NCBI GenBank assembly: GCA_000091205.1 | Contig: AP006496.2 | DNA from: Cyanidioschyzon merolae | Taxonomy: Eukaryota | Length of the DNA stretch: 64,000 nucleotides | Strand: one strand, 5' to 3' | Made by a program: the position numbers and the translations under genes | Shown here: in pieces, positions 1 to 64,000 of the stretch | Layout of the letters: the number at the start of each line of letters is the position of its first letter | Numbering within the stretch: position 1 is the stretch's first letter | The notes under the pieces: model-generated | Seen by the model: only the letters and a program-made list of their open reading frames with translations | Told to the model about the DNA's origin: nothing | Databases searched by the model: none

Positions 1-20
1 GGAACGGACTCTTACGGCTG

Positions 21-1277
21 TTGGCGACGGCAACGGAGCATCCGTGGAACAAGCCCAGTGCCCAAACTGCTCGTCGACATGCGGAGCAGTTGGTGCATGC
101 TTGCCAGCAACTTGCACCGCTGTCGATGCTCCAGCAGTTGGCCACGAGCACGGCGGTGCTGGTTACCGGAGGTCAAGCGGCTTTCGTGCAGGCCGCCCTG
201 GTTCAACTCGAACGCGTCCTCTGCCAGTGGGCGCTGCTGCTGGACCACGGCGAATGGTTAGCGCCTTTTGGGGTGTCTTTGGAAGCAGCAGCAACAACAA
301 CAACAACAACAGCAACAGCAACAGTAGTAGTAGCGAGAGACGCAGCCGATACCCCAGGCATGTCGAAGGCGCCCGTCGCGCAGCCGTGGCCGCCCCAGGG
401 ACCTGTGCGGGTACTGGTGGACCCATTTCTGTGGCCTGTTGGGGCAGCGAGTCTCGAGCGGTTTACAAGCTCGGATCAGGTGTGCTTTGAGGCGTCTTTA
501 ATCACCACTGGAGAGACGGGCACGCGGCATGTACGTCCAGTGCTCTGGGGCGGTCACTGGCAACGCGGCTTTCGGGCGCCACAACCGGCACCCGCTTCTG
601 CAGCCACTAAAGCATCCAAGGGGCTCTCGATGCCGGCACCACTGACGCTACCCGAGTTATACGGCTGTGGTTTCGTTGTGGATTTGAGTTTGCTGGCTGC
701 CGTGGCCACGATGGGCCTGACGTCTTCGCTGGACTTGTCGAGCCGCTTGCTCGCCTCGGTGTACGTCGGGATGCTGCGCGAGTCCACAGCGACGACAGTC
801 GCACGCGCAGCATCCGCCAGTGTGATGTATCTGGTGCTCCTGGGGCATCTCTGGCGTCAAGGCTGGTGCTGTATCCCCGACGACAACGATGACGACGACG
901 ACAATCATGGTGATGAGGTTGATGATAACAATGTCGGTGATGAAGACGATCATCATGATGACGATGATGACGATGACGAGCACAGCGGCAACGACACCCA
1001 TGGTCTAGCGGGGCGAAGCCTTCACGAACACCTCCAGCGAGCAGGAGCGCGCTCATGTCGTTTTCTGGTGCTCATACGCGCTCACGATGCGTCTGTACTC
1101 GTACGGGAATGTTTGGTTGCCACCAGCGGCGCCGAAGGCGACTCACTTTCGGGTACAGGGCGCCTCGAGAAAGCACGGCAGGTTTGGTTTCCCCTGGAGC
1201 AAGCTGGGCAGTATACAAACGTGGCGCAACGGGTAGCGCAGACGTTACACGACTTGCTACAGCGCCAGGATCGTTAA
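21..1277 (+). CDS. hypothetical protein, probably 5'-partial (frame is open back to the window edge); contains a (CAA/CAG)n-encoded Thr/Ala run and an Asp/His-rich acidic low-complexity insert
   Basis: 418-codon ORF with GC-rich codon usage; no in-frame stop upstream to position 3; no domain recognised. Confidence 0.4.
   Translation: MATATEHPWNKPSAQTARRHAEQLVHACQQLAPLSMLQQLATSTAVLVTGGQAAFVQAALVQLERVLCQWALLLDHGEWLAPFGVSLEAAATTTTTTATATVVVARDAADTPGMSKAPVAQPWPPQGPVRVLVDPFLWPVGAASLERFTSSDQVCFEASLITTGETGTRHVRPVLWGGHWQRGFRAPQPAPASAATKASKGLSMPAPLTLPELYGCGFVVDLSLLAAVATMGLTSSLDLSSRLLASVYVGMLRESTATTVARAASASVMYLVLLGHLWRQGWCCIPDDNDDDDDNHGDEVDDNNVGDEDDHHDDDDDDDEHSGNDTHGLAGRSLHEHLQRAGARSCRFLVLIRAHDASVLVRECLVATSGAEGDSLSGTGRLEKARQVWFPLEQAGQYTNVAQRVAQTLHDLLQRQDR
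286..335. repeat. (CAA/CAG)n microsatellite inside CDS 21..1277
   Basis: direct reading: gcagcagcaacaacaacaacaacaacagcaacagcaacag. Confidence 0.9.
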
Positions 1278-1346
1278 GCGGTATCCGCACAGGGTGCTGA
1301 CGAGGCGGTGAAGCACTGCTGCTCGAGGTGCGGCTACGGGCGTTTG

Positions 1347-1367
1347 TCTGTGTGTGTGTGTGTGTGA
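1347..1367. repeat. (TG)n microsatellite
   Basis: tctgtgtgtgtgtgtgtgtga read directly. Confidence 0.9.
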
Positions 1368-1648
1368 TCCACGTTTCTTCGCTGCCTGCTCAGTCATCGA
1401 GTCGTCGTCGTCCGTAGAGGCATCACCAAACGATGCTGTCTTCGCATGGCAATGATGGAAAACGCAGCTGCTGCTGCATCTCTGCATGGACATGAGCTCC
1501 AGGTCTCTGAGAAACACTGATATGGAGCTCGTGAAACCTCCAAGTGCTGGCAAGGTTCGCGAGCTTGCACCCCTGGTTACAGGCAACACCTGGTGTATCC
1601 GAGGCGATACTGCATTGTTCCGCAGAATCCGCTATATCAAAAGCAGGG

Positions 1649-1694
1649 TGCTGCTGCTGCTGCTGCTGCTGCTACGTCGCGTCGCGTCGCGTCA
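1649..1694. repeat. compound microsatellite (CTG)8 followed by (CGTCG)n
   Basis: gctgctgctgctgctgctgctgctacgtcgcgtcgcgtcgcgtc read directly. Confidence 0.9.
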
Positions 1695-1718
1695 CGAACG
1701 TTCACACTCCTATTGGTG

Positions 1719-3167
1719 TCAAGTTTGGCGTTGGCGTCGGACCCATGTCAATAGGTCCCGCTGGTTAATCAGTGGAAGTTGCGTAGAGGAACGGGAGGAG
1801 GTTTCAGGCAGCGCGGCATCACTGACGACTCGATAAAGCGCTCGTTTGGATCGAAAGTACTCGCGAAAATCGTTCAAATCCCAGTGCAGCTCGCGAACGG
1901 AGCGATTCGATACAACAGACCCTTTCGTTGCGCTCTGGTTTCCCGCGACTAGTAGGAAAAACAAATGGACTTGGTCACGGGCTTTGGCGTAGGTGTAGCC
2001 CATGTCGGAGCGACCATCGCGGTGTTGCTTCAAAAGTTGGACCAGAGCAGTGCGACGAGCTTGCGCGACGGCAGCCGGCTCGCGCTGTTGCTTTGTGATA
2101 AACGCAGGTTGGTTAGCGAACGACGACACCGATGCAACAGCAGACTGCCGCAGTCCAAAATGTGCACTCATCGATCGACACCAGTGTGGACGGGCAAGCG
2201 AATGCTGCGCATACGCATGATCCGCCAGTGCAGTTTCGTGGATCCAGTCATCCGGTGCGGCGGGGCTCGGGGCTTCTCGCGCGTCGCCGGCGCTATCCGC
2301 ACCACCGAGGAAACAACTTCGACAGACTGGGAAGCAGAGCGCGCGCTGCGCTGGACAGTCACGACAAGGTGGTGACGAGGTATCCGTCGCCATGGCGATG
2401 CACCATGCGTCCCAGATGTAGAAGAGGTCTGGCTCGCTCTGTCGAACGCCGCAGCAGTGACAAGGTTCGTGGTATCTCAACAAGCCGTCTTGGGCCAGCT
2501 TCGCTGGAGAGCGTCCAAGGCCAGCGCGGACCCGTGTTCCGCCGATCCGTGACCAGCTTCGCACCGTGTAGAGCGCCCGGCTGAGGGAGCATCCGAACAC
2601 TTGCGCGGCAAGTGTGGTCCAGAAACTGGACCATCGAGCATAGGGAAGCGTTTCGCAAGCCGCTGCACATGCGCCACGTTTCCCACAACTGCCTTGTCCG
2701 CGTTCCAGGACCTCTGCCCAGGTAGGATAGGCGCTCACCAGGGCGTACACGCTGCGCTGTGCCAGCCAGAGTCGCTCGGTTGCACGTCGACTTTCCACAG
2801 CGCTCGGAACTATACATTCAGACTGTGGGTGATTATCATCACAGTTAAAGCTATCGTCAACGTCAACGAACAGGTGGTAGAGAATGCGCAGCCGCAGTTC
2901 CACGGGCAACGTGGTGAAAGGGTCCTTCGCCGCAGTCTCGGGGGCAGCTTCTCCTGCAGCTGAGCGCTGCACCAGACTCCAACGCGGACGCCTTTTCGCA
3001 GACGATTCGAAAGGCACCTCAGCGCCATTGTTACTCGGTATTTCAATCAAATCTTGCAGAAGCAGATTCGTTCCACGTAGCTGGGGTAAGCGCCAGGGTA
3101 CGGTGCGCGACATGAGCGCTGCACAACTACCGCGTGCCTTCAAGTGCAGGAGTCGTACTGGGGACAA
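1719..3167 (-). CDS. hypothetical protein with a possible F-box-like motif (LPVELRLRILYHL)
   Basis: 482-codon ORF; the motif resembles the F-box consensus LPxE(I/L)xxxIxxxL; remainder Cys/Arg-rich and unrecognised. Confidence 0.4.
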   Translation of the reverse strand: MSPVRLLHLKARGSCAALMSRTVPWRLPQLRGTNLLLQDLIEIPSNNGAEVPFESSAKRRPRWSLVQRSAAGEAAPETAAKDPFTTLPVELRLRILYHLFVDVDDSFNCDDNHPQSECIVPSAVESRRATERLWLAQRSVYALVSAYPTWAEVLERGQGSCGKRGACAAACETLPYARWSSFWTTLAAQVFGCSLSRALYTVRSWSRIGGTRVRAGLGRSPAKLAQDGLLRYHEPCHCCGVRQSEPDLFYIWDAWCIAMATDTSSPPCRDCPAQRALCFPVCRSCFLGGADSAGDAREAPSPAAPDDWIHETALADHAYAQHSLARPHWCRSMSAHFGLRQSAVASVSSFANQPAFITKQQREPAAVAQARRTALVQLLKQHRDGRSDMGYTYAKARDQVHLFFLLVAGNQSATKGSVVSNRSVRELHWDLNDFREYFRSKRALYRVVSDAALPETSSRSSTQLPLINQRDLLTWVRRQRQT

Positions 3168-3199
3168 GGAAATGCGCGCCGGATCGACGCGCCGGCTGG

Positions 3200-3935
3200 C
3201 GCTGCGGTTGCGATTTCAAAAATGGATCGTGGGATTTTCCTCAGTTTCATAGAATATATACGTAAATATACATCGATGTTCAAGACTGACAGTGCTGCGG
3301 TTGCGATCTCAAAAATGGATCGATGGGATTTTCCTCAGTTTCATACAATATATACGTCCATATACATAGGTGTTCAAGACTGATAGTGCTGCGGTTGCGA
3401 TCTCAAAAATGGATCGATGGGATTTTCGTTCGTTTCATAGAATATGTACGTAAATATACATCGATGTTCAAGACTGACAGTGCTGCGGTTGCGATCTCAA
3501 AAATGGATCGATGGGATTTTCCTCAGTTTCATACAATATATACGTCCATATACATAGGTGTTCAAGACTGATAGTGCTGCGGTTGCGATCTCAAAAATGG
3601 ATCGATGGGATTTTCCTCAGTTTCATACAATATATACGTCCATATACATAGGTGTTCAAGACTGATAGTGCTGCGGTTGCGATCTCAAAAATGGATCGAT
3701 GGGATTTTCCTCAGTTTCATAGAATATATACGTCCATATACATAGGTGTTCAAGACTGATAGTGCTGCGGTTGCGATCTCAAAAATGGATCGATGGGATT
3801 TTCCTCAGTTTCATAGAATATATACGTCCATATACATATGTGTTCAAGACTGACAGTGCTGCGGTTGCGATCTCAGAAATAGACTGATAAGATTTTCCTC
3901 AGTTTCATAGAATATATACGTACATACGTCACGTA
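3200..3935. repeat. 94-bp tandem satellite, about 7.8 units in two alternating sub-variants
   Basis: unit gctgcggttgcgatctcaaaaatggatcgatgggattttcctcagtttcatacaatatatacgtccatatacataggtgttcaagactgatagt; unit starts at 3200, 3294, 3388, 3482, 3576, 3670, 3764, 3858; the last unit is degenerate. Confidence 0.9.
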
Positions 3936-5169
3936 TACAGACCAGAGATCTCCGAAGGCGCGCTTGCTACCAACGAATGGAAAAGTATCCATTGTTCCAC
4001 ACGTTACTTCCAAGTACTGCTACCCATACGTTCAGTCGGAGGTATGTATCGATGGATGCAGCCAACGTGACGCTAGGATGTGTGTCGCGTAGCGCTTTGA
4101 GGCCTTCCAGCGAGGCTCGCTCCATATCCGTTTGCCTAATATCCTGCTGGGTACTTCGTTCGTTTGCTAATGCGCCTGCGAGCCTGCTTGCTGCTTCGCG
4201 CATCCGCCAGGCCGTTGTCTGCTGTTGCACGCCGTCTTCCACAGAGGGCCAGGTATGGTACGAATCGTTCTGCTGCGTCCATACGTCTCGTGACAAGTTC
4301 AGCATGAAACGCGAGCGAGCACATCTGGCTTTGCTTATCTATCCCAGTAAGTGTGTCGCATAGCAGGTGATATCCGATGGGGCGTCAATGAAAATAACGT
4401 TTGCTCCAGGCGGACGCAGGCGTTGTCGCAAGTACGCCCCATGCTGGATGTGGTACTTGATCGCGTGCATCGATCACAAGCATGAGCATTAGCGTGCGCC
4501 GCGGTCTCATTTCACTCGTGAACCCTCTACCAGACGAATGGAGCACGATCGGCACCTGGAGATTTACGAAGGCCGGCGTTTTCATTTGCATGGCTGAGCA
4601 GGGCCGCAGCCGGTGCCTCTTGGTTTCCGAGTCGCTGCGAAGACCTCGGAGCTACGTTCTGCTGCTGGGAGTATTCGAACGCCTCCAAGATGCGTGCGTG
4701 CGTGCGTGCGTTTTTTGCTCGACTGCTCGTGTTACCGGTGCCCGAGCCGCCGATGCTTGCGTCACCGTTGCTGACGCAATGACGTCGTTTTCCGAGCAAC
4801 GTCTCGAGGAATAACGGGCACAAGCGAACGTTATGACGCAAGCAAGTGCTGAAAGCTCCGGATTTTCGTTTCTGCTGCATCGCTCTCGGTTCCGTGAAGT
4901 GTCTGACGCTCCACAAACCGATGGGATTGCGAATAGATACGCGTTAGAGCGCTTCCATGATGCTAGTTTGCTCTGACGATATCGAGCGTAGGCGTTCGAG
5001 TCTAAAAGTGATATGCATCTCCTCGCATTGTATGGAAATGGTTCTTCTGCTCAGGCGCACCGAAAGCGCGCCACTGGTGCGGCATTCGGGAAAGAGTCTG
5101 TCGCGCCTGATCGCTGGTCCTCGCAGTCCGCGAGACCCGGGCGTCCGCACGGCGCCATAAGTGCCGCAC

Positions 5170-5990
5170 AGGGCGTTCACGGGCGGCATTCGGCACCTGC
5201 AGGACCGCTTGAGGGCGCCAGAGTCTCCGAATCGACGAACCGATCATTGTGACCTGTGGATTTCAAGGTCTGACTCGGACCGATGGACGCACTCCCGGAT
5301 ACGGATAACCATTGGAACGCAGAGGATCCATGGTTCGTGGAAACGATCCTATAGTCTTTCACCTCATTGGTGTTCCATCTCCAGGTTGCTTGTCATCAAA
5401 TGCCGCTTCATTAGGTATACCAGAAGCTTTCAAAGTGCGTTCGTTTCCGAAAATACAAAATCCAAGGGATAGGTATGGAGATGCACGTCGGAGATCTTGG
5501 AGGACCGTCATCGCCGGGTGCCGGAGAAAAACACCGGGGGAAGATGCCTTCTCACTCACCATTGAGCGGAGAGGAGCAGCCAACGAGGAAGATGAAGGAG
5601 AAGCGGGGGAGAGATCGGCGAGAAAAAGAAGTTTATCGGACGGGACGATGACGAGTCTGTAATGACAATGAGGGTACGAGTTCTAGCAATGCTTCCACCT
5701 GTGCGTTCAACTATCGGCAATAAACGCATGAAGTTCGTGAACCTAGACTTTTACGCCGCCATCAGTATCAGGAGATGTGCAGAGCTGAACACGAGACCCG
5801 CGGAGCTGAGGCGATCCAACTTTCTGGGCCAGCTTTTGATGCTCGAACTGTGCAAGTAGAAATTGAGAGCGATAGCAGGGGGCCGGTCTAAAAACACTGG
5901 GAAACTCCTGTGAATAAGCATGAATTTAGACTGTATGATCTTGGGATATATTTCGTTTCGCGGGTCGTCACACACCGAAAATCATACTGC
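5170..5990 (+). mobile_element. family F1 TnpB/Fanzor-like relic, standalone copy L1
   Basis: ORFs 5312..5662 and 5662..5859 encode ...AFSLTIERR... and ...GNKRMKFVNLDFYAAISIRRCAEL.... These align with the module at the 3' end of the Tc1-like element (33658..34170: ...SALAIETNRERRE...GNKCIEFVNRDLNAAIHTRRCAAL) and with copies L3 and L4. The downstream non-coding tail (ggccggtctaaaaacactgg...) is shared. The 5' limit (about 5170) is inferred from a match between antisense ORFs 5177..5362 and 58647..59051. Confidence 0.5.
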
Positions 5991-6454
5991 CCCGACATAC
6001 TGTTCCAGGGCGAGCGCTGCCGCCTCCTCGATCCGGCGAGCGGCCAATAGGAGCAGAGCGCGCGACGCTGTCCCTAAATACCATATTCGTCCCATTATAT
6101 TCATTCAAGTACATTTATGAACAGATGCTCACGGGGTGCAGGCCGCGTCCCCAGGCGCTCGCCCTCTCCTCAATCCAGCCGCTGATCGATACGCCTACTG
6201 GCCAGGTTCTGCAGACTTTTGCTGGCGCTGCGCACCTTCAAAGTCAGGACGTCGAGAAGCACACTTTGTGCAGCAACTGCCACTGCCACGGCTGTTGCTT
6301 CGGGCACGACTTGTTGGGAAACTGCAATCTGTGAGCATCTTGGTTTCTGTCTACTTCATAACGCCTTTACCCCGGATAGGCGTTCTCAAGCGCGCGATAA
6401 CCCCCTGCTGCAACGCCATCGGAAGCACGGATCGCGTGACGCCCCACAGGTTCG

Positions 6455-6925
6455 ATGCGTCGACAGCTCCTCGTACAGTGTCCGAACGGACGTATAGTCT
6501 CCACGAATGTGTTGGCGACGGACTCCCTCGCGGTTGTCCTGTCGCGAGTCACCGGTCTTGACGCCGACGCCGTCTACGGCACCGTGGCTGGTGGCCGACC
6601 AGTAGCGACGCTACGCGACGCGCTGGTAAACTTCACGGATCCAGAGGCGCCCATCGTGATTCAAGCTCATGTGCGGGTGCTTGGCGGTGGAAAGAAACGG
6701 AAGAAGAAGACATACACTACGCCGAAGAAGATCAAACACAAGCACAAGAAAGTGAAACTCGCTACACTGAAATATTACGCAGTGGACGATGCGAACAAGG
6801 TGACCCGGCTGCGGAAAGAATGCCCAAACGAGAGCTGTGGGGCAGGCGTTTTTATGGCTCAACATCGGGACCGCATCTACTGTGGAAAATGCGGACTTAC
6901 CTACGTCCAGGAGGACAACGCGTAA
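6455..6925 (+). CDS. RPS27A: ubiquitin-like-ribosomal protein eS31 (S27a) fusion; the ubiquitin-like moiety is highly divergent
   Basis: C-terminal half [35 protein letters not shown]...[28 protein letters not shown] is canonical eS31 with its C4 zinc ribbon. The N-terminal 78 aa end in LGG and align in length and position to ubiquitin but share little identity. Confidence 0.85.
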
Positions 6926-7169
6926 GCACGGCGCTCTAGCCGCACTCGAAGGAAGAAGCATGTTACCACGTGCACGCCTATCGATCAGGTAAAACTGCAG
7001 ACTTTCGTTTAGAGAGACCGCCACTGACGCTGGCAGGTTTGCGTACGGTCACCCGCGGCAAGCTCCGACCGCAGCCACGCGGCAGGTGCAGCCACGCGCC
7101 CGCTGCCCGCTGCAGCTCACGAGGACCTCGTTAGCGTGCAGGCAGTGCATCGTATTGCACTCGCTGCCG

Positions 7170-7568
7170 CTATGCACGCCGCTCGCCTGGTGGCCGGCCC
7201 GCACCAGCCTCTGTGCGCGTTCCGAGAAGGATGCCCTCGACGTCGCGGTCGCCCCGCCGCGGCGCCCGGGGAATAGTCCGCACTCGACGCTCCTCCTTGG
7301 GCCGAACCCGAACTGTTCGCCGGTGCACTGCACAGGAGACACAGTAGCGTATCTTCATGTACTGTTTGGGCAGCACGTAGTTCTCTATGCATGACGCCTC
7401 CGCGAGATCTCTCAGCGCGCTCGCCTCAACGAGGTTCTTCACTACGAAGCGTTGAATGGCCTTATCTTTCCGAGGACGACCCCCGCAACCGTCACAAATA
7501 ACCGGCCTCGCTTTTCCTCTACCATGACAACCGCCTTTCCTACCGTGATTTCTCCTTTTCTTCACCAT
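7170..7568 (-). CDS. RPS26: ribosomal protein eS26
   Basis: MVKKRRNHGRKGGCHGRGKARPVICDGCGGRPRKDKAIQRFVVKNLVEASALRDLAEAS...YVLPKQYMKIRYCVSCAVH matches the eS26 consensus (MTKKRRNxGR...CxxCxxxVPKDKAIKKF...YVLPKLYxKxxYCVSCAIH); convergent with RPS27A. Confidence 0.85.
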   Translation of the reverse strand: MVKKRRNHGRKGGCHGRGKARPVICDGCGGRPRKDKAIQRFVVKNLVEASALRDLAEASCIENYVLPKQYMKIRYCVSCAVHRRTVRVRPKEERRVRTIPRAPRRGDRDVEGILLGTRTEAGAGRPPGERRA

Positions 7569-7825
7569 GTTCGAACGTTACAATGCCACAAATACGAACG
7601 AATAAAAGACTCCAGTTTGGCGAGCACTGCTGTCTGCGGATCGACCGGCGTTGCGGGGCGAAGGCGCGGCGCACCCCTGCAATGTCACGTGACATCCTGC
7701 ACGCATCGCACAACGCTTTCGCGCACGCTTCCAAGCGACGCTTTCGTAGAGCGCTTTGCACTGGAGCTCACCGGGTGCCCAGGTGTACTTGTCGTCGACC
7801 AGCACCGTATCTGTGACCGGGAGCT

Positions 7826-8383
7826 ATGAACAAGTGGCTCCGTCCAGCGCTGAGAACGACTTTGCGGCTCTGGCGGCGCCAATGGAGCGCGGAAGCGACA
7901 AGCGGTGCGTCTGTGTCAACAGGGGCCAGTTCGCCGTCGAGTGAAGAGGCCGGACGCGTGACACTCAACTTCTTCTGCCCGCACCAGGTGATAGCGAAAA
8001 ATCGACAGGTGGTTTCCGTGATTGTTCCGGCTGCGTCTGGTTTGATGGGAATTCTGCCGAACCACGTTCCGACTGTGGCGCAGATGCGCCCCGGTGTGGT
8101 GACGATCATCGGCGACGGCGGCGCCGAGGAGCGATATTTCGTCAGTAGCGGCTTTACGTTTGTGCACCCGGATCGCACCGATATTTGTGCCGTGGAGGCT
8201 GTGCGAGTCTCAGATATTGATCCAGAGGAGGTATCCAAGGCGCTGGCGGACTGCGAGGCTAAACTGGCTTCGTCGTCGTCGTCGGCAGCAGCGGGCACTG
8301 CCGAGGCGCAGCGAGCTGCAGTCGCGCAAATCGGCGTTGACGTGTACCTGGCTATGCAGGGTGTGGTTTCCGGAACCCGCTAG
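7826..8383 (+). CDS. mitochondrial F1 ATP synthase delta subunit (bacterial epsilon homologue), with an Arg-rich N-terminal presequence
   Basis: LNFFCPHQVIAKNRQVVSVIVPAASGLMGILPNHVPTVAQMRPGVVTI...RYFVSSGFTFV matches the delta/epsilon beta-sandwich consensus (VFFxxAxVxQVDVPTxxGxFGILxxHVPTxxxLxPGxV...YFVSSG); N-terminus MNKWLRPALRTTLRLWRRQW. Confidence 0.75.
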   Translation: MNKWLRPALRTTLRLWRRQWSAEATSGASVSTGASSPSSEEAGRVTLNFFCPHQVIAKNRQVVSVIVPAASGLMGILPNHVPTVAQMRPGVVTIIGDGGAEERYFVSSGFTFVHPDRTDICAVEAVRVSDIDPEEVSKALADCEAKLASSSSSAAAGTAEAQRAAVAQIGVDVYLAMQGVVSGTR

Positions 8384-9461
8384 GCATGAGAGCGTTCAAT
8401 TTGAATGAAGATGTCCCGCTCGGTTCGTGCTGTTGAACGCGACGAGAGCATGGCGCCACGAACGGAACGTCCACGGCGGGATTCGTAGGCCCGCATGCGC
8501 TCGACTTTGCGCCTTCGCTTCAGGCAGTGATACGCGGTTCGGATTGGCGTTTTATTGTCGAGCTTGTGTCACGTTAGGCATTGGTGCATTGCGCATGCCT
8601 CGCGTCCAAGTCAAGAGGAAGCATGAGCCTCCGAGTAGGTTGTCCGGTCTGCGGTTGATGCTTCGGCGGTGAGCATGCAGCTAATGCAGCGCAGTTTACA
8701 GCGCTGGTGCAGTACGCGGTGCTTTGAACTCTGGGGATTCGCGCGGAGAACATCGCTGCTCGTGTGCGAGAGCGTCCACTCATATGGCAGGACCCTCGCC
8801 CGTTTGATCGGTACGATGGGCCGAAGAACGGCATTGATAGGCGGTGCAAATCAAGATTGCAGTTATCAACGGACGTATGCGGCGATCGCTCGAACGAGCG
8901 AGCTGCCGACATTTGCCAGTGGTACAACACGAAGCCCGAGAATACCGGTGCGGCCCACGTTCCAGCACTGTATTGATGGCTCGTACCGGGCTATGCACCC
9001 ATCACAGGAAATCTGCTCTGCAGCAGCAGCAGATGAATCCTTGGTGACGCCGCGCAACATACATCGAAGATAAAGCCGTGCAGCGAATACATGGAAAGCT
9101 TCTTTGTTGTCGCCACGACTTGCGCGCTTCGTAGTTCGACATGGTGGTCAGAGTCCAGGTGCATGGGTTTACCGGCATGACTTCGAGACGCTCACCGTCC
9201 CGAGCGCAGAGCAGACAGCGCGACTGGCCCTTAGTGCAGTGGATTCAAGCACAAAAATCTACGCGATTTCAGTATCGGTGCAGAAATCCCGCATACGAGC
9301 AGGACGACATCTCGACGCACTACTCGACACTGAACTTATCTGTGTGCGAGCTCCCACTGATCCTTTAACTCCAGAGCAAACCGAACCCAGATCACGCCCC
9401 GTTCGATATACGCGCATCATACTCTATGTTGATACCGTGGACTGGTCGCTGGCAACAGTAT

Positions 9462-10514
9462 TCAGGATGTGCGACGTTGGTACGAACCTCGAAAGCGCCA
9501 CAGCATCCACAGCGCTACGCAAAGGCCCACAAAGTGGCTTAAAAGCGCGTTGGTGTTCGCTTGCACCACGAAAATATCCAGCGCTTGAACGTAGCCGACA
9601 GTACCACCACCGGCCTGAATACTGCCGGTCGCGTAGAATGGTAGCGGCCCTGCCACGCCTTGGCTCAGCGCCTTGGCTAAAAGGACTCCACTGATGCTCT
9701 GCGCCCCGATAAGCGTCAGCGCCATCCCTAAAATATTGATGAAGACACCTATCCGCAGCGTGCGGAAGATGTTTTCGCTGCGTATGCCGTAGCCCATCTT
9801 GCCCGCGCGCATCAGACGCCGGGCAAGGCGGATGTACCCATAAGCCCAAAACACCGATATAAACGCAAAAACGAGGCCAATGCCGGCAAATATCAGGCCA
9901 GTGGATGCGGCAGTCGTCGTTGTTGTCCCAGCTCCGCGAGTTCCCTGCAGAATGGCCACCGCAAACAGGGTAATGCCTCCAGCAACTATCGAAAGCAGTA
10001 GTTGCGCCCACCAGGCCACCGCCCCGAGGCGATAGAGTGCAGCGCTCACACGAGTCACATCCAGACTATTAGGGGACTCCCCAGAGTCTCCAATATCTGG
10101 CGAAAAACTCTCGTCTATGTCCTCGTCGGGTTCACGGGCAGCGTGTGCAGGCCGGCTGGGGTCGGCGCCGCTCGCGCTCCTGCCCTGCAAACGCAGACTC
10201 CGCCACCAGCACGACGTGCGCCGTTCACGAACCCGCCGTACACTGGTGGTAATCAGGTGTCGTGGCAGTCGATCCCCGACAGCCTGTCGATGAAACGCCC
10301 TTGGCACTGCAGAAAATATCGTCGTGAACGCCAAATCCATTAGAGGAACGTTCTTGTAAGTAGCGAAGCGCTTTCCAGTGAGCGCTGCAGCATTGCTGCG
10401 CGTACGGAGATTGTGTGTGGCGGGACGCGCAGCGGCTGGCACTTGGCTGTTCTCCCATCCAGCGTCGATACTGCAAAGCCAGAAGAGCATAGCACGAGAC
10501 ACACTTTTATACAT
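9462..10514 (-). CDS. integral membrane protein, possibly DUF3611-like (cyanobacterial/plastid-type), with a Ser/Arg-rich N-terminal extension
   Basis: 350-codon ORF; C-terminal 190 aa contain 3-4 predicted TM helices (LGAVAWWAQLLLSIVAGGITLFAVAIL; GLIFAGIGLVFAFISVFWAYGYIRLARRL; GVFINILGMALTLIGAQSI; ALDIFVVQANTNALLSHFVGLCVALWMLW). The DUF3611 assignment is from memory of that family and is tentative. Confidence 0.5.
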   Translation of the reverse strand: MYKSVSRAMLFWLCSIDAGWENSQVPAAARPATHNLRTRSNAAALTGKRFATYKNVPLMDLAFTTIFSAVPRAFHRQAVGDRLPRHLITTSVRRVRERRTSCWWRSLRLQGRSASGADPSRPAHAAREPDEDIDESFSPDIGDSGESPNSLDVTRVSAALYRLGAVAWWAQLLLSIVAGGITLFAVAILQGTRGAGTTTTTAASTGLIFAGIGLVFAFISVFWAYGYIRLARRLMRAGKMGYGIRSENIFRTLRIGVFINILGMALTLIGAQSISGVLLAKALSQGVAGPLPFYATGSIQAGGGTVGYVQALDIFVVQANTNALLSHFVGLCVALWMLWRFRGSYQRRTS

Positions 10515-10558
10515 GGGGTGTACATACTAGCAATTGGGCTTCTTCCCAGTGTCATGAA

Positions 10559-11940
10559 CGCCAGCGTGCTAGGGCTTTTCCCATGATTGCATCCTTTTTT
10601 TCTCTGTGATCCTAGGCTGTAACGACACCTGTCTCTCCTGTCTCTGTTGCTCCGTCGTCACCAGTCGAAGGACATTATAGATACCAGCGTGCTCGGGCTT
10701 TTCCCATGATTGCATCCTTGTTTTCTCTGTGATCCTAGGCTGTAACGACACCTGTCTCTCCTGTCTCTATTGCTCCGTTGTCACCAGTCGAAGGATATTG
10801 ATAGCAGCATTCGAGTCCCAAGGACGCAGCTTCTGGTTAAGATCGACTCAGTTGGTACACGGGTAGCAATAGCAATCTATAGCTCGCTGGTTATTTTCAT
10901 TTTTTTCTTAGGGAGCCTCGGTGCGCCCTTCGCAGCGGTAACGCTCGACTGGTGTCAGGTGCTCCACAATGTCTAACACTGTTCCTCTTTCGAGGGTTGA
11001 CGCGTGCAGCGCGCAAGCTTGCTTCATCGCTCGATAAATGTCCTTGACCGATGGAGACGGCTTCTCTGCAGGCTCTCCTCTGTTTCCACGTCCAGAGTCG
11101 CGGCTTTTAGTAACGCTCTTGTTCTCGGTGATTCGTTCTGCGAGTGCGCTGTTCGCTGCAGGTACGAGCGCACGCTGTTCCATTCGATACAGGATTTGTG
11201 GAACGCGGTGTCGTCCATGATGAAACAAGTACGGGACAGAAAATCCGGTCTGGAGAACCTGTCCGGAGATTTCGATCTGTCTTTGTTCGCTTCATGCAAA
11301 GTCGTGAAGCACGCGCCACTGGAAGCGGTCTTGGCGAAGTCTAAAGTCCGAGTCCAAGGCCCTGTTGCATGCAAACAGGAGAGACGCGAATCTCTGAGAA
11401 CGTATTCCACGCGAGACATATCATGATGATGTCGGATTCCGTTTCATCGATCGGGAAAAAAGAGCCGGATTTGGCTCTCGAACGAAATCGATGACTTAAT
11501 GTGACAAATTCAGGACATATTTTCCATGAACTTATGAACCATTCGTCAAGAGATGACGCCGAGGTTTTTCCTCGCCAATTCAGGGGCACGAATCGCTGCA
11601 CCCATGAGTTGCCCTGAAACAGAAGAGATCAAAAACTCGGGGAGTGTGTGATCTGAGCATGCTAGACCGAAGGAAATAAGATGCGTGGATGTTCGTATGT
11701 ATGAACTTGGTAAATGATATCAATGATTTAACGAATTCATGTTCGAAGGCGCTGCGAGCCATCTTGTTTCCCGCTCCGCCACGACTTCCATCGGCGAGGA
11801 TTCGAAAGCGCCATCTGGAACGTGCAGCCGAGAATCTCAGAAATAGGTTCCCATGCGTACGCCCTTCTTGTTGCACTTCGAATACCAGGGTACCGCATTT
11901 ACGAAATAGTTCGAGAAAGAAGTCGAGTAGCAGCAACAGA
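10559..11940 (-). mobile_element. family F2 TnpB/Fanzor-like degenerate element, copy 1, about 1.4 kb with its 3' tail tandemly duplicated
   Basis: On the minus strand, ORFs 11580..11936, 11341..11601, 11024..11419 and 10908..11228 follow one another in shifting frames. They end in ...VLDIVEHLTPVERYRCEGRTEAP (zinc-ribbon remnant), and a third frame near 10785..10832 encodes DSNAAINILRLVTSEH (RuvC-III-like D-x-NAA-x-NIL). Each segment aligns with the corresponding segment of copies at 40990..42197, 49088..50290 and 55240..56445. A roughly 100-nt tail ending ...aagcccgagcacgctgg is shared. Confidence 0.55.
10560..10807. repeat. tandem duplication (2 x about 124 bp) of the F2 copy-1 3' end (last codons plus non-coding tail)
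   Basis: units 10560..10683 and 10684..10807 are about 93% identical; minus-strand ORF 10569..10751 reads ...SLQPRITEKTRMQSWEKP twice. Confidence 0.85.
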
Positions 11941-13287
11941 GCGATCAGCTCAGTATTCTATATCCATGGTACACGGGTTCTGATCGCGAGCACCATTCCA
12001 TGAAACAGGCGTTCCGCAAGCGCCTGCTAGACCGAGTTCGCTCCTGCTGGCATGCGGTGCATCACACGAGTACAACGTCCAGCGCAATGAATACACCAAT
12101 GGAAACCCATCCCGGTGATCGCGCATATCCATGCCCTGACTTGTTGCTGACACCACCGAGTATCGATATGTTTGCCGGGCGAGGTTCGGCTGGTGACGCA
12201 TTCATCGAACGATGAACGCACACAGGTTCGAGGCGTCGACGCACCAGGCTCAAGTGAGCCCGCCAAGGGCATCGCAAGCCCGTATTCGTGGTCTTTTTGA
12301 ATGGAGCAAGCCTCGGCGAGCGCGTCTGCCTCTATGGAATCATAGACGACGAATGCCCCGTGACGCGTACATCTCCCAGGTGTGCTGTGCCTGTGGCATG
12401 CGCATACCAATGTCAAGCGAGAACAACATTTTCCATAATGAGATTTCCGACGCACACAGCTCTGTACCGCGAGTTGCTTCCTGCTCTGGTCATAATAGGC
12501 GTAGTTCCAGGTGGCTGCGCCCCGACCGGAAACGCTTTCCCAAAAAAGTCATCACCAGAGGGTGAAAGCGATGAACGCATCCTCCCGAGCGATCTTGAAC
12601 GCGTCTTTTTCTGCATACCGCCATGAATGGAGAGCGCTCCACCAGAACACAACGGATATCCGAGTACGCATCACTGCAAAAGCTGGACGTCTCACGGCAG
12701 GTGGTACGCTCAGCGAGTCAGTCGCGGTGAGGCGTGCACGCTACACGTGCTCGGAAATGGACAACTCGCGTTTTGCACGGATTCCAAATTTTTCATCTTT
12801 CGCGTTTGCTCTGTCTCTGGCCCAGAATGCAAGAGCGTCACGAACAAGCCTTGCCCCGTAACGAAAGCAACGTACCAGATCGTTGCGGAGCAGTGGAAGC
12901 ACTGTACAGATTCGCGCTTTGGAAGCATCTGAAAAGCTACTTAGTACATATTTAAACAATAATGAACGTAATGTACATTCGTGCTTTGAAACGCTCCCGA
13001 AAGCAATCCTACCATCTACTTACACAATACCGAAAGCAATACACATTCGTGCTTTGAAACAATCCCGAATGCAATCTACCGCATCCTTCAATGATAGCGA
13101 AAGCAATCTCCATCAGCGTCCAACTGTATCCATAGAAAGAGCGCTGGTAGCGTCAGCCGCGCAGGTTAACCCAGCGGTACACGCCTTGCCCCAGGGGATG
13201 GTGCAGTTCGCCGCCGCCGTCGATATGCACTTGAGCCGGCGACGAGCATCGCGGAAGCAGTGGTATCGGGAGTGGCGATAGACGACC

Positions 13288-16200
13288 ATGGGCAACGTAC
13301 GCAGACTAGAGAACAGTTCAACCGAGCATAGACTATGGAGTGCGTTAGGATTCACTGCACCCATAAACGATCGCTTTAGGCTTCGGGTAGCGTCACCGCG
13401 GGACTCGTGTGGCTGGAAGCGCTCACCGTGGACGCCTGCTGTCTCTCTGACGCGCTCCCCAAGACGCCCTCGACGGGGAACACTGACGACGCTGTGTCCA
13501 GTAGCGACAGCCGCTGCAAACAAACGAGGACAGGCTTCGTCACCAAAGATGAATAATTTCGGAAAAGATGGGGGACGTAGCGCTGGTGCTTCTCTGGAAG
13601 GCACCGGTGCTTTTTCGCCGCTCGATCGCCACTATGGCGGTGTGCACTACCTTGTACACAAGTTTGGAGGGTCGTCTCTTGCGGACGCGCCATGCTTCGA
13701 ACAGGTTGTGAGCGTACTCGAGAAAGAACTGGCTGCGGAGACGGCTGCGCTTCGTCAGCTAGCAGAGGCCGCTGGTCGGGAAGCGCTTCCTTGCCGCCTC
13801 TTCGTGGTCGTTTCAGCGGTGAGCGGTGTCACCAACACGCTTGAGCACGCGCTGCAGTGTGCGATTGAGCGCAATAAGGACGAGCACTACCTGGAAGTAT
13901 TACAGAAGCTCCAGGAACGTCACGAAACGCTTGCGCATGCCCTCTTAGACAGCAACGAAGCGAAGCAGCCATTTTTTGCCATGCTATCGTCAACCATGCA
14001 AGACCTGAAGGACCTGCTGCGAGCTGCCTTTATTTCTAGATCGGCATCCAGTGCAGTGAAAGACCTTGTGCTGGGTTACGGGGAGTTGTGGTCGGCACAG
14101 CTTATGTGGGCACGCCTGCGGCAGCAACAGCGCCTGCATGTGGCTGCGGGTCAAAATACCCCAGGAAGTGTCGTGTGGCTCGACGCACGCAACGTTATCG
14201 CTGTGCGACGTATACCAACCATGCCGTCTGAGCGCAAGTCCGTGGACTGGGATATGACGCAAAAGCTATTCGACGAGTGGATGAGCCAACACGCGGGCTC
14301 AGGACTCGTTGTAGCAACCGGTTTCTTGGCTCTGGACGCAGACCGGAGAGTACCTACCACACTGGGTCGCAACGGCTCGGATTTCTCTGCAGCAATCTTC
14401 GCTCGGCTGGTACGCTCGCCCACATGCACGATATGGACTGACGTGGACGGCGTATTTTCGGCAGACCCGCGTTGCGTCCCGGATGCGATTATCATTCCAC
14501 AACTCAGTTTCAAAGAGGCAGCCGAACTGGCGTACTTTGGTGCCAAAGTACTCCATCCGGATACGCTGACACCGGTCGTCATCAGCGGAACACCCGTTCG
14601 CATTCGGAATACGTTCCGCCCGGATGCTGGTGGCACAGAGATCCTGCCGTCAGCGCGAATGCTTGCTGGTGAAGCGGCTCTCGATGCAGCGAACCAAGTG
14701 AACGGATCGATCGGGGTTGCACATTCTTTTGCATCGTTGGCAGCGAGGAAAGCGGCCATGGGTATCACTGCGGGCGTCAAAGGCTTCACTTCCGTTCGGG
14801 ATATTTCCATCGTGAACGTAGAGGGAGCGGGCATGATCGGCGTACCTGGTATTGCCAGCCGTGCATTCGCCGCACTCTACGCTGCGAATGTTTCCGTTGT
14901 TTTGATCGCACAAGCGTCCTCAGAGTTCTCCATCTGCGTTGCAGTGCCCGGTACAGACGGCACCACGGCTACCGAGGCGTTGCGGCGAGCGTTCCGTATC
15001 GAAATCGAAGACCAGATCATCAATTCTGTTGAACTGCTGGCAGACTGCTGTATTCTGGCCATGGTTGGTGAAAACATGCAGAACACACCCGGTGTCTCTT
15101 CGCGCCTGTTCACCGCATTGGCTAACGCCGGTGTCAATATCCGAGCGATCGCCCAGGGCAGCAGCGAACACAACATTTCAGTGGTGATCCAGGCTGGTGA
15201 TGAGGTGCGAGCACTTCGAGCAGCGCACGCTGCCTTCTACCTCGGCGACTACACCATTTCCGTGGGTATTATCGGGCGCGGACTTGTCGGCAGTACTCTG
15301 ATCGAGCAAATGCGTGAACAGAGAGCCAAGCTCCACGACCAGTACGGAGTCGACTTTCGCATTCGGGCCATTGCGTCCAGCAGTCGTATGTGGTTGCTCA
15401 GCAGTGGCGAAAATTTCGATGAGTTCAGTGCACCAGGTCGCAACTGGATGGACGATTTTGAAAAACGGGCGGAAACGCTCGATCTCGATCGCTTTGTAGG
15501 CCACGTGAACGACGGAACCCTACCACACGCGGTACTCGTCGACTGCACTGCTTCTGGCGAGATTGGTGCCAAGTATGCCTCTTGGTTGCGGGCTGGACTC
15601 CATTTGGTGACACCGAACAAAAAGGCAAACTCTGCTTCAATGGAGTACTATCGGGAGATTCGCGACGCAATGCGCGCACGGAACACACACTTCTTCTACG
15701 AAGCGAACGTCGGTGCTGGACTACCCATCATATCCACCGTCCGGGATCTGCTGCGTACTGGAGACTCGTTTCTCAGCATAGAAGGCATTTTCAGTGGCAC
15801 GCTCTCGTACATCTTTAACTGCTTCGACGGAAGTACCCCGTTCAGCCGCATCGTTCAGCAGGCCAAGGAACTTGGGTACACGGAACCGGATCCTCGGGAG
15901 GATCTCGCTGGTGCAGACGTTGCGCGAAAAGTCGTCATTCTTGGACGTGAAGTCGGGCTCGACATTGAGCTCGATCAGATTAGCGTCCAGAGTCTGGTAC
16001 CGGCCGCACTGGACGCCAGCCAGGGCGTATCAGTCGCCGAGTTTATGGAACGCTTGCCCGAGTTCGATGACGAACTCAACCGTCAAGTCCAGGAGGCAAG
16101 CTCCCGTGACCAAGTACTCCGCTATGTTGGCGTTGTCGATGTTCAGAACCGGCGGTGTGCTGTGGAACTGCGCGCGTATCCACGCAGTCATCCCTTTGGT

Positions 16201-16362
16201 GGCCTCGAAGGCAGCGATAATATCGTGTGTTTCCGAACTGTTCGCTATGATGCGCAGCCACTAGTTGTACGAGGACCGGGTGCTGGGGCTCAGGTCACCG
16301 CCGCTGGTGTCTTTGCGGACCTCCTGCGTCTAGCCGGACACTTTGGTGCACCAAGCGGTTAA
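13288..16362 (+). CDS. bifunctional aspartokinase / homoserine dehydrogenase (ThrA-type fusion) with an N-terminal extension of about 120 aa; the start could instead be the Met at 13549 (MNNFGKDGG)
   Basis: AK N-terminus VHKFGGSSLAD; two ACT-like regions (GAGMIGVPGIASRAF...; ILAMVGENMQNTPGVSSRLFTALANAGVNIRAIAQGSSEHNISVVI); HSD NAD-binding GIIGRGLVGSTLIEQ and catalytic region LPIISTVRDLLRTGD...FSGTLSYIFN...AKELGYTEPDPREDLAGADVARKVVILGRE. Confidence 0.9.
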   Translation: MGNVRRLENSSTEHRLWSALGFTAPINDRFRLRVASPRDSCGWKRSPWTPAVSLTRSPRRPRRGTLTTLCPVATAAANKRGQASSPKMNNFGKDGGRSAGASLEGTGAFSPLDRHYGGVHYLVHKFGGSSLADAPCFEQVVSVLEKELAAETAALRQLAEAAGREALPCRLFVVVSAVSGVTNTLEHALQCAIERNKDEHYLEVLQKLQERHETLAHALLDSNEAKQPFFAMLSSTMQDLKDLLRAAFISRSASSAVKDLVLGYGELWSAQLMWARLRQQQRLHVAAGQNTPGSVVWLDARNVIAVRRIPTMPSERKSVDWDMTQKLFDEWMSQHAGSGLVVATGFLALDADRRVPTTLGRNGSDFSAAIFARLVRSPTCTIWTDVDGVFSADPRCVPDAIIIPQLSFKEAAELAYFGAKVLHPDTLTPVVISGTPVRIRNTFRPDAGGTEILPSARMLAGEAALDAANQVNGSIGVAHSFASLAARKAAMGITAGVKGFTSVRDISIVNVEGAGMIGVPGIASRAFAALYAANVSVVLIAQASSEFSICVAVPGTDGTTATEALRRAFRIEIEDQIINSVELLADCCILAMVGENMQNTPGVSSRLFTALANAGVNIRAIAQGSSEHNISVVIQAGDEVRALRAAHAAFYLGDYTISVGIIGRGLVGSTLIEQMREQRAKLHDQYGVDFRIRAIASSSRMWLLSSGENFDEFSAPGRNWMDDFEKRAETLDLDRFVGHVNDGTLPHAVLVDCTASGEIGAKYASWLRAGLHLVTPNKKANSASMEYYREIRDAMRARNTHFFYEANVGAGLPIISTVRDLLRTGDSFLSIEGIFSGTLSYIFNCFDGSTPFSRIVQQAKELGYTEPDPREDLAGADVARKVVILGREVGLDIELDQISVQSLVPAALDASQGVSVAEFMERLPEFDDELNRQVQEASSRDQVLRYVGVVDVQNRRCAVELRAYPRSHPFGGLEGSDNIVCFRTVRYDAQPLVVRGPGAGAQVTAAGVFADLLRLAGHFGAPSG

Positions 16363-17056
16363 CGCAGATTCCCTACACTCGTTGAACGATGACTCTTCGT
16401 AAACAGTCTGTGGACCGGTCGATGACGTTCAAGCGACGGATGCTTGCTGGGTTGTACGGGAGTGCCCACTTTGCCACTCGCTGTGCTGATGGCGTTTCCG
16501 GGACCCGCAACTGCCACAGCGGCTTCGATAGACGCCTCCACGCCGGAGCTCATGATACCGTACGTTCTACCAGCGACGTGATAAACGACACCGACATGCA
16601 CGCGTGACCAACAGCGTAGAGCGTGCTTGTACCAGCAAGGCGCGCTCTGGGTACCGCCTCAAATCTGGTGAAGGCACCAGGGAGCGAGGTTTATCGTTCG
16701 TCATGGTATTCGGCGGTTTGTCAGCTGCGGGTACCATACACCCGGTCGATGCAGGACTCGTACCTGCGCGAGGTTTCCAGGTCGTGTCGCAGGGGTATCG
16801 CGCCCGGCACCAGCGGCTCCTTCTGAACACGACTGATCAACAGGTCTGCCGAAGCGTTGCACCCCAGGTGGCATGGTTACGAAGAGCGTGTCGCACAGCA
16901 CGAAAAAAAACGGTATCGTGCAGTTGTCTCGTCTACAGCGACGCGCTTGGTGTTTCAGGGATCGTTTTGCATGTCAAGCGTTTTGAATGCCAGGAACGTG
17001 CTCGTCTCCACTGGGAATCCAGGATGCGTAGGGTAACGATGGTATGGGGAGTTGCT

Positions 17057-20000
17057 TTACGCTCCAGAGTGCCACGTGGTCGTCGTGTATCCATCTTGTG
17101 CTCGTGGACGTGAAGCAGACGGCTGACAAGGATGATCATGAGGGCGATGACGTCGACTGCGACGCCAAGACCACCACTTGGATCGCTTTGCTTTTTCAGC
17201 GCTGGAGCCTTGTGTCTGCCACTGGGTCCCCGGTGCCGTGGCAGAGGCTTCAGCGGCATGTGCAGTGTACTCCGCGGTTCGCTCTGAAGGCCGCAACGTC
17301 GACAGAGACGCTGCCTCCCGCTGGAAACGCATCTCCGAGTGGTCTCCTGGCAGCGTATCATCCAGTTCAGCGAACGATACCTCGTCTGCAGCGTTACTTT
17401 CCGTATCCGAATCGAAAGCGTCGCGCCGTTGGACCAGCATCGTCGAAGGGATGGTACAACGGGTCTCCTCGGCATCACCACGAACATCCCGAATGCTGAC
17501 CTCGAGGTTGCCGTGCTCGTCAAGCGTGAACGCGAGCTCGACCCGAGCACCGCCAGCCCGATGTCGTACGGGACTCTTGAATCCATGGAACTCGACGATC
17601 TTCAGCAGACGATGGTGACGATGTGCGTCCTTTGCACCCAGCGGACGTAACCGGAGTCGTGATCCCTGATAAATGAAGAAGGCGATCGCATCCTGTCGAT
17701 CGACACATGTGGTTACCGTCACTGTCCGCTCGCAAGGAAAGCAGGTGCCGGCTTCGATCAGCGGTAGAAAGCGTCCACCGGCAACTTCGATGCCCAGTGC
17801 ATGAACTAGGGCTTTGGGCTGATCCTCGGTTTGGTTTGGGGCAACACCCACGAACTCTGTCCAGTCTGCGGAGCATGTCGATGCCGACGCAGCGTCTACG
17901 CTGGACTGGACTGCTGGACTGGTGTTTTCCGAAGCAGCGTGAGCGACGTCACCACCACCGCCACCAGCAACGGCAACAGCAGCACCAGCAGCAGTGGTGC
18001 CAGGGGCAAAGACCCCAGATAACGTGCGTCCCGCTTCCTCGCAGCCGCTCTCTCTATCGTGATAACCGCTGAGACTATCGCTGCTACCTGCCCGTGATGG
18101 AAATGCAGACGCGGATCCGCCCCAAGTGCCTCTAGTCGAGGGCAGTAGCGGTCGCGTCTGTGGCGCTGACCCGCTTCCGCGCTCTTCACTCGACAGATCC
18201 GAACTAGTCTCGATATCAATGAGCGGCAGCGCTGACTGCTGCACCATTGACCCATATGTCCGCGATACTGCCGCTTTTCCCGAGTATTGTTTGGCTACGG
18301 AGGCGGGTACCGAGCCCTCCGTGGACGACCTCAAGAGATGTAGATGCGCATCCTCGTCGAGACTGAGTTGACGGTCGTCCTCATCCTGCTCATACAGTTC
18401 CCGCTTCGACAGTCGACCGCGTTGGTCAGCGCCAAAGCGCATCTCGTCACGACGCCTGGAGTGTCGGTGTCTGTCGAACAGGGCGCCTTTTCGACGTGCC
18501 TCTGCGTTTCCGCTGGACACTTCATCGATCGTCGCTGCGTCACTGGTACCTGCTGTCGTTGCGCTTGTCGAGACGCCACGCGGCGGACGCTTGAGCGACG
18601 GTGCGTCGGTCTCCCCGAGCAGTGCGACATCCCGTGGAAGGATCGGTGGGAAGCTAAGGCCGCCGGTCTCGACCCCGAGCGCGGTAAGGATGCGCGGTAA
18701 TGCCTCCCGCAGTGAGCGATGACCCTCGAGTCCCAAGAGCGCCAGGTTGACGTTCTCGACGCGTTCACCGCATCCCCGAATGGGAGAGAGGCCAGCCACC
18801 CGGAACTGACCACTCGAACCGCGGTGAAATAGGGCCAAGGCCCAGTCGGTTCCACAATACGCATTCACGAGACGACCCGAGACTGCACGCGAAGCGCGCT
18901 GCCATCGTCGACTGTCGCCGGTACACGGGGCACCGACCAAGAAGGCATCGTCGACGACGCCGTAGACACCAGCGTCCGCGAGCGCTTCCAAACACTTGAA
19001 AACGACTCGAGCACCATGCGAGTAGCCAATGAGGGTGACAGGTCGCTGGCCCTGCTCTCGCAAAGCCAACAGGTCCGCTAAGGCATCACCAGCAGCGTTC
19101 GCTCTGTTCAAAAGTACAGACCAGGGGCCGTCCACGATATCTGCTGCCGAATAGACGAACAGAGGCCAAGCGATAGATGAGAGCAGCGTTCCCGCTGCAA
19201 ACGAGACCGCCTGAAGCACATGCGGTGCAGCCTGCTGCGCTGCCGTCGTGGCTGCTTTTGTTGTCCAAAACTTGAGAAACGCTCTCCCCATTTCGAAGAG
19301 CTGATCGGGTTCCCAACGCAGTGCATAGCGCTCTGCGTACGGCAAGAGCCTGCCATTCCCCAGCGCGCTGTAGAACTGCGAAGCACAGGCTCCTTCCTGG
19401 CGAGAACGCGTTAGCCAGCCGGGAACGAAAATCACCAGGTGAAGGCCTCGACTCCGCACCATACGAGTTGCCATGAGCGGGTGCTCCTGTTTGACAAGTT
19501 CTGCTGCGCCGTTGTCTTCAGTGCCGCTCTGGGTTTCATGGGTGCTCGACGGTACCGCAGCGGAGTCGATGTCATCTGCAGTTGCAGCATCCGTTGCAAT
19601 TGCGCGTGTGAGGCCCTGGTTGCCAGCACCACCAGCACCACCAGCACCACCATCGGATGCTGCGGACGTACCGGACGCTTTCTCGGTTGCCGCAGCATCG
19701 TCGCGGTGTGCTTCTGTCGTCGGATGCAGCGGCCTCAGCGTCCAAGTGCGCTCCGCAAGGCGCTTCTCCAGGATGCTTGCCGGTGTTGCGTGTCGGAATC
19801 CCTGACCTGACGCTGTTCGCAGTGATGTCGTCGATAGCGCGCCCACAGACTCACCGGAAAACCCAGTGGTATCCTCGTTGGACGCTGCTACGAGCGGTGC
19901 TGTCCCGCGTGTTGGCGGCTCGGGGAGCATTGGTGCAGGCGCCAACCCACCCGGATGTGAAGACGACTTGAGCGTTCGAATAGACGCAAACGGTAGCTGT

Positions 20001-22507
20001 GGTTGTTGCGGGGAAGGCTCTTCAGGTAGGCGCAAACGGTGACTTTTGTCGGCAAACAAAGTATTCCGCGCCAAGTCGCTGTCATCGATATGCTGCCGCT
20101 GCGTTTGCTGCCTCTCTTGGAACGTCACCGGGTCGGGCACCGGCACCGATGCATCATCAACCGTATCGATTGTTTCTTCCATCGCAGATTCAGGTACCTG
20201 CACGGTTGCACTTCGCTTCACGTCTAGCTTCTCTGCTGGAGCGTCTCTCGTGGCTTCGATGGCCCCTGACATCCTCGCCCCGAGTTCCGTTGTACTCTGT
20301 TGAATGCTGTGATGCAAGTGAGCACGCTGTTGTTGCACTGCGCTTTCCCGTGGTGAAGAAGAATTCGCTCTCGACAACGATGACGGTGATGATCGTGACG
20401 TCTCCAGCGACTCTACCTGCTCGCTCGTGTCTGCAGCTGGATATCGCGCTCCTCGCTGCGCAGCGCTTTCCATCGTGGATTCGCCCCAGTGCTCTGACGA
20501 CTTGCCATCGGCATCATCATCCAGTGCAGTCAACTGCAGTGTTTCGACGCCGTTCGCTGCATCGAACGAGACTGGTGTCGGGCGACACGGCGAAGACGAC
20601 CCCGAACCCGTGTACATGCCCGCTGTGAGGCGCACACGTTCACCATTATCCAGCGCACGAAGATGCTGATGTGGTAAAGCTCGCTGCTCCGATACCTGCA
20701 GGGATTCCCGGATAGCAGCGGCCAGTTGTTGTTCTGCCTCCGTCCAGCCTGGCCCGTGCGAAGCACTCTCGCCTTGCACGGGACTCGAGACGTGCGCTGC
20801 GCCAACTGCGATATCGTACCGAGGCGTCGAAGGGGGCGCTGCTGCTTCACCCGACAATGCCGTCGTTTTTGCTGCCTTTGTGTGTTGTTGATGCCAGCTG
20901 CGAGCTGCCTCCTCGATACCGAGCGGTTCGAGTTCAAACTCCGTTAAGCGCATCCGTGTCCGTTTGCGCGCTTTGTGGCCAACGTAACCTGCGCCAAGGC
21001 CACCGAAAAAGCTGCCCACTACTGCGCCAGATGCAACTGTGCCTGTAGCGGCAAGTGCGCTCGCACCAGTGATACCAATGCCAACTAGAGCCGGTAGAAG
21101 AAGCGGCGCTGCAAGCGCTCCAGCTAGTCCAAAGAGCGCCCCTCCGCCAATCGCCATAGCAGCTATTTTGAATGCTCTCCGCCGAGACTTGCGCTTGTAG
21201 CGCTTCTTGGCAAGCGTAGCGTATATCTGAGGGTCCACGTTCCCGCCGTTCAACTCGGGGCAAGTGGGTGCTCTGCTTTCCTCTGGCTGTCCGAGCGTCG
21301 ATGGACTCAGGATGGATGCAGCGTCGAGCGTGACGCCGCGGATGCGTTGCTGTTGCTGTTGCTGTTGCTGGAGAAGTGCGGCTATCGCATACTCGACCAG
21401 CGCCATTTTTCGCCATGGTATTTGGAGCTCGCGTGCAGCGTCCCGCAAGAACACGCGGCAACGGGCGTCGTATCCGCCAGGAGCGAGCGATAGCGTCAAC
21501 ATGGCCTGGAGCGCTGCAAAGCGAACCGCTGGAGCACCAACCAAAGCCGCCGTGGACGCAACCAAGGCACAGCGCTGCGCGGGAATGAGCTCACCTTCTA
21601 GACAGGCTCGCCACAGATACATGAGCGCTTCTCGTTGACTGCATGTGAGACCGAGGCCACTCAGCAGCAGTTGCACGTAGCGTTCCGCAAAGCTAGTGTC
21701 ATATGCGGGTAGGTTGCGGAGCGCTGGACGCCGTGAACTAGCGCTCTGACGCTCAGTGGATGCTGTCGAAGGTCTCTCGTGTGGCTCCGGTGCCGGAGAG
21801 TGCCCCTCGATTGACACTGGAGCGCGATCCCCAGCTCCTGGTCTATCCACTTCGATCGCATTGCTCGTTGGAAGATCACGCTCAAGTATCCGTTTCGAGG
21901 GCGAGGTCGCTGTACGGTGCTCCTGGGTAGCAGCAGCCGGTGCCTGATCGCCGTCCACGTCGCACTGCGGCGCGTCTGCAGACGTGACGACGCTGGGCAA
22001 AGTGCTCATGACAAGTCCGTCATCATGTCGCAGTTCTCGTTCCTTCTCCGCAATGAGGGTTACGAGAAACGCTCCCAGGCCGTAACGTTGCTCGAGGGTC
22101 AGCGTCTCGAGCCCTGGATGGACGGGCTGCTCATCGGTCGCAGGGAGGTCCTCTTGCAGCGCCGTGAAGCGCTCCAGAACTGCATCAGCATCCACGTGAA
22201 AGAGTTCTCGCTCCGTATCGTCCAAGGCGGTAACCAGGGCGCCAAACTCTTCGTCAACCTCGCATTCCTCCGTCTGCAGGAGGTCATACGTCGTTCCGAA
22301 CACTTCCGGGCCGTCAGCCGCTGGCGCTTCGAACACTGCTGGTTCTCCCTCCACGTGATACTGCTCCTTCTGAGGGAGGACCCGATCCAGATCCAGCGGC
22401 TGGTAGTCGCCGCCCACTGCTTCAGAGGCTGCACTCGTGAACCGCGGGAGCGCCTCGTCTGACGTTCGCACATCAAACTCCGTCGTTGAGGCTGCCTTAT
22501 ACGTCAT
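17057..22507 (-). CDS. large (1816 aa) protein with a DUF726 (TMCO4-like alpha/beta-hydrolase) domain, a glycine-zipper transmembrane segment and long low-complexity regions
   Basis: LHLVIFVPGWL...PVTLIGYSHGARVVFKCLEALADAG...LVGAPC matches DUF726 hallmarks (GxSxG-type nucleophile elbow G-Y-S-H-G); TM region GGGALFGLAGALAAPLLLPALVGIGITGASALAATG; poly-Q, poly-A and Ser-rich runs. Confidence 0.7.
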   Translation of the reverse strand: MTYKAASTTEFDVRTSDEALPRFTSAASEAVGGDYQPLDLDRVLPQKEQYHVEGEPAVFEAPAADGPEVFGTTYDLLQTEECEVDEEFGALVTALDDTERELFHVDADAVLERFTALQEDLPATDEQPVHPGLETLTLEQRYGLGAFLVTLIAEKERELRHDDGLVMSTLPSVVTSADAPQCDVDGDQAPAAATQEHRTATSPSKRILERDLPTSNAIEVDRPGAGDRAPVSIEGHSPAPEPHERPSTASTERQSASSRRPALRNLPAYDTSFAERYVQLLLSGLGLTCSQREALMYLWRACLEGELIPAQRCALVASTAALVGAPAVRFAALQAMLTLSLAPGGYDARCRVFLRDAARELQIPWRKMALVEYAIAALLQQQQQQQQRIRGVTLDAASILSPSTLGQPEESRAPTCPELNGGNVDPQIYATLAKKRYKRKSRRRAFKIAAMAIGGGALFGLAGALAAPLLLPALVGIGITGASALAATGTVASGAVVGSFFGGLGAGYVGHKARKRTRMRLTEFELEPLGIEEAARSWHQQHTKAAKTTALSGEAAAPPSTPRYDIAVGAAHVSSPVQGESASHGPGWTEAEQQLAAAIRESLQVSEQRALPHQHLRALDNGERVRLTAGMYTGSGSSSPCRPTPVSFDAANGVETLQLTALDDDADGKSSEHWGESTMESAAQRGARYPAADTSEQVESLETSRSSPSSLSRANSSSPRESAVQQQRAHLHHSIQQSTTELGARMSGAIEATRDAPAEKLDVKRSATVQVPESAMEETIDTVDDASVPVPDPVTFQERQQTQRQHIDDSDLARNTLFADKSHRLRLPEEPSPQQPQLPFASIRTLKSSSHPGGLAPAPMLPEPPTRGTAPLVAASNEDTTGFSGESVGALSTTSLRTASGQGFRHATPASILEKRLAERTWTLRPLHPTTEAHRDDAAATEKASGTSAASDGGAGGAGGAGNQGLTRAIATDAATADDIDSAAVPSSTHETQSGTEDNGAAELVKQEHPLMATRMVRSRGLHLVIFVPGWLTRSRQEGACASQFYSALGNGRLLPYAERYALRWEPDQLFEMGRAFLKFWTTKAATTAAQQAAPHVLQAVSFAAGTLLSSIAWPLFVYSAADIVDGPWSVLLNRANAAGDALADLLALREQGQRPVTLIGYSHGARVVFKCLEALADAGVYGVVDDAFLVGAPCTGDSRRWQRASRAVSGRLVNAYCGTDWALALFHRGSSGQFRVAGLSPIRGCGERVENVNLALLGLEGHRSLREALPRILTALGVETGGLSFPPILPRDVALLGETDAPSLKRPPRGVSTSATTAGTSDAATIDEVSSGNAEARRKGALFDRHRHSRRRDEMRFGADQRGRLSKRELYEQDEDDRQLSLDEDAHLHLLRSSTEGSVPASVAKQYSGKAAVSRTYGSMVQQSALPLIDIETSSDLSSEERGSGSAPQTRPLLPSTRGTWGGSASAFPSRAGSSDSLSGYHDRESGCEEAGRTLSGVFAPGTTAAGAAVAVAGGGGGDVAHAASENTSPAVQSSVDAASASTCSADWTEFVGVAPNQTEDQPKALVHALGIEVAGGRFLPLIEAGTCFPCERTVTVTTCVDRQDAIAFFIYQGSRLRLRPLGAKDAHRHHRLLKIVEFHGFKSPVRHRAGGARVELAFTLDEHGNLEVSIRDVRGDAEETRCTIPSTMLVQRRDAFDSDTESNAADEVSFAELDDTLPGDHSEMRFQREAASLSTLRPSERTAEYTAHAAEASATAPGTQWQTQGSSAEKAKRSKWWSWRRSRRHRPHDHPCQPSASRPRAQDGYTTTTWHSGA

Positions 22508-22826
22508 GAGCTACAAAATGGAGCCTTCGGAGTTCCCGTATTGCCGTTTCTGGTGTCTTTCGATGACCAGCTCTGTCGACAAGTCCCAGTGCTCGAAGAG
22601 AAGCTCAGCAGCTGCCGTCGTCAAGCAGTACAAACACAACTGTTATCGGGCTCCGTTCAGCGGTCAACGGTACGTTCCCCTGTAGTACCAGCTATTGTTG
22701 CAATAAGTTCTCAGTGCATTCGACCGTTCAGTTTTCCGGAACAGCGAATGTCTCTGAAATTCCTAAGCCTCTGACTGTGCTAAAGCGAAAACCCTGCAGA
22801 GAAAAACATCGCGACTTGGCTCGCAA

Positions 22827-24668
22827 TTGCCTCTGGAGCATCGCCGTGGTGGCCTTAACGGAAAACGCTTCAAGTCGCCTGAAGCGCTACGCTCTGCTGC
22901 CGTGGTCGACTTGTGCACTGGAGGCTACCGAACTTCTAATCAAGGCCGCGACTTGAGTGGAACGGGAACCAAAGCAGACCTCCTAGGCTGCGGTGGTGGA
23001 CGTGCACTGGAGACTACTGAACGTCGAGTAGTCTCGGGTCGTGCTGCGACACTCGGACCGGTACGCAACGCACCAACTGGAGTCGTGTGCGTCAAACGAC
23101 TCGCGTGCTTCACGAGTCTACAGAGAAGGACTCGACTAGGACAAGTGCTTCACCAGCGTTTCCTCGTGCTCGACACCTTCGGAGCGGAACCCGACTCCAA
23201 CGCTTTCGCGTTATCGACTGTTCGCTTGCTGAAGGTCGGATACGTTGCGGCGCTTTCATCGACGCACTGGTCAGACGCCATGTTCCAGGTGCTCGTCGTT
23301 GGCGCCAGTGTAGGTGGTCTCGCAACCGCCGCCCAACTGCAACGACGAGGCGTGACTAACTTTCAGGTTATTGAAGCAACGAACCGATCGGCACGAGCGA
23401 GTGCCAGTCGAGCTGTGGGCCTCTGGACGAACGCCTGGCAAGTTCTGGACGCTCTGGGGATCGCTGCTGCACTTCGCCAAGCGAGTCCGTGGAATACGAC
23501 AGAGTTCTGGGTCCAGGACCTGCCAACTGCAGACTTGACAGCGCATGCGTGCCTGCGTCGTTTTGCACTCCCCAGGGGTCACGAGTTCCGCCGAGTTCCG
23601 CTTCAAGCGCTGACAGACGCGCTGGCTGCGTCCCTGCCTGCGGAGCACCTGCACTATGGTATGGATATGGAGCAATGGCTCAGGCAGAGAGCGGCAGTCT
23701 CAGAGCCTGCTTCGACACCGGAGATGGATCGAGGTCGTGAGAAACTGGGGCTCTGGGAGTCACCAGCATTCCCTCCAGACCTCTTTCTTGTTGGAGCCGA
23801 TGGTGCTCGCTCCGTCGTTCGCCATCGACTAGTTGGAGACGACCGACCGCTACGCGATGCGGGCTACGTAGCCCACACAGGCGTTGCGCAGCTTCCGTTG
23901 CCTGGATGCAACGCTGAGGACCCTGGGAACGCGCTGGGGAGCGTCGAACTCACCAAACCGGGTCGTGTGCTTCTTCTGCTTGGCCGCGGGGACGGCACGC
24001 GCCTAGGCGTGCAAAGAATCAACGAACATCAAGTATTTTGGTTTTACTGTGAAAACTGCGGTGCGGCCTCAAATCAACCAGCAAACAAGTCAAAGGAGCT
24101 GCGCATGCTGCGCGGCTCCGAAACCAAGCAACGCGCCTGGGAACGTGTCTCACGCTCTGTAGCACGTCCACACGGGGTGCTTTGGAATGCACTTGAACAA
24201 CTGTTTCGAGAAACTCCAGCGGAAGCCGCGAATACATTCGCTTGTGCTGATCTCTTCCCGCCTGTCTATGACGGTACGCTGGGGTTCGATGACGTTCCTG
24301 TGGCGCTCGTTGGGGACGCAGCTCATCCGATCACTCCGAATCTCTCACAGGGCGCTGGTCTAGCGTTGGAAGATGGCTGGATGTTGGCCAATCTTTTGGC
24401 GGACGCCTACATTCGCAACGGCAACCGTGATGAGCAACAAGCGGAGCAGCGGCAGGAGCACTGGAGTGCTCGGGTTCGGCGAAAATACCGGCAGCGAAGA
24501 CGCTGGCGAGCTAGCGTACTCGCGCTCCGCTCCCGAGCTACTGGTGCGGTGTTGCAACTCCCGCTGCCGTCCTCAACCCTGGTGACGATTCGAAACCGCA
24601 TTTTGTTGCCACTGGCTCTACAACCTCATTGGTTCGTGAGCCATGCAAACTTTTCTGCTAGAGGCTGA
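22827..24668 (+). CDS. FAD-dependent monooxygenase (zeaxanthin-epoxidase / salicylate-hydroxylase-like); the catalytic part may start at the Met at 23280 (MFQVLVVGASVGG), with the upstream 150 aa a targeting extension or spurious
   Basis: dinucleotide-binding VLVVGASVGGLATAAQL, DG motif LVGADGARSVVR, and the GD/FAD motif ALVGDAAHPITPNLSQGAGLALEDGWMLANLL. Confidence 0.8.
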   Translation: MPLEHRRGGLNGKRFKSPEALRSAAVVDLCTGGYRTSNQGRDLSGTGTKADLLGCGGGRALETTERRVVSGRAATLGPVRNAPTGVVCVKRLACFTSLQRRTRLGQVLHQRFLVLDTFGAEPDSNAFALSTVRLLKVGYVAALSSTHWSDAMFQVLVVGASVGGLATAAQLQRRGVTNFQVIEATNRSARASASRAVGLWTNAWQVLDALGIAAALRQASPWNTTEFWVQDLPTADLTAHACLRRFALPRGHEFRRVPLQALTDALAASLPAEHLHYGMDMEQWLRQRAAVSEPASTPEMDRGREKLGLWESPAFPPDLFLVGADGARSVVRHRLVGDDRPLRDAGYVAHTGVAQLPLPGCNAEDPGNALGSVELTKPGRVLLLLGRGDGTRLGVQRINEHQVFWFYCENCGAASNQPANKSKELRMLRGSETKQRAWERVSRSVARPHGVLWNALEQLFRETPAEAANTFACADLFPPVYDGTLGFDDVPVALVGDAAHPITPNLSQGAGLALEDGWMLANLLADAYIRNGNRDEQQAEQRQEHWSARVRRKYRQRRRWRASVLALRSRATGAVLQLPLPSSTLVTIRNRILLPLALQPHWFVSHANFSARG

Positions 24669-27600
24669 ACGCACAGCGACAGCGGCAACGCAGTATATGC
24701 GCTCCTTTTGATTGTGCAGCGTCTACGACACGAAGCTGATGATATGCGCAGTGTCGGGAATTCACCAGGACTAGTATCCGACGAGCAAGTCTTCACGCTA
24801 CGCGATAAGCGAACTGGCTTGGTGACGGATTGTCATGCACCAAGTCTCGCCGTGTTCGTCCTCGTGGCTCGGGTGAACGCTTCCACTTGAGCGGAATCAC
24901 TGGCAGAGCGACATACCGCATCTTGCTCGATGGAGACTGCGACGTGTGTCACGTTATTCGTTGGATACCCCGCAACAGCACTTTGATAATCGTCTACGTG
25001 ATACAACGAGTGACGGTACCGTGGGTATCGTCACTGCATTCCAGACGGAAGCGAGCGAGCAGGTTGCTTCAAATGCTGCGGCGTTCTCCAATCGCGTATC
25101 TGAACGCAGAATCGAAACCCACGCGAGAAAAACGCTCACACTGCAGACGTCTGGACGACCATGTGCTGCCACTCTCTCGTGCGCACAGGTATCTATCTGG
25201 ATATCATACAGTGCGCTCTTTCTCAGAGCAGGACTTGAAAACGAGTACATGCCATCGACCAGTGCAGTACTCCGTGCATTGCTTCGCTGCTCGTTCGCTG
25301 CTGGCAGTCTCGACGCCGGGGTGTACTTTTCGCGAAGCGTTGATGCCCCCAGTGCGCTGGAGAAACCGTTGTCGCACGTCGCTACGTTGCCGTCCTTAAA
25401 GGAATATCAATCGACACCATCTTGCGTTGCAGCACGACTGGGGTAGACTGGGTCCCATCGAATCATGGAACACCAGTACCGCCTCACATATGCACACGCG
25501 AAAGCGTTCTCTGCGTATGGCTACGGCGCCTCTGCCCGGCAGCGTTGCTGAAGTTACCGTAAGAGTGCCTCGCCTGCAGGCGAGGCACTCGATGCCCTCT
25601 CTCTCCCCCGGACCTGATCGTTTTCCATCGCGAGTCTGCAGCGTTCTAGCACAACGCGTAGACGGCGTACTCAACGGCTCGCTCTGACATTCGCCCGACA
25701 TACAAAGCCGCTGGACGCTCCCGATAGACATGGTATTTCCAAATGTCGATCGAGGCGTTCCAAGGTCGATGGAGAGAAAAACCCGTACACATCGTTTCTG
25801 ACGGAATCACAGTGTGTCAAGCCTCTTTCTGTCGATTGTGTTACCATGGGGCCTCCAGTAACCATGCCGTGCATCATCTCGAGCGTCCAGCACTGTATCA
25901 TTCCTTTGTTCTTTATCTCTTTCGCTGTGCGCCCTTGCTGGTAAGGTGCCCATGTCGTCATGAACGCATCCATGGGAATTGTGCAGAATCCATGCCTCAA
26001 TTTTGAGGTCCTCGTCGAGCGAGCAGGAGCCCAGCTGCTGCGCGCAACAGCAAGTCCAAGGTCACAGACTACCACGAAACGACACGAGGAGTCCACGTTT
26101 CCCTCTCCGTGTCATCGAAAATTTTGGGAATGCACACTTTTCGCCTCCGTAACACCGAAACTACTGGCGGCCGCAGCACAGATTCGCACACCCCCATGCC
26201 AAACACTGTCCGCATCATCTACTTGGATGCTCACGTACGCTTTCTGAATGAAGAGAGCAAAAGCATCCACTTCTGCTCGATACGATGCTGCGGGCGTCGA
26301 AATCATCCCTGATGCCGTCATTCGTGGTGCTGGCCTGCCCCCAGGCGTTTACGATGACTGAATTCGGATGATACTGTGCCCTGGAAGCGTTGAGCAGATT
26401 CATTTGCTTGTCTTTCAGGTCTTTGGCTGCGTCGTTTTGATGTAGAGGTGTGACGACAACCCCGACGCCCTTGAACGCAGCATCCATGCCGGCCAAGAAA
26501 GCATCCGCGTCAGCCATTCTGGACAGACAGACCCTAGTCTCAACGCTCGAATCTGGCCTCGATATCACAGACTGCCTGCAGGGTGAAACTTCGTCGGTGT
26601 CCATCGTCACTGAGCACCTGACTCCATTCCCTGGCTGCAAACTGGGAACCCTGAGCGAGCTCCGTGCGTCCTATTCGCGTGATTGTTCAAATGATCCATG
26701 CTTGCCCGCAGAGACCAGCCTCAACACACTGATGTTGCGGTATCGTTCCCAAGTGACTACGGTGATTTCATGGGCCTTGATCGGACACATGGGACAAGAT
26801 TGAATGGATCATTGAGAAGGCAAGCGAGCTCGCATTCGAGATGAGCGTCTGATCTAATCAGAAAAGCTCAGTCCAGGAATACGTAGTAGCTCGAGATGAA
26901 AGGAATGCAGCGAAGGCGTTTCAACAATCGTTTGGCTACGACATTTGTCGGTCCGAGGCAGGAAGCGCTGCCTTGGACGATCTGAGGTGACGCTCGAGTT
27001 TGTCGCGACATCGCTTCCGCCACTGTCAGCTGGCCATTTGACTCTATCGACACCCGAAAACTCCCGTCCACCAGTGTACCCTGTCTGGGCTGGAAACACG
27101 AGGCTACAACGCTCGCAGTGCGTGCCTCGGGAATCGCTCGACAGTAGCCCCAACTCGGTCGTCTTGGTCTCCTAGGCTGCTTTTATACTTGTTGTCATCT
27201 GCTTTGTAGAAGCGTTAGTCTCGGATATGGCATGGCGACGTCCCCAGGTATTCCGAGCAGCATGGGTGCAAATCTCTGATCCCATGATCAGGCCGTAGTG
27301 CATCTTCTGTTCCGAGCATCAGCTGTGCAGCTCCCTAAAGGTCTGAATGGAGACTTTCAGAGAAATTTGGACAGCTTGCAGCCCTGCAACTCAAACCTCT
27401 ATGAGCAGTTTCTCGATGAGGTGCGTCACAAAGACAGACGCTAGGCGAGACTTCCATGCGTACAAACTTACGCAACCTCTATTGGCGTCCTGCATCTCGC
27501 TTTTTCGAAGCATATCTCTGTCGAAGCGTTTTCGAAGCGACGAGCTGAAAGCGCTTTTCCGAGTGATCTATCCGCCCGCCCCGACAGCTGTTCCTTCCTG

Positions 27601-28989
27601 TCCCTTCTCGGAGGCTTTTCGGGATGATCCTTGTCGTCATTGAATGGTGGCTTCTGCTACATCCTCAACTTTTCGTTCACTCGCTGAGTTGGCATTGGTG
27701 TGGTCCCTGTCCCGCATATCCGGTTTTTCCTTGGGATTCAGACGCATTGGATGGCCAGCGCGCCAGAATCTCGCCTATAATGTGCATGTATCTCCTATTC
27801 TCCGCATAACATTGCTTTATGGTGTCCGTCACGAGCATGCCTGCGGAACGAAGCGCGCCGTTGGGCTCCCTCCTGCTCTAGAACAGAGAAGCAACAGCGT
27901 ATTTGAGGGCTCGTGATGGAAGAGAGTGGCTTGTCGAAGAACAGTGCTACGCATGCGAACGACTTGTCTGCTGATCGACGGGCGTGGATATGGCGTTCGA
28001 TAACAGAAAAGACGACTTTGACTTGGTGCACCCATGTTGCATAGGCTGGCGCGAACAACAGCTCAACGACAGTCGCGGTTGCGTACTCCTCGAGCGCTTT
28101 TGCGTGACGGAAAGCTACGTCGTCACACATCGGGGCGGAAGAATTTGGGAGTTAGAAGCAGTGAAATGCGTCGACAAAGGCAGAGGTGTCGAACGATGCT
28201 GTCCGCTTGGCGATTCGTAGGCGAACACACGATTCAATCACTGGTAGGGCTGATTTGTCGTCATTCCTTTGGTCTTTTTTGACGAACAGCGGAATGCTGC
28301 TCTTTGAGTGCCCATATACGGGTCCACAATATCTCCTGAACAATGCCTGATGGTGTGAGGCGAACACATGTCGCTCCTGTAGACATGGTTCGCGTTTCAT
28401 CTGGGAACCGTTCGTGTAGTATCCGTGAACTGGTGGTCTCCTGTAGCAACGCGCTCGTTTCTCGGTCCAAACGTGTCGCCTCATGACCATTCGTATCACC
28501 GGTATGGATACCTCACATTGTGTACCATCTCTGGTGCTGTTTCCTAAAGAATCTGTGGAGTCGAATCGATGGACAGGGTGACAGTCGTGCAGACTGAGTT
28601 TCAGACGTTCTGTTTTGGCTACACGAAGCTCACGACAAGGACTCAAAGCAGGTGGATTCATCCTCCTGCTTATCTTAGAACGACTGCAATCTTAAGTCAG
28701 TCCTTTTTCGCAAGCCAGCAGTGGCAGAACCAGGCCTCCATACGAAAGTTCTCCGACCTACTGGAATCATTCCTTTTGTTGAACACATGCGAAAGAAGCA
28801 AACAACTAGAGGCGTACCGGCGCATGCAGTCCAGACTTCAGGGTTCTGGGTGGAACTCCCGAACCCATGAACGCAAATCACAACTTGTCACTCACTCAGA
28901 AATTCTACTGAGATAATTCCGTTCGAGCAAAATGTAGCGGGCATGCTGTAGCCGGAGACTGCGTCGCTTTCGAGTCTCCTCACTGGGTC

Positions 28990-29553
28990 TCAGTGTTCAC
29001 GCAACACATCATCGAGCGACTTCTGCAGAGTCGCGAGATCTCGCCAGCACTTGCGCTGCAGTTTGAGTTCCTCTTCGTCATCAGTATCCTCGATGAGCGG
29101 CAGGAATAGGACGCATGTTGGCCGCTTGAGTTGAGCCGCCTTGCCCAGCAACTCACGAGAAGGCACGAAGCAGTAAGGGATGCCCGTCTCCTCGCAGAGG
29201 ATCGGGACGTGAGCAATGACATCAACGGGCGCGACGTCCGCAGCCATCACACAGAAGCCACGAGCACCTTTCCGAATGCTCTTGACTACTTCTTTGACAC
29301 CGCGTCGGAGCTGCTTCTTACCCGCTAGTTTCTTCGCTAGCTTCAGGATCCGTTTCGTAAGTTTACGCCCCGCAAGCGGCTGCGCAATCACTGAGCACTG
29401 CAGTTTTTGACGCAGTTCCTCTGCAACCTCATCAGCTGTTTGATCCTGGTTGAAAACGTGCCCCTCTGTCACTGCAGCAGTCAGAGTGCAATCTGCGCCG
29501 ACGTCCTCGGTGTCGGAGCCCAGTGCCGAACGAGGACGCTTCTTGTCCGGCAT
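28990..29553 (-). CDS. NHP2: H/ACA snoRNP protein NHP2 (L7Ae/L30e family); the ORF continues upstream to 29625 but Met-25 (MPDKKRP...) is the likelier start
   Basis: AQPLAGRKLTKRILKLAKKLAGKKQLRRGVKEVVKSIRKGARGFCVMAADVAPVDVIAHVPILCEETGIPYCFVPSRELLGKAAQLKRPTCV aligns residue-by-residue with yeast NHP2 (AKPLASKKLNKKVLKTVKKASKAKNVKRGVKEVVKALRKGEKGLVVIAGDISPADVISHIPVLCEDHSVPYIFIPSKQDLGAAGATKRPTSV). Confidence 0.8.
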   Translation of the reverse strand: MPDKKRPRSALGSDTEDVGADCTLTAAVTEGHVFNQDQTADEVAEELRQKLQCSVIAQPLAGRKLTKRILKLAKKLAGKKQLRRGVKEVVKSIRKGARGFCVMAADVAPVDVIAHVPILCEETGIPYCFVPSRELLGKAAQLKRPTCVLFLPLIEDTDDEEELKLQRKCWRDLATLQKSLDDVLREH

Positions 29554-29710
29554 AGAAAGTTCGGCAGCGATCTCCAGGGGATACCTGGGGGAAAACTTTT
29601 CAATGATATTTCTTTGCTTTTTCAAAGCAAAAACGTGCCCTGCCTCGAGCGTGAAAGCGTCGGAAAGGAAAGCGCTTTCCCTGCAGCCTCGTTAGACACA
29701 AGTTTTCCAC

Positions 29711-29752
29711 CGTGCCGTGCCGTGCCGTGCCGTGCCGCAGCCGCAGCCGCAG
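29711..29752. repeat. (CCGTG)5 then (CCGCAG)3 microsatellite in the NHP2 upstream region
   Basis: ccgtgccgtgccgtgccgtgccgtgccgcagccgcagccgcagc read directly. Confidence 0.9.
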
Positions 29753-31018
29753 CGAACGCCAGCGCACCATCGAGGCGCTCATTTCATACACCAAGCCGCT
29801 GCACTGGTTGGTGGCATCGAGGAGTGCTCTCGGCCGTACCGGGGTGGCGTTCGGAAAACCAGACAGACGTTCGGAACAAGTTCCAAAATCGTGTTGTATT
29901 ACATCTGTGAGCAGGCGGGGTTTCCTAGCCTTGAACAATTTGGTGAAAGTGTCCGAACTCTATCGAACGTTTCTGGGGTTGCTGGTTCAAACTGGGAGCC
30001 AAAGCTATAAAGTTAACGAAATGCATGCTTTATTGAGCTTCTGCACGGCGTTCTAGAAACAAAATCATTGAAAGGGGACGGAATTCCGTGTTCAAATGAG
30101 ACTCACTATTTCAACCGTTGACGAAAAGCGCGTGTGCCGCACGATACCCAGTATGAGCACACGGGGTCCTTCTGAAGACTGTTCGAGTCGTTCGTGTGGG
30201 CACGTGGAGGCTCGCCACGCAGATGAGGATACCTCGTCTGGCATACGTCACAAACGCTTCGTGTAGATCTCGTGGAGGATGCGGTGCCAGCAAGAGAGAC
30301 CGCTTCAGCGAGTCTCGTGAACCATCCGCTGCAGCGGAACGTCTCGTGTTCGGGCGCCATGACGCGTGACCCGGGCACCAGTGCCTACCGGTGCACCGGC
30401 ACGCATCGAGAAGCCTGCGAAAGGCCTGTAAGCCTCGAGTTACGGTAGTCCGAACGTGGTGAATGGTGACGGTCTGCTGCAGCAAGCCGTCTCGAACAGC
30501 TACGCATAGCGAAGCATTGCTTTCAAGGAGTTGCATTTTCCCGTACAGTGGAAGCGAGCACGCCCACTGCCGTGCATCTGAACTCAGGGTGGCTGTGCCT
30601 CAGGCAGGCAGAGGGCGCACCGCCTCATTTTATTCTGGGCATGTACATGCACCGCTGCGAAGGGATCACGGCGAAATCGAGTGCCTGTTTCTATACAAGC
30701 TGGTTGTTTCATCAGGTCTCGCTTACGCGAAATCGAGCACAGCATCCGCTGGCGATATGGATTCTACCAGTGTCGGCGGGCGAAATTTCTGTGTTTCAAG
30801 GGAGACTCGTTGAAGTCTCTGCGGAGCTGCAGACCTGTGCACGGAGCGCCAGGCACATATCGACGCACACTCGTGGTCTCCAAAAGCACCTAATGAAAGC
30901 GCTCCTCATCAAGATCCTTCTGTGGATTTGTCAAAATACCCGCCAGGCAGGGTATGCAAAAGCATCCGATGGGAGCGCTCCTCACCAAGATCTTTCTGGA
31001 GATTCCTTAACATACCCA

Positions 31019-31984
31019 CTACATTTCGTCTGATGAACTTGAAAGAATCGCATCAGTATCACCCAGCTCTGATCGTCCTGATGCGGATTCCGTCTTGTTA
31101 CGCCGTTTCTGAGCCTGCTCGTGAGCCCATTCTCTAAAGTCGGTTTGCACGAGAAACTCCAAGCGATCTGTATAGCGCTGCTCGCTCTTCTTATAGTGTT
31201 CTAGTTCCTCAGAGAGACCTTTCTCATTCTTGAAGCGCTCCCATTGCCGTTGCGTCAGGGCGAAGGTGCTTGGACGATGCATTCGCCCACGCTCGGCTGC
31301 TATTTTGGGGAGACGTTTCATCAGCGTCGAGGCGGGCGCAGAAAAGGTTTGAGGATCCTGTCGATTGGACACCACAGCGGCACGAACGCGCCTGTCACTT
31401 ACTTCAGGGTGACTTGTCGAGGCATCCGCACTTGAAGTGAGGCCCAGGAGCATGTCTAATTCGGCGCTATCCTTTGTTCTGGTTGCAGTATCTAAACCAG
31501 TGGCGTCCACTGGATGCTGACAGCGCCGCAACGCCTGCCAGCGTGTCTCACGTCGCATCAGCTGACTCGTGGATTTCCGACTTGGTTGCTTGAGCCGCTT
31601 CATTGAGCGCCATGCCCGTTCGAACGAATCGTTGGTAGTCTCCGAAGCCTCTCCCCGTCGCACCGCTCTGTCCAGCGACTTGTGCATAGAGCAAAGTTCA
31701 CTCCAGACGCGCTGCACGAGTTCTCGTTCTTGCTGCTCACCGTTCTGCACCGCTGCGCTCTTTGCGGTGTTTGGTGGCTCTTCGCTGCTCCACGCATCGG
31801 GCTTTGACGTAACGGTATTCGAGTTCTCGGCACAAAGTGGTTCCAGTACGTGTGCTAGCGACGTCTCGAGACCCTGCTTCTGCGCACTCACACTACTTGA
31901 CGGTGTCGCTACGCCTGAGTCGTTTTCTGTTTCAGTGAGAGCTGGTGCAGCCACGTCCGACACGTTAGGCAAGGAGGCGTCCAT
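31019..31984 (-). CDS. hypothetical Ser/Thr-rich protein with a basic C-terminal region
   Basis: 321-codon ORF; no family recognised. Confidence 0.4.
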   Translation of the reverse strand: MDASLPNVSDVAAPALTETENDSGVATPSSSVSAQKQGLETSLAHVLEPLCAENSNTVTSKPDAWSSEEPPNTAKSAAVQNGEQQERELVQRVWSELCSMHKSLDRAVRRGEASETTNDSFERAWRSMKRLKQPSRKSTSQLMRRETRWQALRRCQHPVDATGLDTATRTKDSAELDMLLGLTSSADASTSHPEVSDRRVRAAVVSNRQDPQTFSAPASTLMKRLPKIAAERGRMHRPSTFALTQRQWERFKNEKGLSEELEHYKKSEQRYTDRLEFLVQTDFREWAHEQAQKRRNKTESASGRSELGDTDAILSSSSDEM

Positions 31985-32221
31985 GCAGCTGGTACCACTG
32001 GTCTTGAAACGCGATGCGAAAGCTTGCGAAGAGCGTTAGACCTCAAAGCTCCACAGCCGCGAGCGGGTGCCGTTCAGTTCGTGCCGCGGCAAACCCCGAA
32101 GCCCGAGCCTCTTCTCTAGGTACACGTCTATCGTGCTCAGCTAAGAGCCGAAACAACCGCAAGGTGTTATCGGCGTATACGCGCTTCGAGTTCCGTCTGT
32201 ACCACTAGAGTCTGACAAGAA

Positions 32222-32560
32222 GATTCAACCACCGAAAATGTTTCGCGATCATGTGGAAAATTATTGCCCACCAGCAGGGGCGCCACAGTCTTTTTCGACC
32301 GGCCTACTGCTATCGGCTTGAGCTTCTCCTGCCACACCACGGGCATTAGAGGGTGTCCCACAAAGCTGGATCGCGTCAGCTCCTCGGTTCTTCTTCAGCA
32401 TCGCACATCGTCTGATATTGGTGGCGACGCGAAAGTCTCGGTTCACGATTTTCTCGCGTGCATGAACGCCGGTTGAGCTCATCAATGGAAGGATTCTTCG
32501 AACTCGTGCCCTCTGTGACACTCCAGTCTCGTCATCGACCGTCGGGGAAACAAATTTACT
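32222..32560 (-). mobile_element. family F1 TnpB/Fanzor-like relic, copy L3; the 5' limit is uncertain and may reach about 32780, abutting the Tc1-like element
   Basis: minus-strand ORF 32261..32521 MSQRARVRRILPLMSSTGVHAREKIVNRDFRVATNIRRCAMLKK aligns with QRARVRGLLALTSSTRGNKCIEFVNRDLNAAIHTRRCAALKK of the element copy. The tail (plus-strand reading cagtctttttcgaccggcctactgctatcggcttgagcttct) is shared with L4 and L1. Confidence 0.45.
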
Positions 32561-32782
32561 CGCCTATCATTAATCCTCTTCTTTTTCTTCGTCGTGTGCT
32601 CTTCTTCGCTCGATGGTTGGCGAGAAGAGGATTCTTTGATTCTTTCCCGGACACGTCGAAGAGGGTCCTCCAGGATCCCAAAATCCCATGTCCGTGCCTT
32701 GCTCTTCGATTTTTATCTTTGAAAATCGACGCATTTCGAACGCATCTGCTATGAATAGCGTAAAAGCATTTGATTCCGCTCC

Positions 32783-33664
32783 GATGCAGTGCGGAGCAGG
32801 CGATCGACATCACGATGCCATGTACCGTGTAGATCGTAGACGAGTTGAATGCAGGGTATGTGTTTGGTACGGAGCAGAGCAAGGAGGAGTGCATTCGTCT
32901 TTCAGGTCAGTCATTTCACAGGATTCAGATGGTTGCGGAGCACTGAAAGATAGAGGTCCATGCGCTCTGTGCCTAAAATCGATATCCCCAATGCGCGTCT
33001 ACTGCCAATGGTAGAAAGCGACCCAATGATCACCTCACGGGAAGCAAAAGCGACGATGGTAGACGCCACGGGCGTCTCTGGTTCTCAACAGGATGCGCAT
33101 GCGGTCCTGGAAACGCTGGGATACACCCGCAAGAAACGAGTCCAGGTTCACGCACCGCTGTTTTCCACCGATATTGCCCCAAGAGCGTTCCTGGCACGTC
33201 GCGATCGGTATGAAGCACCGGGATGTCGGTTTGTTTTTCCAGTCGGTGAGACTTGCTTCGGACGAAACGATCCGAACATAAAAGCGTCTTCGCGGAGCGG
33301 CGCGCCCGTTATATGTATGATCGAACTCGAAGAGAACGACGACGTCATCGTCTTGTCTAGATGCAGTGGACTCGCGTTTGGCGGCCTCAGATTCGCAAGC
33401 AGAGAAGGCTCATACAAGAGTATGAACCACTTTGTCGAATCATTGAAGACTTTTCTTCTGACGCCTGGCGACGTCGTTCTATTCGACAACGTGTTCGTTT
33501 ACCGTTCCCGTTGTGATCGAGCATTTGCCGATTCTATCGGGGTAGCTCTGCTCTTCATTCCTCCGTACGCTGCGTCGTTCAGCCTCATCGATGCAGTGTC
33601 TTGTATCGTGAAACGTAATCATCGCTTCGCTGAGCGAATCGCTGACGCGTCTAGAACATGTTGA
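32783..33664 (+). pseudogene. Tc1-like DD34D transposase pseudogene: frameshift between the N-terminal HTH (frame of ORF 32688..33014) and the catalytic domain (ORF 32960..33664); first catalytic Asp replaced by Gly
   Basis: aligned by eye to C. elegans Tc1A. PMITSREAKATM...VSGSQQDAHAVLETLGYTRKKRVQVHAPLFSTDIAPRAFLARRD matches the second HTH. FPVGETCF sits where Tc1 has WSDESKF (D to G). LFDNVFVY matches QQDNDPKH (second D kept). Thirty-five residues later, IPPYAASFSLIDAV matches SPDLNPIE with D at the third position, i.e. mariner-like. Confidence 0.65.
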
Positions 33665-34178
33665 CATCCGAGCGCATGTCGTGTTTCTCGTGCGAGTCGC
33701 TCCTGCTCTGGGGAGTTCCTTACCTAGGGGCATACAGAAATGTGTTCATTCCAAAAAATCTACGGGATGAGCTTGGGTGCACACTTGACAAGGTCGAAAT
33801 GGAGACAGGCCAGCGGAGCGCTTTGGCGATAGAGACGAATAGAGAGAGGAGAGAGCGCCAAATAGTGCAGAGAGCGCGAGTTCGAGGACTCCTTGCATTG
33901 ACGAGTTCAACCAGAGGCAATAAATGCATCGAGTTCGTGAACCGAGACTTGAACGCCGCCATCCATACCAGAAGATGTGCAGCGTTGAAGAAGGGACCTA
34001 GGCACGTGACGCGAGCCAGTTTCACGTGGCAGCATCTCAGGGTCGAAATGCACCACGAGGAGTTGAATGCGGGAGCAGGGAACCAGCTGAAAAAAAAACA
34101 CTGGAAGATGTCTGCGGGTGGGTACGTATATTTACCCTCCATCGTTGTAAAACGTTTTTTGTTTCATTGAACACTCCA
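32783..34178 (+). mobile_element. Tc1/mariner-like DNA transposon, copy A, about 1.4 kb, carrying an F1 module (33660..34178) at its 3' end
   Basis: about 98-99% identical (by eye) to the inverted copy at 44416..45808 across the whole length, with unrelated flanks. Encodes a frameshifted Tc1-like transposase followed by the TnpB-like ORF 33658..34170. No clear TIRs or TA target-site duplication could be identified by eye. Confidence 0.75.
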
Positions 34179-34647
34179 TAGCGACGCGCAGCTTCACATG
34201 CTATGCACGTGTTCATGCTTCGAGTAAACTGGGACACCTTGCATGCGTCCTAGCGCCCTGACGCGGATTACCCTGTTTCACTCATTGCTCTCGGATTCAA
34301 GAGATGCATGGCAAAGGTGGATCAAGCAATTTGTCCTCAAGCGACCATTGAAAACGTGTCCGCGAACAGCGTTCCAGCCGCCAGAGGTCGGTGAACTTTC
34401 ACAAAAACCGCGTGAGCACCGAATCTTCTCGGTAAAGACTGTGAAGCTGGTGCTCGCACAGGATAACGGTTCCAGAGCCATGCCGCTCGCGAGCGCAGCA
34501 CCTCGCTGAACGAAACTACATGCCTCCTGAGCTCTGGTTCCAGAGACTGGTGTGTTGACCCGCTTCCTCCAAAGGCTCAGAGAAACTGATCAAACATCCA
34601 CACACACACACACACCGGACCAGAGAGCCGCGGTCAAGTTGCGTTAC

Positions 34648-34956
34648 CTACGGTAGCTCACGCGACACGTCCGCCGCTCCTCGTTCGCGTACGGCCCTTG
34701 TCGTGGCCTCCACAACGTACGGAGGCGGCGGGTAGAGCTTGCTGATCGTGGTCTGTCTTCGCACCATTTCTAGGTCTTTTTGGGCCTTCTCGAGAAGCTG
34801 ATCGATTCGTTGGGGGTCCTGCAGGTTGCGGTTCTCTCGAAAGCCGGCTTGAACGCGGCGCTTGGCGTACGCACGAACGTTGGTGTCTGCGAAACCTTCA
34901 CACGCACGTAGAAGCGCTCGGTAGAGCTGCAAAACTTGGAAGCGTGTCTCCGGCAT
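34648..34956 (-). CDS. LYRM4: LYR-motif protein ISD11 / LYRM4 (Fe-S cluster biogenesis desulfurase partner)
   Basis: VLQLYRALLRACEGFADTNVRAYAKRRVQAGFRENRNLQDPQRIDQLLEKAQKDLEMVRRQTTISKLY parallels ISD11 (VLSLYRAMLRESKHF...[47 protein letters not shown]). Confidence 0.75.
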   Translation of the reverse strand: MPETRFQVLQLYRALLRACEGFADTNVRAYAKRRVQAGFRENRNLQDPQRIDQLLEKAQKDLEMVRRQTTISKLYPPPPYVVEATTRAVRERGAADVSRELP

Positions 34957-35207
34957 AGTAACGCAGTTGCAGAAATTGAGAAACCCCTTTCCAAACGACG
35001 GAACACGCGCCTGATAAGAAACGTCGTCGTTTCGCCTGGTGCAAGCGCAGAACCCTCAAACGCTGAACGCGCTCCCACGCGACCAGCTCCGCAAGAGTAG
35101 TGGACGCTGGCCGCAGCTGGATCACTCCTCGACGTAACGAAACAAGTAGGCAACTCGAACGGCTCACTCACAAGGAGGTACCTCCCTGAGGAACTTGTGC
35201 GGGCATC
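34957..35207. promoter_or_regulatory. candidate bidirectional promoter between divergent ISD11 and PET117
   Basis: 251-bp interval between two divergently oriented small genes encoding mitochondrial assembly factors; inference from arrangement only. Confidence 0.3.
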
Positions 35208-35350
35208 TTGAAAGTACCAATGAAGGGAAAAGTAGCCTTGGCTATATCGCTCGGGTTTGCCGCCGGCATCATCCTTTTCGTGCACGAGCGCCAACGCAGT
35301 CAGACAGCGCGGATGCGTGCGGGCATTATCCGTGAACTTCGTCTGGAGGC

Positions 35351-35393
<43 letters not shown>

Positions 35394-35426
35394 CACTCTG
35401 CCGTTGACTCAAATCCGAAGCACTAG
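35208..35426 (+). CDS. PET117: cytochrome c oxidase assembly factor PET117 homologue with a Q12 tract
   Basis: 72 aa; MKVPMKGKVALAISLGFAAGIILFVHERQRSQTARMRAGIIRELRLEAEQ parallels human PET117 (SKVVLGLSVLLTAATVAGVHVKQQWDQQRLRDGVIRDIERQ); a (CAG)n repeat encodes the poly-Q. Confidence 0.65.
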
Positions 35427-36366
35427 TCGAAACCCTGACGATAGCGGACTTGCATGCTCTGTTCTGAGGTATTCGTGATGGAATCGATGAGGAACCGTCA
35501 TGCATACCTGCTTCATGAGGTTTCCACGCCCTCAGAGCATGGTGATGATGACGACACCTAGACCGTGTCCGGCTATTCAGTGGCGCTGGTAGCGTCCAGA
35601 CTGAACTAAATAAATACGTCCAAAGTTGACAAGATCAATGCATTTATTTGCATCGGATGCAATCGTTGCGAACAAACCACCGATGGTGGGCATTCCATGA
35701 CGCTGTCGTACGCGCTGTGCACACGCACAGCAGCAGGTTATTCGCGCGGAGGTCCTTAACCTCGCCTAGAATCCGTGGTGCTTCCGCTGAGCCCTCGTGG
35801 ACGAAGAACGCGCCGATGCAGGTTCCGGATTCTAGTAGAAGAATCCCTCCCGTCAGAGCGCTCTTCGCACAGGCGCGTGTAGTCATCGCCGACCGCTCGC
35901 TACTGCGCGATGTCTCTCCATGGGTAGCACCCTTGCCCACGATACCGACACGCGCCCAACTCGAGGTTCGCGCACCAGGCCGCGATCATTGCGCTAGGCC
36001 GGGGCACACATCGCGCGCAAGCGCGATGCTATCTGGGATCATTTCGCACCGGAGGCCCGGACACGGCACGCATCGATACAGAGGACACGAATCTGTCACG
36101 GACGCGTTGCACTGCAAGGACACGTGTCGGACGCAGCGTGCGCCACGTGACAATCGATACACCGAGTGGCCGCAACGCGCGCGCCGCACGTTTGGGGACG
36201 CAAGTTCCGCAGTTCCGCCGCGCTGTCCGCCAAAGCTTGGCCGCCATCGATCGCGCTCCAGTACGCAGCGGCGTGCGTTTCGAGTCTCTGCCGTTGTGCA
36301 CGGCGCGTAAGAGCGTTTGGTGCTTCGGGCTGCGTACGAACGGTGTATGACTCAAGTTTGAGGCCA

Positions 36367-37911
36367 ATGTTCAGCGTTCTCTCCAGGAACACGATGCACC
36401 TACCTGTTTTTGAAAATGCCCCAGGTGCTGGCCGGGCTCGTTTTCTGCGCAAGCGCCTGTACAAAGTGCGAAACGTTATTTGCACCCGTCGGTGGCCGCT
36501 ATGGCTTTGCTCGTTCCTGCTGATAGGTTTGGTATTTGTGCTGGCTCCTCGTGTCATTCGCTCGGGAGCGAGCCTATGGGAAGCCCCAAACCTGCTGCAC
36601 ACGACTGTTGGTTGCCCGTTTATGTTTCTCGAATCGAACTTGACGCTGACGCTGAATCAGAGTCTAAAGGCGCCAAACGTTTCCAAGACCATGTTCCTGG
36701 CCGCGATCGAGGTGCGTGAGCAGGATCAAGGATATATTGCCGGTATTTTTCGTGTTCGCCATCCGTTTGCGCCGCACCGTACTTACAATCCGAGCAAGGA
36801 CGATTGGGACATATCCATGGTGGCCAACTCGACGCTTGCAGCTGTGAATTTTACTGCTAATCGCCTGGACCAGATCCAGGGCGGCTCTGCGCGTCAGCTC
36901 AGGCTCGGTTCGGAGCAAATGCATGCTGTTTATTCATACGGGCCAGAGGATCCACGGATTATTCGCTGCGGCATGCGGACCTTGGCGCTTTTCCATCAGC
37001 CGGACATAAGGATGTTCGCACCAATGCACCAACGCTTCCAGTATATCTTGGATATTGAGCGCAATGAACTCTACTGGATCGATGAGCCGCGAGCGCTCAC
37101 GCATGCTGGGCGGGACTCACCTCTGGTTGACAAGAATTACGTTCCACTCTGCGTGAATGGGGACGATTTGTACATCGTCACGAGCTTTGAACCGCTGCGT
37201 GTGCTCGGGCCTTGCACATTGAGGAAAGATCAGGTCTTTGCGCAAGGAGTACACGCTATTGCACACAGGGCACACTGTCCCGAGGCATTCAACGCTTTCA
37301 ATTCGAGCAACACCTTCTTCAGAGATTCTCAAATATTTCGCGGCTCGACGCAGTTCGAAGAGATCATCCCGGGTCGTGCGTACGTGTCACTCGTCCACGC
37401 GCGTCGCTGTGGTATCTACGATCGATGCAGCTACCAGGCTGCAATTGCCGTGCTCGTTCATCTGAGCTCCAGAGAATGGAAAGCAGTTTATTATCCGTCG
37501 CTGCTGAAGCTCTATGTTCCAGGCGGGCGTGAGAAAGAGCGACCTCGCTCGGGACGCCGACGCGAACATCGCTGCTTATTAGAACAGAGTCGACATGCAC
37601 ATCAACCTTATCGGCTCCATGTGAACCTAGTAGAGAATCCCGTGTCCATTATTCGATTTGAGAAAGATGAAAGCGCGCTTGTCAGCCTGAATGTGAATGA
37701 TGAGGAAACGCTAATCGTGAGGGTACCCGAGCTGTATCGATACGCAAGCTCGCTCGCCAGATGCATCCTAGAGGAACGCGCCGAACCACTGCTTCCACGC
37801 ATCAGCACGCTGTGGAAATGCAGCAATGGCGCCGTCTATGCCACCCAGGAAAACGCTGTGAATTCTTGGCACAAAATAGATCCGAGCACGGTCGCTCGAT
37901 TTCAAGGCTAG
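36367..37911 (+). CDS. hypothetical type-II (signal-anchor) membrane protein; the ORF is open from 36166 but Met at 36367 precedes the hydrophobic anchor
   Basis: MFSVLSRNTMHLP...RRWPLWLCSFLLIGLVFVLAPRV, then about 480 aa of a Cys-containing lumenal domain; no family recognised. Confidence 0.45.
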   Translation: MFSVLSRNTMHLPVFENAPGAGRARFLRKRLYKVRNVICTRRWPLWLCSFLLIGLVFVLAPRVIRSGASLWEAPNLLHTTVGCPFMFLESNLTLTLNQSLKAPNVSKTMFLAAIEVREQDQGYIAGIFRVRHPFAPHRTYNPSKDDWDISMVANSTLAAVNFTANRLDQIQGGSARQLRLGSEQMHAVYSYGPEDPRIIRCGMRTLALFHQPDIRMFAPMHQRFQYILDIERNELYWIDEPRALTHAGRDSPLVDKNYVPLCVNGDDLYIVTSFEPLRVLGPCTLRKDQVFAQGVHAIAHRAHCPEAFNAFNSSNTFFRDSQIFRGSTQFEEIIPGRAYVSLVHARRCGIYDRCSYQAAIAVLVHLSSREWKAVYYPSLLKLYVPGGREKERPRSGRRREHRCLLEQSRHAHQPYRLHVNLVENPVSIIRFEKDESALVSLNVNDEETLIVRVPELYRYASSLARCILEERAEPLLPRISTLWKCSNGAVYATQENAVNSWHKIDPSTVARFQG

Positions 37912-38864
37912 ACCTGGCATCGACCGTAGTGATGTACACGCATCGAAAATCATCTTTGAGATGCTTCTGGAAGCTTTCACGCTTCCAGGGCGAAAGATTC
38001 CAGTCTGAGCACGTAGCGGTCACTCGGGAATTTCCCCGCACGCATCATGCATGCGATATGTTGCACGCATGCAGCCGAATCGGTGACGTGTCCTGGCGGA
38101 CTGGTAATGATAACGTGCGCGCTTCTGAGGCGAGTTTCGTAGAACACAAGCTTGGCGATTCTTCGACGAACATTTCCAACATGTACGGATTCGCTGACAC
38201 TGGCTGCTTGGCGAGCTGCAGCATAGCGTTCTGCACGCTTTCTCGTGTCCTGCCAGTGCATCGGTGGACGGCGGAACCGCACTGCAGCGCTCCCAGAGTG
38301 AGATACGCACTTGCCCCAGCTTCGATACCCTGATTGGGTGTATCGCTTGTTTGAGCGTGACAATGCTCGCGATTGAGCCTGATACGGCGGTTCTCCTTCT
38401 AGTCGCACACTTCAGGCTTTCGATCTGCACGCATGATCGGTAGAGCGGTGAAATGCTCCGGATATAAGTACCACGAACAGCAGTGCCATTAGCGCCCCAG
38501 CATTGTCTCTTACCGCATCAGAGCAGTGCTCCGGTGCCTGCAACCATTCGCTTTACATCACGAATAGAGGGATACGCGGACATCCATGCATCTCGTTTCG
38601 ACGAGCGCTTTCCTCCGAGGCACGCTTCAGAGTAATCCAAACGTCGTCGATTCGTTCGCTGGTCGAATATGGCTTGGTTGACGCGCACCCGCCCCGAGCT
38701 GACACGAACGACTTTTGACCCCGTCCCAGCGAGCGCATTGCCGTTTAGAGACTGTCGCAAGTTGACTAGGGCGAAGCGGTGTATCGGCCGCGTCACCGGC
38801 CACCACGGCAACGGCTGGCCTGGCGATAGCCGCTCGGCACCTGCTCCCGAGACTTCACTGGAGA

Positions 38865-40538
38865 TCAACTCGCAGCGGGAGCTGGATCATATGGAAACGA
38901 TCCGTACTCTGCATTCCAGCGCTCATAGGCACGAACTTCATCATCGCTGACGCTCCGCCGAACAACCGCTGCAGCCCGTTTAAAGTCGTCTTCGTGGATG
39001 GCTCGAACCTGCTCGACTGAGACGTTGGCGATATCAGCGCCGAGATCACGGACAGGACCAAGGGCTGCTTCTGCGCAGGCTGCATACACATCGCTTCCAG
39101 AGTAACCGTCCAGAAGGTCCACAATGCGCTCGAGTTCGGCTTCACCGAGCGCATGTTTCTGGTCGCGGAGTAGGCTCTGCAGCATGCCGCGTCGCGCTTG
39201 GCGATCCGGCAGCGGTATATAGAGTCGACGAGCCATGCGCCGACGCCATGCCTGGTCCAGCTCCTGAGGCCGATTGCTCGCTCCGATAACCAGGACTCGA
39301 TCATCGCGGTTGGTCGCTGCCCCGTCCATTTGCACCAGAAACTCCGTCTTGATACGACGTGAACTTTCCGCATCATTCTCGGAACGAGCGCTCAACATAG
39401 AATCCATCTCATCGATAAAAATGACGGAGGGTTGTAGAGCTCGCGCGACACCGAACAGCGCTCGCACCAGTTTTTCGCTTTCGCCTACCCATTTCGACAT
39501 GAGCGATGAGGCTGAAATGTTGAAGAAGCGAGCCCCAGAGAGCGAAGCAATCGCTCGACCGATCATCGTCTTGCCGGTGCCAGGTGGCCCGAAGAGCAAG
39601 ACGCCCCGTGGCGGACCCCGTATTCCTCGAAACAAGTCAGGGCGAACCATCGGCCAAACGACTGCTTCCATAACACAGCGTTTGGCATACTCTAGTCCAG
39701 CGATATCGTCCCAGTTGACGCCAGGCGACTGGTCGAGGATCTCTTGCATCACCGTCTCGACGAGGGCAGGCTCGACGTTCGGTACACTGGGCAGATTGGG
39801 GTCAGGTCGCTGGCCATCGGCAGCCGGTCCTTGTGATGACGGCTCTCGCGAACGCTTCGCACTCGGCGTCGGCTGGGCTGACTCCCCCAGCCTTCGCGGT
39901 ACGCTAAACCGACTGGGCGCCTTTTGGGCTGGCTGCTGCTCATCGAGCGCATTCCCGCTCGCGCTGCGGAACGCTGTTTTCTCGCTCGAGACTCGCTCAG
40001 GCGCAGTGCCCTTGGAGGCGACAGGTGCGTCTGTCGGGGTGCCAGCGTTGTCGCGGTGCCAGGTTCGCGCTCGCGTTTGGAGCGCTGCTGCAAACCCGTG
40101 TCGCAGTCTGGCGCTGGTGATCACCCCAGACTCTCCAGCACATCCATCGGTCCGGTCTTGCGTTGCCTCAACCGCGTTTGAAGGCAGCGAGAGCGCTTGC
40201 CATACACTGGCGTCGGACAGGAAAGCAACCAGCTCCGAGGTCGTCAGCACCTCAAGCCTCGTGCTCGATTCAGCGTCCGGCAATAGCGACCCGAGCAACG
40301 CCTCTACAAGACCAGTTGCGTGCCGAAGGACCGCTTGGCGACGTGCTCGTTCGCGTCTCGCAACTGCCCAGCAGGCGGCATCAGCGGGGAGGCGCTGAAG
40401 CGCCCAGCGCTCCAACTGCACGTGCTCTCCCTCAAGCTCCAGAAGCGCGCACTCCCAGACCTGTGGTTCGGTCACGGAGTCGGGTACGCTCTGCGGTTGC
40501 GATCGAGGCCAGGTTTCGCGCATGCGTCCTTGGTACAC
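38865..40538 (-). CDS. AAA ATPase of the meiotic clade (fidgetin-like / katanin p60 / spastin type)
   Basis: Walker A LLFGPPGTGKT, Walker B SVIFIDEMDS, second region of homology VLVIGASNRPQELD, and the clade-typical C-terminus YERWNAEYGS; long low-complexity N-terminal region. Confidence 0.85.
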   Translation of the reverse strand: MYQGRMRETWPRSQPQSVPDSVTEPQVWECALLELEGEHVQLERWALQRLPADAACWAVARRERARRQAVLRHATGLVEALLGSLLPDAESSTRLEVLTTSELVAFLSDASVWQALSLPSNAVEATQDRTDGCAGESGVITSARLRHGFAAALQTRARTWHRDNAGTPTDAPVASKGTAPERVSSEKTAFRSASGNALDEQQPAQKAPSRFSVPRRLGESAQPTPSAKRSREPSSQGPAADGQRPDPNLPSVPNVEPALVETVMQEILDQSPGVNWDDIAGLEYAKRCVMEAVVWPMVRPDLFRGIRGPPRGVLLFGPPGTGKTMIGRAIASLSGARFFNISASSLMSKWVGESEKLVRALFGVARALQPSVIFIDEMDSMLSARSENDAESSRRIKTEFLVQMDGAATNRDDRVLVIGASNRPQELDQAWRRRMARRLYIPLPDRQARRGMLQSLLRDQKHALGEAELERIVDLLDGYSGSDVYAACAEAALGPVRDLGADIANVSVEQVRAIHEDDFKRAAAVVRRSVSDDEVRAYERWNAEYGSFPYDPAPAAS

Positions 40539-40989
40539 GCCTCACCGGGGTGCTGCACCTGTCGCCCGCCAGGCCGCCCGGTGTCGAGCGCGACCGGGTT
40601 CGACGGTGTTTTCCGCGATCCAGTGTCTCGCAGTAGACAGTTCGAGAGAGACCAGTTCCGCACTCGGGTTTCAGGAGTGCAAGACCGCGGCACCAGCTGA
40701 CGGATCAGCCAGAAACCCGCCCAGCTATGGAGCGCGTCAAGCGTTCAGCGTTGCCTGCGGGCAGCTCCGAAGCGCGCGCTTCTTTGCGCGCGTACCGGGC
40801 GCGTTTCCCTTTCGGGCCGGGGCGGCGAACGTGCAAGGAATGTTTCGTAGACGAAGCTTGTTTTTTTCTTCTGAATGACAAGATACAGGTCATGAGAGAT
40901 CAACATAGACTATTGATTGCCTGCTTATGTTTCTGTATTTAGAATTTTTCCAGAGTTTTATGTAGATGTGCAGCCTCCAGGTTCAATGT

Positions 40990-42197
40990 GCAGCGATGAG
41001 GGCTCACGAGTCACGCATCGTTTCGGGAGACTTGGTCAGTGTTTCGGGGCTGGGCGGCGTCGCTCGACGCTTTTCCACTGGAATCCGTTCCGTCATTGTC
41101 ATCAAGATCATTCGCACCGCCCTTGAATAAGGCTTTTTGGAAGAACAGATACCACGATCTACTTCATTCGTACAAGCTGTCACGTATCGCAATCCCGTGC
41201 ATGGAGCACGCCCGAAGCACGCGTGCTTCACGTCCTTCATCTGTGTGCTCCAGGGAAACTCGTGGGTACAGCAGTTCGCGCCACTGGATTGATGAAAACG
41301 AAACCTCGACGTCCGTTCTTGACGACTTCATCTCCGTCGCGAGCGCATACTGAAAGCTCACTGAGCTCGTCACTTCAAAGAATTGGTTCTTGTCGAAAGG
41401 AAAATCCTCCTCTTTCTGTGGCTATCGACGAAATGGAACGTAACAGCAGCATCGTGTCTGTCACGGAATGTATGTCCCCAGAGGCTCTCGTCTCTTCTAG
41501 ATACATCAAAATGCGGCCTCAGCACGCACTTGAGCCATCGCAACGATCGCTTCCAGTAAAGGACAAATCACTGCGTTGAACGCCGGGTTCGCAGACCAGT
41601 AGAGGTGTCTCTAGCTCCTTTCGAGACTAGATTCTCCTTCCGCTACTTGTTTCATCATGAGTTGTATCGCGTTCCCCGTATCCTTCATCGATTAGAGCGG
41701 CACGCGGTGGCAGGTGCACCACACAGCGCGCACTTGTCGATGGGATCGCCCAGAAGACGCCTGTGATCACAGCGTACTGCACGGGCCGCGTAAACAGAGG
41801 AACGCTACGAGGAGCGTCCCCTGTACCCGTCATGAGCATGTAGAGCGTGCTGGAGGAAACATTCGCAGGCATCAAGGCGCGACTCGGATGGGACGCTGTA
41901 ACGTACACACGTGAACACCTGACTGTAGTCGACTGCAACCGCTGCGAAGGGCGCTGCCTGGCTGACTTCACACAAGATGAGCATGAATGGCAATCGAAGT
42001 GTAGATCGCAACTTTTGCAAGCGCATGCCGTGCGTGAACAGTGACTGGATGCGGCGAAATCGAGACTTTACCGCTACCAGCAGTATCCTCCGACTGCTGA
42101 TGTCAGAGCTGTAGGTTCAGAGGGGACCAGCGTATTGAAACCCTGAGATACGAGAAACAAGGGAGGCAATCACAGATACAGCTACCAAACGCTGGCG
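40990..42197 (+). mobile_element. family F2 TnpB/Fanzor-like degenerate element, copy 2
   Basis: plus-strand ORFs 40917..41126, 41039..41353, 41223..41579, 41714..41914 and 41847..42044 align segment by segment with the other F2 copies (for example ...REHLTVVDCNRCEGRCLADF... zinc ribbon). A shifted frame gives DFTATSSILRLLMSEL. The tail ...gagaaacaagggaggcaatcacagatacagctaccaaacgctgg matches the copy-1 tail. Confidence 0.5.
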
Positions 42198-43012
42198 TCG
42201 GTCGCAGCGGGTAGAAATCAAAACTTTAGCGTGCACACCCGCGTTCGTTGACGCGTACCATTGCCTTCTAGCATGGGTACAGGTCATATGTGCGTCGATA
42301 CATTTCTTTTTCGGTACCAGATCTCGGCATTGAACCGCGTGGTACCGGGATCTGCAGGTGCTACCGGAGCATGAGGAGGAGGAAAATCCAATACACACCT
42401 GGATCGATTCAGATTCGCTTCTTCCTACGATGATGCCCAGCGCCCCATTTCTCGCAGGAACAGAAGCTGAATCTAGAGAACTTTTGAGTAGCAAGTTCCA
42501 CGATGGATTGTTATGTTATAGAATCTGTGAGCATGACCAAGGATTCCCCGCTCTACCATGAATGCTTGCGACGAGGACTCATGCACCACATTCTCGGTTG
42601 CTCTGCACAGAGACAGCACGTGTTGACGATACCTTGGCGAACGTCGGCTCGAAGATAGATTCGTTGCTGTTGGATATGGAGACGGGCACTCGTTCCTCGC
42701 CCGTGTGGAGCGTCTCGGACCGAAACGCACAAGTCGGCACACTGCCCAGCACTAGAGGCACCGCTGCGCCCCGCGAATCGCAGCAGCTGGACAAGTTCCA
42801 GGTAGCAGTCGCCGTGGAATGTTTGACTGGACCCGGTGCCTGCTCTAGTCAGGGCACCGTGAAGCAGCTGGGCCACTGCTGCAGCGAAACTCTGCGCGTC
42901 TTCAGACTGCGTCCGACGCTGGCGAGAACGACGCAGAGACCAGCCAAGACAGCGGTGGACGCGAGAGGGTCCCGTCTCGACGTGGCGCCTTCGGAAAAAG
43001 CAGCCCCTGGAC

Positions 43013-44002
43013 GTGATGCTTCAACCAGTGGAACGATATGAAAAGCAACGGGTTCTTGGGCAGGGTACCTACGGTGTGGTGTATCTGGCGATCGATCGCT
43101 GTACTGCGCAGCCTGTGGCACTCAAGAAAGTTCGCCTCGCGGACTACACAGCAGGTCTGTCGATGACAGCGTGGCGAGAGTTGCGCCTTCTACCAGAACT
43201 GGGTGGCCATCCGAACGTCATCGCGCTCCTGGACGTATTTAGCACCAAATCTTCGGAGCTGTACCTGGTCTACGAGTACTGCGAAACCGATCTGGAGCAT
43301 TTGATCACCGAGCGTAACCTCATGTTGAGTCAGGGCGACATCAAAAGCTGCCTCCGGCAGCTGCTGGAGGGCGTCGCGGCCTGCCACGAAAACTGGGTAT
43401 TGCACCGGGACCTCAAGCCGAGCAACGTACTGGTTACTACCGACGGGGTGCTGAAACTGGCTGATTTTGGACTCGCTCGCGTCTATGCTGAACCGGACCT
43501 CGGAACAGAGGGCGGGCGCCGAATGACCCATCAGGTGGTGACGCGATGGTACCGAGCACCAGAGTTGCTCTTCGGGGCGACCGCTTACGGGCCCGCGGTC
43601 GATATCTGGGCCGTTGGATGCATATTCGCGGAGCTCATGCGCCGTGTACCCTTTCTGCCTGGACAGAATGACCTTGACCAGCTGGGGAAGATCGCGGCAA
43701 CCTTGGGAGCGCCCACTCCGGACCAGTGGCCCGGAGTGGATGCCTTGCCCGCGTACCTTCCGTTCAAGTCGGTCCAGCGACAGCCGCTGGCGGACTTGTT
43801 TCGCGCAGCCCCGCCCTCAGCCATTGATCTGCTGTCGCGGATGCTTGCACTGAACCCCAACGAGCGTATTTCAGCGCGAGATGCGCTGGAACATGCATTC
43901 TTCCATACGGGTGCAGCGGAGAGCGACCCGCGCGAGCTTATGGTTCGATGGCGGAAAGCACAAGCCCATCGAAGAGCGGCGAAAACGGAGCGACACTCCT
44001 AG
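43013..44002 (+). CDS. CDK7: cyclin-dependent kinase 7 (CAK / Kin28-like)
   Basis: GQGTYGVVYLA, ALKKVRL, GLSMTAWRELRLLPEL, HRDLKPSNVL, DFGLARVY, VVTRWYRAPELLFGATAYGPAVDIWAVGCIFAEL and RVPFLPGQNDLDQLGKI parallel human CDK7 almost motif for motif. Confidence 0.85.
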   Translation: MMLQPVERYEKQRVLGQGTYGVVYLAIDRCTAQPVALKKVRLADYTAGLSMTAWRELRLLPELGGHPNVIALLDVFSTKSSELYLVYEYCETDLEHLITERNLMLSQGDIKSCLRQLLEGVAACHENWVLHRDLKPSNVLVTTDGVLKLADFGLARVYAEPDLGTEGGRRMTHQVVTRWYRAPELLFGATAYGPAVDIWAVGCIFAELMRRVPFLPGQNDLDQLGKIAATLGAPTPDQWPGVDALPAYLPFKSVQRQPLADLFRAAPPSAIDLLSRMLALNPNERISARDALEHAFFHTGAAESDPRELMVRWRKAQAHRRAAKTERHS

Positions 44003-44415
44003 TAGAACACATACGATCCGGACAGCGGTTCGATCTTGCTGTGAACTGCACAACTTTGTCGCTCCGAGTCGCAGCATCGGTGCGATCATGCCTACCTGTT
44101 CGTGCATGATCGGCGGCATAGGCAGGAATTGTGGTCTGCCTCGTCGCTGTGGAAGCGTTCGGGTCTCCCGTTTCGATCCGACGGGCTCGCCCTGCGTACC
44201 ACAACGCACTGATGATGGATACCTTGGAACGCGCGTGTCCCTAACTTGCCAGTTAGGAATCATCGGGCAAGTTCTGGATGTCAGGGCGTACCCATTGTGT
44301 TGTCGAGAGCAATGGAAGAAAGCGCAAGCGTTCATCGACGAGGACGCGATGAACGCCGCTGCTTGTCTAGATTCCCTTGATCACGGGCGCATCCATACGA
44401 TGCAAGTTTGATTCT

Positions 44416-45808
44416 TGAACATTTCAGTGAAACCGAAATGTTTTACAACGATGGAGGGTAAATATACGTACCCACCCGCAGACATCTTCCAGTGTTTTTT
44501 TTCAGCTGGTTCCCTGCTCCCGCATTCAACTCCTCGTGGTGCATTTCGACCCTGAGATGCTGCCCCGTGAAACTGGCTCGCGTCACGTGCCTAGGTCCCT
44601 TCTTCAACGCTGCACATCTTCTGGTATGGATGGCGGCGTTCAAGTCTCGGTTCACGAACTCGATGCATTTATTGCCTCTGGTTGAACTCGTCAATGCAAG
44701 GAGTCCTCGAACTCGCGCTCTCTGCACTATTTGGCGCTCTCTCCTCTCTCTGTTCGTCTCTATCGCCAAAGCGCTCCGCTGGCCTGTCTCCATTTCGACC
44801 TTGTCAAGTGTGCACCCAAGCTCATCCCGTAGATTTTTTGGAATGAACACATTTCTGTATGCCCCTAGGTAAGGAATTCCCCAGAGCAGGAGCGACTCGC
44901 ACGAGAAACACGACATGCGCTCGGATGTCAACATGTTCTAAACGCGTCAGCGATTCGCTCAGCGAAGCGATGATTACGTTTCACGGTACAAGACACTGCA
45001 TCGATGAGGCTGAACGACGCAGCGTACGGAGGAATGAAGAGCAGAGCTACCGCGATAGAATCGGCAAATGCTCGATCACAACGGGAACGGTAAACGAACA
45101 CGTTGTCGAACAGAACGACGTCGCCAGGCGTCAGAAGAAAAGTCTTCAATGATTCGACAAAGTGGTTCATACTCTTGTATGAGCCTTCTCTGCTTGCGAA
45201 TCTGAGGCCGCCAAACGCGAGTCCACTGCATCTAGACAAGACGATGACGTCGTCGTTCTCTTCGAGTTCGATCATACATATAACGGGCGCGCCGCTCCGC
45301 GAAGACGCTTTTATGTTCGGATCGTTTCGTCCGAAGCAAGTCTCACCGACTGGAAAAACAAACCGACATCCCGGTGCTTCATACCGATCGCGACGTGCCA
45401 GGAACGCTCTTGGGGCAATATCGGTGGAAAACAGCGGTGCGTGAACCTGGACTCGTTTCTTGCGGGTGTATCCCAGCGTTTCCAGGACCGCATGCGCATC
45501 CTGTTGAGAACCAGAGACGCCCGTGGCGTCTACCATCGTCGCTTTTGCTTCCCGTGAGGTGATCATTGGGTCGCTTTCTACCATTGGCAGTAGACGCGCA
45601 TTGGGGATATCGATTTTAGGCACAGAGCGCATGGACCTCTATCTTTCAGTGTTCCGCAACCATCTGAATCCTGTGAAATGACTGACATGAAAGACGAATG
45701 CACTCCTCCTTGCTCTGTTCCGTACCAAACCCATACCCTGCATTCAACTCGTCTACGATCTACACGGTACATGACATCGTGATGTCGATCGCCTGCTCCG
45801 CACTGCAT
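44416..45808 (-). mobile_element. Tc1/mariner-like DNA transposon, copy B, inverted relative to copy A; same pseudogenised transposase (ORFs 45578..46045 and 44928..45632) and F1 module (44416..44934)
   Basis: near-identity to 32783..34178 over its whole length; flanks differ, so these are independent insertions rather than a segmental duplication. Confidence 0.75.
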
Positions 45809-46543
45809 CGGCCCTGTGCAACAAAATTGAGTTGAAAGCCTGTCAAGGCACTCCGCGCAGCTCGTGATGCACGCATCAGGCCGGGACAGCGCATACATAC
45901 ATGCATGCATACATACATGCATGACACGAATATGCATGCATGCAACAAACATCACGATAAGGCGGTGAGCAATTCCATGCACTGGGGTAGCACGCTCTTT
46001 CTGCTGCAGAACACGTGTCCGCAAAAGATCTAGCACGATCCACACCGCTGTCTGTTGACTTGAATCGACAGCAGTTCAGCTTGCAGACAAGGATTTATCT
46101 TGTGCATCTTGTGAGGCCTGCGTGCAGGCGACCACTTACCATGGTCGCAACGAATCTCCAGCGAGGCGGTATTTGATCGAGCCGCTCCCGAGAATGCACC
46201 GGCCGGACGGTTGATTGAGTGCCCACAGGTTTCCGCTCAGAGAATCCAGTCGACGCGTTTCTGTTTCGGGAATCGTACAAACTAGTGCAAATCCTGGATG
46301 ACATGCCAACGCTCGCATTCGAACTGCTCTACATGCACAGCGCCCGCTCCATGAACGCTTGCCTCGTTGGCACCCCGCAACGTCTCTGGAGTTCTCCGCG
46401 TGCGCGTCCGCGCTGGCATTGATCATTCGACTGGGCGCGAAAGCGCCGTGCGCTGTCCAATCGTGCCAGCAATCTGCCTTCCAAAGCGTTACACCATTGA
46501 AAACAGATTCCGAGCACCGTGCATTCATGGTGACTTGTAGTTC

Positions 46544-48850
46544 TCATTCAGGATGATGTTTGGGTGCGCGGTTTGGCGATGCTGCTGAAGCATGGGAAGC
46601 AGGTGGCACCTGTAGGACACCCCAGTCCCCGGGTGCACCCATTTCTCGCAATGAATGTATCGTTGCTGCAAGCAGACGTCCGGTCGCGACTCGGGCCAGT
46701 CGTCGCGCTGGCACCAACAACCCGAGTCGTCCCAGTGTCACGACAACGCCCAGCACGATGAGCACTGACAGCAGTAAAAACGGTCGTTGTAGGACCGCTA
46801 CGAATTCATTCCAGCCGAGCAGCACCAGAAGCACCAGCATCCATGCGGGAACCTGACGGTGCACGCGAGCGGCCTGTTGTGCTCGAACCGCCTCTGAGTA
46901 GGCCATCGCAGCGCGTTCCTCGAGGCCCTGACGAAGCAGCTTGACTTCGGCTTCGCCCAGTAGGCAGGACTCGTTGCCATTGAGATGGACGTGCTGCAGT
47001 AACACAACGAGAAACATAGCGTGTTGGAGCGCATCCAGCCAAATCTTGCGCAGATCATCACTCGCTTGCCAGACTCGCGGAATGCGGTGCGCACTGGACT
47101 CGAATCGAAACGCGTCCTCGAATCTTTTCATCAGGTGAAGCTGTAACGCCGAAGGTGAGTGCGCCTGGTTTCGCAGGAACCTCCAAACACATTCCATGGT
47201 CTGCGCTCGGTGCAGCTTCAGCAGGTTCGAGGCCAGCGCATCGTCCCCGCATGCAGACTGTGTCTGTCCGCCCGGCTGCTGATGATGCTCCTGCTCAGGC
47301 GCTGTGATCCCAGTCGAGATCAGCGCTCTGTGCAGATGCTGCGCTGACTCGTCTCGAACACGCTCAACAACCTCTTGTTCCACTCGGTTCCAGAAAACTT
47401 CTGGTTCTTGCTCGGCGGAGGCCCGATCGAGTACCTCCCATAGCGGCTCCTGGAGGCGATGCGAGAATAAAACGGCTGCCTCCTCGAGCAACAACGTTGC
47501 CAAACGGTGCTCAGCTGCCTCGCTGATTGCGTCCAGGCGATCTCTGTAGATTTGGCTGAGCTCGGCAAGCAGCTCGCTCCAGCATTCGTCCTCAACGAAA
47601 CATTGGGGAATCACAGCGACATCCTTCCAGGCAGTCTCTAGCTCGCTCCGTTGCCTCTGGAGGCGATCCATGAATCCTTTCCACGCGCTGCGCTCAGGCG
47701 CGGCAGTTTTTACTGCCAGCTGATCGTTCACGAAATGATCGAACCGCTCAGCCAGTGTTTCCAGGTGGCGCTGCAGACGACGGCGATAGGCTTCGCGAGC
47801 GCGCAACGAGAGCACATCGTGCAGCTGCTTTCGTTTTGCTGCAGCAACTACGGGCACGTAGCGCGCGGAGCGCTCCTGATAGTGCATCATCACTCGCTCG
47901 TATGCTGCTGACAAGTCCGCAGCATCCGCATCGAATGTACTTGCCGCCTCTTGGGCGATCTCCTCGCAGCGAATCCTAGCTAGAGCCTCCTTTTCGGTCG
48001 GGATATCGAGCTCGCGGTTTTCGCGAACGACTTGCCAGATCTGTTGACAGAAGACAGCGAACCCGTCAGCCGCGATTCCCCGATGATAACTTTCGTGGAA
48101 GATACCAGAGGCTCCCTTATAGAACCGGTCTCGGAGGTCGGCTGCAGCCTGCTCGAAAGCTCCGGAAGCGAGTTCCTTGTGTGGCAGGCTCGTGCACTCC
48201 ACGTCGAAAAAAGTCGATAACGACGCGCCCTCAACCGATGACGGTTTGTTGATGCTATCCCAGATGCGCTCGAGATCTTCGAGAAGCGTCTTCTCTAATA
48301 GGGCGAGCGGTGTGTTCACGTGGTCGCGGAGCACAAAGAGCAGCCGCGTTCGGTGCGCTTCGCGATGAAAAAGCGCCACGTCCTGTTCGAAGACCGTACG
48401 CAACAGCGCTAGGTTCGCTGCATTATACCGACCAATATCCTGCGCCCAAACATTGATGATGAGGACTTGCGCAAGCGCAAGCGCAAAGAGCGCCGCTTTC
48501 CGCTCAAACGATGCAGCGCCCTCGCCCCGTTCCCGCGAGTCCGTGCCTTCAAGGTCGAGGACCAGGATCTCGCCGCTGCGTGCATCAACCCCCAGCCAAA
48601 TGCCTCTCGTGACCTGATACCGTCCGATACTGGCGTCCATGGTCGGAAAGTTAGTCCCAAAGAGACAGTTCAGAAGCGTTGACTTGCCCGAAGACTGACA
48701 CCCCAGCACTGCAACCGTGTGGTACTGGAGACCGCGCTCATGCAGGCGATGCTCGTGCAAAAACCGGAGTAAATCCTCTCGGTGGAACTCTTCGGTGTAC
48801 GAGATGATTTCCACCAGCCCAGAAGAACTCCTGTTCTGGTTACTGTCCAT
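46544..48850 (-). CDS. RHD3: RHD3 / Sey1 dynamin-like GTPase (ER membrane fusion)
   Basis: VAVLGCQSSGKSTLLNCLFGTNFPTMDASIGRYQVTRGIWLG matches the RHD3/Sey1 GTPase N-terminus; the length (768 aa) and the C-terminal hydrophobic hairpin WMLVLLVLLGWNEFVAV...LLLSVLIVLGVVVTL fit the family. Confidence 0.85.
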   Translation of the reverse strand: MDSNQNRSSSGLVEIISYTEEFHREDLLRFLHEHRLHERGLQYHTVAVLGCQSSGKSTLLNCLFGTNFPTMDASIGRYQVTRGIWLGVDARSGEILVLDLEGTDSRERGEGAASFERKAALFALALAQVLIINVWAQDIGRYNAANLALLRTVFEQDVALFHREAHRTRLLFVLRDHVNTPLALLEKTLLEDLERIWDSINKPSSVEGASLSTFFDVECTSLPHKELASGAFEQAAADLRDRFYKGASGIFHESYHRGIAADGFAVFCQQIWQVVRENRELDIPTEKEALARIRCEEIAQEAASTFDADAADLSAAYERVMMHYQERSARYVPVVAAAKRKQLHDVLSLRAREAYRRRLQRHLETLAERFDHFVNDQLAVKTAAPERSAWKGFMDRLQRQRSELETAWKDVAVIPQCFVEDECWSELLAELSQIYRDRLDAISEAAEHRLATLLLEEAAVLFSHRLQEPLWEVLDRASAEQEPEVFWNRVEQEVVERVRDESAQHLHRALISTGITAPEQEHHQQPGGQTQSACGDDALASNLLKLHRAQTMECVWRFLRNQAHSPSALQLHLMKRFEDAFRFESSAHRIPRVWQASDDLRKIWLDALQHAMFLVVLLQHVHLNGNESCLLGEAEVKLLRQGLEERAAMAYSEAVRAQQAARVHRQVPAWMLVLLVLLGWNEFVAVLQRPFLLLSVLIVLGVVVTLGRLGLLVPARRLARVATGRLLAATIHSLREMGAPGDWGVLQVPPASHASAASPNRAPKHHPE

Positions 48851-49087
48851 GGCAACGGGTCGGGCACTCGAACCAGTCGCGCAACACCCAAAAGAGGCGT
48901 TGCGTACTTGCTGCGACGTTGCCGCCTTGCTGTCGACTGCGCAGCAGCCTCACATCTCCATTCCGACGATTTCCGCGGCTTCATGCCGGGTTGCGAACCC
49001 GAGACCCATGTAACCATAAAATGGAACACGTTCACGAACACAGGCATACACGTTCAAGTATGGCGCTCTTCACACAGTCATCAACAC

Positions 49088-50290
49088 CTGCATATACGGG
49101 TTCTGTCGATGACTGCTTCCGTTGCCCCCTCTTTCATCTGCGGATGTAAACACACCAGTCCCTCGTGTGCGTCCAGCTCCATTGTCAGCAGTCAAAGAAC
49201 GTTGAGAGCAGCGTTCAAGTTCTGATTACGCAGCTTGCGGTTGTTGTAGATGCGTTTGGTACACAGACGAAAGTTGCGATCTACACCTCGTTTGCAATTT
49301 TCATCTTCTTTGGATACAGCCTCTGCGCACCCTTCGTCGCAATGCCATTTGCCTGTGGTCAGGTGTTCCCGAATATCAACCACGTCTCCTTTGCCGATCA
49401 CCGCACTGTGGATCGTGAACGCCTGCCTCATCGTTCGATGCCTGCACTTGACGAGAACAGCGAGCTTCCCTGGTACGCCTCGCCGGTTTCCGTGCCGAGT
49501 TCCGTACCCTACGATCACGTCGGGGAATACTCCGTCCGCTGTATGCGGAAGCGCATACTGTTTCATTGAACAGAGGATTCGTGGAGCGCGATGCTGTCCA
49601 TGATGGAACTAGTACCGAAAGAAGAATCGATGCTTTAGAACAAGTTGAGAGTTTTCGGTCCGTCAACGCACCCATCGTGCAACAGAGGGATGAAGATTTC
49701 TCTCTGGAACGAAATCGATTATCTAGCTTCTCAAGCTCAGTGATCTTTCGGCATGAGCTCGTGTACGAGCCGACAAGTGACGGTGTCGAGTGTGTTTCGT
49801 CGTCGGCAATCCAGCGATGCTAATTGCAGCGCTCACGAATCTCCCTGAAACGGAAGTATCGGAAACGAGAAGACTGCGGGATTTGAGGATACTGCACGTA
49901 AGGAAATAAGAAGCGCGGCAGCTCTTAGGCACGCATTGCACCATGATACTGGTTATTTTACGAATCCTTGTTCGAAAGCGTCGCAAATCATTTTGATCGC
50001 GGTCACTTACCGGACCACTGAGAAAACACGATCGAGCTTCCAAAACCTACGTGTGATTTCGCAAGCCCCTACTGCTGGACTTGGAATGTCGAGGATTTGC
50101 ATTAAATGAAAAAATTTCCGGAAAAATCGCAAGGCGTCGACAGAAAGACCACTTCCATGTCCCTGTTCCATCTGACACGGGTGAAGGAAGCGACAGCATT
50201 CACAGGACGTGAGGAGTTCCGTTCGGCTGACGGATCCTATGTACACAACACGAGGAGCGGGATGTTGACGAGCGGCCGGTCTGACGTTCA
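49088..50290 (-). mobile_element. family F2 TnpB/Fanzor-like degenerate element, copy 3
   Basis: minus-strand ORF 49192..49566 ends ...DVVDIREHLTTGKWHCDEGCAEAVSKEDENCKRGVDRNFRLCTKRIYNNRKLRNQNLNAALNVL-stop (zinc ribbon plus RuvC-III-like motif at the very C-terminus). The tail ctgctgacaatggagctggacgcacacgagggactggtgtgtttacatccgcagatgaaagaggg... matches the copy-1 tail. Upstream segments (49376..49675, 49723..50043, 50007..50291) align with copies 1 and 4. Confidence 0.5.
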
Positions 50291-50462
50291 CACTTCTCTG
50301 AGGCTACTGGTCTGGCTGCCAGCGGGCAGGTGCACTCCTTTTCCAAGGAGCTGCTGCAATCGCGTGGGGGTTGCAACCTCGCAGGAGGTAGCAGGCAGAA
50401 ACTTGACACTGTATGGTGCGTTGCGGCAACCGAAGAGGCTGCTCGCGAGAAACACCACCCCA

Positions 50463-50670
50463 TGAGACCGGTGAACGCCTGTCCGAGGCTCACGCGGCAT
50501 ACTAGAAACACAGCGCTAGTTCGAAACAGCCTCCGTTGAGGTCTGGGACAGCTCACCATCCCATAAGACCGGTGAACGCCTGTCCGAGGCTCAAGCAGCA
50601 TACTAGAAACACAGCGCTAGTTCGAAACAGCCTCCGTTGAGGTCTGGAACAAGTCACCATAGGCCTCCTT
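50463..50670. repeat. tandem duplication, 2 x about 104 bp
   Basis: catgagaccggtgaacgcctgtccgaggctcacgcggcatactagaaacacagcgctagttcgaaacagcctccgttgaggtctgggacagctcaccatccc and ataagaccggtgaacgcctgtccgaggctcaagcagcatactagaaacacagcgctagttcgaaacagcctccgttgaggtctggaacaagtcaccatagg. Confidence 0.85.
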
Positions 50671-51218
50671 GCTTGGCATAGGATCACAGACTTGTTCATA
50701 GAACGCGCAGCAGCAGCAGCAGCAGCAGCCTGTGCCACTGCCTTCAAGTATCCCGCTGTTTCCAAGAAGCATCGGACGCGTAGTCAGATCGTAAGCAGAT
50801 ATTCGTTTTGTCAACCACTATTTCCGTGCCTGCACCTTATAAAAGTCCGGTCATTCGCTAAACTTGCACTCGAATATTGTAGCGGTATGCTGCGGCAACG
50901 ATCACGGCACGATAGACCGTTGAACTGGGACGGGAACGCGCCCACGCTCGAGTCTGTTCTCGAAGATGCATTGTCGTGGCCAAGAACGCTGTTGAACTGC
51001 GTCTTTCGGGTGCAATACGCCACCTTTCTTGCTGTAGTAAGCTGTGCTGCGCTACGCTGTACCCTACTGACTTGCGTTGTGCAGAACTTGCGTTGAACGC
51101 TCGCACGAGCGTCTGTGACTGAGCGGGCCCCGCAGCGTACCCCTGGGGTCTCCGTGAGCGTTGCGAGCGTTTCTTCATCGCCCCGGTAACTGTGGTTCAT
51201 CGTGTGCAGAGCTCTCCC

Positions 51219-52304
51219 ATGGGTTTCCTAGCGCTTCAGGACAGGACAGAGGAGTTGCGCTCTGTCGCGCGACTGTTCGAGAGAGACTCGGCAGCGGGTA
51301 CCAGTGGAGCCACCGCTGCAGCACGTCCGGGGGACGCTGGGGCGGCGGCCCCGCAGACCTCGCTCACTCCCGAACGAACTGCAGAGCTGGCCGTAAAACA
51401 CTCACCCGGCTGGCAACGTAGCAACTTTGCCGTCTGTGCAGCGCAGATTGGCGGAAGGATTCACGAAACGTCCGCAAAACTCGCTCAACTGACTCGACTG
51501 GCGCGGCAGCGCTCTCTGTTCGATGACCATAGCGAGGAGATCGACCGATTAACCAGCCAAATCAAAAGCGATATCGGATATATTAATCATCAGCTCGACG
51601 AACTGCAACAGTTGGCTCGCAGAACTGCGGACCCGGGGAGCAACGGCGAACGACGCACAGGCGACAAGCGGACAGATGCTACTACTACTACTACAGGCAG
51701 CAACGCCCTAGCTCAACAGCATACTCGAATTATTGTGGATTCGTTGCGAGCGCGGCTTTTGAATGCGACGCAAACGTTTCAGTCAGTGCTGCAGGAGCGG
51801 TCAGCGACCTTACGTGTTCGCCCGGAACACAAGGCAGCAACACAGAAACTTCCCAGTGTGTCACACTCGATCTTCGATCTGAAGCCGAACGAGCTAGAGC
51901 GCGGCTCCAGCTTTCTAGATTTGGGTAGTGGCTCCCTCGGCGCATCCCAGCAGCAGCAGCAGCAGCAGCAGCTATGGTACCAGCCTCAGGAGCAACAGCT
52001 GGTGCATGCGCCACCAGCAGCATCTCTACGATACTACCAGCAACGAACAGATGCAGTTCAACGCGTGGAGGCAACGATTGTAGAGCTGGGCCAGATCTTC
52101 CACCAGCTGTCGCGAATGGTAGCCGAGCAAGGCGAGCTTGTTCAGCGCATCGACGTGAACATTGAGGACTCCCTGGCACACGTAGAAGGTGCGCATGGTC
52201 AACTGCTGCGTTATTTTGAGAGCCTGCGCTCGAATCGCGGTCTTATCCTCAAACTGTTCGGCGTTTTAAGTCTCTTTATTGTGCTGTGGGTATTGATTCT
52301 CTGA
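51219..52304 (+). CDS. SED5: syntaxin-5 (Sed5) Qa-SNARE; the ORF is open from 51192 but Met at 51219 places the Sly1-binding DRTxEF-type motif near the N-terminus
   Basis: N-terminal MGFLALQDRTEEL; SNARE motif plus TM at the C-terminus, IVELGQIFHQLSRMVAEQGELVQRIDVNIEDSLAHVEGAHGQLLRYFESLRSNRGLILKLFGVLSLFIVLWVLIL, parallels syntaxin-5 (IQELGSIFQQLATMVAEQGETLQRIDSNVED...ELLKYFQSVSSNRWL); internal (CAG)n encodes Q8. Confidence 0.85.
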   Translation: MGFLALQDRTEELRSVARLFERDSAAGTSGATAAARPGDAGAAAPQTSLTPERTAELAVKHSPGWQRSNFAVCAAQIGGRIHETSAKLAQLTRLARQRSLFDDHSEEIDRLTSQIKSDIGYINHQLDELQQLARRTADPGSNGERRTGDKRTDATTTTTGSNALAQQHTRIIVDSLRARLLNATQTFQSVLQERSATLRVRPEHKAATQKLPSVSHSIFDLKPNELERGSSFLDLGSGSLGASQQQQQQQQLWYQPQEQQLVHAPPAASLRYYQQRTDAVQRVEATIVELGQIFHQLSRMVAEQGELVQRIDVNIEDSLAHVEGAHGQLLRYFESLRSNRGLILKLFGVLSLFIVLWVLIL

Positions 52305-53973
52305 GCGCGCGCATGCAGCAGCATTCACCACTTCCAAGGGCATGCGAGAGCTTCTCGGAAGCGCTCTGCGACTCTATCCGCTTCCATGAATACGAATCAT
52401 CAAACGCAATCGTATGTGTTTCCAGAAGGATCGACGTAGCGCACGCGGTTATCTAGCAGTCGCCAACGCGAGTGTACGCACGGCATCGAGTGGTGTTTAG
52501 GGCGCTCCTAGGCAGCAGCGCGGTCGACGGGATCTATTCGCTCCCTGTATGACCGTTCTGCTATCAACCTGCTTCCGTTCTCGCAGCGGTGCAACAAAGG
52601 TGCATCGAGTTCAGGGTCCGGCTGACGTGCCAGCGATGCTTCGCACCGTATGCAGGCCTCGGTGAGATCGTGCAGCTTTCCCGCTGGCGCACTTCTGTTT
52701 TGGTTTCCTTGCAGCCACGTATTGCGCCTTGACGGAATACGAGCCTTTTCCGATGTCAAGGCGCGGTCAGGGCGAGGTTCGCACCCGGGCATCCTGCGCG
52801 TTCCCGGCATTCCGTGTTTCATGTCTCGCAACCGGCAGTTCGAGAACGAAATGCTGGTGTAGCACCCGAAACCTTTCCGTTCATCTGCAGAACATGGCCG
52901 TGCATGAGGCGGTCTCCTGTGAGCGCGAGATTCAGCTGCAATATCGAGCGTCTCGCTGGTCGCTATCGTGACTCGGCGATATCGACCTCCTCATTCGACA
53001 TGCGGCGCCTACGCACGATGCACTCAGTGCAGCATGCTGCAGCGATTTCTTTCGAGTCGTTTACTTTGCCGCCACGACGAGCGCTAGCGCACGACACCGA
53101 CGATGGTCAACGCTATACGCCCAGGCGCGAGATCGCGCAGGTAGCGAGCTGTCTGCACCGTGCTACCCGATACTCGCACTGGAGCTCATTGAAGTCGTAG
53201 GTGCTGCTGCTGCTGCTGCTGCGCGAGAGAGCCGAACGCCTCGCAGCAGCAGCAGCATCTGCGGAAAACCGCTCGTTGCACTCGAGCGCTGTTTGTGTGC
53301 GCATGACCTCTGGTCACGTTGTGGACCCAAGCGCTGCGCGCTTCATCCGTATGCAGTGGCACGCCACAGCGCAGCGTTGCGAGGATGCAAGTACCCTATC
53401 GCCTCGTAAAAGCAGGTCGTGCGTCGTGCTTTACATACAGTGGTCGTGTACCGAATTATCGCGCTAAACGCTGTTGGTGCACCTTTTTGTGATCTAGGAT
53501 TCATGCATCTAGTCAGAATCACTCGAGTTGTGCAAGCTGCCGATAGCCAGGGAAGAGACCGCAGCTCCTCGACAGACGCGGGCATCTGCCGGTACCTCCA
53601 AAATACTGTTCACCAGGGGATAGAGGCTTCCGCTAGTCACCCCGTGATGTTTCCTTGGAGGGTCGCTATCGACCCAGGGCCCCGCACCGCTGGTTGTGTA
53701 AAAAGTATCCGCAGGAGAGCCTCCCACGACACCAGCTGGAATGCCAGTCTACACGGCTCCGTATCGCTCACCACAGAATGACCTTGCGCTTCGGAAACGC
53801 TTTCAGCCGATCTCAGTAAGGGAACAAGTGAGGTTGTGAACATTACATGCTGTTTACTACACTCGACGCAATACATGCTGCTTGCTGTCGAATCCGAACG
53901 CTATCGACATATTCCGGTCTTTCCATATACGAGCCAATGAACACACTGGAGTGCTGCTCCTCGACGTGCGTGC

Positions 53974-54633
53974 TTAGGTGATCGTCACTGGTGTCTCGAC
54001 GACGTTGTTCGCATAGGTCGTTTCCTTGAAAATGTGATACGCGTTGCATTCAAGACGCAGCGTGTAGTGACCTGAAGGAACGCCCGTGATGTCAATCCAC
54101 TGGCACGGCAGCGAGTCATCGTAGATATCGCACCAGCCGACGCTGATACCCTGGAATGTGCAGGTATGGACAGGCTCCGCAGGCACGAGCGCTGGGTTTC
54201 CAGTGTACTCAGGGAAACGAGCCAGATCCTCCATGCAGAAGCTCTCCTTCTTGCCACTCCGCACAAGGTTCCCTGCCGAATCCCAGATGGAATAGTTCAG
54301 CATGGGTTTGCGCGTAATGAACTGACCAGTGCACGTATCCCAGGTGTAAATATTGGGATGATCCGCCGGGTTGCCGACCACAAAATCATCGGGGCCGTTG
54401 TTACCGATCGCACCTGCAAGCTTCAGCAGCTTTCTCGGGCCAGTTCCAAGAACGCAGCCCATTTCAAACGCACAGTCATGTGGCGTGAATGACTCCGTCT
54501 TGATCATCAGACTACCTTGGAGAATCTTTAGGGAAGGCTCCAGGTCGAACTTCGCCTGAGCTCGCACCGAAGACGCCACCGCTGCAAGGCAGACAAGGCA
54601 TAGAGCAAAGAGCGTGCTAATACGTTTGTACAT
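53974..54633 (-). CDS. secreted protein with a lysyl-oxidase-like (LOX family) C-terminal domain; the ORF is open upstream to 55254 but Met at 54633 starts a clear signal peptide
   Basis: MYKRISTLFALCLVCLAAVASSVRAQA signal peptide; C-terminus DDSLPCQWIDITGVPSGHYTLRLECNAYHIFKETTYANNVVETPVTIT parallels the LOX domain [25 protein letters not shown]...SDYTNNVVRC; Cys-rich. Confidence 0.65.
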   Translation of the reverse strand: MYKRISTLFALCLVCLAAVASSVRAQAKFDLEPSLKILQGSLMIKTESFTPHDCAFEMGCVLGTGPRKLLKLAGAIGNNGPDDFVVGNPADHPNIYTWDTCTGQFITRKPMLNYSIWDSAGNLVRSGKKESFCMEDLARFPEYTGNPALVPAEPVHTCTFQGISVGWCDIYDDSLPCQWIDITGVPSGHYTLRLECNAYHIFKETTYANNVVETPVTIT

Positions 54634-55239
54634 GGCTAGTGGACCTATTCCGCTATTAAGGGTAAATGCCCACAATCGCTGCTTTCGTGAAACCACCAAT
54701 TGCGATTGACATGATGTCGAAGATGAAAATCCGCTGCGATGCCATGGCGCACCGATCGAGCGATGGCAGAATCGGCACTTCGAGCCGACGCGCGCAGGGC
54801 CACCCGCGGGCCACATCCAAATTTGGGCATCGTCGGCGCTGTGCGCGCACACGCATGCATCTCGCGCTACCAAATTGGTATTTGCGTTGCGAGCGCGTCG
54901 ACACGCAGACCTGCGATCCTCGATGGCGCGCGCCTGCTGCGCGGCAGTCGCCAATTGGACGGGGCGTGCAGGCCTGCGATCGCCTGGCGACGGCCGCTCG
55001 CCGCGCCGCAATCCCGTCAGCTGGTGAACGGAGCTGCGCTGGTGGCGGCGCGTCGCGTGCATTCGACGCCCCGGCACCAGTCGCTGCAGGGCCGCTTCCA
55101 AATGTGGTGGGCACGTCGTCGTCGATCTGCGCTGTGTGGTGGATAGATTTGGAAGGTGAGCGTGTGGCATCAAAACCTGTAGGTACTGTTCTTGAATTGC
55201 GCTCTTTTTTTCCGAACCTTTTTTAGATGTACCGCTTAC

Positions 55240-56445
55240 ATGTTTGAAGTGCATCAGTACTGGCTTGGGGATTCATACATAGCTTGAAGACGCTCCGAAG
55301 GGTTTTCGGTGTTGCTCGTTCGACGCGTTGGCGCTTGAGCTCGATACCGCATCGGACTGAAGATGATTCGCGACGTATTCGAAAAATGCTTCGTAAAATA
55401 TCGGATATCGTGATCAAATTCGTACGTATAAGTTTCCGTTCTTTTCCTTTACTTGCGAGTGGCATGCTTAAATCACGCGTTCTTGAAGCAATCGATCTCT
55501 CTGTTCGATGGGCGTCGTATTTCCGGAGCGATTTGCGCAGCAGGATTGACACGAGGGGAGAAATTTTTTACGTCCTTCGTTGAAGACGAGTTCACGAGCG
55601 CATGACGAAAAGGCGAGTGAACTCGCCACCTCAAATAATGGATTCCGTTCGATAGCCAAATCGTCTTTCTTTAAGGCTACCGACGAAATGGAGCTCCTCA
55701 CCAGCAGCATGATAGCTCTCCCGGGCAATGCGCTCAGCAGATTCTTTCTCCTCTGTTTGCGTAGGAGAGATTCTTGGACTCGAGTCAAGCCAGCGATCGC
55801 GCCCACTGGGGAGCGCGTTACTGCTTTTCACGAAGCGAGCGTACAGGGATCAAGAGATCTCGACTTGTTTCGCAGCCTTGAATTCCCATGCAGTGCAAAA
55901 GTTCATCATGAATAGCATCGCGTTCCACAAGACTCCGAGCGAATGGGAAAGCGTGCGCTTCCACTTCCAGCGTACAGCGTAATCGTCGAGTCGATCGCCT
56001 ACAAGACGCCAATGATTCTAAGGTACCGCGACGCGTACACAACACGACAAGTGCATCCAGCGGTGCATGCGGTACCCGCCGAGCGCATGTACCGAGCGAT
56101 GAGGCAGGCCTTCACGCACCACAAGATAGCCCTTGAGGAATGAGGTGTGTTGGGCTTATAGAAACACCTTATTCCATCCAGCTCGCACCGCGGCGAAAGG
56201 CGCACTGACGCTGTGTGCAAAATAGATGAAAACGGCAACCTGAGCATGGAGCGCAACTTCCGCCTGTCCATGAAATGTGTCGACAACAACCGGAAGCGAC
56301 GAGATCCGGACTTCAATGCCGCCATGAACACCCTTTGGGCGTTGTAAGCGGAGATGGAGGCACGCGAGATACCAGCGTATTTTAAAGCCGAAGATACGAG
56401 ACATGAAAGAAGCAGTGAAAGAAAAAGCCCGGATAGGTCAGTATT
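55240..56445 (+). mobile_element. family F2 TnpB/Fanzor-like degenerate element, copy 4
   Basis: plus-strand ORFs 55284..55583, 55580..55915, 55728..55982 and 55943..56143 align with copy-1 segments (for example IAFHKTPSEWESVRFHFQRTA versus TAFHKSCIEWNSVRSYLQRTA; RMYRAMRQAFTHH versus DIYRAMKQACALH). The frame ending at 56346 reads AVCKIDENGNLSMERNFRLSMKCVDNNRKRRDPDFNAAMNTLWAL-stop. The tail matches the other F2 tails. Confidence 0.5.
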
Positions 56446-57685
56446 CCAGACACTGAAACGAGATCCAATCGATAAATTGTATGCCCGCGTTACTGGACCC
56501 TTTCCGACGCAGTCTGAATTCGGTGCCTTAATCGCTGGTTATCGTGCCACTGCGTATACGTTTCGACGAAGAAGAGGCTCCCCTGCGGAGAATTGAGCAA
56601 GGGTCCATGTTCGGCGCAGCGCAGTGCTCGATATGGCAGACCGCGGATTACCAGGGCGCATCGTCCGCGTCAGACACACTAGACACGAGTCGGTGCGCAC
56701 AGCATCCATTGTCAGTCTGCGAACACACGCAAAACCAGGTGCTTGGTCGGTGTCTGAGCACCCGCATTCGTGGTAGCGAGAAACCGATTGCCTGCGAGGT
56801 GCCTCGTATTCGATAACATGATGGTCGCTAGAATAGCCGCAGATTTGATGGTGCTTGTGTACGGGCCACCAGCGGCAAGTATCAACAACCTTACGAATGC
56901 GGTACTCCGTCGACAGTGCACACCAAGAGGACTCAGGCGCGGCGACCAGTGCATGCCGCGCTCAGGACCCGACGCTGGCGCACCACGAACCGGTCGGATG
57001 TGCGTCTATGCTTCAAGCGGCAACGGCACCTGCTCTGTCCATGCTTCGTACTGTACCATCCAATAGAGCAAAGGAGCGCCCTACCCGAAACGAAGCACGC
57101 TCGAGTCCCCGTTCATTGATGGCAAGCACTCGAGCGTGCTCCGCTTTCGCGAGCGAACCATAAAGCGCATTCTCGCCGTTTCGCCACTGGTCGTCTGCGG
57201 AACATAGCGCCGAGGTTTGTGACAGCGGGTATGTCGTGCAACCGTGGCCTCTCATCGAGCTCCAATGCCGGATCGGGTGCACTGAACGCTGCGTCACATC
57301 TGACGAGCCAATGCCGCAGCGATGCAGCACTAGAGGCCTTACGAGGCCGGCACTGTACCTCGACTCACATATGAGGATACACTTGCGGCCCGGGAAGCAA
57401 GGATCCGAGCGTATTCCTCCTGAATCAACGCTGTGTTCCCCGCGAACGCTCTTACGGAAGCCGCTCTACGAGGACACTGAGCCCGCGTTCTCGTGGGTAC
57501 GCGAAGCGCACCAGGGAAGTGCTTTGCTCACAGGCGCCGGTTACAGTGCAGTCGTGCGGCACGCCCCGACATCGCCATATACTGGCCTCACTGGAGTACG
57601 CCAGGAACGCGTGTGCAAGCCGCGGTTCTCGGAAAAACCCCAGCCGGACGCTCCCACAGCACTTGCCGTGGTGCTCCGGCAACTT

Positions 57686-57937
57686 TCACCCCGAGTCTCG
57701 AAAAACCGCGACTCTTTTGATCTCGTTGCGGAGCACGTGCTCGGCCTCTTGGACTTGGGCCAGTGCCTCCGCTGCTTCCAGCGGCTGCTGAACTCGGGGT
57801 CTGGTCTCAAACTCGTGACGAACAAGTCTCGCAGCTGCACGCAACGTGCGCCTGTCGTCACCAAAGGCAACTCGACAAGCACGCAGCAAGCGTCGGTACG
57901 CAGTGGGTGCACTCCATTCGCTCAGAGCGCCAGCCAT
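57686..57937 (-). CDS. LYR-motif protein, LYRM7 / Mzm1-like (complex III Rieske assembly factor) candidate
   Basis: 83 aa; AYRRLLRACRVAFGDDRRTLRAAARLVRHEFE...EAEHVLRNEI parallels LYRM7 ([32 protein letters not shown]...ELLLRTSVIQ); short, so family-level only. Confidence 0.5.
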   Translation of the reverse strand: MAGALSEWSAPTAYRRLLRACRVAFGDDRRTLRAAARLVRHEFETRPRVQQPLEAAEALAQVQEAEHVLRNEIKRVAVFRDSG

Positions 57938-58058
57938 GGTTACGCCCCAGTCCGCTCGGGTACGTCGACTGTTGAAGAAGGTTCACTGAGGCGCTCGCGT
58001 ATGCTGCGCGTTGTGTCAGAGTTCCCAGCTGCACTGGCGTACGGGGTGTTTGCCCAGA

Positions 58059-58760
58059 CCGTCAGTGAAACAGCAAGGTTTCGCAGCTGTAGGGTAATTT
58101 AATACCCACTCGCAGACGCTTCTCAGTCTTTTTCGACCGGCCTACCGCTATTGGGTTCAGCTTCTGCTTGCACACGACGGGCACGACAGCGTGCGCCACA
58201 CAGTTGGACCGTGTGAGCTCCGCGGGGCTCGGCTTCGGCACTAGCCATCTTCTGATAATCATGGCGATGTTCAAGTCTCGGTTTACGAACTCCATGCGTT
58301 TCTTGAGGCTGGTTGATCTCACCAATGCATGTAGTCGTCTATTTCGCACCCTCTATGCCACTTCAGTCGCGTCAGCGTCCCGTCGGGTAAACACCTTTTC
58401 TCGCCTGTCTCTCCTCATCTTCGTGGTCACTAGCTCTTCTTCGCTTGATGGTCAGCGAGCAGAGGATTCTTTTTCGTTTTGTTTTGAGGCACCCGCTGAT
58501 CAGCGTCCCCCAGGATTCCCGACTTGCACATCGATACCTAGCCATCAAATTTTGGATTCCTTCAGATGAACGCACCTCGGGCGCGTCGTCTATAAACCGC
58601 GAAGAAGCATTTGAAGACATGCATCCACATATGAAATACCATTGAGGTGAAAGATGACAAGCTGGCGAGCGCACATCGACACGATCACCCGAGTCCATGC
58701 AGAGGCACAGCATGCGAATTTCGCGACCAGCATCATCTCCATATCTTATGCTGCTGCATC
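58059..58760 (-). mobile_element. family F1 TnpB/Fanzor-like relic, standalone copy L4
   Basis: minus-strand ORFs 58372..58713 (...IQNLMARYRCASRESWGTLISGCLKTKRKRILCSLTIKRRRASDHEDEERQ) and 58062..58349 (...KKRMEFVNRDLNIAMIIRRWLVPKPSPAELTRSN...KLNPIAVGRSKKT) align with L1 and with the element module. The tail ctgcgagtgggtattaaattaccctacagctgcgaaaccttgctgtttcactgacgg matches the copy-A tail ctgcgggtgggtacgtatatttaccctccatcgttgtaaaacgttttttgtttcattgaacac. Confidence 0.5.
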
Positions 58761-59910
58761 TGTAAACACATTAGGCCTGGAAAACGTGCACAGCCGCGGC
58801 AGCAGCACAACCTGATCGGTGAGCCGCCAAACCTAGCGAAATGCAGCACAAGGCCTTTTCGGAAACGGACTGGCGTCGAGCGGGTGGACAAGGTATTCGC
58901 TTTCAGTACTCCAGGTCAGCGGTATGCACGTCGCTCATCTAGGCAGCACCGTACGATGCAGTGTCCAGGTCGGCCGCGAGTCCACTGCAGCGTGCCGCTA
59001 CCCAGGAGCAAGCGTATCTCGCGTTTACGGCAGCAAGGAAACCAGCCCTAGAGCGCTGTATGCCGCGGGCTGTCGTCAGAATGCCCAACAAGGGCAAGCT
59101 GCAGTCGGCTATCGCGGGCTAACGGTGCTACTGCTGGCTAGGATAGTAGCTGCAACGCACCACAGAATGCAGCGATATCTAGTCTGATTGAAGAACCCTG
59201 GTGCCGACCTGATGCCGACCAGTGCTTCCAATGAGCGCCCACCGCTGTGATTGCGTCATCAACGCTTGATCACGTGGTGCTTCATTGAGAGCAGCGGAGC
59301 GTTAGGGTTTGCAGCGAACGAGGCGCCGCCTCCCGCTGATACTCCCCGTCGAGCTGCAGCGCACCGGGATCCGATCGGCGAGAAGTGTGCGCCCTTCTCG
59401 GCCAGGTGGTTACGCGTTCAGTCGGTGCATGCTGGACGCCCGCAAAGCCTTGCTCCTCGATCAATATTCCCGTCTTTGACTCGTAATCAGCTGCAACACT
59501 TGACGCGCTGCAGAGCACGCTCTGCCTGAACACCGTTCACTTCATTCTTACGATTGCCGCAAGCAGCGTACCTTACATTGATCTTGTGCGATCAGCGCTG
59601 CATGGCACGCAGGTCTCTTGCTCTGCAACATGAAGCCCATATCCGATTCAACTGGACCGTATGCGGGTGCCAAGTTCGTGTGCTTCGCACAGGGAATGCG
59701 TCCAAGATCATTGCGCACGAGCAATGCAACCAGCGAATCAGCACGTGACTGCACCTGAGGCCGACCAGCATCATCCAAAGCTCGCATCTGTCTCGTACGT
59801 AGATACCAGTCAACAATTCACGACCGATTCAGTCCGTTGCCAAGCGTTCCTTGACGCCAAGCACTGGGACAAGGCATTCGCTCTCCGGCGATAGGAGCGG
59901 AGGCTCACGT

Positions 59911-60960
59911 TCAGCGCTCATCACTGGTCGCCGCTGCGCTTGGCGCTTGCCCCATGGACGTATGTGCAGCGTGCTGGTGCCGAGATCCCCGAACAGATGC
60001 AATCGCTCGCTCCCCGTAGAAAGCCTCGAGATGAGGAATGATCGCGTCAACACCACCAGTCAGGGCGAAACGATGCAATCGGCCGGTCGTATCGTAGTAG
60101 TGTTCGACGCTTGCCCCTTGCGACTCGTAGACCTCTAGGCGATGCCTGACAACTGCCAGTCGATCATCGTCGCGACAGTGCAAACGTCCAGAACACGCAG
60201 TTCCTCGTTCACAGCCCTTTGGCAACGCTTCGCAGAGCAGCGGCACCCCGTTCTCCGTATCGTCTCGCGGACACGTGCAGACCGTTGTGTCGGGTGAAAC
60301 GCAAGGCGCCCAGCGACACCCAGGTGGTAGCAGCGGTGGCATTCGCATGCCCGCCTCGTTAATATACATAAAGTTGTAGGTCTTGCCACACGTTACGCAG
60401 ACTCGTCGCCCAGCCAACTTGGCGATCAGAACCTCGCGCGGTAAGGTCAGCAGTAGAGCGCCCTGCACTGGGAATACGCCGTCCAACCAGCGAGCTTGTG
60501 CTGCCGTTCGCGGAAAACCGTCTAAAATCCATCCTTGTTGCGCGGAAGACCGTCTTTCAAGATCAGACAGCAGATCCTTGACCAGAGGTTCAACGAACGA
60601 GTCTGGTAGGAGGTCGCCCTGCTGCTGAAGGACGCGCATAGCCTCCGCAGCCGCTGTCGCTCCGCGCCCGTTGAGCTGCGACTCTCGGAGGTACTCTCCA
60701 AAGTTGATATGCTTCAGACCAAACTTGCGAGCAAGGCGGGATGCGTATGTCCCTTTACCTACTCCTGGTGCTCCTAGAATAACCCAGCGAAGGACAGAGA
60801 CACTCATAGGAGCGTGAACACCGGATAGAAACGCCAGCGATACCCACCTGAACCGCATTTTCGATGCAATCGCGAGCGAGCCAGGCAGCTGCCTGTCTAT
60901 CATATGCCGCGCGATGCGCTCGCGTTCTGAGAAACCATGACTGCAGATGAGCGCTCCCAA
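59911..60960 (-). CDS. adenylate kinase with an N-terminal extension (possibly organellar) and a long Cys-rich LID insertion
   Basis: P-loop VILGAPGVGKGTYASRLARKFGLKHI, NMP-binding region, GWILDGFPRT, LID R..C.TCGKTYN...RDDDRLAVVRHRLEVYES. Confidence 0.8.
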   Translation of the reverse strand: MGALICSHGFSERERIARHMIDRQLPGSLAIASKMRFRWVSLAFLSGVHAPMSVSVLRWVILGAPGVGKGTYASRLARKFGLKHINFGEYLRESQLNGRGATAAAEAMRVLQQQGDLLPDSFVEPLVKDLLSDLERRSSAQQGWILDGFPRTAAQARWLDGVFPVQGALLLTLPREVLIAKLAGRRVCVTCGKTYNFMYINEAGMRMPPLLPPGCRWAPCVSPDTTVCTCPRDDTENGVPLLCEALPKGCERGTACSGRLHCRDDDRLAVVRHRLEVYESQGASVEHYYDTTGRLHRFALTGGVDAIIPHLEAFYGERAIASVRGSRHQHAAHTSMGQAPSAAATSDER

Positions 60961-61018
60961 AACAACCCAAACTCACTGCATTGCCTCGCAGAATCGCAAA
61001 AGCCAACAAGTGGGCCCT

Positions 61019-61893
61019 TCAAACCGACACCGAGTCGACAACCAGTGCCAACTGGATCGCTCGTGCACCGCACTGCGTCCGGTCGAGGCGTACCAGACGG
61101 AACGCACGGCGTTCGCCAATACGAAGGCGCTGACTGCGCTCTAGGGTCACCGTCGCCTCCATTTGATCATCCTCCAGAATGATGAGCGCCGTTCGCCCAT
61201 TCGACGACACGGATGCAACCAAGCCGTTCAAAACAAGTTCCCCCGGACCGAGACGCTGCACTTGTGACTGCCGCTCAGCAAGTACATCCAGCATGAGCGA
61301 TTGCCGAGATGCCACCACTTTCTGCATCCCCGCAGACGCATTTCGCTGAACTTGCGCAGCAATGCGTGCTACCTGTGCTCTGGTCAGCAGCGGCGCCTCT
61401 GCCCCATACTCAAGATAGAGCGAGATCTGACGCAGTGTCATGAGGTCCAGGTATCGACGGAGAGGTGCAGTGCCGAAACGCTGCGGCCGATACGCCTGCA
61501 CTGCGTTTGGTTCACTGGCGGTTACCTTTTGCGCCGCCAGCGTCCCCAGCTCCGTGTTCTGGACTCGTGTCCATCTAGTGACGGGTACAGGGATCTTGTG
61601 CTGTGCAGCAAATCGAATAAGTGCCTCACTAGCGGCAGCGAGTAGCGCATCCACGAGGCAGTATCCCGGAGAGAGTGCAAATTCCGCTACAGCCAGGCTG
61701 CCGTCGCGTCGATGCGCCACCCGCGCAATGCGCCCGGCGTTGCGGCGTTGACGCGCATGCATGCGTGCACGCATGCGCTGCTCCAGCGCTGCTGAATTCA
61801 GCGCTTTCTGTAATATTGTCAACGGGTTCGACGCTCTCTGCAGCAGTGTTTCGGTGCTGGTGTCTGTAGGTGACGATGCAGATGCAGATGCAG

Positions 61894-61938
<45 letters not shown>

Positions 61939-63805
61939 ATGCCCGCACGCGTCGATTACTCAGGATCAGACGATCGAGCTCCTCGTATGATATGCGCTGC
62001 ACAGGCGGTATCACACTTCGACGTACCGTGAACCATTCGATGGCGCCGAGGTCGTCGGACCCGGTATGCTGGTCGTTGCTGCGCTCACGGAAGCGCAGTG
62101 ATACGGTGATCGCGTCAGTCGCCAGATGCTCTGAGAAAGAGGCCGCGTTTGCCAACGGTGGCGGCAACAGGTGCAGAGGTCGCCCCGGCAGATACAGTGA
62201 CTGTGCTCGCTGGCAGGCAATCTGGTCTACTGGGTGGCCTGCAGGTAGCCAGCGCCCAATATCCACGATATGGACGTGCCAGGTCACCTGCAAGTCGCCC
62301 GGGCGATGACCCGATGCCCCCGACGACGGGTCGCAGCGCTGCTCGATCTCAACGGAGAAAGCATCGTCCAGAATTCGCGCTGATGAGGAATCCACACAGA
62401 ACGCGAACTGGTGACTCCAGACGCTTCGCTGATTTCGCGTACGCCCGCTCAGGATCCGGCTACGTAGTGCCCGAGCCGCAGTCATCACTGCGTCAGGAAA
62501 AGCAGCGATGATCTTTTGTCCGATCTTGGGCTCGGGGCATACGTTCGGTCGGCGCTTCAGTGTCGCGGGCGGCGTGCTGGCGCTTTCCTTGGACGTCTCC
62601 GAGAGGGTCCACTGACCGAGCTTCACCAAAATAGAGATAGCCGTGTTCGGTGAGACCTCCGAAGCGACCCGACGACAAACTGCAGCCGCCAAAGGATAGA
62701 GGCGCTCCAGTCGTGTCGACGGCGCCGACATTCCCTGCCGTTTCGTGCGAAGCGACGGCTCGAGGTTGCGGCGATGCTCGGAGCGAGAGGCCGCCAACAT
62801 TTCCAGCTCGCGTAAAACTGCGAGATGCTCCGGATGCCATGTCCGATCCAGTGACTGCCTCGTTGCATGTACACGTTCACAGAAAGACTCTACGATACGT
62901 GCGCGTACCATCGGCTCAGGTAGCGCTCGCCAGCCGCCACCGTACCGGGGAACCCGTCGGAAGCGAAAATTGTCGGACCCGAGCGTTATCGCTGCGAGTA
63001 TTCGCAATACGAACGGATCACACAGCGACTTGGCTACCGGTGAAGTGGTCTCATCCGCGGGCCAAAGTCGACGACGAAAACGCTCTCGCAAACGCAACTG
63101 GTATCGAGCTGCCAACTCGACAGCGGATGTGAATGGACCGCCGCGGCGAGCGCCTCGACAACTCACCTCCTGATGGAGCTCATACAGCCCCTCTGACAAC
63201 AACGCCAGGATTCCGAGACGGTCCGCAGACTGGAGTGCGAGCCATGACTCCGTCGAGTGCGGTTGCAGCCAGAGTCGGGCGGTATCCCAGGCGTGCTGCA
63301 GACGCGTCTGCGAGAAACGCACTGGAGGTAGCCACGCTTCAGGCTGCTCACCAGCAGTGCTGAGCTCCTCGAACAGCAACGGCGGTACCAGAGTTTCACT
63401 CCAGTTCGCAATGACTTGGTCGGGGGCGACACTTACCTCCTGGTTATCGGCGCTAACCAGGTGAACTCGAAAGCTCGTTGCGCACGCTGCCTCAGCTGGT
63501 GTCGTGCGCAACACACCAATGTGCACCGCTCGGTCGTGAAAAACCTCCACAACACTACAAGCCTCCGCACGTTCAAACTCGGAGTCCTGGACAGTACCCG
63601 GAAGCGGAGCAGCGTGCGCATCAGGAGCTGCTGCTGTCTCTGCTGTTGCTACCAGTCGGGCGCGCGGCTTCCGCCTCGACCGCCCCAGCGGTACCGAACA
63701 CCAGGTCGACGCACTTACTCGAGGTGTGCGTGCTTTTGATGTCCAGCCACAAGTCGGTACCGTGACAAAGCTAACACGCGTATGAGTCGCAAGACTGACC
63801 CACAT
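61019..63805 (-). CDS. RNB-domain 3'-5' exoribonuclease (RNase II/R, Dss1/RNR1-like) with a C-terminal S1-like domain and an N-terminal extension; possibly organellar
   Basis: RNB motif I AFCVDSSSARILDDAFSVE; further RNB blocks YLPGRPLHLLPPPLANAASFSEHL and ITVSLRF; C-terminal GELVLNGLVASVSSNGRTALII (S1-like); internal poly-Ala/Ser tract encoded by (TGC)n. Confidence 0.8.
61875..61941. repeat. compound microsatellite (GATGCA)n-(TGC)10-(GAT)5 inside the exoribonuclease CDS
   Basis: read directly; it encodes the SSSAAAAAAAAAAASASASAS run on the minus strand. Confidence 0.9.
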
Positions 63806-64000
63806 TTCGTTTAAAGAACAAGGTCCCTAACGCGCTGAAGCGCTGCCCAAAACTGCAGCACCCCACAGCGTCTGCCCGTGGACGCCGCCGGGACGCCGCT
63901 GCCGCTGCACTGCGCCCTGTGTTCGGCGCTACGACTTGTTCTCTTTTTGTGCTTGTTGCGCTCGCTGTAGCAGCATTTGTTGCCACTTTTGTTGCTCCTA

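Follow-up and report, generated by a model that had tools for sequence, protein, structure and literature searches.

Five internally deleted repeats in a Cyanidioschyzon merolae contig as probable relics of the Fanzor1-bearing CMe-1 transposon family

Introduction

A stretch of 64,000 nucleotides of Cyanidioschyzon merolae DNA (GenBank assembly GCA_000091205.1, contig AP006496.2; hereafter the window) holds five short related repeats, raising the question of whether they are guide-RNA loci, small genes, or the debris of a transposon. An earlier note, made from the letters of the sequence, read them as an undescribed miniature of a TnpB/Fanzor-like module, with three copies standing alone and two embedded at the 3' end of a Tc1-like element, each encoding a degenerate peptide of about 170 aa followed by a noncoding tail after which a guide segment might begin. 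The novelty part of that reading is not borne out, as the parent, CMe-1A, was published in 2013 (Bao & Jurka, PMC3627910) and ORF-less "ghost" Fanzor loci were published in 2023 (Saito, PMC10432273). CMe-1A is one Fanzor1 family described in the C. merolae genome, with about 150 copies that are each ~80% identical to a 3169-bp consensus encoding a 734-aa Fanzor1; some copies still encode intact proteins, and its authors saw no terminal inverted repeats, could not determine duplications, and listed it as "classification unknown" (PMC3627910). The same study placed Fanzor1 genes inside Mariner elements (PUl-1, PUl-2, and PGv-1). The ghost loci are ~550 nt long, ORF-less, and multi-copy, keep their ends and the omega-RNA region, and act in trans (PMC10432273). 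We conclude that the five loci are very probably dead, nonautonomous deletion derivatives of the Fanzor1-bearing CMe-1 family.

Results

Extent and Architecture of the Repeats

Five related copies, A to E (Table 1), were recovered by self-BLAST of the window and MAFFT alignment, and the peptides quoted for them in the earlier note are present. A, B, and C are mutually 68-73% identical over 380-550 bp (A 5355-5903 against C 58654-58120, 68%, E 5e-49; B 32255-32637 against C 58093-58472, 73%, E 5e-55), and each resembles the final ~230-300 bp of the repeat formed by D and E at 70-78% identity (E 1e-18 to 1e-21). D (32781-34171) and E (45811-44423) are 98.7% identical over 1391 bp in inverted orientation. 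Because E-values of 1e-18 to 1e-55 were obtained within 64 kb, chance and low complexity are excluded as the source of the repeat similarity. The left boundaries proposed before were too far out, since A begins at 5349 and not at 5170, and C at 58660 and not at 58760. Open reading frames of 170 aa were found only in D, where the frame spans 33658-34170, and in E; the frames of A, B, and C are broken into pieces of 58-113 aa. A and C stand free, but B adjoins D head to head.

Table 1. Positions and parts of CMe-1-related features in the window
Feature	Position	Strand	Composition and remarks	Peptide motif (position)	CMe-1A consensus -> window (blastn)	Ends
Copy A	5349..5964	+	Mini CMe-1 element; boundaries from end alignments of family copies; ATG remnant at 5475	VNLDFYAA (5737-5760)	852-963 -> 5416-5532; 2831-3075 -> 5661-5902	Left, CTATAG followed by TCTTTCACC...; tail ends GTTTCGCGGG
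Copy B	32225..~32780	-	Mini element; junction as in A and C	VNRDFRVA (32423-32446)	832-937 -> 32773-32664; 2840-3010 -> 32513-32348	Left-end ~35 bp missing
Copy C	58062..58660	-	Mini element; deletion junction common to A and B	VNRDLNIA (58263-58286)	827-969 -> 58619-58470; 2844-3084 -> 58347-58112	Right, ...GTTTCACTGA
Copy D	32781..34170	+	Transposase gene fused to Fanzor residues ~612-end, then tail; decayed transposase gene 32781-~33760 with 234-aa ORF 32960-33664; ELGCTL at 33769	VNRDLNAA (33937-33960)	2737-2972	Left-end 35 bp missing; TGA stop (34168-34170) is also the right end
Copy E	44424..45845	-	Architecture as D		2737-2972	Left end complete, TGACAG followed by GCTTTCAACTCAATTTTGTTGCAC (45845-45812)
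Sixth member	26251..27322	-	Heavily decayed CMe-1-like Fanzor body, residues ~125-509; tblastn with CMe-1 protein			

Mapping to the CMe-1A consensus, which was taken from the supplement of Bao & Jurka 2013, separated the copies into two architectures. In blastn, A, B, and C aligned with it in two blocks, ~827-969 and ~2831-3085, at 69-76% identity. In A, the left end is followed by the 5' UTR and ~50 initial Fanzor codons, a deletion, the last ~95 codons, and a degenerate tail. One internal deletion is common to A, B, and C, in which residue ~52 is joined to residue ~640 and the residues between (~53-640) are gone; the identical junction indicates a single deletion event that was followed by amplification. 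In D and E, a transposase segment of ~975 bp is joined to Fanzor residue ~612, and the last ~125 codons are kept. The retained Fanzor residues are thus ~1-52 and ~640-734 in A, B, and C and ~612-734 in D and E, so that RuvC-I, RuvC-II, and most of the zinc-finger region are missing from all five. The deletion of the RuvC core and zinc ribbon that had been suspected from the letters is therefore real: a complete split RuvC (D...E...D) and a zinc finger are absent, and the RuvC-III "NRD" block is the only one kept.

The point at which B(-) and D(+) meet lies inside a perfect palindrome, GCTCCG-ATGCAGTG-CGGAGC (32778-32797), and it is exactly there that both copies lack their left ends. At this position other copies also have a stem, with another sequence (CTGC/GCAG, GCTG/CAGC). 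These stems suggest a sub-terminal hairpin in the left end and a fold-back or recombination event at that point.

As an inverted repeat of 1.39 kb, D and E enclose 10.25 kb (34172-44422). In one metagenome contig (L084) this 10.25-kb segment is flipped with respect to its flanks, L084 1-3357 corresponding to window 47761-44423 and L084 1967-13766 to window 32781-44577; the flip reflects either a recombination inversion between the inverted repeats or an assembly ambiguity. Recent duplication or gene conversion is the best explanation for the 98.7% identity of D and E, against ~70% for other family members; gene conversion between the two would account for it.

Exact matches to annotated C. merolae 10D proteins on an 852,727-bp chromosome (BAM81237, BAM81241, BAM81250, and BAM81254) were obtained for four long ORFs of the window. 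The window region, copy A included, is also carried by metagenome contigs at ~99.3% identity. A search for empty insertion sites in related strains returned none, as the metagenome contigs, which are ~99% identical, contain the same insertions.

Fanzor1 Ancestry

A tblastn search with the CMe-1 protein matched A (E 9e-21), C (E 7e-14), D (E 6.5e-26), and E (E 9e-28), as well as B in two collinear pieces, and the collinear protein homology to the CMe-1 Fanzor1 spans 83-119 residues. The same search revealed the sixth family member (E 1.4e-7, with two collinear weaker segments), which is 23-29% identical to the query and has many stops. When the 170-aa ORF of D was compared with a profile of nine CMe-1 relatives by hhalign, the match had 99.1% probability (E 1.4e-18). 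The family profile in turn matched SpuFz1, the Spizellomyces Fanzor1 (8GKH; E 2e-5 over 355 residues, with the alignment ending at the NRD..N motif), and, more weakly, GtFz1, the Guillardia Fanzor1 (9CER; E 0.056). As the family profile matches solved Fanzor1 structures, the TnpB/Fanzor ancestry claimed for the C-terminal motif is supported by way of an intermediate family.

Direct profile searches gave nothing of the kind. The raw repeat peptides had no match in Pfam, NCBIfam, or PDB, and a PDB search with the ORF of D returned noise only. The full CMe-1 consensus protein itself found nothing significant in Pfam or PDB (Cas12f1-like_TNB, E 0.52 over 11 residues). The profile test suggested for the peptides thus succeeds through the CMe-1 family profile and fails with the peptides alone.

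A 752-aa Fanzor ORF (P0046 type) is present in a related strain. Two intact proteins of 43% identity, P0085 and P0086, were considered as the parent lineage of the tail and rejected, because their C-termini are less similar to the copies than is CMe-1. In many full-length copies of CMe-1A type, a unit of ~75 bp (consensus 2117-2196) is repeated in tandem two to five times within the Fanzor ORF (L004 5221-5376, L009, L024, L026, L090, L095, and L107), and the P0046 protein is lengthened by repeated ...KHEEKKEADPATQEVQ(D/E)ND... units immediately ahead of the RuvC-I region. Viral contigs from IMG/VR (L125-L130), which include the giant-virus MAG GVMAG-M-3300020163-17, also encode relatives of the CMe-1 Fanzor1, with 25-36% identity. 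Fanzor1 occurs in large DNA viruses, with which these viral relatives are consistent.

Transposase of Copies D and E

The raw ORF of D scores with DDE_3 at E 6e-4 and with IS630 at E 1e-4, and substitutions (D to G, E to D) mark the decay of its catalytic residues. The consensus derived from 14 distinct copies reached E 2e-21 with DDE_3 (76.8 bits, cut-off 28.6) and E 1.7e-33 with IS630 (116.3 bits, cut-off 100), restoring the D..D(34)E triad (VDET...LLLDN...(34 residues)...NPIE). N-terminal HTH_33 and HTH_Tnp_Tc3_2 domains were matched with weak scores, and the consensus could be aligned along its whole length with the PUl-1 Mariner transposase, from the Pythium Fanzor1 element of that name (25% identity, E 3e-11). 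With these scores above curated cut-offs the association with a Tc1-like element stands, and on sequence grounds the segment is a genuine remnant of an IS630/Tc1/mariner-type transposase gene. Terminal inverted repeats belonging to the transposase segment itself were sought, and none were found. Forms that lack the transposase, the published CMe-1A consensus included, keep ~10-15 nt (GAAGCGTTCA) matching its last codons; this short match suggests that they may have originated by deletion of the transposase gene.

Element Ends

All five copies end at GTTTCAYTGA, and D and E diverge directly after GTTTCAYTGA(A). The sharp 3' boundary noticed previously is borne out in 32 distinct family copies, in which the information content is at background immediately past ...YTGA. 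On the left, homology starts at TCTTTCAmCTCAaTTgTGTTCCAC, and the six bases before it have the consensus TTATAG, beyond which nothing is conserved among copies. This left end is present in E and absent in D. The motif TTATAG is conserved on the left flank only, with no right-side counterpart.

The left consensus (TTATAGTCTTTCAmCTCA...) does not match the reverse complement of the right end (TCAGTGAAAC...), and terminal inverted repeats are thus lacking. No TA or other target-site duplication was detected, the composition after ...YTGA being at background in the 32 copies. Given the lack of both inverted repeats and TA duplications, the DDE transposase may or may not ever have moved CMe-1 units.

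Relatives Outside the Window

A 16-mer taken from the RuvC-III codons was used to retrieve metagenome contigs and returned ~57 Cyanidioschyzon-like loci; this selection biases the census, and the high conservation of the RuvC-III block is partly a product of it. An nhmmer model of the tail then gave 78 hits, which reduce to 55 distinct copies drawn from the window and from metagenome contigs ~99% identical to it. Long copies, in which the Fanzor body is present, carry the CMe-1A tail in 19 cases and the window-type tail in four. Among the mini copies, 13 have the window-type tail and one has the CMe-1A tail. Seven copies combine a transposase with the mini form and end in the window-type tail. 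The remaining architecture, transposase plus C-terminus as in D and E, is represented by ten copies (six with the window-type tail, two with the CMe-1A tail, and two intermediate), and one further window-tail copy fits none of these classes. Within each class the deletion junctions are common to the members, and at least 20 distinct mini copies have one deletion junction in common and keep both ends.

Four window-tail copies (L109, L017, L088, and L070) continue upstream into the full Fanzor body. One of them, L070 (7523-11692), is the sole full-length composite found, with the left end, a transposase segment, the full Fanzor body, and the window-type tail. The parent that the earlier note proposed to look for thus exists in outline, but in decayed form: a TE-N2 insertion interrupts its body, it has no long ORF, and no intact element with both transposase and Fanzor was found.

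Tail, Structure, and Decay

The tail had been taken as noncoding. Its first ~45 nt (GGCCGGTC.AAAAAGACTGG...CTGC) are instead the CMe-1 codons for ...GGRSKKTGRRL..., and past CMe-1A consensus position ~3085 the tail is unlike CMe-1A. In the subfamily consensus the Fanzor frame stays open through the tail to a TGA that forms the last three bases of the element. The stop of CMe-1A lies 59 nt before the element end, and that of the window subfamily lies at the terminal ...CAYTGA.

Folding of the reconstructed 95-nt consensus tail gave three hairpins with a z-score of -3.83, which was matched by 1 of 200 shuffles. Four tails from the window fold no better than shuffles (z = -0.33, -1.58, -0.85, and +0.14), and RNAalifold applied to 28 tails returned no consensus structure. 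Covariation was examined with a manual model of four helices based on folds of single sequences; two of the helices change register between subgroups. Paired cells amounted to 70.9%, against 70.7% when partners were shuffled among sequences, and the covariation score of 0.202 (0.197 shuffled) was reached by 173 of 500 shuffles; sliding the helix partners lowers pairing to 37-46%. Pairing in the consensus that is not accompanied by covariation is a property of the ancestral sequence and is not maintained in the copies. Rfam gave no match, either across the whole window at the gathering threshold or within 32200-34250 at E <= 1. The proposal of a guide RNA at the tail thus receives no support from covariation or from folding of the window copies.

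Coding constraint is likewise not apparent. The copies differ from the consensus almost equally at the three codon positions (0.203, 0.211, and 0.228 for the first, second, and third), and a stop-free open frame was found in only 2 of 28 copies. The last 50 nt of the tail are the least conserved segment (66-69%, against 75-88% elsewhere). None of the repeat ORFs of the window is annotated, and the ORF of D is absent from a collection of 15 billion proteins.

Discussion

Origin of the Repeats

The ancestral unit would have consisted of a left end, an IS630/Tc1/mariner-type DDE transposase gene, a ~730-aa Fanzor1 gene, and a hairpin-rich right end finishing in ...GTTTCAYTGA. Given the condition of L070 and the lack of an intact composite, this unit is a reconstruction. 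Two internal deletions then probably produced short elements that retained both ends, and each form subsequently multiplied. In the mini form of ~600 bp (A, B, and C), the tail and ~95 codons from the end of the Fanzor gene remain, together with the left end, the 5' UTR, and ~50 codons from its start. In the form of ~1.4 kb (D and E), ~125 codons from the end of the Fanzor gene remain, preceded by the transposase gene and followed by the tail. On the model of TnpB and Fanzor elements, the omega-RNA scaffold of the parent would lie in the retained 3' part, and its guide would come from the flank past ...TGA. The window copies themselves are neutral relics, with their frames broken, the nuclease core gone, and the tail hairpins eroded.

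Alternative Explanations

If the mini elements were live ghost loci, the retained 5' region would drive a transcript consisting of the omega-RNA scaffold and a guide from the flank, which an intact CMe-1 Fanzor1 would use in trans for homing or copy maintenance. What the mini architecture preserves is precisely the 5' region together with the 3'-terminal ~340 bp, which run to the sharp right end. The reconstructed tail forms its three hairpins (z = -3.83), ghost loci act in trans in S. punctatus (PMC10432273), intact CMe-1A proteins have been reported (PMC3627910), and the related strain has its 752-aa ORF. We nevertheless regard this explanation as quite unlikely, because the window copies are 25-30% diverged from one another with tails that fold like shuffles, covariation and an Rfam match are absent, the tail is the least conserved segment, and 19 of 23 long copies have the CMe-1A tail, which makes a matching protein partner for the window tail doubtful. 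A broader version, which we consider unlikely, would make CMe-1 a Tc1/mariner-derived Fanzor1 transposon that no longer has inverted repeats or TA duplications and has come to spread by an IS605-like mode with asymmetric ends, TTATAG being the target or TAM, the end hairpins the recognition sites, and the minis ghost guide-RNA loci for a few intact Fanzors. If this were true, CMe-1 would be a eukaryotic element maintained by an RNA-guided nuclease and not by the linked DDE transposase.

The remaining explanations concern the peptide. A domesticated small protein, that is, a C-terminal Fanzor peptide of ~100-170 aa under selection, could be imagined from the 170-aa ORF of D and E and from the family consensus frame that is open to the terminal TGA. 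It is most improbable in view of the frameshifts and stops in A, B, and C, the almost equal divergence of the codon positions, the absence of the ORFs from the 15-billion-protein collection, and the nature of the fragment, which lacks RuvC-I/II and most of the zinc finger. The unit might also be the 3' terminus of a Tc1-like transposon with no TnpB ancestry, its RDxNAA peptide a chance match, as the failure of the raw peptides in Pfam, NCBIfam, and PDB would allow. We give that practically no credence: the homology to the CMe-1 Fanzor1 is collinear over 83-119 residues with E-values down to 9e-28 and an hhalign probability of 99.1%, same-tail copies (L109, L017, L088, and L070) extend into the full Fanzor body, and the family profile matches the SpuFz1 and GtFz1 structures. 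Decayed deletion derivatives of CMe-1 therefore remain our preferred explanation.

Comparison with Known Elements

CMe-1A belongs to the same genome as the copies and is 70-76% identical to them in nucleotide sequence at consensus positions ~785-1060 and ~2737/2823-3085 and 50-55% identical in amino acid sequence across the last 83-119 residues. It also shares the left-end motif (TATAG followed by TTTTTCAGTTCAATTGTGTTTCA), and neither has inverted repeats or a detectable duplication. It differs in that the window copies are internally deleted, that their last ~75 nt (terminal ~75-85 nt) are unrelated to CMe-1A 3085-3169, that they are without its 5' 635-bp TE-N2_CMe module, and that its consensus is without the IS630/Tc1/mariner-type transposase gene that D and E have. 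From these comparisons, the window copies and CMe-1A would best be called sister subfamilies of one family.

Like the ghost loci, the mini elements (~600 bp) are short, multi-copy, and ORF-less and keep both ends and the 3' region that would hold the omega RNA. The ghost Spu-1 loci, however, have 30-nt inverted repeats, are well conserved and expressed, and work with SpuFz1 (PMC10432273), whereas the window elements have no inverted repeats, still contain recognizable Fanzor codons, are 25-30% diverged, and show no sign of an RNA structure being maintained. PUl-1, PUl-2, and PGv-1 resemble the C. merolae units in carrying an upstream DDE transposase and a downstream Fanzor1 on the same strand in one unit, but they have terminal inverted repeats of 24-33 bp and TA duplications and the C. 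merolae units have neither. The asymmetric ends without inverted repeats or duplications, the short motif on the left only (here TTATAG), the hairpins near both ends, and the variable flank past the right end recall IS200/IS605 deletion derivatives (PATEs) and bacterial TnpB omega-RNA loci. This likeness is one of end layout only, as the C. merolae units have a eukaryotic host and a DDE-type transposase and no Y1 (HUH) transposase.

The repeats are accordingly ordinary. They are deletion derivatives, now eroded, of a transposon family in print since 2013 and are of a kind published in 2023, and they leave the understanding of how Fanzor works unchanged. For CMe-1, a family of "classification unknown", the variants with an IS630/Tc1/mariner-type transposase gene within the same ends are a modest addition, and the published CMe-1A consensus seems to retain a short remnant of that gene. 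Further modest additions are a second 3' terminus, which is found mostly on deletion derivatives, and the asymmetry of the family ends, with a six-base motif on the left flank only. The searchable literature (Repbase not covered) contained no account of transposase-bearing variants of CMe-1, of an alternative 3' terminus, or of the left-flank motif.

Other Repeats in the Window

Another dispersed repeat family (11141-11751, 49695-49994, and 55360-55985), possibly the other family mentioned by the earlier reader, has 66-70% identity between copies and is unrelated to the CMe-1A consensus. The DSNAAINILRLV motif at 10794-10817(-) was considered as a CMe-1 relative and rejected, as its match was not significant (tblastn E 6); it is part of a local tandem duplication (10561-10808). 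A 482-aa ORF is followed closely on its downstream side by a tandem array (3201-3926) of ~94-bp units in ~7.7 copies, with 87-95% identity between shifted copies.

What the first reader, a model, noticed from the sequence alone, without database searches (positions are those of the whole stretch)
10559..11940. Family F2: four degenerate TnpB/Fanzor-like elements of about 1.2-1.4 kb, each ending in a zinc ribbon, a D-x-NAA-x-NIL motif and a conserved non-coding 3' tail (candidate omegaRNA scaffold)
Four loci share colinear homology over about 1.2 kb when translated in shifting frames: 10559..11940 (-), 40990..42197 (+), 49088..50290 (-) and 55240..56445 (+). Each ends with a Cys-rich ribbon (WHCDEGCAEAV...ENCKRG...RLC; RYRCEGRTEAP; VDCNRCEGRCLA) followed at the extreme C-terminus by NLNAALNVL, DSNAAINILRL or DFNAAMNTLWAL. 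That arrangement is the RuvC-III signature of TnpB/Cas12/Fanzor nucleases, found in the same position in those proteins. Directly after the stop, about 100 nt of non-coding sequence is conserved between copies (ctg[c/g]tgacaa[t/c]ggagc ... gac[a/t]ggtgt[c/g]gtt[t]aca[g/t]cc ... aagga.gcaatcatgg ... cgctgg). That is where TnpB and Fanzor systems encode their guide RNA scaffold. Four copies in 64 kb of an otherwise gene-dense eukaryotic region is a striking density. The conceptual proteins are frameshifted, so they are either decaying pseudogenes or, as in many Fanzors, interrupted by short introns.
Basis: partly seen in the sequence, partly recalled or inferred. Interest (0 to 1): 0.85.

Follow-up and report, generated by a model that had tools for sequence, protein, structure and literature searches.

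The report
Dead transposase–Fanzor hybrid transposon copies
The four loci are long-dead copies of one small cut-and-paste transposon of the red alga Cyanidioschyzon merolae, in which the front of a Tc1/mariner-type transposase gene was fused by an internal deletion to the last third of a Fanzor1 (RNA-guided nuclease) gene; it is a real genomic fossil, but of an already known kind.

Summary
The window is C. merolae 10D chromosome 14. The four loci are true colinear homologues (65-76% nt identity).

Their 3' ~545 nt derive from a Fanzor1 gene: zinc ribbon, RuvC-III motif and the C-terminal RPxYL motif.

The ancestral stop lies ~120 nt further downstream. The tail is no better conserved than the rest of the element and has no predicted structure.

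The 5' ~700 nt are not Fanzor. They are the first three-quarters of an IS630/Tc1-mariner DDE transposase.

A consensus of 17 copies (4 from the window, 13 from metagenomes) shows a ~1.38-kb element with 26-bp terminal inverted repeats and probable TA target duplications. All 17 copies share the same transposase|Fanzor junction. The family is therefore a non-autonomous deletion derivative of a two-gene (transposase + Fanzor1) transposon.

RuvC-I, WED and REC are deleted. Every copy carries frameshifts and stops at different positions, and substitutions are equal across the three codon positions. This is neutral decay, not introns.

The family is distinct from CMe-1A, the one Fanzor1 family published for this alga.

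It is the only plausible ωRNA remnant, and it is unproven.

The parts
10471..11979 (-). Copy A, whole element (1509 nt, including a 123-nt internal tandem duplication)
   Evidence: Boundaries were mapped from the 17-copy alignment. The 5' end reads AACCCGTGTACCATGG. The 3' end reads ...GCTTTGCAG followed by the flank 'ta'.
11189..11898 (-). Copy A, remnant of an IS630/Tc1-type transposase. It holds the HTH regions, the first Asp (PIDET) and the second Asp (IMDDTAFHK).
   Evidence: Frame-corrected translation. The identity is shown at consensus level. Direct comparison of this single copy with P0253 is not significant.
10528..11188 (-). Copy A, Fanzor1 C-terminal remnant: ILYRMEQRAL...RYRCEGRTEAP...DSNAAINILRL...ERQVSLQPR.
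   Evidence: hmmsearch with the family profiles. Tandem duplication at 96% identity.
10471..10527 (-). Copy A, true 3' untranslated module plus 3' inverted repeat (decayed)
40874..42279 (+). Copy B, whole element. The 5' inverted repeat is unrecognisable; clear homology starts at about 40945.
40966..41686 (+). Copy B, transposase remnant (VAIDEMERN..., CFIMSCIAF)
41687..42228 (+). Copy B, Fanzor1 C-terminal remnant (REHLTVVDCNRCEGRCLA...RNRDFTATSSILRLLMSEL*VQRGPAY)
42229..42279 (+). Copy B, 3' untranslated module plus 3' inverted repeat (...CTAGCATGGGTA)
49003..50183 (-). Copy C, whole element (1181 nt). It has the best-preserved inverted repeats: 5' CACCCGTGTCAGATGG and 3' ...GTTCCATTTTATGGTTACATGGGTC.
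   Evidence: 22 of 26 matches to the consensus at each end.
49572..50102 (-). Copy C, transposase remnant. A 156-nt deletion has removed the first-Asp region.
49054..49571 (-). Copy C, Fanzor1 C-terminal remnant. It contains the 124-aa ORF 49192-49566 (VIVGYGTRHGN...REHLTTGKWHCDEGC...RNQNLNAALNVL).
   Evidence: A near-identical ORF occurs in a second strain (P0012 / L003).
49003..49053 (-). Copy C, 3' untranslated module plus 3' inverted repeat
55142..56525 (+). Copy D, whole element. The 5' inverted repeat is unrecognisable; clear homology starts at about 55207.
55227..55937 (+). Copy D, transposase remnant (KATDEMEL..., KFIMNSIAFHKT)
55938..56474 (+). Copy D, Fanzor1 C-terminal remnant (...ERNFRLSMKCVDNNRKRRDPDFNAAMNTLWAL*AEMEAREIPAYLKPK)
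56475..56525 (+). Copy D, 3' untranslated module plus 3' inverted repeat (decayed)

Best explanation
Each locus is a decayed copy of one ~1.38-kb non-autonomous DNA transposon family of Cyanidioschyzon merolae.

Parent element (inferred). The parent was a two-gene Tc1/mariner(IS630)-type element: inverted repeat, ~307-aa DDE transposase, ~550-640-aa Fanzor1, ~55-nt 3' module, inverted repeat.

Deletion (shown). One internal deletion of ~1.7 kb joined transposase codon ~235, just after the second catalytic Asp (DNIAFHK), to Fanzor1 at ...ILYRMEQRALARAAD. It removed the third catalytic residue of the transposase and the WED/REC/RuvC-I half of Fanzor1. The joint is out of frame.

Spread (inferred). 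The derivative kept both ends (26-bp inverted repeats) and was spread by a transposase supplied in trans, inserting at TA.

Decay (shown). All copies have since diverged neutrally, by about 20% each from the founder.

The Zn-ribbon/RuvC-III 'signature' and the 'conserved tail' are inherited coding sequence of the Fanzor1 C-terminus. No copy can encode a nuclease or a transposase.
For: Organism: exact matches to C. merolae 10D proteins BAM81240-81254.

Fanzor part:
- hhalign of the family profile against the 4-copy consensus gives probability 99.9, E 5.7e-34.
- The 17-copy consensus scores 182.7 bits against the 60-sequence profile.
- That profile hits solved Fanzor1 structures 9cf0 (E 2.8e-19) and 8gkh (E 2.9e-16).
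- The consensus passes Pfam's gathering score for PF07282.
- A model of relative P0004 (pLDDT 86) matches SpuFz1 at E 7e-14.

Transposase part:
- tblastn of the intact transposase P0253 against the consensus gives E 3e-25 over aa 1-252.
- Pfam DDE_3 scores 41.3 bits against a cut-off of 28.6. NCBIfam IS630 gives E 7.9e-17.

Parental architecture:
- The contig that carries P0253 holds the transposase (110-1033) followed by a 636-aa PF07282 protein (1126-3036) on 3273 nt.
- A decayed transposase-then-Fanzor pair also lies in the window itself, at 28370-25818 (-).

Element ends:
- Homology between copies begins and ends exactly at an inverted repeat matching 23 of 26. The shuffle maximum is 18, and it is the best inverted match anywhere in the element.
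- TA flanks 12 of 32 ends.

Single origin: all 17 copies have the same junction spacing.

Decay:
- Each window copy has 2-7 frameshifting indels and 4-10 in-frame stops, at different sites in each copy.
- Pairwise differences are about 0.40 at all three codon positions.
- None of the 13 further copies has an ORF longer than 213 aa.
Against: - The transposase identity and the inverted repeats are seen only in consensus sequences. Single window copies give no significant match to P0253. The window-only 4-copy consensus gives only E 2e-4 and 0.012.
- Copies B and D lack a recognisable 5' inverted repeat.
- TA flanks survive at only ~40% of ends.
- No full-length parent of this family was found.
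- The two-gene contig is a distant relative (32% identity) and no DNA is available for it.
- The 13 metagenomic copies come from unidentified organisms, presumably Cyanidiophyceae.
- The junction is placed only to about ±10 nt.
Confidence: 0.85

Rival explanations
1. One reading: four degenerate but complete TnpB/Fanzor elements, each ending in a non-coding ωRNA scaffold (the ~100-nt tail), possibly interrupted by introns rather than dead.
For: - The Zn ribbon and RuvC-III motif are genuine.
- Fanzor ωRNAs are indeed encoded at the 3' end of the locus (PMC10432273).
Against: - The 5' 55% of each unit is a transposase remnant, and no RuvC-I is present.
- The tail is in frame with the conserved Fanzor1 C-terminal RPxYL motif.
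- The tail is no better conserved than the rest of the element.
- The fold z-score is -0.47 and RNAalifold gives -4.5 kcal/mol.
- There is no Rfam match.
- Frameshifts are copy-specific and the three codon positions have diverged equally.
Confidence: 0.04
2. The copies are members of CMe-1A, the Fanzor1 family already published for C. merolae.
For: Same genome. Bao & Jurka report ~150 CMe-1A copies at ~80% identity to their consensus. CMe-1A fragments do occur in this window.
Against: - The CMe-1A 3169-bp consensus has no significant nucleotide similarity to the F2 consensus; the best match has E 0.7.
- The proteins are only 24-25% identical over ~150 aa.
- CMe-1A is reported to lack inverted repeats.
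Confidence: 0.03
3. The loci are fragments of an endogenised giant-virus genome rather than transposon insertions.
For: The closest intact Fanzor relatives (44-50% overall; 76% over one 58-aa stretch) sit on gene-dense, virus-like metagenome contigs. L006 carries an Rpb2 gene plus many small ORFs without annotation. L005 carries RNA ligase, 2H-SAK and Peptidase_S74 genes.
Against: - At least 17 dispersed copies share identical ends and the same internal junction.
- They have inverted repeats and TA flanks.
- Each window copy sits alone between unrelated host genes, with no viral genes beside it.
- A viral route of entry for the parent element is not excluded.
Confidence: 0.04
4. The loci are exons or paralogues of an ordinary multi-copy host gene family.
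For: None beyond the repetition itself.
Against: - No intact ORF exists in any copy.
- Homologues are transposases and Fanzors only.
- The positions are intergenic and divergence is neutral.
Confidence: 0.01

Closest known systems
PUl-1 / PUl-2 of Pythium ultimum and other Mariner-type elements that carry Fanzor1 (Bao & Jurka 2013, PMC3627910)
   Same: Inverted-repeat element with TA duplication. An IS630/Tc1-mariner transposase gene lies upstream of a Fanzor1 gene on the same strand. This is the architecture inferred for the parent, and it is seen on the contig that carries P0253.
   Different: F2 is an internal-deletion derivative of ~1.38 kb, against 3.6 kb for PUl-1. It retains only transposase codons ~1-235 and the last ~181 Fanzor codons. 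All known copies are dead. Sequence similarity to the PUl-1 transposase is marginal (E 0.07).
SPu-1 / SpuFz1 elements and their 'ghost' derivatives in Spizellomyces punctatus (PMC10432273)
   Same: Fanzor1 clade, with structural and profile matches. Inverted repeats of ~30 nt. [quoted passage not shown] Non-autonomous derivatives keep the ends.
   Different: SPu-1 has no transposase gene and its copies are intact and active, with a demonstrated 75-nt ωRNA scaffold. For F2 no RNA evidence exists and RuvC-I is deleted.
CMe-1A, the published Fanzor1 family of C. merolae (PMC3627910)
   Same: Same host. Both are old, degraded Fanzor1-bearing repeats, and both occur in this window.
   Different: No DNA similarity. 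Protein identity is 24-25%. CMe-1A is 3.2 kb, encodes a 734-aa protein, and is reported to lack inverted repeats and to be unclassified.
Prokaryotic TnpB (IS200/IS605, IS607) OMEGA systems
   Same: Shared RuvC-III plus zinc-ribbon (TNB, PF07282) module, and ωRNA at the 3' end as a family trait.
   Different: Eukaryotic host. No TnpA. The association is with a DDE transposase and inverted repeats. Similarity is only at Pfam-domain level.
Internal-deletion (MITE-like) derivatives of Tc1/mariner elements
   Same: Ends retained, core deleted, amplified in trans, TA target.
   Different: Here the deletion happens to fuse parts of two different genes, which gave the misleading impression of a small complete Fanzor element.

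Membership tests
Fanzor1 (Bao & Jurka motif D-X(125,275)-[TS][TS]-X-X-[C4 zinc finger]-X(5,50)-RD) | [TS][TS]-x-x followed by a C4 zinc ribbon (Pfam PF07282) | tested here: met
   The 17-copy consensus reads EHLTTVKCHRC...RLCMKC. PF07282 scores 28.5 bits against a cut-off of 26.3. The 4-copy consensus scored 21.9 bits. Single copies gave no Pfam hit because cysteines have been lost.
Fanzor1 | RD / D-x-NAA-x-NIL (RuvC-III) near the C-terminus | tested here: met
   The consensus reads RNRDLNAAINIL. The Asp is kept in A, B and D and has changed to Asn in C.
Fanzor1 | RuvC-I Asp (GxDxGR) 125-275 residues upstream, with a WED/REC N-terminal half | tested here: not met
   No match in any frame of any copy or consensus. 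The region is occupied by transposase-derived sequence.
Fanzor1 | Significant sequence relationship to experimentally characterised Fanzor1 proteins | tested here: met
   The copies link to the 60-sequence profile at 45-57 bits each and 182.7 bits for the consensus. That profile links to PpFz (E 2.8e-19) and SpuFz (E 2.9e-16). The match covers the C-terminal third only.
Fanzor1 | Fanzor/TnpB fold | not testable with these tools
   Only the intact relative P0004 could be modelled. It has pLDDT 86, and its top Foldseek hits are SpuFz, PpFz and GtFz. The consensus sequence could not be submitted for structure prediction.
Fanzor1 | ωRNA encoded at the 3' end of the locus | tested here: inconclusive
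The true 3' module TACGCCY...RGGTGTA is conserved in F2 and in 5 intact relatives. Its 7-bp closing stem is 97.6% paired, but only one pair varies (247 of 500 shuffles do as well). No RNA data are available.
Fanzor1 | Intact ORF with catalytic residues | tested here: not met
   Each window copy has 2-7 frameshifts and 4-10 stops. The longest ORF in 13 further copies is 213 aa or less.
Tc1/mariner/IS630 DNA transposons | DDE(D) transposase of the DDE_3/IS630 type | tested here: met
   On the consensus, DDE_3 scores 41.3 bits (cut-off 28.6) and IS630 gives E 7.9e-17, aligned to profile positions 20-260 of 299. P0253 gives E 3e-25. The first and second Asp are present; the third catalytic residue is deleted.
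Tc1/mariner/IS630 DNA transposons | Terminal inverted repeats | tested here: met
   23 of 26 positions match, exactly at the limits of homology between copies. The shuffle maximum is 18. The repeats are not detectable in single window copies by gapless search.
Tc1/mariner/IS630 DNA transposons | TA target-site duplication | tested here: inconclusive
   TA occurs at 5 of 17 5' flanks and 7 of 15 3' flanks, against the roughly 6% of dinucleotides that would be TA by chance (my estimate, not computed). Only one copy has TA on both sides.
CMe-1A (C. merolae Fanzor1 family) | Nucleotide similarity to the 3169-bp CMe-1A consensus (copies ~80% identical) | tested here: not met
   No alignment better than E 0.7. 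Protein identity is 24-25%.

The most novel reading that the evidence does not exclude
The short 3' module shared by F2 and its intact relatives (TACGCCY, then a 31-55-nt loop, then RGGTGTA, starting 2-67 nt after the Fanzor stop and ending at the element terminus) may be the ωRNA scaffold of an uncharacterised Fanzor1 clade. That clade includes compact proteins such as the 551-aa P0004, found on virus-like contigs. On this reading the F2 deletion derivative spread because it kept this module, acting like the ωRNA-bearing 'ghost' elements of Spizellomyces. The clade would then have reached a hot-spring red alga by a viral route.
Probability: 0.2. Interest if true: 0.5.

Novelty: new member of a known kind. 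Interest (0 to 1): 0.28.

Why it matters
It matters little for biology at large. Fanzor1 genes in C. merolae, and Fanzor1 carried by mariner-type transposons, were described in 2013, and these copies are inert.

Three modest points remain:
- C. merolae holds a second Fanzor1 lineage, apparently undescribed, that is unrelated at the DNA level to CMe-1A and has clear inverted repeats.
- The case shows how an internal deletion can fuse a transposase head to a Fanzor tail and so mimic a miniature 'complete' Fanzor locus. This is a trap for motif-based scans.
- The conserved 3' module in the intact relatives gives a concrete candidate ωRNA for an unstudied clade of fairly small Fanzor1 proteins.

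Tried and rejected
- Pfam on single-copy fragments gave nothing relevant.
- PDB sequence searches with a single consensus or with P0002 gave nothing.
- My first conclusion was that the 4-copy consensus restores one 397-aa ORF. This was partly an artefact. A consensus frameshift near PPLF|VAIDET switched from the transposase frame into an alternative open frame that runs on into the Fanzor frame. The 17-copy consensus and P0253 corrected it.
- I proposed three candidate RuvC-I sites by eye (FDLSVSG, PLD*R, VAIDE). None is supported, and two of them are transposase motifs: the second HTH and the first catalytic Asp.
- A scan of the viral contig collection with the relatives' profile found no relatives.
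The scan with the single consensus worked.
- The search for a 5' inverted repeat around the intact relatives was inconclusive.
- Rfam gave no match in the window.
- Exact look-up of the host SEY1-like ORF on contigs found nothing. The cluster look-up identified the organism.
Full report
ORGANISM AND SETTING. Seven of eight long ORFs of the window submitted for exact look-up are in the protein collection; six of them are exact matches to Cyanidioschyzon merolae 10D proteins (BAM81241-81254, on an 852,727-bp record, chromosome 14), and the seventh clusters with BAM81240. This red alga is nearly intron-free. It is already known to carry one old Fanzor1 family, CMe-1A: ~150 copies, ~80% identical to a 3169-bp consensus, no inverted repeats, unclassified (Bao & Jurka 2013, PMC3627910).

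THE OBSERVATION. Local blastn of each locus against the window finds the other three colinearly, at 65-76% identity and E 1e-5 to 1e-15, and finds nothing else. A four-way alignment has 64% mean column identity. All quoted peptides and tail motifs are present. The 3' ends align well above shuffled controls. So the repeat family is real.

THE FANZOR PART. Single copies give no Pfam hit. A majority consensus of the four copies gives a sub-threshold hit to PF07282 (Cas12f1-like TNB, formerly OrfB_Zn_ribbon; 21.9 bits). That consensus also retrieves metagenomic proteins with EHLTTKKCxxC...DRDFRxCExC...RNRDFNAAINIL.
- A profile of ten such relatives matches each window copy at E 1e-9 to 6e-20.
- The same profile matches the consensus at hhalign probability 99.9, E 5.7e-34.
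- An exhaustive search finds 543 relatives, typically 650-850 aa. Some of them pass Pfam's threshold for PF07282.
- A 60-member profile hits the solved Fanzor1 structures of Parasitella (E 2.8e-19) and Spizellomyces (E 2.9e-16) right up to their C-termini.
- An AlphaFold model of the intact relative P0004 (pLDDT 86, pTM 0.81) has SpuFz1, PpFz and GtFz as its best structural matches, followed by Cas12b and Cas12f.

THE 'NON-CODING TAIL'. In every intact relative the protein continues past NAAINIL as LLExELxGeERPxYL.... The RP residues are nearly invariant across the 60-member family and are present in SpuFz1 and PpFz1.
- The supposed stop is TAG in A and B but GAC in C and GAG in D.
- In a 17-copy consensus the frame stays open for ~40 more codons, reading ...ELEGQERPAYLKPEIRERKRKQSQKKPANAGVDDSGKRPKL*.
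- Identity in the tail (0.59-0.60) equals that of the rest of the element.
- RNAalifold gives -4.5 kcal/mol with 13 pairs.
- The consensus tail folds no better than shuffles (z -0.47). Nor does the whole 3' 239 nt (z -1.33).
- Rfam finds nothing.
The tail is inherited coding sequence, not a scaffold.

PSEUDOGENES, NOT INTRONS. Relative to the consensus, the copies carry 2-7 frameshifting indels and 4-10 in-frame stops, at different positions in each copy. C also has a 156-nt deletion, and A has a 123-nt tandem duplication. Pairwise differences are about 0.40 at all three codon positions. This is neutral decay from a common founder.

MORE COPIES AND THE TRUE ELEMENT. One scan of metagenome contigs returned 27 loci, of which 13 are distinct. 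They are 64-75% identical to the window copies, none is orthologous to them, and none is intact.
- Aligning 17 copies shows column support rising and falling sharply at consensus positions 243 and 1618, which gives a ~1.38-kb element.
- Exactly at these limits lies a 26-bp inverted repeat: CACCCGTGTCAGATGAAAATGGAACA against CACCCATGTCAGAATAAAATGGAACA. It matches 23 of 26 positions, against a shuffle maximum of 18, and is the best inverted match in the whole element.
- TA adjoins 12 of 32 ends.

THE 5' HALF IS A TRANSPOSASE. No search found a Fanzor N-terminus or RuvC-I. Instead the following was found.
- The first ~184 codons match NCBIfam IS630 transposase (E 4.8e-8).
- They retrieve an intact 307-aa transposase, P0253 (HTH_Tnp_Tc3_2 + DDE_3; E 3.2e-9 against 5.8 billion proteins).
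- P0253 aligns to the consensus over aa 1-252 at E 3e-25. Shared motifs are MYSLD.R..AIR.Y, ST..RW, GLTRK.T, V.(V/I)DETAF and DN.AFHK.
- The translated consensus passes Pfam's threshold for DDE_3 (41.3 bits against 28.6) and matches IS630 at E 7.9e-17.
- The transposase frame and the Fanzor frame differ. They meet at consensus position ~1030, just after the second catalytic Asp, where Fanzor homology begins at ILYRMEQRALARAAD.
- All 17 copies have the same spacing across this joint, so one deletion preceded the amplification.
This corrects my own earlier reading of a single 397-aa ORF, which arose from a frameshift in the 4-copy consensus.

A caveat applies. Single window copies are too decayed to match P0253 directly, and the window-only consensus gives only E 2e-4 and 0.012.

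THE PARENT ARCHITECTURE. The contig that carries P0253 (3273 nt) has the transposase at 110-1033 followed by a 636-aa PF07282 protein at 1126-3036 on the same strand. This is the layout of the mariner-type Fanzor1 carriers PUl-1 and PUl-2 described in 2013.
- The window itself holds an old example on the minus strand: a DDE_3-like remnant at 28370-27950, followed by a CMe-1-like Fanzor at 27322-25818.
- Adding back the deleted ~1.7 kb gives a parent of ~3.1 kb.

RELATION TO CMe-1A. The published CMe-1 protein and CMe-1A consensus, taken from the paper's supplements, hit six other places in the window but not the four loci. The F2 consensus shares no DNA similarity with CMe-1A and only 24-25% protein identity with CMe-1. 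F2 is a separate family.

THE REAL 3' NON-CODING MODULE. Between the true stop and the 3' terminus lie ~53 nt: TACGCCCGAGTTAGAGGACCTGTTCCATTTTATTCTGACATGGGTGTA.
- The same bracket (TACGCCY, a 31-55-nt loop, then RGGTGTA) follows the stop codon of five intact relatives that are only ~45% identical in protein sequence.
- It folds as a stem-loop with z -2.5 (dinucleotide-preserving shuffles) to -4.2 (simple shuffles) for the F2 consensus and z -3.7 for L005. These segments were chosen by their ends, which inflates z.
- The 7-bp closing stem is 97.6% paired, but only one pair varies (CG 2, UA 2, UG 1, CA 1). That is not significant: 247 of 500 shuffles do as well.
In the window copies it is decayed.

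VERDICT. The loci are inert relics of a transposase-Fanzor hybrid deletion derivative of a mariner-type transposon. The family belongs to a known kind and appears not to be described in the one paper that catalogued C. merolae Fanzors. Whether it is in Repbase could not be checked.

Noticed in passing
window 5416-5532 + 5661-5922 (+); 58104-58364 + 58470-58619 (-); 32275-32524 (-); 33763-34101 (+); 44473-44829 (-): Fragments of the published CMe-1A Fanzor1 family. Two of them share the same internal-deletion form, with CMe-1A nt ~830-970 joined to nt ~2830-3085. Together with the four F2 copies and the old element at 25818-28370, the 64-kb window holds ten Fanzor-derived relics.
   Followed up: partly
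window 32781-34157 and 44436-45811 (inverted, 99% identical): A young 1.3-kb duplicated unit. It has an intact 234-aa ORF (32960-33664 / 44928-45632) with weak IS630/DDE_3 similarity (Pfam E 5.7e-4; NCBIfam IS630 E 1e-4). A CMe-1-type Fanzor C-terminal fragment follows directly. This is a second transposase-plus-Fanzor-tail hybrid. It hints that the 'unclassified' CMe-1A lineage is also tied to an IS630/Tc1-type transposase.
   Followed up: partly
window 25818-28370 (-): An old, decayed two-gene arrangement. A DDE_3-like transposase remnant lies at 28370-27950 (the 234-aa ORF matches it at E 6e-7; the F2 transposase part at E 3.6e-4). Downstream lies a CMe-1-like Fanzor1 covering aa 125-652 (27322-25818).
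   Followed up: partly
window 10561-10676 and 10684-10799: A 123-nt tandem duplication (96% identical) inside copy A. It doubles the C-terminal 'tail' region and arose after insertion.
   Followed up: yes
window 40885-40893 and 42279-42287: Copy B lacks a recognisable 5' inverted repeat. The 9-mer ACAGGTCAT occurs only twice in the window: once near the 5' limit of copy B and once straddling its 3' end. This may mark a secondary rearrangement or a microhomology event.
   Followed up: partly
window 53974-55254 (-) and 9462-10514 (-): Two likely annotation artefacts. The 426-aa 'similar to lysyl oxidase' CDS (BAM81252.1) has an N-terminal extension that is absent from its 219-240-aa homologues, and it overlaps the 5' end of copy D on the opposite strand. 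The 350-aa version of the DUF3611 gene starts inside the 3' end of copy A, whereas the NCBI model is 292 aa.
   Followed up: partly
L003 (Logan SRR7787170) against window 48908-50492: The orthologous locus C in a near-identical strain differs by 17 substitutions. All 17 lie inside the element and none lies in ~400 nt of flank. This fits neutral evolution of the relic next to constrained flanks.
   Followed up: partly
window 3136-3999; 50453-50654; 12949-13076: Tandem repeats unrelated to the finding: a 94-nt unit repeated about 9 times, a 101-nt unit repeated twice (just upstream of copy C), and a 68-nt unit repeated twice.
   Followed up: no
L001 922-992; L005 7222-7283; L038 ~2519-2581; L039 ~1652-1720; L040 ~1265-1309: Intact Fanzor1 relatives on metagenome contigs all carry the 3' module TACGCCY...RGGTGTA shortly after the stop codon. 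Some of these relatives lie on gene-dense, virus-like contigs (L005, L006). The module is a candidate ωRNA scaffold or right end for this uncharacterised clade.
   Followed up: partly
L015 and L022 (metagenome copies of F2): In these loci an F2 copy is followed immediately by a CMe-1A-type 3' fragment (73% identical to window 32246-32514). This suggests that the two families share insertion hot spots or nest within each other.
   Followed up: no
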